A stretch of 32,000 bases of DNA from Edaphobacter aggregans (GTDB lineage Bacteria; Acidobacteriota; Terriglobia; Terriglobales; Acidobacteriaceae): NCBI RefSeq assembly GCF_003945235.1, contig NZ_RSDW01000001.1, forward strand, positions 3,090,001-3,122,000, written 5' to 3'. Below are positions 1 to 32,000 of the stretch, in pieces. Numbering within the stretch: the first letter of the stretch is position 1; each line of letters begins with the position of its first letter. Below the pieces are notes generated by a model. The model was not told where the DNA came from. It searched no databases and saw only the letters and a program-made list of their open reading frames with translations. Position numbers and translations under genes: made by a program.

Positions 1-1
1 G

Positions 2-331
2 CTGGAGGATGCCATCGCCGCCGGTTGCGACCGCATCCTCACCTCAGGCGGCCACAGTGATGTCGTAGAGGGCACTTCCTGCCTGTCTCAGCTGGTTGGT
101 CAAGCGAACCAGCGCATCGTAGTCGCCGTCGGGGGCGGTCTGCGGCTCAAGGATGCCGGATCGCTGGCACGGCTTACCGGCGCAGCGCACTTCCACGGCT
201 CTCTCCGGCGAAGGCTGAGCAGCGGGCGACCCTCGAATGAAGCCGTCGACGAGTCACGGAGCTTCGGAGAACGGTATGTCGTCGATCCGGACGACATTCG
301 CTCAATCATTCATCAACTCCAGAGCGCCTGA
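2..331 (+). CDS. cutC: Copper homeostasis protein CutC family, C-terminal part (5' end outside window)
   Basis: Open frame from the window edge (frame 2) to TGA at 329-331. It is absent from the ORF track because it has no start codon. The translation ..DRILTSGGHSDVVEGTSCLSQLV..IVVAVGGGLRL..YVVDPDDIRSIIHQL aligns by eye with the C-terminal third of E. coli CutC (RVLTSGQKSDALQG..IIMAGAGVRAEN..YIVDGAAVAEMKGII). Confidence 0.75.
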   Translation: MEDAIAAGCDRILTSGGHSDVVEGTSCLSQLVGQANQRIVVAVGGGLRLKDAGSLARLTGAAHFHGSLRRRLSSGRPSNEAVDESRSFGERYVVDPDDIRSIIHQLQSA

Positions 332-345
332 GCCCAGCCGTAGAG

Positions 346-846
346 CTAATCGTTTGCGTCTCTTGCTTCAGGCATAACGAGGTAAAGCAGAACGATGCCT
401 AGCACGACAAACATTCTGAATGCGGCGTCCTGACCGTTCCAGGTTCTCGACTGCCACATAAGAAACCATTCGCCCCCAACACTCAAAAACGCCACCGACC
501 ACATCAGTATGCCGAGGGTAAGAGCAATGACACCCACATTCTTTGAGCGGATGAACTGTTCAGCAGGAAGCTTCAATGCGCGCACCAGACTGATGCCGCC
601 CCACCAACAAAGGACGGCGGTGATGATCTCCCAAAAGATGATGGAGAGATAAAAAATGGTATGAATGCTCGGCTTGTTGATAGCGCGCCACATACCGCCG
701 TTGCCGGGAAAGGTGGAGTCCATCTGAAGAACGTGACGGACGAATTGGTAGTTGGAGTTGTAGTCCGTCGTGTTGTTGAAGACAACAAATGTGTAGAACA
801 GAGCCACAGAGAATACAAGGAGACACTTCGAGACTCGAACCGCCAT
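346..846 (-). CDS. Small integral membrane protein, DUF2165-like
   Basis: ORF track 346..921 trimmed to the ATG at 846, which has AGGAGG (853-858, minus strand) 6 nt upstream. The product MAVRVSKCLLVFSVALFYTFVVFNN.DYNSNYQFVRHVLQMDSTFPGN has about 4 hydrophobic helices and matches my memory of the DUF2165 family signature. Codon usage is less C-ending than in neighbouring genes. Confidence 0.6.
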   Translation of the reverse strand: MAVRVSKCLLVFSVALFYTFVVFNNTTDYNSNYQFVRHVLQMDSTFPGNGGMWRAINKPSIHTIFYLSIIFWEIITAVLCWWGGISLVRALKLPAEQFIRSKNVGVIALTLGILMWSVAFLSVGGEWFLMWQSRTWNGQDAAFRMFVVLGIVLLYLVMPEARDAND

Positions 847-962
847 CAACTTCCTCCTGGAGCGAAGATCCAAAAATAGCCCGGAGCGCATTGACGGTCG
901 CGTCGTCAAAGCGCGTACCAAGCCTTGTAAATGCCTTTAGATGGCACCGTGATCTGGAGCCA

Positions 963-2048
963 TCACCTTTCAGAACTTAAAGTGTTGTTAGCGAAGCCGA
1001 CCCGTCCTTCGCGAATGATCTTCGAGAAGTCTGGACTTTGGTCGGCACCTCTTGCTGCGGCGTTGATGTGTGCCTGCTCCCTCAGCGCCGATAGCGGTAA
1101 ACCACCGGTAACTATGGCGCCGCGTTCGTACAACATCTCATCCATCTTGCCGTTCAGCAGGATGCGCCAGTCCAGGCGCATGCGGATGTTACGCGCCTCA
1201 GCGGTAGTCACTGCAATGTTGGTAGTGCAGTTGTCGGTCAAGGCGTTATACCACTCGGGGCGCTCATGCAAGCTGTTGACGCGCTGCAAGTAGTCGAGGA
1301 AGATCTTGCGCACGAGCGGCGGACTAGCCGTAGTGCGAAAGATATGTACCTCTTCATCCTTACGGTAGTTGGTCCGCAAGCGTATGACGTCGCGCTCGTC
1401 GCTGACTATATAGATAAGCGTGTACTGCCGGAAAAACCCCCGGATGGCCGAATAACTTTGGCCCACCTCGTTACGCGTCTCGATGGACATCGCGACATGA
1501 CCCTGCTCGCCGAAATCGAAACTCACGATGGGATGCGCGATCCAGGGCGAGCCCCACCAGGTTATAAAGAGGTCGGCACCCCGAAGGTTCGCCAAATCAA
1601 ACGAACGAACCTCCCATTGACAGGTGTAGTCCTTCTCTGTGCGATAGTCACAATTCCGAAAGTTGTGGATGGTGACATGATCTCCGTTGATCTCGGCGAA
1701 AGCGGTCTTCGCATTGTCAGGTTCCCAGTTGCGATCGTTCGACGGCTTGATCGATAGCCACGCGATAAGAACGATGACGAATCCCGCGAAAGCAATCATC
1801 ATCCCCATGTGGCCGCGGCGCAGGAAAGACAAAGCCGTCAGCATTGTAACGAGATACAGGATGGCGACGACTGTCCGCAACGACCCGAACGGAGAGTCGA
1901 AGTAGATCGCCGCTGCCGCCCACACGGTTACAAGCACAGCGACGATAATTGCGAGCATGAACACTGTCCTAAGTAGCCATCGCACGCTGCCAGTCCTTCC
2001 AACTCTTCTGAAGTTGTCGATTACTGCGCGACCGCCGAGCGGAGGCAC
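963..2048 (-). CDS. Membrane protein with DUF4105 (Lnb N-terminal periplasmic domain)-like region
   Basis: 361-aa ORF with a GTG start. It has three N-terminal hydrophobic helices followed by a soluble domain with motifs I associate with DUF4105 (GHVAMSIETRNE, YTLIYIVSDERDVIRLRTNYR, YNALTDNCTTNI). The start is uncertain; an internal ATG at about 1958 is possible. Confidence 0.55.
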   Translation of the reverse strand: MPPLGGRAVIDNFRRVGRTGSVRWLLRTVFMLAIIVAVLVTVWAAAAIYFDSPFGSLRTVVAILYLVTMLTALSFLRRGHMGMMIAFAGFVIVLIAWLSIKPSNDRNWEPDNAKTAFAEINGDHVTIHNFRNCDYRTEKDYTCQWEVRSFDLANLRGADLFITWWGSPWIAHPIVSFDFGEQGHVAMSIETRNEVGQSYSAIRGFFRQYTLIYIVSDERDVIRLRTNYRKDEEVHIFRTTASPPLVRKIFLDYLQRVNSLHERPEWYNALTDNCTTNIAVTTAEARNIRMRLDWRILLNGKMDEMLYERGAIVTGGLPLSALREQAHINAAARGADQSPDFSKIIREGRVGFANNTLSSER

Positions 2049-2178
2049 AAACGAAGTCTACAGGCGACCCTAAGTGTCCGCCAGCCTATTAGGGGTTGCA
2101 TACTAATTTCCCTCCATCCAGTAAAAAGCCGAAAATGAGACGGTTGAGAGTAATCTGTCACCTTCAGGAGAGAGACAA

Positions 2179-3432
2179 ATGTCGTTAGACTCGCGCCGGG
2201 CAGTCTCCGATCTACAGGAACTCCGCGCCCTGACTGCGGACGATCACGGCGCCCAACGCATTGCATGGAGCCCGATGTGGCTCAAAGCCCGCGCCTGGTT
2301 CCAGACCAAGCTGCAAGGTCTGCCCATCGAGCACCACTACGACGCCGCAGGCAACTCCTGGACAACCCTTCACGGCGACTCCGATCGAACCCTCATCCTC
2401 GGCAGCCATCTCGACTCAGTACCAAACGGCGGCTGGCTCGACGGCGCCCTCGGAGTTCTCGCAAGCCTCGCCGTTTTACGCGGCATCGCAGAGGAGTTCA
2501 ACGGGAAGCCGCCCATCACGATTCGCCTCGTCGATTGGGCCGACGAAGAGGGCGCACGCTTCGGCCGCAGCCTCTTCGGCTCATCAGCCTTCGCCGGAAC
2601 CCACACCATCGAAGCCGACCGCAGCCGCACTGACCGCGATGGAGTCTGCCTCGAAGACGCCCTCAAGAAATGCGGAATCAACGTTGATCGCATCAGCGAG
2701 AGCGCCATCGAACGCGGCAAAGCAGGAGCCTACCTGGAGTTGCATATCGAACAAGGCCCCGTCCTCGAGTCCATGCAACTTCCGCTAGGCATTGTACTGG
2801 GCACCAAAGGCGTCGAGCGCCACGCGATCACCTTCCACGGACAGGAGGCACATTCCGGCTCAACCCCGATGGCCGTTCGTCGAGACGCACTGGCAGCAGC
2901 AGCAAAACTCGCACTCGAGATCCGCCCCATCGCACGCAAACACCCCGACTCCGTCGCGACCATGGGCAGCGTCAAAACCTTCCCGGGCATCGTAACTGCG
3001 GTCGTCGGACGCTGCGAAACAACCCTCGACATGCGCGATCTGGATGCCACGGTGCTCGCCTCGATGTTGGCCGAGGCTCGTGCCGCCAGCGAAAGATTCG
3101 CCGCCGAAGAACGCTGCACAGTCGAATGGTCAAAGATCTGGAACATCGAGCCGATTCCATTCGATCCCCAACTCATCGAGTTCTGCGACGAAGCAATTCG
3201 CGAAACAGCAGGCACCTCCCATCGGCTGCCCTCAGGACCACTCCACGATGCCGCCGAAGTATCGCGCGCCGGAATCCCAACTGTAATGATGTTCACCCAA
3301 TCGCTCGCCGGTCTCAGCCATAACAAGGCAGAGGACACGAAGATCGAACATCTCGAACTTGCAGTGCAGGCATTCGACCGCCTCGCCAGAAAGACGATGA
3401 CCTGGCTAAGCGAGAAAGAAAAAGCCGTTTAG
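2179..3432 (+). CDS. M20-family Zn-dependent amidohydrolase (N-carbamoyl-amino-acid/allantoate amidohydrolase family); by context beta-ureidopropionase (N-carbamoyl-beta-alanine amidohydrolase)
   Basis: 417-aa ORF with AGGAGA 8 nt upstream of the ATG. Family motifs are present: GSHLDSVPNGGWLDGALGV, WADEEGARFG, ELHIEQGPVLE, GQEAHSGSTPM. It lies immediately upstream of preT/preA/dihydropyrimidinase. Confidence 0.85.
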   Translation: MSLDSRRAVSDLQELRALTADDHGAQRIAWSPMWLKARAWFQTKLQGLPIEHHYDAAGNSWTTLHGDSDRTLILGSHLDSVPNGGWLDGALGVLASLAVLRGIAEEFNGKPPITIRLVDWADEEGARFGRSLFGSSAFAGTHTIEADRSRTDRDGVCLEDALKKCGINVDRISESAIERGKAGAYLELHIEQGPVLESMQLPLGIVLGTKGVERHAITFHGQEAHSGSTPMAVRRDALAAAAKLALEIRPIARKHPDSVATMGSVKTFPGIVTAVVGRCETTLDMRDLDATVLASMLAEARAASERFAAEERCTVEWSKIWNIEPIPFDPQLIEFCDEAIRETAGTSHRLPSGPLHDAAEVSRAGIPTVMMFTQSLAGLSHNKAEDTKIEHLELAVQAFDRLARKTMTWLSEKEKAV

Positions 3433-3596
3433 CCGCGGCTGGAAAGGCAATATAAAGACTATCTTGAGGTCGTTCCGCTCCCAGCAGGTGTCCGTCTTGC
3501 AAATGGTCTAACGCTCTTTCGCCAGCGAATCTTTGCCCCGCGATGGTGCATAATGATCACTCCTGAGTCCCGAAGAGCAACATCGCAAGGAGGATC

Positions 3597-3668
3597 ATGT
3601 CGTCTTCCATTTCGAAACGTCTACTAGTTTCGGAGAGTGCATCCAGTCGTAAGGAGATCGTCGAATGA
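3597..3668 (+). CDS. Candidate 23-codon upstream ORF / leader peptide (MSSSISKRLLVSESASSRKEIVE) overlapping the preT start
   Basis: The ATG at 3597 is preceded by AAGGAGG (3587-3593). Its TGA (3666-3668) overlaps the preT ATG (3665-3667) as ATGA. The preT Shine-Dalgarno AAGGAG (3651-3656) lies inside the uORF, as does a 7-bp stem-loop (3612-3618 / 3627-3633). There is no homology evidence. Confidence 0.3.
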   Translation: MSSSISKRLLVSESASSRKEIVE

Positions 3669-5023
3669 GCGATCAACCAGCCTTCTCGCAACCGATCCAC
3701 GATCACCCTGAGATTGCTGCGCGCTTCAGAGATATTCATCCCCCCCTCGACATGCAGGCTGCCATACCCGAGGCGAACCGCTGCCTCTTCTGCTTCGACG
3801 CCCCCTGCACGACCGCCTGCCCAACGCATATCAACGTGCCGCAATTCATAAAGAGGATCGCCACAGGCAACCTCTCCGGCTCCGCCCGCACCATCCTCGA
3901 TGCCAACATCCTCGGCGCAAGCTGCGCGAGAGCATGTCCAGTAGAGGTGCTCTGCGAGGGCGCCTGCGTCATGCACCGCTACAATAAACAGCCGATCCAA
4001 ATCGCGCGGCTGCAACGCTTCGCAATGGATGCCCTCCATGAAAGCGGATCACCCCTGCCATTCGAGCCGGGCGCAGACGCAGGACTTTCGGTTGCACTGA
4101 TCGGCGCTGGCCCAGCCTCACTCGCCTGTGCCGCCGAACTCCGTCGCCGCGGAATCCGCGCACGTCTCTACGACGCCCGCCCGCTACCCGGAGGTCTGAA
4201 CACTTACGGAGTCGCCGAATACAAGCTCCCGTTTGCAGAGAGCCTGCGCGAAATCGAAATGCTCTCGCAGCTCGGCGTCGAATTCCATATGAACACAACG
4301 ATCGACACTGCCAAACTCGCAGAGCTAGAGCGTGAGCACAACGCCATCTTCCTCGGAGTCGGCTTAGGTGCAATTCACAAGCTCGGCATCGGCAGCGAGG
4401 ATCTTCCCGGTGTAACAAACGCACTCGATCTCATCGCAGACTATAAATCCGGCAAACTCACCACAGTACCCGAACGTGTCGTTGTCGTCGGCGCAGGAAA
4501 CACCGCCATCGACGCGGCAATCGCTTCAGTCCGCCTTGGCGCGATCGAAGTACACATCGCATATCGCCGCGGCCCGGAACAGATGTCAGCATTCTCCTTC
4601 GAGTACGAACACGCGAAGAGCGAAGGAGTAAAGTTTCTGTGGCACGTGCTGCCAACCGGTATTCACGGGGACGAGTCTGTCGAAGCACTCAAGCTAACAC
4701 GGCTCGCCACCACAGACGATGGCTCGATCGTCCCACAGCCCGGCTCAGAGTTTTCATTACCAGCCGATTGGATCGTCTTGGCGATCGGACAAGGCACCCA
4801 TTCAGCTTTCCTGGCTACAAACGGAAGCGACGCTGCAAAGGTCCAGCTCGAACGCGGCCGCATTCTCATTGACCGTGCCTCGGGCCAGACCTCGAACCCG
4901 AAATTCTTCGCCGGCGGCGACTGCACCAACGGAGGCCGCGAAGTAGTGGACGCAGTCGCAGACGGAAAACGCGCGGGCATCGGCATCGCCGCGTGGTTGG
5001 AGGGTCAGCATGTCCAAGCCTAA
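3665..5023 (+). CDS. preT: NAD-dependent dihydropyrimidine dehydrogenase subunit PreT (glutamate synthase small-chain-like)
   Basis: 452 aa. N-terminal Fe-S cysteine motifs (CLFCFDAPCTTACP, CARACPVEVLCEGAC) and two dinucleotide-binding folds (VALIGAGPASLACA, VVVVGAGNTAIDAA). It aligns by eye with the E. coli PreT N-terminus. An in-frame TAA at 3650 excludes a longer form. Confidence 0.9.
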   Translation: MSDQPAFSQPIHDHPEIAARFRDIHPPLDMQAAIPEANRCLFCFDAPCTTACPTHINVPQFIKRIATGNLSGSARTILDANILGASCARACPVEVLCEGACVMHRYNKQPIQIARLQRFAMDALHESGSPLPFEPGADAGLSVALIGAGPASLACAAELRRRGIRARLYDARPLPGGLNTYGVAEYKLPFAESLREIEMLSQLGVEFHMNTTIDTAKLAELEREHNAIFLGVGLGAIHKLGIGSEDLPGVTNALDLIADYKSGKLTTVPERVVVVGAGNTAIDAAIASVRLGAIEVHIAYRRGPEQMSAFSFEYEHAKSEGVKFLWHVLPTGIHGDESVEALKLTRLATTDDGSIVPQPGSEFSLPADWIVLAIGQGTHSAFLATNGSDAAKVQLERGRILIDRASGQTSNPKFFAGGDCTNGGREVVDAVADGKRAGIGIAAWLEGQHVQA

Positions 5024-6428
5024 GCCAACTCTTGAAACGACCTTCTGCGGCATCAAGTGCCTCAACCCCTTCTGGCTGGCATCGGCCCCTCCAACCAACT
5101 GCGGCGAGCAGATCATGCGCGCCTTCGACGCAGGCTGGGGCGGTGCCGTATGGAAGACCATCGGCGAGCCCATCACCAACGTCAGTTCGCGCTACTCCTC
5201 TATCGACTGGGAAGGCCGCCGCATGATGGGCTTCAACAACATCGAGCTCATCAGCGACCGGCCCATCGAAGTTAACCTGCGGGAGATCGCCGAAGTAAAA
5301 CGCCGCTACCCAAAGCACGTCGTCATCGCATCTCTCATGGTCGAAAGCGCGCGCGAGACATGGCACGACATCGTCCAGCGCTCCGAAGACGCAGGCGCAG
5401 ACGGCCTCGAGCTCAACTTCGGCTGTCCCCACGGTATGAGCGAGCGCGGCATGGGCTCCGCCGTCGGTCAAGTCCCCGAGTACTGCGAGCAGATCACCTC
5501 ATGGGTAAAAGAGAAGGCCCGCACACCCGTCATCGTCAAACTAACTCCGAACATCTCTGATATTCGCATGCCTGCACGCGCTGCCAAACGCGCCGGAGCC
5601 GACGCTCTCTCCGCCATCAACACCATCAACTCCATCACAGGCATCGACCTCAATACACTGCAGCCAAACCCGAACGTCGACGGCAAGAGTTCGCACGGCG
5701 GCTACTGTGGCCCTGCAGTAAAGCCCATCGCGCTCAACATGGTGCAACAGGTCCAGTCCGATCTCCTTGCCACACTCCCACTCTCCGGCATCGGAGGCAT
5801 AGCCACCTGGCGAGACGTCGCCGAATTCATCCTCCTCGGCTGCAGCACAGTGCAAGTCTGCACAGCGGTCATGCACTACGGCTACCGCATCGTCGAAGAC
5901 ATGCAGGACGGCCTGCTCGCGTGGATGACAGAAAAAAGTTTCGCCACCATCGACGACTTCCGCGGCCTCTCACTCCCCAACGTGCGCGAGTGGAAGCATC
6001 TTAACCTCAACTACAAGATCGTAGCCCGCATCCACGAAGACCTCTGCATCGGCTGCCAGCTCTGCTACACCGCCTGCTGGGACGGCGCCCACCAATGCAT
6101 CCATCTCGACCGAACCGCACCAGCACCGGACACAACGCTCACGCCAGCGATGGTAGAAGCCGAAGCCTCACGTCGCATCTCAACAACACCCATCCCAAAA
6201 CTCGACTCCGGCTTGACCCACACCAACGCAGTCACTCCACTCGAACGAATCCCCCGCGTCGATGAAGATCACTGCGTAGGCTGCAATCTCTGCTCACTCG
6301 TCTGCCCCGTCGACAACTGCATCACCATGGAGCGCATCGACAACGGTCTACCCCCACAGACATGGGAAGAGCGCACCGCCGCAGGCCTCGTCCCCGCAGG
6401 CACAAGTGAGGTCCTAACCAACGGCTAG
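5010..6428 (+). CDS. preA: NAD-dependent dihydropyrimidine dehydrogenase subunit PreA (DHODH-like barrel plus C-terminal 2x[4Fe-4S] ferredoxin)
   Basis: 472 aa. TFCGIKCLNPFWLASAPPTNC..AGWGGAVWKTIG matches the E. coli PreA N-terminus. Also present are NFGCPHG and the C-terminal motifs CIGCQLCYTAC and CVGCNLCSLVCP. The start overlaps the preT 3' end by 14 nt. Confidence 0.9.
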   Translation: MSKPKPTLETTFCGIKCLNPFWLASAPPTNCGEQIMRAFDAGWGGAVWKTIGEPITNVSSRYSSIDWEGRRMMGFNNIELISDRPIEVNLREIAEVKRRYPKHVVIASLMVESARETWHDIVQRSEDAGADGLELNFGCPHGMSERGMGSAVGQVPEYCEQITSWVKEKARTPVIVKLTPNISDIRMPARAAKRAGADALSAINTINSITGIDLNTLQPNPNVDGKSSHGGYCGPAVKPIALNMVQQVQSDLLATLPLSGIGGIATWRDVAEFILLGCSTVQVCTAVMHYGYRIVEDMQDGLLAWMTEKSFATIDDFRGLSLPNVREWKHLNLNYKIVARIHEDLCIGCQLCYTACWDGAHQCIHLDRTAPAPDTTLTPAMVEAEASRRISTTPIPKLDSGLTHTNAVTPLERIPRVDEDHCVGCNLCSLVCPVDNCITMERIDNGLPPQTWEERTAAGLVPAGTSEVLTNG

Positions 6429-6459
6429 CAGCAAATCAACCAGAGGCAAGAGACGCAGC

Positions 6460-7863
6460 ATGGGAACTCTCATTCAAAACGGAACCGTCGTCAACGCAAC
6501 CGGCCAGCAGAAAGCCGACGTACTCATCGAAGGCGAGACCGTCACCCAGGTCGCTCCCAACATCGCCCCCGACAGCCATACCACCGTCGATGCCACCGGC
6601 CTCTTCGTCATCCCCGGCGGAGTCGATGCCCACACCCACATGGACATGCCCTTCGGCGGCACCGTCTCCGCTGACGACTTCCTCACCGGCACTCGCGCCG
6701 CAGCCATCGGCGGCACCACCACCATCGTCGACTTCGCCATTCAGGCACGCGGTACACGCATGCGCGACGCACTCGACATCTGGCGCGCCAAGGCCGAGGG
6801 CAAGGCCTGCATCGACTACGGCCTGCACATGATCGTCACCGACCTCGGTTCCGACGCAGGCAAACAGGGTCTCGCCGACATGGACGACATGGTGCGCGAA
6901 GGCGTCGCCAGCTTCAAGCTCTTCATGGCCTACCCCAACGTGCTCATGGTCGACGACGCCACCATCTTCAAGGCGCTCCAGCAGACCGCGAAGAACGGCG
7001 CGCTCATCTGCATGCACGCCGAAAACGGCTCTGTTATCGACACCATCGTCCAGCAGACGCTCGCCCAGGGAAAGACCGCACCCATCTATCACGCGCTCTC
7101 ACGCCCCACCATCGCCGAGGCCGAGGCCGTCAATCGCTGCATTGCCATGGCCGAGATCGCAGGCACCCCCATCTACATCGTCCATCTCTCCAGCGAAGAC
7201 GCGCTCAATCAGGTGCGCGAAGCACGCGACCGCGGCCTGCCCGCATTCGCCGAGACATGCCCGCAGTACCTCCTGCTCTCCATCGAAGACCAGATGCCCG
7301 GCAAGAGCTTCGAAGAAGCCAAGTACGTCTTCACACCACCATTGCGCGAGAAGAAGAACCAACCCAAACTCTGGGACGGCCTCGTGCACGACCATCTGCA
7401 GGTCGTCTCGACCGACCACTGCCCCTTCTGCTTCGCCGATCAGAAGCAGCTCGGCAAGGATGATTTTTCTAAGATCCCCAACGGAGGCCCCGGCGTCGAA
7501 AACCGCATGCAGCTGCTCTTTCATCACGGCGTCAATGCCGGAAAGATCACTCTCGAGCGCTTCGTCGAGATCACCTCTGCCGCACCCGCCCGCATCTTCG
7601 GTATGTATCCCACCAAGGGCGTCATCGCCCCAGGAGCCGATGCAGACATCGTCCTCTGGAACCCCGCAGCGGAACACCTCATCTCCGCCGCAACGCACAG
7701 CATGCGCTGCGATTACTCCATGTTCGAGGGATGGAAGGTGAAGGGCAACGCGCAAAAAGTCTTCTCGCGAGGCGAGCTCATCGTCGACAACGGCAAGTAC
7801 ATCGCGGCAACTGGACGCGGCAAATACATCCGTCGCGAAGCACGAGGAGGAGCCTGGAAATGA
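6460..7863 (+). CDS. hydA: Dihydropyrimidinase / D-hydantoinase (cyclic amidohydrolase)
   Basis: 467 aa. Metal-binding GGVDAHTHMDMPF, the carboxylated-lysine context SFKLFMAY, HAENG and STDHCPF are typical of the dihydropyrimidinase/hydantoinase family. Confidence 0.9.
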   Translation: MGTLIQNGTVVNATGQQKADVLIEGETVTQVAPNIAPDSHTTVDATGLFVIPGGVDAHTHMDMPFGGTVSADDFLTGTRAAAIGGTTTIVDFAIQARGTRMRDALDIWRAKAEGKACIDYGLHMIVTDLGSDAGKQGLADMDDMVREGVASFKLFMAYPNVLMVDDATIFKALQQTAKNGALICMHAENGSVIDTIVQQTLAQGKTAPIYHALSRPTIAEAEAVNRCIAMAEIAGTPIYIVHLSSEDALNQVREARDRGLPAFAETCPQYLLLSIEDQMPGKSFEEAKYVFTPPLREKKNQPKLWDGLVHDHLQVVSTDHCPFCFADQKQLGKDDFSKIPNGGPGVENRMQLLFHHGVNAGKITLERFVEITSAAPARIFGMYPTKGVIAPGADADIVLWNPAAEHLISAATHSMRCDYSMFEGWKVKGNAQKVFSRGELIVDNGKYIAATGRGKYIRREARGGAWK

Positions 7864-9317
7864 TGCCGCCCGCGCCCAGCCCCGACATCGTCTATCAAGA
7901 CACGCCGCACGACCCACATCTCTACAACGCCGACCTCGCCCCCACGACGCCCGCGCAGCGCACCTGGACCACCTACAACTACATCGCCCTCTGGTTCTCC
8001 ATGTCCATGGAGGTCACCACCTACATGCTCGCCTCCTCGCTCATCGCTGGCGGCATGAACTGGAAGCAGGCCATCTTCACCATCCTGCTCGGCAACCTCA
8101 TCGTCCTCATCCCCATGCTCCTCAACGCACACGCCGGAACGAAGTACGGCATCCCATTCCCCGTCTTCGTGCGCGCAAGCTTCGGCACTCGCGGAGCCAA
8201 CCTTCCCGCGATGCTACGCGCCCTCGTAGCCTGCGGATGGTTCGGCATCCAATCATGGCTCGGCGGACAGGCCATCGCCGCCATGCTCGCCGTCCTCTGG
8301 CCCGCAACCGCCCACATGCCAGCAGTCCTCTGGGCAAGCTTCCTCGGCTTCTGGCTGCTCAACATGTTCGTCGTCTGGCGCGGCGTCGAATCCATCCGCT
8401 TCCTGCAAAGCTTCTCCGCTCCCTTCATGCTCATCATGTCGCTCACGCTGCTCTTCTGGATGCTCCACAAAGCCGGCGGCTTCGGCCCCATGCTCTCCGC
8501 GCCCAGCCAATTCAAAACCACCAGTAGCTTCTTACATTTCTTCTTCCCATCACTCACCGCCATGGTCGGCTACTGGGCCACACTCTCGCTCAACATCCCC
8601 GACTTCACCCGCTACGCCAAAAATCAGGACGCACAAATCGTCGGCCAGGTCTTCGGACTCCCCGTCGCCATGACGCTCTACTCCTTCATCGGAATCGCCT
8701 GCACCTCGGCATCCGTCACCATCTTCGGTGAACCCATCTGGTCACCCATCACGCTGCTCGGAAAATTTCACCAACCTTTCGCAGCAATGCTCGCCCTCGT
8801 AGCTCTACTCGTCGCAACGTTGAACGTCAACATCGGCGCCAACGTAGTCTCCCCCTCCAACGACTTCTCCAACCTGGCCCCACGCCTCATCAGCTTCCGC
8901 ACCGGAGGTCTCATCACCGGTTTCCTCGGCCTCGCCATGATGCCCTGGAAATTAATGGCGACCTTCGGCAGTTACATATTCGGATGGCTCATCGGCTACT
9001 CCGGCCTCCTCGGTCCCGTCGCAGGCATCATGGTTGCGGACTACTTCTTCATTCGCGGCACGCGCCTCGATGTCGTCTCGCTCTACCACCGCGACGGCCC
9101 CTACGAATACACCCGCGGCATCAATCCTCGAGCCATCGTCGCGCTTGCAATCGGCGTCATCGTCGCCCTTATCGGCCTCGTCATTCCTGCCCTGCGATTC
9201 CTCTACGACTACGCCTGGTTCGTAGGCTTCTTCATCGCGGCCGCCACCTACTACGTCCTCATGCTGCAATACACCTCAACGCCACAGACGACATCGAACC
9301 ACCTATCAAGCGTCTAA
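7860..9317 (+). CDS. NCS1-family nucleobase:cation symporter (uracil/cytosine/hydantoin-type permease)
   Basis: ORF track 7731..9317 trimmed to the ATG at 7860, which overlaps the hydA stop as ATGA. The discarded 43 codons are Arg-rich and lie inside hydA. The product has about 12 hydrophobic helices and NCS1-like motifs (NxDLAPT, WTTYNYIALWFSM, GTKYGIPFPV). Confidence 0.85.
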   Translation: MMPPAPSPDIVYQDTPHDPHLYNADLAPTTPAQRTWTTYNYIALWFSMSMEVTTYMLASSLIAGGMNWKQAIFTILLGNLIVLIPMLLNAHAGTKYGIPFPVFVRASFGTRGANLPAMLRALVACGWFGIQSWLGGQAIAAMLAVLWPATAHMPAVLWASFLGFWLLNMFVVWRGVESIRFLQSFSAPFMLIMSLTLLFWMLHKAGGFGPMLSAPSQFKTTSSFLHFFFPSLTAMVGYWATLSLNIPDFTRYAKNQDAQIVGQVFGLPVAMTLYSFIGIACTSASVTIFGEPIWSPITLLGKFHQPFAAMLALVALLVATLNVNIGANVVSPSNDFSNLAPRLISFRTGGLITGFLGLAMMPWKLMATFGSYIFGWLIGYSGLLGPVAGIMVADYFFIRGTRLDVVSLYHRDGPYEYTRGINPRAIVALAIGVIVALIGLVIPALRFLYDYAWFVGFFIAAATYYVLMLQYTSTPQTTSNHLSSV

Positions 9318-9362
9318 CCAATTCACCGTCCTCGAATGGAGTCGCCATTTGAATCAAGAAGA

Positions 9363-9409
9363 AGTGGTATCTAGGTTAAGAGTTGTTTTGAAAGCAGTGG
9401 CATCTAGGT
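9363..9409. repeat. Two 14-nt direct repeats AGTGG(T/C)ATCTAGGT spaced 33 nt (start to start)
   Basis: 9363-9376 AGTGGTATCTAGGT and 9396-9409 AGTGGCATCTAGGT are 13/14 identical. They lie in the 234-nt gap between the NCS1 permease and the aminotransferase. Confidence 0.6.
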
Positions 9410-9411
9410 AA

Positions 9412-9470
9412 CCCAAGGCTTTAGCCTTGGGCCTCTTTCGGGTCTGAAAAATAATGGGGGCTTTAGCCCC
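9412..9470. repeat. Twin GC-stem hairpins sharing the core GGCTTTAGCC (REP-like intergenic element)
   Basis: Hairpin 1 is CCCAAGGC-TTTA-GCCTTGGG (9412-9431). Hairpin 2 is GGGGC-TTTA-GCCCC (9457-9470). The 10-mer GGCTTTAGCC occurs at 9417-9426 and 9459-9468. Confidence 0.6.
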
Positions 9471-9551
9471 TGGGGTATGCCTCCTGCGTTGCCCGCCACG
9501 CAAAGCAGACGTGATCAACTAACCTGAGCACCAACGAATAGGATCTACACC

Positions 9552-10922
9552 ATGAGCCCCACCGACACCGCCGCATCCCAAGCCCTCACCAGCCAACAAG
9601 TCGTAGACCTCACCCGCCAATACAACTACGGCACCTGGCGATTCCAGCGCAACTGGAACCCGATGCACATCGCCGACGCCGAAGGCTGCTACCTCATCGA
9701 CGGCTCAGGCAAGCGCTACCTCGACTTCTCCTCGCAGCTCATGTGCTCCAACCTCGGCCACAAAAATCAGGCCGTCATCGACGCCATCGCCCACCAGGCG
9801 CAGCAACTCAGCTACGCCATGCCCGGCTACGCCACCACAGCCCGCGCCGAGCTCTCCCAACTCCTCGCCGAAATCCTCCCCAAAGGTCTCCGCAAATTCT
9901 TCTTCACCACCTCCGGCACCGAAGCCAACGAAGCCGCCTTCAAGATCGCCCGCATGTACACCGGCAAATCCAAGATCATCGCGCGCTACCGTTCCTACCA
10001 CGGCTCCACCATCGGCTCCATCGCAGCCACTGGAGACCCCCGCCGATGGGCCATGGAGCCCGGCGGCAAAGGCCCCGGCGTCATCTTCGCTCCCGAAGTT
10101 AACTGCTACAAATGCCCCATCCGCCACACATACCCCGGCTGCAACATCGCCTGCGCCGACTACATCGAGCACATGATCCGCAACGAGTCCGACGTAGCCG
10201 CAGTCCTCGTCGAACCCATCGTCGGCACCAACGGCGTCCTCGTCCCGCCCGACGAGTACATGCCAAAACTCCGCCGCATCTGCGACGAAAACGGCGTCCT
10301 CCTCATCGCCGACGAGGTCATGACCGGCTGGGGCCGCACCGGCGAATGGTTCGCCATGAACCACTGGTCCGTCATCCCCGACATCCTCGTCACCGCCAAG
10401 GGCATCACCTCGGCCTACGTCCCTCTCGGCCTCTGCGCCACCAGCGAAAAGATCGCCGAGTTCTTCCAGGACCACTTCTTCTCCCACGGCCACACCTACG
10501 AAGCCCACCCCATCACCCTCGCCCCCGCCGTAGCGTGCATCCACGAGATGCAGCGCCTCAACCTCGTCGAACGCGCCCGCGAACTAGCCCCCTACGTCGA
10601 AGCCAAACTCAACGACCTCAAATCAAAACACCGCAGCATAGGCGACGTCCGTGGCAAAGGCCTCTTCTGGGCCGTCGACATGGTCAAAGACCGCACCACC
10701 AAAGAGCCCTTCAACACCTACGCCGACAAGGTCTCCGGCAAATCCCTGGTCGTCGACCAGATCGCCGCCAAAATGCTGGCCGACGGAGTCACCATCCAGG
10801 CCTGGGTCTCCCACTTCGTCATAGCCCCACCCCTCATCGTCACCAAAGAAGAGATCGACCGAGGCATAGCCACCCTAGACAAACACCTCACCATAGCCGA
10901 CGAAGCCGCATCGCCTAGCTAG
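9552..10922 (+). CDS. Class-III PLP-dependent aminotransferase; by context beta-alanine:pyruvate (omega-amino acid) transaminase
   Basis: 456 aa. Motifs TSGTEANEAAFK, LIADEVMTGWGRTG and the PLP-lysine context ILVTAKGITSAY are present. It sits between the pyrimidine-ring-opening genes and mmsA. Confidence 0.85.
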   Translation: MSPTDTAASQALTSQQVVDLTRQYNYGTWRFQRNWNPMHIADAEGCYLIDGSGKRYLDFSSQLMCSNLGHKNQAVIDAIAHQAQQLSYAMPGYATTARAELSQLLAEILPKGLRKFFFTTSGTEANEAAFKIARMYTGKSKIIARYRSYHGSTIGSIAATGDPRRWAMEPGGKGPGVIFAPEVNCYKCPIRHTYPGCNIACADYIEHMIRNESDVAAVLVEPIVGTNGVLVPPDEYMPKLRRICDENGVLLIADEVMTGWGRTGEWFAMNHWSVIPDILVTAKGITSAYVPLGLCATSEKIAEFFQDHFFSHGHTYEAHPITLAPAVACIHEMQRLNLVERARELAPYVEAKLNDLKSKHRSIGDVRGKGLFWAVDMVKDRTTKEPFNTYADKVSGKSLVVDQIAAKMLADGVTIQAWVSHFVIAPPLIVTKEEIDRGIATLDKHLTIADEAASPS

Positions 10923-10951
10923 GCTGCATGCAAGTTAGCCAACATCGCTCC

Positions 10952-11005
10952 TGCTTGTCATTCTGACCCTGAGCGAAGCCGAAGGGGAAGAACCCCCGCA
11001 TTTCG
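10952..11005. repeat. Dispersed intergenic repeat, family 1 copy (TGCTTGTCATTCTGACCCTGAGCGAAGCCGAAGGGGAAGAACCCCC..)
   Basis: 48 of 54 positions are identical to 26001-26054 by hand alignment. It lies just after the aminotransferase stop. Confidence 0.8.
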
Positions 11006-11053
11006 TTCGCAGGGCCCCAACTACCTCGGGAAGCCACAAGACCGGTGTGCTCT

Positions 11054-11072
11054 CCAAACTTCCGTATTGCCG
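11054..11072 (+). repeat. Left 19-bp inverted-repeat terminus CCAAACTTCCGTATTGCCG
   Basis: Its exact reverse complement is present at 13198-13216. A 17/19 direct copy lies at 12386-12404. Confidence 0.85.
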
Positions 11073-11194
11073 GTGATACGGCAAAAACATCGCTCGTAGC
11101 GTGGTTTCAGCACCTATCGCTAGTTTAGATAAACCGATAAGCATCTGAACGAAGCGGATATAATTCGGCGCACACGCAGTGGGGGGCGTAATGG

Positions 11195-11584
11195 ATGAGT
11201 GATGATCTGGGCAATCCGGGAGAACCTGTGGCAGAGGTTGACCCGGATGAGCTGAAGGCTTTCTGGCAGGAAACACGCAACCTTCAAGCAGGACATCCCG
11301 GTCAGAATGTTGGTATGGGTCTTCACGTGATGAAAGCCACCTTCAAGCCGGGCGCGAACCTACCAGCGGTCTGGTATCGCTCGGCCATGATTCAGGTGCT
11401 TAACCAAGTAGCGCAAGAGCAGTTGGCTCCTTGGGTCAAGGATGAAGAGGTTTCGGATGCTGTCTTCCGAACGATGGCGACGATTCCGATGGAATGGATT
11501 GGACACACTGACCGAGAAGGCCTGCCCTTCGATGTGGAAGAGTTCTTCCGCCAATTGAGGGAAGACGGTGTGCAGAACGGCTGA
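11195..11584 (+). CDS. Hypothetical acidic 129-aa protein (no recognised domain)
   Basis: Clean ORF with coding-like composition. Its codon preference (G/T-ending: ctg, gat, ggt) differs from the C-ending preference of flanking genes. A perfect TATAAT at 11159-11164 lies upstream. There are no hydrophobic segments. Confidence 0.5.
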   Translation: MSDDLGNPGEPVAEVDPDELKAFWQETRNLQAGHPGQNVGMGLHVMKATFKPGANLPAVWYRSAMIQVLNQVAQEQLAPWVKDEEVSDAVFRTMATIPMEWIGHTDREGLPFDVEEFFRQLREDGVQNG

Positions 11585-11782
11585 CGTCGCCAAGCATGGA
11601 GGGAGCGAATGATGCTAAAGATTGCAATAGTTGTGATTCATGGTCGCGCCGGTATTGTGGCTATCGCCTGTTAGCGTCCGTTGACATCAACCTCCGGTTT
11701 GCCCGTCGTACGTCCTCGGTTGGGTCGTCCTTGGATTGCCACTTCATATGTTGGACTGTCGGATCCACCATGAGTACGATAC

Positions 11783-11795
11783 ATTCGGAAGTTTG
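11783..11795 (-). repeat. Degenerate core copy of the island repeat (CAAACTTCCGAAT on the minus strand)
   Basis: 12/13 match to the CAAACTTCCGTAT core of the 19-mer. It lies 23 nt upstream of the ATG at 11819 and also forms GGAAG-TTTGT-CTTCC. Confidence 0.4.
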
Positions 11796-11818
11796 TCTTC
11801 CCAAAAAAGGAGGGCGGT

Positions 11819-12235
11819 ATGAAGCGTGAGCGCGCTTTGCAGATCGTCTTGGTCTTGGCGGGCTTGTTTTATTCCTTTTGGGGTTACATCTTGTTCGATG
11901 CTCTGTGGCGTTCCAAATGGCTAATTCAGAATGACGACGTTTTGCCGATGTTCGTCAGCCTTAACTTTGTGCTTGGAGTCTTTCTGTTGCTGGCCGTTAA
12001 GCAACCGGCCAGGCATCGCTCGCTGATCGCCTATGGGGCTTGGTCAAGCCTTGCCCATGCGGCCACGATGACGATCCAATCCGCGGAGGCCTGGGCGCAC
12101 GGGATGCACAGGAAAGACAGTCCCCAGGACATTGTGATCATTGGCGTGGTTGGAGTCGCGCTCCTTGCACTCCTTCCGGCAAAACAACCAGCACCGGCCG
12201 GTCCCGTTCCTATCAGTGAGCCGCGTCTTGCCTAA
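11819..12235 (+). CDS. Small 4-TM integral membrane protein (138 aa), uncharacterised
   Basis: A strong RBS AAGGAGGG ends 5 nt before the ATG. There are four hydrophobic helices (ALQIVLVLAGLFYSFWGYILF, MFVSLNFVLGVFLLLAV, LIAYGAWSSLAHAATMTI, IVIIGVVGVALLALL). No catalytic motif was recognised. Confidence 0.6.
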   Translation: MKRERALQIVLVLAGLFYSFWGYILFDALWRSKWLIQNDDVLPMFVSLNFVLGVFLLLAVKQPARHRSLIAYGAWSSLAHAATMTIQSAEAWAHGMHRKDSPQDIVIIGVVGVALLALLPAKQPAPAGPVPISEPRLA

Positions 12236-12385
12236 CGCTAGAGCACCTGGTCCACCGCCGTGCCTGTATCGAGACGCAAGAACGTCCTCAGCGGAGCGCG
12301 GCGATTCGCTCCGTTGAATATGCCCGACGTTGCCGCTGCGTTACTTTTTGATTGTCGGCAACATGGACATTACGACCCAGCTCCG

Positions 12386-12404
12386 CGAAACTTCCGTATG
12401 GCCG
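12386..12404 (+). repeat. Internal copy of the island repeat (CGAAACTTCCGTATGGCCG)
   Basis: 17/19 identical to 11054-11072 and in the same orientation. It ends 12 nt before the stop-codon end of the GIY-YIG ORF and is inverted relative to 13198-13216. Confidence 0.7.
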
Positions 12405-12416
12405 GTTAACAGGGAC

Positions 12417-13181
12417 TTACAGCATCACTTTCGAGAAGCCGACTTGTGATGACTTGATGACGAAAATCACGCCTCGGTCGACCTCGATGTAGTCCTTCGC
12501 CCTCAGCTTATCGTTCTCGATTTTCGCCCACCGCGAGGCGAAGGACTTTAGCGTCCCCGTGTGCTCATAGTTGCTGTAGGTCTTCCAGACGTAGATGACC
12601 TTCGCACCAATGTCGGCCCTAGTGGCGAGCCGCAGGCCCTTGGCCTTGCACTCTGAGATGAATCGTGCATCGTTGTCGACGCTCGACGCCTTATTCCTGA
12701 CAAAGGTTGCGTAGTCGGCGGGAGCGAGGTTGATTAACGGTTCGCCCCGTGTCGGAAGCTCCATGTATATACGGTGTCGTCGCGGGTCACTCTTCAGCAA
12801 ATCGTCCCGATACTTCTCTATGGCCTCATCACTTTGGTGGGGAATCTTCCCCATCTTGTTATAGCCAAATCGAGGGTCAGCGGCGTTGAAGACACGAATC
12901 CACCACGACTCCGCGCTCTCTAGCTTTATCGCTTCTACGACCTCGATAACCCCAAACTTGAACTTATCGACGCCGTACACGCTATAGATGTCCTCGTGGA
13001 GCGGAATGCAGTGGAATCTGTCACAGCTAACATGGTCCGCACAGCGACTTCTGGCCGAATCATCTTTCTCATCCTTGCCGATGTAGATGCGTTTCGTGTC
13101 TTCGTTGCGAATGAAATAAACTGCGCCCATATAAAGGCTCTGACAATGTGATTTGATCCGATGGTCGCATTCTACAGGCAT
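12417..13181 (-). CDS. GIY-YIG nuclease (I-TevI/Seg-like catalytic domain) fused to an unrecognised ~130-aa C-terminal domain
   Basis: Residues 18-110 align by eye with the I-TevI catalytic domain. MGAVYFIRNEDTKRIYIGK matches MKSGIYQIKNTLNNKVYVGS. RSRCADH matches KRWKRH (catalytic Arg). ESAESWWIRVFNAADPRFGYN matches ERENFWIKELNSKINGYN (catalytic Glu and Asn). The more likely start is the internal ATG at 13130 (MGAVYF..), as in I-TevI. Neither candidate start has a clear SD. Confidence 0.7.
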   Translation of the reverse strand: MPVECDHRIKSHCQSLYMGAVYFIRNEDTKRIYIGKDEKDDSARSRCADHVSCDRFHCIPLHEDIYSVYGVDKFKFGVIEVVEAIKLESAESWWIRVFNAADPRFGYNKMGKIPHQSDEAIEKYRDDLLKSDPRRHRIYMELPTRGEPLINLAPADYATFVRNKASSVDNDARFISECKAKGLRLATRADIGAKVIYVWKTYSNYEHTGTLKSFASRWAKIENDKLRAKDYIEVDRGVIFVIKSSQVGFSKVML

Positions 13182-13197
13182 GTCGTGGTCGGATCGT

Positions 13198-13216
13198 CGG
13201 CAATACGGAAGTTTGG
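13198..13216 (-). repeat. Right 19-bp inverted-repeat terminus (CGGCAATACGGAAGTTTGG on + strand)
   Basis: Exact reverse complement of 11054-11072. It lies 16 nt upstream of the longest start of the GIY-YIG ORF. Confidence 0.85.
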
Positions 13217-13442
13217 CCCTTCACGGAATCAGACCACAGCCGCCTTGCGGAATTCGCTTGCCTGGTCGCGCTCCCGCGTCTCGTCGGCGAGCTTGGGTTT
13301 CGGTGACCGATTGAAGCGGCATCTGTCGATGGGCCGATATATCATCCATGCGATCCCATCGCCCGAACCGTTGTTTGCCCTGTCAAGTCCAAAACAGCCA
13401 TAACTGCAATCGAATCAATAACATCAATTTGCCGATTAATTA

Positions 13443-13464
13443 CCACCCACCTGCTAATCTAAAT
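13443..13464. repeat. Direct repeat copy 1: CCACCCA-CCTG-CTAATCTAAAT
   Basis: It shares CCACCCA and CTAATCTAAAT (18 nt in two blocks) with 13623-13643. Confidence 0.55.
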
Positions 13465-13471
13465 ACAGATC

Positions 13472-13499
13472 AAAAAAGAACCCCGACCACCCGTCGGGG
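13472..13499 (-). terminator. Rho-independent terminator (minus strand), probably ending the mmsA transcript
   Basis: Stem CCCCGAC (13481-13487) / GTCGGGG (13493-13499) with a 5-nt loop. On the minus strand the stem is followed by TTCTTTTTT (13480-13472). A weaker T-run (13505-13509) lies on the + side. Confidence 0.7.
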
Positions 13500-13622
13500 C
13501 GTCGTTTTTAAACCAAAAGAAAGGAGACCGCCAAATAACCAAAACAAAATGAATACTTTGCAGAAGCACCATCACGAAACCCGCGAATCCAGAGACTTTG
13601 CGCAAGCCCCAGTCAGACAGGT

Positions 13623-13643
13623 CCACCCATAACTAATCTAAAT
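13623..13643. repeat. Direct repeat copy 2: CCACCCA-TAA-CTAATCTAAAT
   Basis: See 13443-13464. It lies 35 nt beyond the mmsA stop codon. Confidence 0.55.
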
Positions 13644-13677
13644 GGAACACTTTACATAAAAGTGCGAGGGAGGGGTA

Positions 13678-15219
13678 CTACCCCAAAGTCGGCATAGAAG
13701 TATCAACCCCCGTCCGAATCCCCGTAGGCCACCGCGAGGTCACCGTCTTCAACCGCGTATAAAACCGCACCCCCTCCGGCCCATGCACCGAGTGGTCCCC
13801 AAACAGCGATCGCTTCCATCCGCCGAAGCTATGAAACGCCATCGGCACCGGAATCGGCACATTCACCCCGACCATGCCTGCCTGCACCCGATGCGCAAAG
13901 TCCCGAGCCGTGTCGCCATCACGAGTAAAGATCGAGGTCCCATTCCCATACTCATGCTCATTAATGAGCTTCAGCGCGGTCTCAAAATTATTTGTCCGCA
14001 CCACACCAAGCACAGGTCCAAAGATCTCCTCCCGATAGATCCGCATCTCCGGCTTCACATGGTCGAACAGGCAAGCCCCAAGAAAGAACCCTTCGCCTCG
14101 AGCCTGCGCATGCGAACGCCCATCAACAACCAGCTGAGCCCCTTCCTCAGTCCCAAGCTGAACATACCCAGTCACGCGCTCCAGATGAGCCTTCGTAACC
14201 AGCGGCCCCAGTTCTGCGCCTTCCTTCATCCCATCGCCAACCTGCAGCTTCTCAATACGCGTCTCCAGCTTGCCGATCAGAGCATCCGCCGTCGCGCTCC
14301 CCACCGTCACCGCAACCGAGATCGCCATGCACCGCTCGCCCGCGGAACCATAAGCCGCGCCCACAAGAGCATCCGCAGCCTGATCCAGATCCGCATCCGG
14401 CATCACGATCATGTGGTTCTTTGCCCCACCCAGCGCCTGCACACGCTTCCCATGCTTCGTTCCCTCGCGGTACACATACTCCGCAATCGGCGTCGACCCC
14501 ACAAAGCTCACCGCCTGCACCGTAGGATGGGCCAGCAGCGCATCCACCGCGACCTTATCCCCATGCACCACATTGAAGACCCCATCCGGCAGCCCAGCCT
14601 CCTTCAGCATCCCCGCCAGCAGGAGCGAAGCACTCGGATCGCGCTCACTAGGCTTCAGCACGAACGTATTCCCACACGCCAGCGCAATAGGAAACATCCA
14701 CATCGGCACCATAGCCGGAAAGTTGAACGGCGTAATCCCAGCCACCACCCCAAGCGGCTGCCGCATCGACCAGCTATCAATCCCCGACCCCACCTGCTCG
14801 GTAAACTCACCCTTCAGCAGTTGCGGAATCCCCGTAGCGAACTCCACGACCTCCAACCCACGAGTAGCCTCTCCCCGCGCATCCGAGAAGACCTTGCCAT
14901 GCTCACTCGTCAGCAGAGCCGCAACCTCATCCAGCCGCCGCTCAAATATCTCGCGAAACCGAAAGAGCACCCGAGCCCGCCGCAACGCCGGCTGAGCAGA
15001 CCACTCAGGAAACGCGGCAGCCGCCGCCACAACAGCAGCATCCACCTCCGTCGCCGTAGCCATCGCGACCTTTGCCTGCACCTCACCGCTGGCGGGGTTG
15101 TACACATCGCCAAACCGCCCCGATGTCCCAGCCACCAACCGGCCGTTGATCCAGTGTTGTACTTCACGAACCTTGCGATCTGCAGCAGAAGCAGAATTAA
15201 CTGCGGCGAGCGTAGACAT
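13678..15219 (-). CDS. mmsA: CoA-acylating methylmalonate/malonate-semialdehyde dehydrogenase
   Basis: 513 aa. Aldehyde dehydrogenase fold with [18 protein letters not shown] and the catalytic Cys context [10 protein letters not shown]. The overall MmsA-type sequence includes HWINGR..GDVYNPA.. Confidence 0.9.
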
Positions 15220-15290
15220 AGACGCCTCCGATTCGAGACGACCATCCTATCAGTTGTGCACGTCCTCCGCGATCATCCCGCCACTACGAT

Positions 15291-16295
15291 TCAAGGCAGC
15301 AGCGAGCCAGAACCTTGGAGCTTCTGTTCCAGCAAACGAGGCATATAGAAGCTAAAGAAGTTATCCGAATCAGACCGCAGGCACACAAACGTATTCGCCG
15401 CCCCCGGCTCCTCGCGCGTATACCCCTGATCATCAATGCGAAGCCGCAGCGGCTCAACCGGACACACCGCCGGATCAATCGCATAAGCCACCGCGACCGC
15501 ATCGAACATCGTCGGCGTCTGATTCTTCGTCTCACGCGACCACTGCAAATACAGCAGCGCAATCGCGTCGGTAAGATCCGTACTCCGCGTAAACAGCAGC
15601 TCCCGTTTCGTATCGTCAAGCTTCAGTTGCGTCGAATCGAGCGGCATCACATACAGCGGAACCCCCGACCCAAACACCTTCTTCGCAGCCTCAACATCCA
15701 TCGCGATGTTGTACTCAGGCTCAGGCCCGCGCGTAGGCAGATAGCCAAGGTCGTCATACCCCCGCCGCACCGATCCACCCATCATCACGATGCGCTTCAA
15801 TCGTTTGAAAGTCACAGGATCGCGATCAAGAGCCGCCCCAAGATTCGTCATAGGCCCCAGTGAGATCAGCGTAATCTCCCCCGGTCGCTGTCTGATCTGC
15901 TCCAGCAGAAAGTCCACTGCCTTCGGGTGCTCCCGTGGCGGTTGCCGCTGCGCCCACCGAGCCTGCGAGAAAGCGCCACCCCCCTTGCCATGTTTTTCGA
16001 TACCCACCGCAACAGGAATATCGCTGCGCCCAGTCTCGCTGAGCAAACGATCGAGCAGCCGGGCTCGAAGCTCCGTATCCCCCCAAGCCGACGTGATCCC
16101 TACGATATGCAACTCCGGACTAGACAAAGCCAGCCCCACCGCCAGAGCATCGTCGATATCATCCCCGATATCCGTATCGATGATCACCGGTTGAGCTGCA
16201 ACTGCTGGTCGCGCAGCTGTATTGACCTGCGCCGCACAGCAGCAGCACGCAAGCCACAGTGCAATTCCGGAAATACTCATCGAACGCTGTCTCAC
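15291..16295 (-). CDS. Inosine/uridine-preferring nucleoside hydrolase family protein with N-terminal signal peptide
   Basis: 334 aa. The IUNH signature is VIIDTDIGDDIDDALAVGLAL. The N-terminus is hydrophobic and Cys-rich (IALWLACCCCAAQ). The GTG start at 16295 has GAGGGGA 5 nt upstream; an ATG at 16280 is an alternative. It lies 71 nt upstream of mmsA on the same strand. Confidence 0.85.
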   Translation of the reverse strand: MRQRSMSISGIALWLACCCCAAQVNTAARPAVAAQPVIIDTDIGDDIDDALAVGLALSSPELHIVGITSAWGDTELRARLLDRLLSETGRSDIPVAVGIEKHGKGGGAFSQARWAQRQPPREHPKAVDFLLEQIRQRPGEITLISLGPMTNLGAALDRDPVTFKRLKRIVMMGGSVRRGYDDLGYLPTRGPEPEYNIAMDVEAAKKVFGSGVPLYVMPLDSTQLKLDDTKRELLFTRSTDLTDAIALLYLQWSRETKNQTPTMFDAVAVAYAIDPAVCPVEPLRLRIDDQGYTREEPGAANTFVCLRSDSDNFFSFYMPRLLEQKLQGSGSLLP

Positions 16296-16381
16296 CTGGG
16301 TCCCCTCACTACAAGCATGATCAAGATCATAAACAGCAGACCATCAAATTACCTCTTAGCGCTGCATATAAAAACTCATCC

Positions 16382-16421
16382 CATCAAAAGAAAAGCCCAC
16401 CCCTCTCCCCGAGAAGTGGGC
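16382..16421 (-). terminator. Rho-independent terminator (minus strand)
   Basis: On the minus strand the sequence is GCCCAC-(15-nt loop with an extra CTC/GAG pairing)-GTGGGC followed by TTTTCTTTTGATGG. It lies 40 nt downstream of the stop of the 16460-16648 small ORF. Confidence 0.6.
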
Positions 16422-16459
16422 CAGCGACACAAGGGCTTCAAGTAGCGGATGTAATACAA

Positions 16460-16648
16460 CTAATTCATTGCTATTTGTTTTGAGAGACGTTCCTGTATTC
16501 GCTGTACGGCTGTGAAGAAGAGTCCGGCGCAGACCAGCGAAGGGGTAAAGCGGTAGTTGGCTCCAAATCCTTCCCAATCGGTAACAATCCGCTTGAAGAA
16601 GGTGGCCCATGCAAAGTGTTCAGCGGAAACTTTCATCGAGGAAGTCAT
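16460..16648 (-). CDS. Small hypothetical protein (62 aa), one hydrophobic segment
   Basis: ORF track 16460..16675 trimmed to the ATG at 16648, which has GGAGGT 6 nt upstream. It is followed by its own terminator. No homology was recognised. Confidence 0.4.
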   Translation of the reverse strand: MTSSMKVSAEHFAWATFFKRIVTDWEGFGANYRFTPSLVCAGLFFTAVQRIQERLSKQIAMN

Positions 16649-16747
16649 AGCCCACCTCCAGTCTGCGAATCGCATAATCGTTGAGGAGAGGAAAAGACAG
16701 GGGCGGTCGGCTTGAACAGCGCGGCCGCCTCATCGTTCATTGGACAT

Positions 16748-17206
16748 TTACCGTACCGTGTTCAGCGCAACGACGATAGGACTTGAATCCTGCTTATTCT
16801 GCGCCTCTACCTTTTCTACCTTCTGTTCCATACGAGTCTTTGGGCACTCAAGGCCATCATGGTTGCCCGCCGTCCAGATCTGCCGCAGGAAATACTTGTC
16901 GCCGCGACGATCGAAAACGAGGGAGCTACCAGTCGGAGTGTGAGAAGTGTACGCAGCATGAACACTCACAAACTCCTCCGCCTTCTGATTAGTCTCGCGC
17001 AACTCAATCAGGCTGTCCGAGCGGGTGATGATATAGGTGCCCGCCGGCATCACTCGCAACCCTGCCTGAAAATCAAAGGGTATATCCGCCTTCGCCACAG
17101 GAGTGTTCTGGGCGAGAGCCGTCGGAGCCGAAGCAACCATGCCGATCGCCAGGGCAGAAGCGAGAAGACTGGATCCTAGGATGGAACTAATTCGTAGGCT
17201 TTTCAT
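16748..17206 (-). CDS. Secreted hypothetical protein (152 aa)
   Basis: An AAGGAGA RBS lies 5 nt upstream. The signal peptide is MKSLRISSILGSSLLASALAIGMVASAPTALAQ. The IPFDFQAG..MPAGTYII motif resembles a family of small secreted proteins that I recall as expanded in Acidobacteria. Confidence 0.6.
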   Translation of the reverse strand: MKSLRISSILGSSLLASALAIGMVASAPTALAQNTPVAKADIPFDFQAGLRVMPAGTYIITRSDSLIELRETNQKAEEFVSVHAAYTSHTPTGSSLVFDRRGDKYFLRQIWTAGNHDGLECPKTRMEQKVEKVEAQNKQDSSPIVVALNTVR

Positions 17207-17406
17207 GACGTTCTCCTTTTTAGGGAAGGACAGTCTTCATAACTGCCTTCACCCGTTAAAGCGGAGACCCCAGGTCATAAGTGCCACAATTTTTAAATTT
17301 ATTTTTCGCTGGCCCCACAAGGCGTACGGAGCGACAGCCTTCAGCAAGCATCGATACCATCCGCGGCCTGAGCGAAAATGGAAAAGCCACACGAAAGGGA
17401 CCCTCC

Positions 17407-18372
17407 ATGTCGTTCATTAGTCTCCGCAAGAGGACAACCGCCACTTTGTTCAGTCTTCTCCTCCTCCTGCTCACCTCCTCCTGCCTCTCCGCGCAGAATA
17501 TCGTCCAGCGCCCACACATCCTGGGCATCTCGCACGCCGGTTTCTTCGTGTCCGATCTCCCCAAAGCCCTCGACTTCTGGCAAGGCCTGCTGGGCTACGC
17601 CCAACCCTACGACATCAAGAAGCCCGACGGCACAACCCGCATCGCCTTCATCAAAATCAACGACCACCAGCACATCGAGCTCTTCAACGAAGCCTCCGCC
17701 GCCCCCGGCAACCATCTCAGCCACATCGCCTTCATCGTCGACAACGCCGAGCAGATGCGCCTCTACCTCGCCTCCCACGGCATCGCCGTTCCCTCCAAAG
17801 TAGGCAAAGGCAAAACCGGCGACGCCAATTTCGAAATAAAAGACCCCGACGGCACTCTAGTCGAATTCGTCGAGCCACAACCCGACGGCCTCGAAGCCCG
17901 CAACGCCGGCAAATTCCTCCCCTCCACTCGCATCTCCAATCAGATCCTCCATCTAGGCTTCCTCGTCGGCAACAGTCAGAAGTCCCTCGACTTCTACGGC
18001 ACCCTCCTTGGCTTCGGCGAGTTCTGGCGCGGCAGCTCCAACGGCAAAGAGCTCAGCTGGATCGACCTCCGCGTCCCCGACGGTCAGGACTACGTCGAGT
18101 TCATGCTCTACAACACCCTCCCGCCACCCGACCAATGGGGTGGCAAGAACCACGTCTCCCTCATGGTTCCCGACATCCAGCGCTCCATCGACACCCTCAA
18201 AGGCCGCCCTGCCTACCAGACCTACGGCAAGCCTCTCGACATGCACGTCGGCGTCAACGGTCAGCGCCAGGTCAACCTCTTCGATCCCGACGGCACCCGC
18301 GTCGAGCTGATGGAGCCCAACACCGCCAGCGGAAAACCAGTCCCACCCTCCACAGCTCCCCCACCGCACTAG
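17407..18372 (+). CDS. Two-domain VOC (glyoxalase/bleomycin-resistance/dioxygenase) family protein with signal peptide
   Basis: ORF track 17281..18372 trimmed to the ATG at 17407, which gives the signal peptide MSFISLRKRTTATLFSLLLLLLTSSCLSAQ. There are two VOC-like halves (ILGISHAGFFVSDL..HIAFIVDN..DPDGTLVEF and ILHLGFLVGN..HVSLMVPD..DPDGTRVELME). Confidence 0.75.
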   Translation: MSFISLRKRTTATLFSLLLLLLTSSCLSAQNIVQRPHILGISHAGFFVSDLPKALDFWQGLLGYAQPYDIKKPDGTTRIAFIKINDHQHIELFNEASAAPGNHLSHIAFIVDNAEQMRLYLASHGIAVPSKVGKGKTGDANFEIKDPDGTLVEFVEPQPDGLEARNAGKFLPSTRISNQILHLGFLVGNSQKSLDFYGTLLGFGEFWRGSSNGKELSWIDLRVPDGQDYVEFMLYNTLPPPDQWGGKNHVSLMVPDIQRSIDTLKGRPAYQTYGKPLDMHVGVNGQRQVNLFDPDGTRVELMEPNTASGKPVPPSTAPPPH

Positions 18373-18407
18373 GCAACGCAATGCCGCCGACATCATTTAA
18401 ATAAACA

Positions 18408-18438
18408 AACGGGCGCAACTCAATCGAGAGCGCCCGTT
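18408..18438 (-). terminator. Hairpin terminator between convergent genes (stronger in the minus direction)
   Basis: AACGGGCGC (18408-18416) pairs with GCGCCCGTT (18430-18438) around a 13-nt loop. On the minus strand it is followed by TGTTTATTTAAAT. Confidence 0.6.
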
Positions 18439-18461
18439 CGACTTCATGCCGACATCAGATC

Positions 18462-20255
18462 CTACGGATTGCTCGGTGTCTGCGGAGTCCCTGCCACCGG
18501 CGCGAACGGCGCCAGCAGGAAATTCACTCCATTCACCGTTCCATTCCCAAGCACACGGTTATAGCCCTTCTTGGTGGTGAACAACCCGTTGTAGCCCTGA
18601 ATATTCTCCCGGTAGACATTCAGCGGTAAACCCGTGGACTGCAGCGCCGCGAGCGTATAGATATCGAAGTTCTCGTTACCCAACCTGGTGCCAAGCCGCT
18701 GAATCTTCAAGGCAGTCAGGCCCGCAAAGTCCGGTGCGGAAATGCTCGTCCCAACCACGCCAAACAATCCACCGCCGATTGCCACAACCGCAGCACTCCT
18801 GTCAGGTCCGCAGGGAGTCACTGAGCCAATTGGGCACCCGCCCATTTGCAGGGATACATCGGGCACCGTTCTGAACTTCGATCCTGTAGTGACCAGCTTC
18901 TGGAACGTCGGCTTTTTATAGTAGATGCTGTTGCCGCCGCCCGATCCCCAGTATGCGCCCGTTGCCGGCGTGCCATAGAAGATGTCCTCCGCCAATGGAT
19001 CGCCGAACGCCGCCTCACTCACATACTTCGAGTCCAGCGACCCCGTAGTCATTGTCGTCACCAGGTTCGTGCCGCCAACTCCCGTCACATTCGGACTCGA
19101 TGCCGGGGTCTCCGCCGACTCCAAAAAGCCGCCGCAGGTGCTCGTCGCATTCGTGTCAAAGCATGCAGGTGCCGGAACATCCAACGCTCCCAGATCTCCT
19201 GAAGAAGCCACAAATGTAATCCCCTGCGTTGCGCCCTGCTTGAACACATCGTCGTAAACGCCAAGAATTCCCGTGAAGTCCACGCCGTCGTTATAGGCTG
19301 GCAAATAACCAATCTCCGGGCCGCCAAACGACATGCTCACCACATCCGCCTTGTTTGTCTCGATGATCGTGATCAGCCCCGAGATGATATTCGCGTCCGA
19401 CAGATCAGGCAGGTTGTAGAGAATCAGGTTCGCTGCCGGAGCCATACCGCCTGTCTGTTGCAGGTCCAGATGCGTCTCAAGCGAGTCGTTCGGATCGTAC
19501 GGTGCTCCCCCGGCAATATTCACCGTAGTCATATGCGGCACGGCAAGCTTTTCATGCCCGAAGTACGCCGCCATATCCGGAGGATTGAACCCCCCGCTCA
19601 TCAAGATACCGATCGTCACACCCTTGCCGTTATAGACCTGGTAGCTCGGATAGCTATAAGCCTCCTTCAGATCGTCGAACCAGTAAGGCCCCGCTTCGCT
19701 ATAGCGATTCGTCGGCAGCGCTTCAAGTTTTTTTGCGTGAGACCGCATCCGGATAAACCCCGAAAGCCCCGTCACCACAGCACCATTGCTGGCCATCGTC
19801 GAAGGCAACGAGATGCCGCCCACAGCGACCATCGTCTTCTTCCCATTCTTGAACGTTCCGACATGCACCTGAGTCAAAAGAGCCTGCTCCACGGAGCTTG
19901 CATCGCCGCTCACATGGATCTGCTGTGGCGAAATCACTTGTGTCGTCAGTCCATAAGCTTCCAGTTCATGCTGCACCGCGGCCACCGTCGCCGCACTCGC
20001 CCCAAACCGCGCATGGAACTGCGCAGGCGTCAGCCATTGGTGAAAACTCGCCGAAGTGGAATCATGCAAGTTGTCGAGCAGCGCATCCAGTTCCGCCTTG
20101 TGCTGCAACGGCAGGTAGACATCGAACTGCACATTTTGCCCTGCCGCAGCTCGCGCCTGCACTGCGGCCTTCTCGGCGGCCAAAGCCGCAGTGTTTACCA
20201 AGCCAGCGCACACAAGCGCCGCAAAGACAATGCTCAGTCCCTTCTCCAATCGCAT
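18462..20255 (-). CDS. S53 (sedolisin/kumamolisin-like) serine peptidase precursor
   Basis: 597 aa. It has a signal peptide and a pro-kumamolisin activation-domain-like segment (FHQWLTPAQFHARFGASAATVAAVQHELEAYGL). The serine nucleophile context is VVGTSISAPDFAGL. Confidence 0.85.
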   Translation of the reverse strand: MRLEKGLSIVFAALVCAGLVNTAALAAEKAAVQARAAAGQNVQFDVYLPLQHKAELDALLDNLHDSTSASFHQWLTPAQFHARFGASAATVAAVQHELEAYGLTTQVISPQQIHVSGDASSVEQALLTQVHVGTFKNGKKTMVAVGGISLPSTMASNGAVVTGLSGFIRMRSHAKKLEALPTNRYSEAGPYWFDDLKEAYSYPSYQVYNGKGVTIGILMSGGFNPPDMAAYFGHEKLAVPHMTTVNIAGGAPYDPNDSLETHLDLQQTGGMAPAANLILYNLPDLSDANIISGLITIIETNKADVVSMSFGGPEIGYLPAYNDGVDFTGILGVYDDVFKQGATQGITFVASSGDLGALDVPAPACFDTNATSTCGGFLESAETPASSPNVTGVGGTNLVTTMTTGSLDSKYVSEAAFGDPLAEDIFYGTPATGAYWGSGGGNSIYYKKPTFQKLVTTGSKFRTVPDVSLQMGGCPIGSVTPCGPDRSAAVVAIGGGLFGVVGTSISAPDFAGLTALKIQRLGTRLGNENFDIYTLAALQSTGLPLNVYRENIQGYNGLFTTKKGYNRVLGNGTVNGVNFLLAPFAPVAGTPQTPSNP

Positions 20256-20431
20256 AAGGCCTCCAGAGATAAACTCGTATCAAATTTTGGGTTTGGCCCA
20301 AAGAACACCCAGAGCAGGTGAGGCAATTATGTACTCCTCGCCGCAGAAAAACACAAGGCAAAACAAAGTCAACAAATCAGTTAGTTCAGGTGGAAGGAAT
20401 CGATTAAGCAATAATTTGCAGATCCTGACGC

Positions 20432-22297
20432 CTACTGCGAGCTTCCAGCCGGGTGCAATTTGCCCAAATTGACGAGCGTGTCAGGATCATCCGGCCGCAG
20501 CTGGAGCACCTTCTTATAAAACCGCAACGCAATATCGTCCTGCCCACGCTGCTGAAACATCACCGCCAGATCGAAGTACGGAGTCGGATCCGACGGATTG
20601 TTATCAATCGCCATCTGGAAGGCCTTGATCGCATCATCGACCCGCCCCTCCTGTCGATACAGCACACCCAGGTCTGTATAAGCCGCGCTCCCCTTAGGAT
20701 CGAGCGCAATCGCCCGCTGCAGCTGCTCCTCCGCGCCACGAGTATCCCCAACCTGCCCCAGCGCCACCGCAAGATTCATCGTCGTGCCGGCATCCTTCGC
20801 ATCCAGTGCGACCGCCCGCCTGTATGCCGTCACCGCATCCTTGGACCGCCCCAGCTGCGAATCAATATCCCCCAAACTCGCCCACGCCCTCTGATACTCA
20901 GGCCACAGCCTCGTAGCCTCGCGATAATTCTCCTCCGCCTTAGCCAGATAACCCTTCTCCCGATAAGCAAACCCAAGGTTGTAAAACAGTGTCGGACTCT
21001 GCGGAGTAGCCGCCAGCGAACTCTGATACAACCTCACAGGATCGCTCCAGTCACCCACACGAGCCCACACTCGCGCCGCACCCCAAACCATCCAAACCAC
21101 AAGAAACCCAACCGCAATCTTCTTCCCGCTGCCGGAATACTCCAGCGCAAACGAAGCAATTGCCAGCGCAAAACCAGCCGCAGCCAGATAACAAAACCGC
21201 TCCGCCATCCCCTGATAAATAAAGACAACGCCGCTAAACGGCAGCAGCGCAATCATCGTCCACGCCAACCCCACAGCAACTATCGGCACACGCTTGAGCA
21301 GAAGAACAACCAGGCCAATGAAGGCGATCAGCCCAATCCAGGCCACCATCGCAGCAACAGAAAAAACATTCGCAGGAGTAGAAGTCGACCGCTCTACACT
21401 CATGTGAACCGGAGCAATCATCCACAAACAATACTTCCAGAACGTCAGCCCAATCGACCACCAGGCCCCCGCGCCTGTCGCTCCCGAAGCCCCCACAAAA
21501 CGTTTCACTGCAAAATAAACCAAGCCCGCCAAAACCGCCGACCCAGCCAACCAACGCCACAACCTTCCCGATACGCGGCCTGTCGCATACCCCAGCAGCA
21601 GCGTCAGGGGCAAAACAAGCAATCCAGCCTCATGACTAAGCACCGCCGCCAGCGAAGCAACAAAATACCCAGCCAACACCAGCCATTTCTCGCGGCGAAG
21701 ATAAGCATCCGCCGCCCAAAGCGCCACCAGCAGAAAGAATCCGCAAAGCAAATAAGCCCTGCCGCTAACCCAGGCCACAGCCTCCGAATTAATCGGAAGC
21801 CCCAGCCACACCATCGCAGCAACCGCCGCAGTCAGCGCAGGCACACGAAGCCGCCGCAGCAGCAAAAACCCAACAATCCCATTCGCCCAATGAATCAGCA
21901 GATTTGTAAAGTGAAACCCACCCGCGCCATCAACTCCCCACACCCGCCGGTCGATCGCAAGACTCAACCAATAAATCGGACGATAAGTCGCCCCGCCCCC
22001 CGCCCCGCGAAACTCACTCGTAAATGCAACCGGCGACAACCAGAACCGATGAAACGTCGCATGCAACGAACCCAGCGACGGATTATTCACAATCTGATCG
22101 AGATCGTCATAAATAAACGGAGCACCCAGCGCCCGCCAATAAAGCACCATCACCCAAAGCCCACTCAACAGCGCAAAGCTCAACCCCTGATGCGCCACGC
22201 ACCACTGCCAAACCGAACTCCAGACGGAAACATCCGCGCGGTCAGAACCTCGAGCCGTCTTCCCTGTAGCTTTTGATTTTGAAGAGGGTGCAGCCAT
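20432..22297 (-). CDS. Polytopic membrane protein with C-terminal TPR repeats (TMTC/PMT-like glycosyltransferase architecture)
   Basis: 621 aa. About 10 hydrophobic helices are followed by at least 5 TPR units (e.g. AYREKGYLAKAEENYREATRLWPEY, AVTAYRRAVALDAKD, AIKAFQMAIDNNPSD). The start lies 7 nt after the coaBC stop. Confidence 0.8.
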   Translation of the reverse strand: MAAPSSKSKATGKTARGSDRADVSVWSSVWQWCVAHQGLSFALLSGLWVMVLYWRALGAPFIYDDLDQIVNNPSLGSLHATFHRFWLSPVAFTSEFRGAGGGATYRPIYWLSLAIDRRVWGVDGAGGFHFTNLLIHWANGIVGFLLLRRLRVPALTAAVAAMVWLGLPINSEAVAWVSGRAYLLCGFFLLVALWAADAYLRREKWLVLAGYFVASLAAVLSHEAGLLVLPLTLLLGYATGRVSGRLWRWLAGSAVLAGLVYFAVKRFVGASGATGAGAWWSIGLTFWKYCLWMIAPVHMSVERSTSTPANVFSVAAMVAWIGLIAFIGLVVLLLKRVPIVAVGLAWTMIALLPFSGVVFIYQGMAERFCYLAAAGFALAIASFALEYSGSGKKIAVGFLVVWMVWGAARVWARVGDWSDPVRLYQSSLAATPQSPTLFYNLGFAYREKGYLAKAEENYREATRLWPEYQRAWASLGDIDSQLGRSKDAVTAYRRAVALDAKDAGTTMNLAVALGQVGDTRGAEEQLQRAIALDPKGSAAYTDLGVLYRQEGRVDDAIKAFQMAIDNNPSDPTPYFDLAVMFQQRGQDDIALRFYKKVLQLRPDDPDTLVNLGKLHPAGSSQ

Positions 22298-22304
22298 AAC
22301 TCCG

Positions 22305-23576
22305 CTACGACCTGCTCCCCACGGTCCGCTTCACGCGCAACCGCACGACTTGATCCAGAATCAACCCCGCCATCTGCACCTTGCTCATCGCAGGAATCTC
22401 CACCACACCCTCCCGCGTCACAAAGCTCCCCGCATTCCGCTCCGAATCGAACCCCGTCTCCCCACTCGAAACGTCGTTCACCACCACAGCATCCACGCCT
22501 TTGCGCTCCAGCTTCGCCCGACCATTCTCCAGCACGTTCTCCGTCTCCGCCGCGAACCCAATCGCCAGCGTCCCAGCCCGCCGCCGCTCAACGATCTCCT
22601 GCAAAATATCCTCCGTAGGCTCCAGCTCCAGCACCCGTGCGCCATTCCTCTTCAACTTCTGCGTCGCAACCTTGGCCACACGATAATCACTCACAGCCGC
22701 AGCCATCACCACCACAGTCGCCTCAGACAGCCGCTGCATCACCGCTTCACGCATCTCCTCTGCCGTCGTCACCTGCACCAACTCACAAATCGCAGGAGCC
22801 GCCACCACCGCATTCGCACTAATCAAAATCACCCGAGCCCCACGTCGCGACGCCGCCTCGGCAATCGCAAATCCCATCCTCCCGCTCGACCGATTCCCAA
22901 TAAACCGCACCGGATCGATCGCCTCCCGCGTCCCACCCGCGGTCACCAGCACAGTCTCTCCCACCAGATCCGCAATCGACTCAGCCTGTCCTTCCGAAGC
23001 CAGCACCTCACCCACCGCAGCAACAATCGCCGAATTCTCCGCCAACCGCCCACCCCCAACCATCCCGCAAGCCAGATACCCACTTCCCGGCTCGACCACC
23101 CTTACCCCCCGAGCCTTCAGCGTCTCAATATTCGCCCGCGTAGCCGGATGCTCCCACATATTCACATTCATCGCCGGAGCCACAATCACCGAAGCCGTCG
23201 TAGCCAGAAACATCGTCGAAAGAAAATCATCCGCCAGCCCATGCGCAAACTTAGCCAACGTATCCGCCGTGGCCGGAGCCACAATCAGCACTTTCGTCGT
23301 CTGAGCCTCATTAATATGCTCAATCACCGAAGCCGCGCCTTCATCCCCGAGCTCCACCGGAGCAGCCCCAGCATCCTCACCCCAAAGACTCGTAATCACC
23401 TTATGCCCTGAGATCGCCGCAAACGTCAGCGGCCGCACAAACTCCTCCGCTGCCCGAGTCATCACCACATGCGGATCCAATCCCGCATCCTGCAGCAGCC
23501 GCACCAGTTCCACAGCCTTATAGGCGGCAATCCCCCCGCAAACTCCAACCGTAACCTTCACGCGCCCAGCGCTCAT
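22305..23576 (-). CDS. coaBC: Bifunctional phosphopantothenoylcysteine decarboxylase / phosphopantothenate-cysteine ligase
   Basis: It aligns along its length with E. coli Dfp (VGVCGGIAAYKAVELVRLL, APATADTLAKFAHGLADDFL, TAGGTREAIDPVRFIGNRSSGRMGFAIAEAA). ORF track start 23687 is trimmed to the ATG at 23576 (GGAGGAAGG upstream). The extension runs through an intergenic repeat copy. Confidence 0.9.
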   Translation of the reverse strand: MSAGRVKVTVGVCGGIAAYKAVELVRLLQDAGLDPHVVMTRAAEEFVRPLTFAAISGHKVITSLWGEDAGAAPVELGDEGAASVIEHINEAQTTKVLIVAPATADTLAKFAHGLADDFLSTMFLATTASVIVAPAMNVNMWEHPATRANIETLKARGVRVVEPGSGYLACGMVGGGRLAENSAIVAAVGEVLASEGQAESIADLVGETVLVTAGGTREAIDPVRFIGNRSSGRMGFAIAEAASRRGARVILISANAVVAAPAICELVQVTTAEEMREAVMQRLSEATVVVMAAAVSDYRVAKVATQKLKRNGARVLELEPTEDILQEIVERRRAGTLAIGFAAETENVLENGRAKLERKGVDAVVVNDVSSGETGFDSERNAGSFVTREGVVEIPAMSKVQMAGLILDQVVRLRVKRTVGSRS

Positions 23577-23620
23577 CGCAGCACCTTCCTCCACCATGCT
23601 ACGCCCCTTGCTGTAGCATT

Positions 23621-23663
23621 TGCCTTTCTCGCTTGTCATCCCCGTAGGGGATCTGCTTTTCGC
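23621..23663. repeat. Dispersed intergenic repeat, family 2 copy (GCTTGTCATCCCCGTAGGGGATCTGCTTTT core)
   Basis: Core 23631-23660 is 28/30 identical to 25952-25981. It contains the hairpin CCCC-GTA-GGGG. Confidence 0.8.
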
Positions 23664-23696
23664 TAGTGCCACCCAAGCGAGCCCCAACCGCCAATA

Positions 23697-23736
23697 TGTA
23701 ACGCGATCTTAATCTCTGTAACGCGATCTTAACCTC
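23697..23736 (+). promoter_or_regulatory. Tandem 20-bp direct repeat TGTAACGCGATCTTAA(T/C)CTC x2; candidate response-regulator operator
   Basis: 23697-23716 and 23717-23736 differ at one position. The repeat lies in the divergent coaBC / response-regulator intergenic region and ends 39 nt before the regulator ATG. Confidence 0.45.
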
Positions 23737-23775
23737 CGTCCCCACAAAAACCCGTTAGCCTAACCCTCATCAACC

Positions 23776-24450
23776 ATGAACGTGCTGGTTATCGAAGACG
23801 ACAAGCGCATTGCCGCACTTGTTGAAAGGGCCCTCATCGGCGACGGACACCGCGTCACTCTCTCCCACAACGGGCGCGAAGGTGCCGACATGCTTCTCGC
23901 GGGCAAATACGACGCCGCCCTCCTCGACATCCTCCTTCCCGGCATGGACGGCTTCGAAGTCCTCGAGCGCGTCCGCGTCCGCCACTGCAAGACCCCCATC
24001 CTCGTCCTCACCGCCGTCGACAACGTCCCCAAGATCCTCCACGCCTTTGACCTCGGCGCCGACGACTACCTAGTCAAGCCCTTCATCCTCGAAATCCTCC
24101 TCGCCCGCGTCAGCGCCATCGCCCGGCGCATCTCCAACATCGAGCAGCCTCCCGTCACTGCCGCCGGCATCACCCTCGACCGCAACCGCCGCGTCGCCAT
24201 CCGCGACGGCAAACACATCCCTCTCACCCGCAAACAGTTCGAGCTCCTCGAAACCCTCATGCGACGCTGCGGCCTCATCACCTCCCGTGAAGAGCTCATC
24301 GAAGCCGGCTGGGGCAACCTCGCCGAAGTCAAGGAAAACACCCTCGACGTCTACATCCACGGCCTCCGCGCCAAGCTCGAAGACCACGCCGACGGCCGCC
24401 CTCTCATCCGCACCGTCCACGGCGCCGGTTACATGTTCGTCGCGGCCTAG
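23776..24450 (+). CDS. OmpR/PhoB-family response regulator
   Basis: 224 aa. The receiver domain has VLVIEDD, the phospho-acceptor context LLDILLPGMDG and KPF. The C-terminal winged-helix has LTRKQFELLETLM..VHGAGYMF. Confidence 0.9.
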   Translation: MNVLVIEDDKRIAALVERALIGDGHRVTLSHNGREGADMLLAGKYDAALLDILLPGMDGFEVLERVRVRHCKTPILVLTAVDNVPKILHAFDLGADDYLVKPFILEILLARVSAIARRISNIEQPPVTAAGITLDRNRRVAIRDGKHIPLTRKQFELLETLMRRCGLITSREELIEAGWGNLAEVKENTLDVYIHGLRAKLEDHADGRPLIRTVHGAGYMFVAA

Positions 24451-24454
24451 CTCC

Positions 24455-25891
24455 ATGCGTTCCCTCTCCGTACGCGCCCGGCTCATGCTGTGGTATCTGC
24501 TCGTCACCTTCGCTGGCCTCTGCGTCTTCGGCCTCATCTCCTGGGGAGCACTCCACTACGCCCTCCTGCAAGGCAAAAAGACCCACCTTCAGGGCCGCGA
24601 AGACCGCCTCCTCACCTTTCTCAGTGACAACAAAGCCAAAGGCGACACCTCACCCCTCGACGAGCAACTCCGCGACTTTGCACTCGTCACCCACGAAGGC
24701 AACCTCTTCCACATCCACCACGCCGATGGCTCCTTCCTCTTTCCCGCCGAGAAGAACCCCGACCAACCCACTCCCGACTGGCTTCCAGGTGGCGAAGACT
24801 GCACCCAACCCATCTACTCCACCGTCATCCTCGACCGTCAACCCGTCCTGGTCCTCTGCCACATCATCCAGCTAAACGGACAACCCGTCCGTCTCCACCT
24901 CGGCGGCTCGCTCGAAGAGCAGTTCGAGATCCTCGACACCTACCGCAAAGTCCTCCTTCTCCTCATGCCCGGCCTGCTTCTGCTCTCGGCGCTCATCGGC
25001 TACTTCCTCAGCCGCCACGCCTTCAAACCAGTCGACCGCATGACCCGCGCCGCCCTCGGCATCGGCATCGGCAACCTATCCGCGCGTCTCCCGGTCCCGG
25101 CCGCAAAGGACGAGATCCAACACCTCGCCGTAGCCTGGAATCAGCTCCTCGCACGCCTCGAAGCCGCCGTCTCCCGCCTAAGCCAGTTCTCCGCTGACGC
25201 CTCCCACGACCTCCGCACCTCCATCACCGTCATGCTCGCCACCGCGCAGCTCTCCCTCCATCGCCAGCGCACCGACACCGAGTACCGCGATGACCTCGAC
25301 AAGATCGTCACCGAGTGCCGCACCGCCGCCACCCTCCTCGACGCGCTCCTCTCCCTCGCCCGTAGCGACAACTTCATCCACGAGGTCGCTTTCAAGCCCA
25401 TCAACCTCTCCGACCTCGTCGTCCACTGTTGCCGCCGCGTCGAAGACCTCGCCGAATCCAACGGCATCCTCCTCGACTGGCATCTCCCCCGCGAACCCAT
25501 CCACATCGAAGGCGACGAACTCCTCCTCCAGCGCCTTCTCGGCATCCTCCTCGACAACGCCATCCGCTACACCCCCGAGCACGGCGAAATCCGCGCCGAA
25601 ATCTCCCTCATCGACAACGAACCCACCATCACCGTCCGCGACACCGGCATAGGCATGTCCGAAGACGTTCGCCAACACGTCTTCGACCGCTTCTACCAGG
25701 CAGACCTCCGCGAGCGCAAAACCCAGGCCGGCAGCGGTCTCGGCCTCTCCATCGCCCGGTGGATCGCCAACGCCCACCACGCCGGCCTAACCGTCGAGAG
25801 CACCCCCTTAAAAGGCTCCGTCTTCCAAATCCGCTTCCCCGCGACCATCCCCACCCCCACCCTCGAACCCAAAGAACAAGCCCTTCGCTGA
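24455..25891 (+). CDS. Sensor histidine kinase (2 TM, periplasmic loop, HAMP, HisKA, HATPase_c)
   Basis: ORF track 24287..25891 trimmed to the ATG at 24455, 4 nt after the regulator stop. The H-box is FSADASHDLRTSIT, the N-box LLDNAIRYTP, G1 VRDTGIGM and G2 GSGLGLSIA. Confidence 0.9.
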   Translation: MRSLSVRARLMLWYLLVTFAGLCVFGLISWGALHYALLQGKKTHLQGREDRLLTFLSDNKAKGDTSPLDEQLRDFALVTHEGNLFHIHHADGSFLFPAEKNPDQPTPDWLPGGEDCTQPIYSTVILDRQPVLVLCHIIQLNGQPVRLHLGGSLEEQFEILDTYRKVLLLLMPGLLLLSALIGYFLSRHAFKPVDRMTRAALGIGIGNLSARLPVPAAKDEIQHLAVAWNQLLARLEAAVSRLSQFSADASHDLRTSITVMLATAQLSLHRQRTDTEYRDDLDKIVTECRTAATLLDALLSLARSDNFIHEVAFKPINLSDLVVHCCRRVEDLAESNGILLDWHLPREPIHIEGDELLLQRLLGILLDNAIRYTPEHGEIRAEISLIDNEPTITVRDTGIGMSEDVRQHVFDRFYQADLRERKTQAGSGLGLSIARWIANAHHAGLTVESTPLKGSVFQIRFPATIPTPTLEPKEQALR

Positions 25892-25940
25892 CCCCACCGG
25901 TTAGCTATTTGCCTTCCTTTTTGGCATCGCTGTCTTGCCG

Positions 25941-25983
25941 TTGCTTTCCGTGCTTGTCATCCCCGAAGGGGATCTGCTTCTGC
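25941..25983. repeat. Dispersed intergenic repeat, family 2 copy
   Basis: Core 25952-25981 (GCTTGTCATCCCCGAAGGGGATCTGCTTCT) is 28/30 identical to 23631-23660. Confidence 0.8.
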
Positions 25984-26000
25984 AGTTGCAGTTGTCCGTT

Positions 26001-26054
26001 TGCTCGTCATTCTGACGCTGAGCGAAGCCGAAGGGGAAGAATCCCTGTATTCCG
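26001..26054. repeat. Dispersed intergenic repeat, family 1 copy
   Basis: TGCTCGTCATTCTGACGCTGAGCGAAGCCGAAGGGGAAGAATCCCTG.. is 48/54 identical to 10952-11005. It lies 19 nt after the family 2 copy, with TGCAGTTGCAGTTG between them. Confidence 0.8.
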
Positions 26055-26130
26055 AAGGGGGCCAAGCCCCTTTACCTTTCGGGGAACAATCCCCCCGCCC
26101 CCCGCGTAATCACACCCACGGGAGAACCCC

Positions 26131-28566
26131 ATGGCATCTCCGCGTCAAGACCTCGCCTACACCCTCCGTCGTCTAGCCAGAACCCCCGCCTTCGTTCTGG
26201 CCGTCATCATCTCCATCGGTCTCGGCATCGGAGCCAATGCCACCATCTTCTCCATGATCAGCAAGTTCGTCCTCAGCTCCGCACCGGTCGGCAATCCCGC
26301 CACGCTCATGAGCATCCACACCACCGATCGCGGCGACCGCTGCTGCAACAACTTCTCCTGGCCTCTCTACAACGACCTCCGCGACCAGTCCCGCACCTTC
26401 TCCGACCTGGCCGGCTACTACGACCTCGTCCCCGCCTCCATCGGCGGCACCGGCGAGCCCGAGCGCGTCTGGGGACAAGCCGCGACCTCCAACTACTTCG
26501 ACGTCACTCAGCTCCCCATGGCCCTCGGTCGAGGCTTCCTCCACACCGAAGAGCACGCCCCCGTCCTCGTCCTGAGCTATCGCCTCTGGCAGCACCGCTT
26601 CGCCGCCGACCCCGACATCCTCGGCAAATCCGTCACCCTCTCCGGGCACCCCTACACCGTCGTCGGCGTCGCTCCCCCAACCTTCCGCGGCATCGATCTT
26701 CTCCTCGACCCCCAGTTCTGGGTACCCTTCGGCAACATCGACCAGCTCGTCCCCAACCTCCCCGACCACAACTCCCGCCTCTTCCACTGGGTCACCGTCA
26801 CCGGACGCCTCAAACCCGGCGTCACCCGCGATCAGGCCGCCGCCGAGCTAGCCACCCTGTCCAAAGACTTCGCCGAAACCAACGCCGCCCCCGAAAAAAA
26901 TCTCGAGTTCCCCTTCGAACAAGCCGGCTCCCTTCCCCCACGCGACCGCTCCACCGTCTTAGTCTTCCTGGCCTCGCTCATGGTTGTAGCCCTCCTCGTC
27001 CTCTGCATCGCCTGCGCTAACGTCACCAACCTCCTCCTCGCCCAGGCCTACAGCCGCCAGCGCGAGATGGCCGTCCGCATCGCGCTCGGAGCCACCCGCA
27101 CACGCCTCCTCCGCCAGATGCTCCTCGAAAGCATCCTCCTCGCCTTCGCCGGAGGCATCGTTGGCGTCCTGCTCTCTATCGCCGCCACCTGCGGCCTCTC
27201 CTCCTTCCACTTTCCCGCGCCCATCCCGCTCGACACCGCCGTCAGCGTCGACTCGCGCGTCCTCCTCTACACCTTCCTCCTAAGCTTCGTCACCGGGCTC
27301 CTCTTCGGCCTGGTCCCGTCCTGGATAGCCTCCCGCCCCATCCTCACCAACGCGTTGAAAGGTGAGGACGCCCTCGTCCGCCCCGGCCGTCGCTTCAACC
27401 TGCGCAACATCCTCCTCGTAGCCCAGATCGCCATGTCGCTCGTTCTCCTCTGCGCCACCGGACTCTTCCTCCGCAGCCTGCAATCCGCCGCCGGCATCGA
27501 CATCGGCTTCCGCTCCCACAACATCCTCATGATGTCCGTCGATCCCCGCATCCACGGCTACACCCCCGAACGCACCGTCCAACTCCTCACTCAAGCCCGC
27601 GAGCGCGCCGCCGCCCTCCCCGGCGTCATCTCCGCCGTCGCCACCGATACCGTCCCGCTCTCCGGCGGAGGCCGCAGCGACGGCATGTTCGCCGAAGGCC
27701 ATCCCAAGCCCACCGGCCCCTGGCCCATAGCCGAACTCTACATGGCCACTCCCGGATACTTCGAAACCATGGGCATCCCCCGTCTTTCCGGCCGTGACTT
27801 CGCCAACGAAAGCCCCACTGGCACCAAAGTCGCCATCATTAACCAAGCCCTCGCCCAAAAACTCTTCGGCAACGAAAACCCCATCGGCCAACGCATCACC
27901 GGCGGCAGCGTCACCTACCAGATCATCGGCGTAGTCAAAAACACCAAATCCCGCACTCTCGGCGAAGACCAGCGTTACATCCTCTTCCGTTCCCTCGACC
28001 AAACCGTCGCCACCGACCCTGCCTTCATGGGCTACACCCTCCTCATCCGTACCGCAGGCGACCCCGCATCCATCGCCGCTGCCGTCCGCCAGCAGATCGC
28101 CGCCCTCGACCCAACCCTCGCCATCTACAACGTCGCCACAATGGAAGAGCACCTCCGCGACGCCCTCTTCCTCCCTCGCCTCGCAGGCACACTCTTCGGA
28201 GTCTTTGGCCTAACCGGCCTCATCCTAGCCGCCGTCGGGCTATACGGAGTCATGAGCTACTCTGTCACCCGCCGAACCCGCGAGATCGGCATCCGCCTCG
28301 CCCTCGGCGCGCAACTCAGCGCCGTCCAAGCCCTCATCGTCCGGCAGGGCATGCGCCTTACACTCATCTCCGTAGCCATCGGCCTACCCGCCGCCTTCGC
28401 CCTCGCAAAATTCTCCACCAGCCTCCTCTACGGAGTCCGCCCCCACGACCTGGCCACCTTCACTCTGGTCCCCATCTTCCTCACCGCCGTGGCCCTCCTC
28501 GCATGCTGGCTCCCCGCCCGCCGAGCAACCAAAGTCGATCCCCAGACCATCCTCCGCTATGAGTAG
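26131..28566 (+). CDS. ADOP-family duplicated MacB/FtsX-type permease (acidobacterial duplicated orphan permease)
   Basis: 811 aa. It contains two MacB-periplasmic-core plus FtsX 4-TM halves. The N-terminus DLAYTLRRLARTPAFVLAVIISIGLGIGANATIFS and C-terminus ATKVDPQTILRYE are typical of the family. No ABC ATPase gene is adjacent. Confidence 0.85.
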   Translation: MASPRQDLAYTLRRLARTPAFVLAVIISIGLGIGANATIFSMISKFVLSSAPVGNPATLMSIHTTDRGDRCCNNFSWPLYNDLRDQSRTFSDLAGYYDLVPASIGGTGEPERVWGQAATSNYFDVTQLPMALGRGFLHTEEHAPVLVLSYRLWQHRFAADPDILGKSVTLSGHPYTVVGVAPPTFRGIDLLLDPQFWVPFGNIDQLVPNLPDHNSRLFHWVTVTGRLKPGVTRDQAAAELATLSKDFAETNAAPEKNLEFPFEQAGSLPPRDRSTVLVFLASLMVVALLVLCIACANVTNLLLAQAYSRQREMAVRIALGATRTRLLRQMLLESILLAFAGGIVGVLLSIAATCGLSSFHFPAPIPLDTAVSVDSRVLLYTFLLSFVTGLLFGLVPSWIASRPILTNALKGEDALVRPGRRFNLRNILLVAQIAMSLVLLCATGLFLRSLQSAAGIDIGFRSHNILMMSVDPRIHGYTPERTVQLLTQARERAAALPGVISAVATDTVPLSGGGRSDGMFAEGHPKPTGPWPIAELYMATPGYFETMGIPRLSGRDFANESPTGTKVAIINQALAQKLFGNENPIGQRITGGSVTYQIIGVVKNTKSRTLGEDQRYILFRSLDQTVATDPAFMGYTLLIRTAGDPASIAAAVRQQIAALDPTLAIYNVATMEEHLRDALFLPRLAGTLFGVFGLTGLILAAVGLYGVMSYSVTRRTREIGIRLALGAQLSAVQALIVRQGMRLTLISVAIGLPAAFALAKFSTSLLYGVRPHDLATFTLVPIFLTAVALLACWLPARRATKVDPQTILRYE

Positions 28567-28621
28567 TGCTTGAGTGGTGATTTAAATAGGCGGTTCTGCT
28601 GCCTTCTGTATAGTCATTTGC

Positions 28622-29137
28622 ATGAAAATCGTAGCTGGGACTATCGTCCTACTCGCGTTGCATGCTCTCTGCTCTGCTCAAATCCAAACTCAAGACATCT
28701 CACAGGCTCAGCTGGACGCTATCAATAGCCTTACGCTCAGTCAGGCAGTGAAGCAGCGTGAAATGTATAAGGCACCGCTCAAATCCGCGTACAACAGACA
28801 GATCGCATTGATAGGCAAGGACTGTCAGGCTGAAATCGAGCAAGGCCAGCAGCCCTACAACATCTGTATGGGCCGGGCGAGCCAGCAGGCCGAAAACGAC
28901 TATTCCGTCTTCTACAACAATCTCCAGATGTTGTGCCACGACGAGGAGCAGCTCGCAACATTGCAGGCTTCAGAGAAGGCATGGCAGACCTATAAAGACA
29001 GCGCCATGAAAGCAACAAACGCCGCCTGGCCAAACGGCACTGGAGCGCCCGGCTTCGCAGGTCAGGTCTACGTGTCGTTGGTGCGCAATCGAATGCAGGA
29101 GTTGCATGAAATATTCATGTTAAATATCGCGCAATAG
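28622..29137 (+). CDS. Secreted DUF1311 / LprI-like (lysozyme-inhibitor family) protein
   Basis: 171 aa. The signal peptide is MKIVAGTIVLLALHALCSAQ. There is a DUF1311-like C-terminal pattern (LQASEKAWQTYKDSAMKA...VSLVRNRMQELHEIF) and conserved Cys residues. The gene is clearly A+T-richer than its neighbours. Confidence 0.55.
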   Translation: MKIVAGTIVLLALHALCSAQIQTQDISQAQLDAINSLTLSQAVKQREMYKAPLKSAYNRQIALIGKDCQAEIEQGQQPYNICMGRASQQAENDYSVFYNNLQMLCHDEEQLATLQASEKAWQTYKDSAMKATNAAWPNGTGAPGFAGQVYVSLVRNRMQELHEIFMLNIAQ

Positions 29138-29385
29138 CACGCCACAGGTATTCCTCGGCAAGGCGGTTCTATGATCCGCAACGGCAAATCTTAAATCCAC
29201 CTTATAAAAACCCACCCAATCTTAGGAACCACCACGACTCCCACCAAAACAACTCCCGTTACCGATGAAGCTCACAAGCACCCAATAAAATAGCGCCTTT
29301 CGCAACACCCCATCACATCCCCTCAAAGCTCCAGGCCCACAACTCAAAGCCTCATGTAACAAGCCATTCACGTTCGACTTCTAAG

Positions 29386-29417
29386 TTTGCAAAACACACC
29401 TTGCAAACTTTGCAAAA
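29386..29417 (+). promoter_or_regulatory. Three TTGCAA-centred boxes (TTTGCAAAA, CTTGCAAAC, TTTGCAAAA) just upstream of the TonB-dependent receptor
   Basis: TTTGCAAAA occurs at 29386-29394 and 29409-29417, with CTTGCAAAC at 29400-29408. The last box ends 16 nt before the GTG start. Confidence 0.35.
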
Positions 29418-29433
29418 GTCTTTCGGAGGACTT

Positions 29434-32000
29434 GTGAACACTCTCGCCCATCGTCTGTGCCGGATTCTTACGGTCAGCGTATTCGTACTTATCTCCTTTG
29501 CCGGCCACGCGCAGCAGCCCTCAGGGACCCTCACCGGCACCGCCGTCGACCCCAAAGGCGGTGTGCTCCCCAACGCAGCCATCTCCATCCGCAACGAGGC
29601 CACCGGAGCCACCCGCTACATCACCACCGACGCTCAGGGCCACTTCTCCGTCGCCGGTCTCCCTGTTGCAAAATACACCGTCGAAGCCTCCGCTACCGGC
29701 TTCGCCACCACCATCCGCCACGGCATCCAACTCACCGCCGACCAGCCCCAGGACGTCTCCCTCTCGCTGAACGTCGGCAACGTCAGCCAGCAGGTCACCG
29801 TCCAGGCCGACGATGCCCACTCCATCGCCTCGCGCCTCGCGCCCATCGACGCCCTCCTCAGCCAGACCTCTCCGCACAGCGAGATCGGCGCAACCTACAT
29901 CCGCAACTACACCGCTCCTACCTCCGACTTCGGTGAACTCACCCAGATGGTCCCCGGAGCCTTCACCACCAACGCCAACGGCGTCGGCCTCGGCCAGAGC
30001 AGCACCAGCTTCCGCGGCTTCCCCGACGGCAACTACGACATCGACTTTGACGGCATCCCCTTCTACGACACGAACACCCCCTCCCACCACTCCTGGGCCT
30101 TCTTTCCCGCACAGTGGATCGGCGGCGTCGACTTCGACCGCAGCCCCGGAACCGCCTCTACCGTAGGCCCCACGCCCTTCGGCGGCTCCATCCACCTTCT
30201 CTCACAGGACTTCCTGCCCAACCGCAACATTCGCGGCGGCTTTTCCTACGGCTCCTTCAACACCGTCCTCTTCGACGGCGCATTCAACTCCGGCGACTTC
30301 GGCGGCGTGAACAAGAATTCCAACCTCTTCGTCGACGTCCACCACATGTCCTCCGACGGCTATCAGACCTTCAACCTCCAGACCCGCAACGCCGGCTCCC
30401 TCAAATACCAGTACAAGCTCTCCGACAAGACCGTCCTCACCGGCTACAGCGGCGTCGTCTGGCTCGACTCCAACTCCCCGAACCTCTCCTCCACGCGCCA
30501 GCAGCTCCTCACCAACGGCAATAACTACCTCCTCCAGAACACCGATCCCACCCAGGCCAACTACTACCGCTTCAACACCTACCACGTCCCCACCGACTTC
30601 GAGTACGTCGGCGTCAACCACCAGTTCGCCCACAACTGGCTCCTGAGCTTCAAGCCCTACACCTACAACTACGACAACTCCGAGTTCTACGCCAAGCAGC
30701 TCAAGACCGGCGCCATCAACCCCGCCAACTGCGCCCCTGTCTCCGCAACAGCCACCGAAGGCGGAGTCAAAGTCCCCACCTCCATCAGCCCCTGCGCCGT
30801 CGACAAGTACAACAGCTACCGCAAATACGGCCAGACCTCAGCCATCACCCAGACCTCAAAGCTCGGCACCTTCCGTACCGGTTTCTGGTACGAGTGGGCC
30901 CGCACCAACCGCCACCAGACCCCCTCCAACCCCCTCACCCACGTCGACGACGCCCAACCCAACTTCAGCGAGAAGTACTTCACCAACTCCTACCAGCCCT
31001 ACGCCGAGTTCGAGTTCCACCCCTTCAGCAAACTCACCCTCATCCCTGGCGTAAAGTTTGCCTACTACACCATGAACTTCACCCAGCTCGCCGACAACGG
31101 CGGCAAGATCGGCAGCATCAACCCAGTCACCAAGCAGCCCTTCACCTCCGTCACCAACACAGCCGACTATCACTCCTGGCTACCCGCGCTCAGCGCCAGC
31201 TACCGTCTCAAGCCCAATCTGTCGATCTACGGTCAGGGTGCAGAAGGCAGTGTCGTTCCTCCCACCTCAGTCTTCGACGTAGCCGGTGGATCCGTCGCCG
31301 TCCCGCCCAAGCCGCAGAAGTCCACCACCTACCAGGTCGGCACCGTCTACAAGATCAACCGCCTCGCCTTTGACGCCGACTACTACCACATCCGTTTCCA
31401 GAACGGCTATTCCTCATCCACCGACAACAACCCCAGCTCCGCCACCTTCGGCGAGTCCATCAACTACATCGCCCCCAGCTCCATCTCTCAGGGCTTTGAG
31501 GCAGAGGGCAATCTCTACATCACCCACGGCCTCAGCGTCTTCCTCAACGGCAGCCGCGGCCAGGCGACGTACGTAGGCACGCTCACTGTCTCGTGCACCG
31601 CCGGAGCCACCGGTTGCACCTCCGCCACGCCAACACTCATCCAGGCCGCACCCTCCGGTCTCTGGGTCGCCGGAACCCCCACTGACACCGAGGCTCAAGG
31701 CGTCACCTACCAGGACAAGGGCTGGAACCTCGGCTACTTCAACAAGCGCGTCGGCTCGCAGTGGATGGACAACGGTGCCTACCACGACCAGCTTCGCGTC
31801 GATCCATTCTCTGTCTCGAACATCTACCTCAACTACACCATCCACGCCGGTTCACGCTTCGAGCGCTTCGACCAAACCAAGATCCGCCTGAGCATCAACA
31901 ACCTCACCGACTCCCACAACCAGACCAGCATCACGGCAGGCGGCAAGCTCATCAACCAGAACATCTCCACCAACGGCACCAGCTACGTCGATCCCTTCAA
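29434..32000 (+). CDS. TonB-dependent receptor with N-terminal carboxypeptidase-regulatory-like domain (3' end outside window)
   Basis: Frame open from the GTG at 29434 (GGAGGA at 29425-29430) to the window end, so it is not in the ORF track. The signal peptide is VNTLAHRLCRILTVSVFVLISFAGHAQQ. The CarboxypepD_reg-like segment is GTLTGTAVDPKGGVLPNAAISIRNEATGATRYITTDAQGHFSVAGLPVAKYTV. A plug-like region (FRGFPDGNYDIDFDGIPFYD) follows, then Tyr/Asn-rich beta-barrel sequence. Confidence 0.8.
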   Translation, partial: MNTLAHRLCRILTVSVFVLISFAGHAQQPSGTLTGTAVDPKGGVLPNAAISIRNEATGATRYITTDAQGHFSVAGLPVAKYTVEASATGFATTIRHGIQLTADQPQDVSLSLNVGNVSQQVTVQADDAHSIASRLAPIDALLSQTSPHSEIGATYIRNYTAPTSDFGELTQMVPGAFTTNANGVGLGQSSTSFRGFPDGNYDIDFDGIPFYDTNTPSHHSWAFFPAQWIGGVDFDRSPGTASTVGPTPFGGSIHLLSQDFLPNRNIRGGFSYGSFNTVLFDGAFNSGDFGGVNKNSNLFVDVHHMSSDGYQTFNLQTRNAGSLKYQYKLSDKTVLTGYSGVVWLDSNSPNLSSTRQQLLTNGNNYLLQNTDPTQANYYRFNTYHVPTDFEYVGVNHQFAHNWLLSFKPYTYNYDNSEFYAKQLKTGAINPANCAPVSATATEGGVKVPTSISPCAVDKYNSYRKYGQTSAITQTSKLGTFRTGFWYEWARTNRHQTPSNPLTHVDDAQPNFSEKYFTNSYQPYAEFEFHPFSKLTLIPGVKFAYYTMNFTQLADNGGKIGSINPVTKQPFTSVTNTADYHSWLPALSASYRLKPNLSIYGQGAEGSVVPPTSVFDVAGGSVAVPPKPQKSTTYQVGTVYKINRLAFDADYYHIRFQNGYSSSTDNNPSSATFGESINYIAPSSISQGFEAEGNLYITHGLSVFLNGSRGQATYVGTLTVSCTAGATGCTSATPTLIQAAPSGLWVAGTPTDTEAQGVTYQDKGWNLGYFNKRVGSQWMDNGAYHDQLRVDPFSVSNIYLNYTIHAGSRFERFDQTKIRLSINNLTDSHNQTSITAGGKLINQNISTNGTSYVDPF

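Follow-up and report, generated by a model that had tools for sequence, protein, structure and literature searches.

The segment at 11054 to 13216 of the window (the whole 32,000-nt stretch of Edaphobacter aggregans NZ_RSDW01000001.1 that was analyzed) is probably a two-cassette array of a site-specific exchange system that extends across the Acidobacteriaceae and is served by a recombinase acting in trans. The first cassette would comprise orf129 and a DUF6632 gene and the second a GIY-YIG nuclease gene, each lying between two inverted arms of ~36 to 40 bp. Cassette limits fall at the arm dinucleotide, with the inner halves of the arms moving with the gene, while the outer half, plus the short spacer between neighboring cassettes, remains with the surrounding DNA. 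One cassette takes the place of another when near-identical genomes are compared, and the same gene can be found bounded by arms at unrelated loci.

Repeat copies and gene content of the segment

A sequence-only reading had described the segment as an insertion bounded by a perfect 19-bp inverted repeat. The 19-mer CCAAACTTCCGTATTGCCG is indeed present as exact copies at 11054 to 11072 (+) and 13198 to 13216 (−), and the third copy listed in that reading matches it at 17 of 19 positions at 12386 to 12404 (+). The claim that these copies are not random was borne out, with ~0.01 chance matches expected and three or more matches obtained in none of 100 shuffles. The 12-nt core AAACTTCCGTAT occurs four times in the window (0.06 expected); the fourth copy, also proposed earlier, was recovered at 11783 to 11794 (−) with 11 of 12 matches, although its role as a functional arm is doubtful. 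Two further degenerate copies were identified, one by a repeat search at 11686 to 11722 and one, inverted, at 12340 to 12374, in which an AAC box could be read from the sequence at the expected offset. Since the latter abuts the third copy, site 3 is a back-to-back pair. The layout is that of two cassettes in tandem, rather than the minimal unit nested in a composite that had been suggested (Table 1).

TABLE 1 Features of the array and its flanking genes (window coordinates)
Feature	Position	Strand	Details
Class-III aminotransferase, left flank	9552–10922	+	Last gene of the + arm of the catabolic cluster; Pfam Aminotran_3, E = 7.6e−94
Arm 1, type A	11054–11097	+	Outer half 11054–11072, GT 11073–74, inner half GATACGGCAAAAAC...; exact 19-mer; nhmmer 35 bits
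Leader repeat DR1 (AGCGTGGTTTCAGCACCTATCGCTAGTTTAG)	11098–11131	+	Imperfect direct repeat of 11645–11678
orf129, cargo	11195–11584	+	Conserved soil-Acidobacteria protein; 186 homologues
Leader repeat DR2, second copy	11645–11678	+	L258 homology stops right after ...ATCGCCTGTTAGC
Degenerate arm (CAACCTCCGGTTTGCCCGTCGTACGTCC) upstream of DUF6632	11686–11722	+	74% repeat copy; relic also in L257 and L262
Fourth core copy (AAACTTCCGAAT, 11/12)	11783–11795	−	No GCCG extension; kept in the DUF6632 upstream region of L257 and L262
DUF6632 membrane-protein gene, cargo	11819–12235	+	PF20337, E = 1.3e−10; 1,751 homologues
Degenerate type B arm, right end of orf129/DUF6632 cassette	12340–12374	−	Outer half 12356–12374, inner half 12340–12353; nhmmer 10.5 bits
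11-nt spacer (linker) of back-to-back arm pair	12375–12385	.	Kept in L257
Arm 3, type A, left end of GIY-YIG cassette	12386–12421	+	Outer half 12386–12404, GT 12405–06, inner half 12407–21; 17/19; nhmmer 25 bits
GIY-YIG nuclease gene, cargo	12417–13130	−	237 aa from M18; longest ORF runs to 13181
Arm 4, type B, right end of array	13180–13216	−	Outer half 13198–13216, GT 13196–97 on + strand, inner half 13180–13195; exact 19-mer; nhmmer 32 bits
mmsA-like aldehyde dehydrogenase, right flank	13678–15219	−	Pfam Aldedh, E = 2.4e−143

The inner ORFs are as first described: a 129-aa product belonging to no family (no match in Pfam, PHROG, or PADLOC), a 138-aa DUF6632 protein, and a 254-aa product with an N-terminal GIY-YIG domain. 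No classical transposase had been recognized within the segment, and domain searches of the inner proteins likewise returned no transposase or recombinase. The nuclease gene is bracketed by the third copy and the copy at 13198 to 13216; however, because all nuclease homologues start at M18 (ATG at 13130), its right margin is ~67 nt and not the 16 nt claimed. The contrast in composition that had been noted is evident in GC content (0.50 to 0.56 inside versus 0.60 to 0.64 outside), but the preference of the flanks for C-ending codons is confined to plus-strand genes; minus-strand flank genes prefer G-ending codons. A very strong strand skew in the host DNA is absent from the insert.

An insertion at the aminotransferase/mmsA junction is supported by L125, a more distant relative in which the two genes are 176 bp apart; they are separated by 2,755 bp in the window and by 3.7 kb, with other genes, in L126. 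The aminotransferase flank is collinear with L258/L259 and L125. A check for target-site duplications found none outside the repeats, where the flanks read ...GCTCT/CC and GG/CCCTT, and neither the 831-bp nor the 2,163-bp unit of the sequence-only reading was found elsewhere, homology stopping at ORF ends or arm centers.

Arm anatomy, polarity, and distribution

The 19-mer forms the outer half of an arm of ~36 to 40 nt, CG-AAACTTCCGTATTGCCG-(GT or AC)-nATACGnCC.AGAAC. Three parts can be distinguished: the outer half, (C)CGAAACTTCCGTATTGCCG, which is strongly conserved, then an asymmetric dinucleotide, and finally the less conserved inner half. The dinucleotide is GT in type A arms and AC in type B arms; as inverted arms read GT (A) and AC (B), one and the same dinucleotide is present at all arms of an array on a single strand. 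Typing assigned 25 arms to A and 26 to B, and an A-plus-B composition was found in all typed segments and in 18 of 18 typed back-to-back pairs. These pairs read GTTCTGG...CCAGAAC and GTTTCG...CGAAAC, with the GT, inside the inverted repeats, as their only direct repeat. Arms that are cassette partners have outer halves no more similar than those of random arms. The two outer-half variants, ACTTCCG and ATGTCCG, are identical to the 7 nt with which the XerC arm begins in predicted Solibacter/Koribacter dif sites (PMC3025954, supplement 2).

Arms are present in many MAGs of soil Acidobacteriaceae, where they form dense arrays. A motif scan of one genome per species identified at least 120 loci. 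The matches listed included ~25 Acidobacteriaceae/Terriglobales loci, often several per MAG, in which the shared sequence extends past the 17-mer that was searched. Using a profile built from 54 arms, 11 arms were detected in L056, 8 in L088, 7 in L071, and 5 each in L097, L074, and L260, and an array can contain as many as 11 within 8 kb. The profile gave no match across 855,605 bp of related contigs or in the remaining 30 kb of the window. Back-to-back arm pairs, with spacers of 7 to 39 nt in other arrays (measured AAAC to AAAC), divide the arrays into one-gene or few-gene segments of 0.2 to 4.5 kb, and single inward-facing arms close them. Each cassette has two arms, genes occur in both orientations, and the cargo is varied (a TPR protein, PadR with an ABC permease, hydrolases, and membrane proteins). 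Toxin-antitoxin genes are present in the same loci as arrays, and in L096 a group II intron is inserted within an arm.

Cassette replacement and moved cargo in relatives

The 831-bp repeat-bounded unit proved to be an exchangeable unit. L257 is 96 to 97% identical to the window outside the arms, but between the same two arms it carries a 385-aa ORF (1,268 bp) in place of the GIY-YIG gene (779 bp). Homology breaks exactly at GCCG/GT on both sides. At arm 3, identity to L257 ends immediately past the GGT of ...TATGGC(C/T)GGT, and at arm 4 it restarts at GTCGGCAATACGG, with the right flank sharing 97% nucleotide identity from 13186 onward. Both repeats leave their outer 21 nt, including a rare G at the variable position, with the flank while their inner part changes, and therefore the moving unit excludes the repeat ends. 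An equal break position was seen between the window and L262, in which homology ends ~6 nt before GTCGGC. Similarly, L071 and L074 have a linker in common (outer B, spacer, and outer A), on either side of which their inner halves and cassettes differ.

At arm 1, window/L257 homology starts within the outer half and not at GT, and 11057 to 11097 forms a clean 41-bp indel relative to L258/L259, with a duplication of at most 1 nt. L257 has a single hybrid copy of the leader repeat (DR1/DR2) and lacks orf129. In L258/L259, orf129 lies beside the aminotransferase with no arm, while at the unrelated locus L266 it is accompanied by an A arm and the leader and adjoins an IS110 element, located ~0.3 kb upstream of the arm, which has its outermost bases replaced. 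At an unrelated locus in L260/L261, which in L260 lies beside a GntR cluster, DUF6632 is the only gene of an arm-bounded cassette, with 94% nucleotide identity over the ORF only. As homology is likewise confined to the ORF for the GIY-YIG gene, other recombination processes also act here.

Proposed exchange mechanism and alternative explanations

The arms are putative recombination sites, acted on by a recombinase whose gene would lie elsewhere in the genome, with breakage and rejoining proposed to occur at or beside GCCG/GT. Because the site types differ at their center, recombination would be restricted to A with A and B with B, and like-with-like recombination of this kind would let a cassette be excised, inserted, or swapped without inversion. 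Our first guess at the enzyme is a Xer-type tyrosine recombinase; serine recombinases also produce a 2-bp polarity like that of the arms. No recombinase could be linked to the arrays among the fetched array loci, where neighboring genes vary by locus and none recurs. Those found near arrays were a Xer-like tyrosine recombinase (L074), a large serine recombinase with IS1595 (L088), and a tyrosine recombinase with IS91 (L017).

Some observations count against the exchange model. The whole-arm 41-bp indel at arm 1 is not predicted by simple half-site exchange, and the other break at this arm falls inside the outer half. An empty docking site (outer-GT-outer′) and a circular junction were looked for and neither was found, and the breakpoint evidence comprises only five junctions. 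Also against it are the ORF-only homology of the GIY-YIG gene and of DUF6632 in L260 and the lack of special similarity between the outer halves of cassette partners. True dif sites have conserved ATAA/TTAT positions and a XerD arm, and the arms have neither.

More broadly, and only tentatively, the arrays may represent a previously undescribed chromosomal cassette-exchange platform in Acidobacteriaceae. Genes would be held between heterospecific sites A (GCCG-GT) and B (GCCG-AC) that share a protein-binding half, with a host recombinase swapping single cassettes and the differing centers blocking inversion, which is the same logic as that of engineered recombinase-mediated cassette exchange. 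Such a platform would be a third family of cassette systems, next to integrons and dif modules. No published description of this cassette system was found in the literature. Should the arms be recombination sites, this soil phylum, abundant but little studied, would possess its own means of storing and trading accessory genes, one that differs from integrons and Acinetobacter dif modules in both site sequence and architecture. The arm profile offers a simple way of locating in metagenomes the genes that make up the variable pool of Acidobacteriaceae. It also helps to account for assembly breaks at array loci (the L260 and L257 contigs end in arrays). A short heterospecific site pair and its host enzyme could also become a cassette-exchange tool.

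Alternatively, the linker (outer half, spacer, outer half) could itself be mobile. It would be a tiny palindromic element, REP/BIME/REPIN- or MITE-like, with 19-bp TIRs, inserting at GT in a palindromic target with duplication of the GT, and the genes would be shuffled by homologous recombination. A 2-bp direct repeat just outside perfect inverted repeats is a classic insertion signature and is seen in 18 of 18 pairs, yet the polarity is the same across all arms of an array, which independent insertions would not yield, and the supposed target (the inner halves) must be a conserved palindrome of ~30 bp between every accessory gene pair. One linker does occur at two loci of a single MAG with different flanks; however, the arms are extremely clustered (0 in 856 kb of related DNA). 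The BIMEs of E. coli contain Y and Z REPs, which the alternation of two inverted arm types recalls. Further points of agreement are the 41-bp indel of a whole arm without duplication, as with REP-like units, and the presence in or at arms of elements that favor hairpins (the group II intron of L096 and the IS110 element of L266). Against this, arrays end with single inward-facing arms, and no RAYT or transposase was associated with them in the fetched loci. On balance, a mobile linker appears unlikely.

Mobile insertion cassettes are a described class (e.g., MIC231 in Bacillus), and an arm-bounded segment could be a non-autonomous transposon of this type, its TIRs being served by the DDE transposase of a related full-length IS elsewhere and arrays arising from preferred landing beside another copy. 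Perfect 19-bp inverted repeats surrounding passenger genes with no transposase would be expected of such an element, as would one passenger gene with arms at unrelated loci. We consider this very unlikely, given that target-site duplications are missing outside the repeats at the array ends and at arm 1, and that the repeat ends stay with the flank in the window/L257 comparison. None of the IS1595, IS110, IS91, and IS5-type genes close to arrays is bounded by arms, and no cognate autonomous IS with arm ends was present among ~2.3 Mb of fetched loci.

GIY-YIG nuclease gene

The GIY-YIG nuclease is interchangeable cargo and not the engine of the array. The sequence-only reading had likened the segment to a TIR element with this nuclease as its only recognizable enzyme. 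A new IS class in which the nuclease recognizes the 19-mer and moves the 831-bp unit or the 2,163-bp composite is now largely refuted and retains very little probability. The gene does lie between inverted copies with its catalytic residues intact (Y5, Y16, R29, H33, E74, and N91 are invariant among 10 homologues), and it is clearly mobile itself, its DNA homology to five other loci, in different contexts, being limited to the ORF (12452 to 13130). Nevertheless, the same repeats bound dozens of cassettes with unrelated cargo and no nuclease gene in other Acidobacteriaceae, and the alternative L257 cassette also lacks it. Of four homologues located elsewhere, three (L121, L123, and L264) lack detectable arms, with weak arm-like sequences flanking the fourth (L122). 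Full-length family members are very few (3 representatives among 1.84 billion proteins, compared with 14,486 for the N-terminal domain) while arms are widespread, and no copy of the 831-bp unit was found in any other location. In substance, the motif is unrelated to the nuclease gene, yet it is clustered in arrays and not dispersed genome-wide. Inverted repeats framing a GIY-YIG gene are not evidence of a nuclease-driven transposon, and the original claim is corrected in this respect.

Family matches were to TIGR01453 (5.7e−9; below cutoff), phrog_7168 (2.8e−9), and PF01541 (1.4e−3; below cutoff). The conserved C-terminal 120 aa matched no family or solved structure and contained no recognizable NUMOD or HTH domain, and the AlphaFold model (pLDDT, 50) was too poor to use. 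The gene probably represents either a selfish nuclease gene of the homing type or a defense-type nuclease.

Least probable of all is a regulatory role, with the repeats serving as operators or promoters of a regulon in which the nuclease might also regulate itself: arms 1 and 4 are upstream of, and sense to, orf129 and the GIY-YIG gene, and the core shows the conservation between genera expected of a protein-binding site, but each cassette also has an antisense-pointing arm at the 3′ end of the gene, the distance from arm to start codon varies from ~20 to 130 nt, no σ70-like promoter was found in the region, and regulation leaves the polarity rule and homology breakpoints unexplained.

Comparison with known systems

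As with IS and other TIR transposons, the segment has terminal inverted repeats at both ends (19/19, plus an internal 17/19); unlike them, it encodes no DDE, serine, tyrosine, or HUH domain in its inner proteins. Free-standing GIY-YIG homing endonuclease genes resemble the nuclease gene in that its N-terminal domain matches group I intron/phage homing endonuclease models and the gene is present or absent with limits at the ORF ends in five contexts. They differ in that the C-terminal half has neither a recognizable NUMOD/HTH domain nor a solved relative and the host is a bacterial chromosome rather than a phage or intron. The arms share with REP/BIME/REPIN sequences a unit size of ~35 to 40 nt, frequent inverted pairs with variable short linkers, two alternating types, and their use as favored targets by IS110-type elements. 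However, arms are low copy, occur only in variable arrays, and bracket genes, in place of high-copy dispersal, and no RAYT (Y1 HUH) gene flanked by arms was found among the fetched loci.

Serine-integrase insertions have hybrid attL and attR sites and a nonpalindromic 2-bp crossover with the same polarity on both sides. The arms likewise are hybrid sites flanking inserted DNA, each composed of one outside and one inside half-site, with the outside halves inverted, a nonpalindromic 2-bp center of equal polarity on both sides, and a shared ATACGG motif positioned 4 nt further from the center in one half-site type. In contrast, there is no integrase inside or beside arm cassettes, tandem back-to-back sites are not an outcome of serial attP × attB integration, and no empty attB-like palindrome was found.

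On the best reading, the closest analogues are integron cassettes and Acinetobacter dif modules. Group IIC-attC introns insert in attC sites, and the intron in an arm is a comparable arrangement. Further similarities to integrons and CALINs are the arrays of mostly single-gene, largely unannotated cassettes between imperfect palindromic sites with a variable center and the toxin-antitoxin genes in array loci; Acidobacteria are known to carry integrons (PMC8352920). The arm pair differs in reading GTT...AAC and not AAC...GTT (attC, 5′-RYYYAAC ... GTTRRRY-3′), and arms lack R″/L″/L′/R′ boxes. Arm cassettes have two sites each and genes in either orientation, whereas attC cassettes have one site and a uniform orientation, and arm arrays end in half-pairs. 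No IntI was found beside the arrays; the window has no recombinase, and those of L074 (44 bits) and L017 fall below the TIGR02249 cutoff (265).

The dif modules of Acinetobacter plasmids (pdif/Xer) are small accessory modules strung together between inversely oriented sites, with the host XerCD encoded elsewhere (PMC13141974, PMC10132070). Their sites need matching central regions and are targeted by other IS elements, and a single module can be replaced between closely related replicons with junctions centered on the sites (PMC13141974, PMC10132070). Arm arrays share these traits, the recombinase encoded elsewhere and the need for matching centers being proposed for them. Arm arrays, unlike dif modules, are chromosomal and occur in Acidobacteriaceae, and the arms are not 28-bp sites of XerC arm, 6-bp spacer, and XerD arm; they have no XerD arm (TTATGTTAA) and no ATAA/TTAT at the inner positions. 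Neighboring arm cassettes are separated by two sites and a spacer, while dif modules share one site, and arm types differ by the central dinucleotide with a strict array-wide polarity, while dif modules alternate C/D types. What the two systems have in common is the placement of cassettes between inversely oriented sites, replacement junctions that fall at those sites, and the outer 7 nt of the arm, which correspond to the start of the XerC arm in predicted acidobacterial dif sites.

Repeats and genes of the bounded segment

Perfect copies of the 19-mer CCAAACTTCCGTATTGCCG were confirmed at 11054 to 11072 (+) and 13198 to 13216 (−), with a third copy (17/19) at 12386 to 12404 (+) and a fourth copy of the 12-nt core (11/12) at 11783 to 11794 (−). 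By chance ∼0.01 copies are expected per window, and three copies were found in no shuffle. Three ORFs lie within the bounded segment: orf129 (129 amino acids, without family), a 138-amino-acid DUF6632 membrane protein, and a 254-amino-acid ORF whose first ∼100 residues match GIY-YIG/group I intron endonuclease models. The flanking genes encode a class-III aminotransferase and an mmsA-like dehydrogenase. The assignment of the longest ORF (12417 to 13181) as a GIY-YIG nuclease was upheld, but the gene itself covers 12417 to 13130, because all homologues start at M18.

The G+C content of the segment is below that of its flanks, and the segment is free of the very strong strand skew (GC skew, −0.2 to −0.4) of the rest of the window. 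The unusually strong negative GC skew of the + strand is marked at 6000 to 11000 and 14000 to 32000, and only 11 to 13 kb is exempt. At third codon positions, + strand genes have 61 to 72% C and − strand genes have ∼50% G; the codon contrast with the insert put forward by the sequence-only reading is real, but the preference of the flanks for C-ending codons therefore applies only to the + strand. A second intergenic repeat, GTCATTCTGAC.CTGAGCGAAGCCGAAGGGGAAGAA, looks like a dispersed acidobacterial repeat. It is unrelated to the 19-mer sites and lies at 10955 to 11000 and 26005 to 26047 (exact 22-mer at 10971 and 26020), and the same spot is occupied in two comparison loci, L258 and L259. Rfam identified nothing at gathering score across the whole window and nothing at an E value of ≤1 in 10 to 14.5 kb. 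No σ70-like promoter was predicted in a scan of the region, and ECF-type and σ54-type promoter readings of the motif were rejected by eye as their spacing does not fit.

Arm motif and its distribution

A scan of AAACTTCCGTATNGCCG against one genome per species (596 Gb; chance expectation, ∼280 matches) returned at least 120 loci. Among the matches listed, about 25 of 120 were in Acidobacteriaceae/Terriglobales MAGs, several from the same MAG, and these loci were alike beyond the bases searched. Alignment of 54 copies gave a consensus arm of ∼36 to 40 nt, consisting of a conserved outer half, (C)CG-AAACTTCCGTATTGCCG, a dinucleotide that is GT in type A (25 copies) and AC in type B (26 copies), and an inner half, nATACGnCC.AGAAC. 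Arms are concentrated in arrays, with 11 profile matches in 8 kb of L056, 8 in L088, 7 in L071, and 5 each in L097, L074, and L260. The profile had no match in the remaining 30 kb of the window, nor in the Acidobacteriaceae-type contigs (855,605 bp) that were retrieved for their aminotransferase homologues. The arm pair had no match among PLSDB plasmids, and the 52 matches in viral contigs were nearly all one conserved coding match, with arrays absent. The repeat is thus not restricted to this locus and its nuclease; it occurs in other Acidobacteriaceae without the nuclease, but is clustered there in arrays.

The searched 17-mer also lies, apparently by coincidence, in coding sequence (L010, 924 to 959; L021, 6548 to 6583; L090, 1116 to 1151) and gives false positives in arm searches; by eye, it encodes the Hsp20-like peptide ERQYGSF. 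The Bradyrhizobium matches (L013, L077 to L079, L087, and L113) may be similar coding coincidences. Literature searches found no published description of the arms or arrays. Neither had an Rfam match, and in four array loci only a group II intron was identified (L096, 5130 to 6997 [−]; RT/maturase; Rfam D1-D4 and D5-D6), which lies within an arm, between ACCGGC and AATCCAGTAGTTTCGG.

Array architecture

Arms are usually arranged back to back, with spacers of 7 to 39 nt (AAAC to AAAC), and successive pairs are 0.2 to 4.5 kb apart, so that every intervening segment, here termed a cassette, is bracketed by inward-pointing arms. A cassette contains one gene or a few, oriented either way, and the cargo includes genes for a TPR protein, for a PadR regulator alongside an ABC permease, for hydrolases, and for small membrane or secreted proteins. 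Back-to-back pairs comprised one A and one B arm in all 18 typed cases, and the ends of every typed segment were likewise one A and one B, without exception. The dinucleotide beside GCCG/CGGC is therefore identical at every arm of an array on one strand, and it forms a 2-bp direct repeat just inside the perfect 19-bp inverted repeats. Outer halves gave no signal of likeness, in either direction, between cassette partners or between pair partners.

The window holds two tandem cassettes, A->[orf129, DUF6632]<-B followed by A->[GIY-YIG]<-B, an arm layout that replaces the 831-bp minimal unit nested in a 2163-bp composite of the sequence-only reading. Between the mmsA stop codon and arm 4 lies a G+C-rich hairpin flanked on both sides by T runs (13481 to 13499), which probably serves mmsA as a bidirectional terminator.

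Arms of the window and homologues of its GIY-YIG nuclease gene at other loci
Feature	Locus	Position	Type or remark	DNA identity to window nuclease (%)
Arm 1	Window	11054-11097	A	
Degenerate arm	Window	11686-11722		
Degenerate arm	Window	12340-12374	B; abuts arm 3 across 11-nt spacer	
Arm 3	Window	12386-12421	A	
Arm 4	Window	13180-13216	B	
Nuclease homologue	L121	285-968		92
Nuclease homologue	L264	789-1471		88
Nuclease homologue	L122	8001-8679		86
Nuclease homologue	L123	8001-8688		71

Exchange of cassettes between loci

The arms delimit exchangeable cassettes whose boundary is at the GT/AC dinucleotide, and the arrays are polar. Locus L257 shares 96 to 97% identity with the window over 11660 to 12406 and 13186 to 19747, and arms 3 and 4 are present in both. 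Between these arms, L257 has 1268 bp with an unrelated 385-amino-acid ORF in place of the 779-bp GIY-YIG segment, which bears out the earlier proposal of a repeat-bounded exchangeable unit. On the left, identity ends right after ...CGAAACTTCCGTATGGC(C/T)GGT and on the right it is regained at GTCGGCAATACGGAAGTTTG; the outer 21 nt, including a rare G at a variable position, were therefore kept by the flank, and it is the inner half-arms that accompany the cassette.

Other loci show related junctions. In L262, the DUF6632 region and the inner half of the B arm are 92% identical to the window, with homology stopping ∼6 nt before GTCGGC. Two contigs of one MAG (L071 and L074) have a linker in common (outer B, spacer, outer A), which is bordered on both sides by different inner halves and different cassettes. 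DUF6632 forms a single-gene cassette between A and B arms in L260/L261 (94% nucleotide identity over the ORF), adjoining a GntR/NamZ cluster and followed by two further arm-bounded cassettes. In L266, orf129 with an A arm and leader (92%) is found in a different context again, downstream of an IS110 element. The gap between the aminotransferase and mmsA genes is 176 bp in L125, 3.7 kb with other genes in L126, and 2755 bp in the window.

Some junctions are more complicated. Arm 1 is a clean 41-bp indel (11057 to 11097) relative to L258/L259, which are otherwise collinear with the window across the aminotransferase gene and orf129, and any duplication is ≤1 nt. Window/L257 homology at arm 1 begins within the outer half. 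In the window, orf129 is flanked by an imperfect ∼30-nt direct repeat (11098 to 11131 and 11645 to 11678), of which L257 has a single hybrid copy (553 to 592) and no orf129; this absence looks like ordinary recombination between the flanking repeats. Divergence between L258 and the window begins right after the second repeat copy. As a general site, this leader motif was rejected, since it is confined to this locus.

In the strongest rival explanation, the linker itself is a very small palindrome of the REP/MITE-like kind, with GT as a 2-bp duplication. The 2-bp direct repeat, the whole-arm indel, and the L071/L074 pair would then be accounted for, but the clustering of arms, the array-wide polarity, and the conserved inner halves would not. 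The reading as a mobile insertion cassette with terminal inverted repeats fails, as duplications outside the repeats are missing and the outer repeat ends stay behind.

GIY-YIG nuclease

The sequence-only reading had proposed an insertion sequence driven by the nuclease, with the repeats as operators as one alternative; both are contradicted by the distribution data. Relatives of the three inner proteins are encoded at none of the listed AAACTTCCGTATNGCCG loci. The GIY-YIG gene is neither needed for nor generally linked to arms.

The core catalytic residues are invariant in 10/10 homologues. Full-length members are very rare: they form 11 clusters at 90% identity, with three representatives at an E value of <1e−30 in 1.84 billion proteins, compared with 14,486 relatives of the N-terminal domain alone. 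The gene occurs in five unrelated contexts, window included. Homology to the four other loci is limited to 12452 to 13130, from the ATG to a conserved C-terminal VIFVIK, with unrelated flanks; the window ORF continues for 12 codons beyond this motif before its stop. Such ORF-limited homology suggests an ORF-sized mobile unit, and the nuclease gene thus moves independently, in the manner of free-standing homing-endonuclease genes. Of the homologues, only that in L122 has arm-like sequences where they would be expected, and these were weak. The C-terminal half had no family match, a PDB sequence search and PADLOC returned nothing, and the predicted structure (pLDDT, 50) was unusable. In L123, a 692-amino-acid leucine-rich-repeat protein gene near the homologue contains diverged tandem repeats of ∼66 to 70 bp (11845 to 12951).

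Proposed mechanism

Exchange of cassettes by recombination at the arms is somewhat favored; that any particular recombinase is the enzyme is considerably less likely. Arms are inferred to be the sites of a trans-acting site-specific recombinase. No recombinase common to the array loci recurs near the arrays examined. Individual loci carry a tyrosine recombinase and an IS91 transposase beginning ∼115 nt past the GAAC box of an arm (L017, 191 to 2337), an IS1595 transposase gene ∼0.6 kb past the last arm of the array (L088, 2643 to 3632), and an IS110 element whose end is ∼0.3 kb upstream of an arm with replaced outermost bases (L266, 7362 to 8770).

Under a tyrosine recombinase, the site could be read as a CCGTAT-N8-ATACGG inverted repeat with an 8-bp center, TGCCGGTG in A and TGCCGACC in B, or alternatively parsed as 11 + 6 + 11. 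The unlike centers would make A and B heterospecific. Recombination of A with A or B with B could then excise a circle comprising the cassette with one B, the spacer, and one A, and this circle could insert at any arm; two crossovers could swap a cassette, and A-by-B inversion would be blocked. The outer-half variants ACTTCCG and ATGTCCG match the initial 7 nt of XerC arms in the predicted dif sites of Solibacter and Koribacter (PMC3025954). The remainder of the dif site is absent from the arms.

A serine recombinase could also be read from the site, in which inverted half-sites flank an asymmetric crossover of 2 bp whose polarity is uniform, as in attL and attR. Simple attP × attB integration is disfavored by the tandem layout and by the lack of an empty site: an empty outer-GT-outer′ palindrome that could act as a docking site was not found, and the only near-palindromes (L010, L021, and L090), read by eye, appear to be coding coincidence. 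In L052, the 3′ end of an ABC-transporter gene is present in three copies (1686 to 1886, 2661 to 2753, and 3363 to 3564), and the outer end of a <-A arm is precisely where the second and the third start. Tandem integration into a gene's 3′ end has this signature; no such duplication was found beside the window array.

Comparison with known systems

An integron attC reading was ruled out by box order and layout, and integron features were not found. Among known systems, the dif modules of Acinetobacter plasmids come closest; in these, modules are bracketed by inversely oriented sites on which a host recombinase acts, and a single module can be replaced between related replicons, with matching spacers required (PMC13141974). 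In contrast to dif modules, the arm sequence is without an XerD arm, neighboring cassettes are separated by two sites and a spacer rather than sharing one site, the arms follow an A/B polarity rule, and the arrays are chromosomal and in a different phylum. The window array is best filed as a kind of site-flanked cassette or module.
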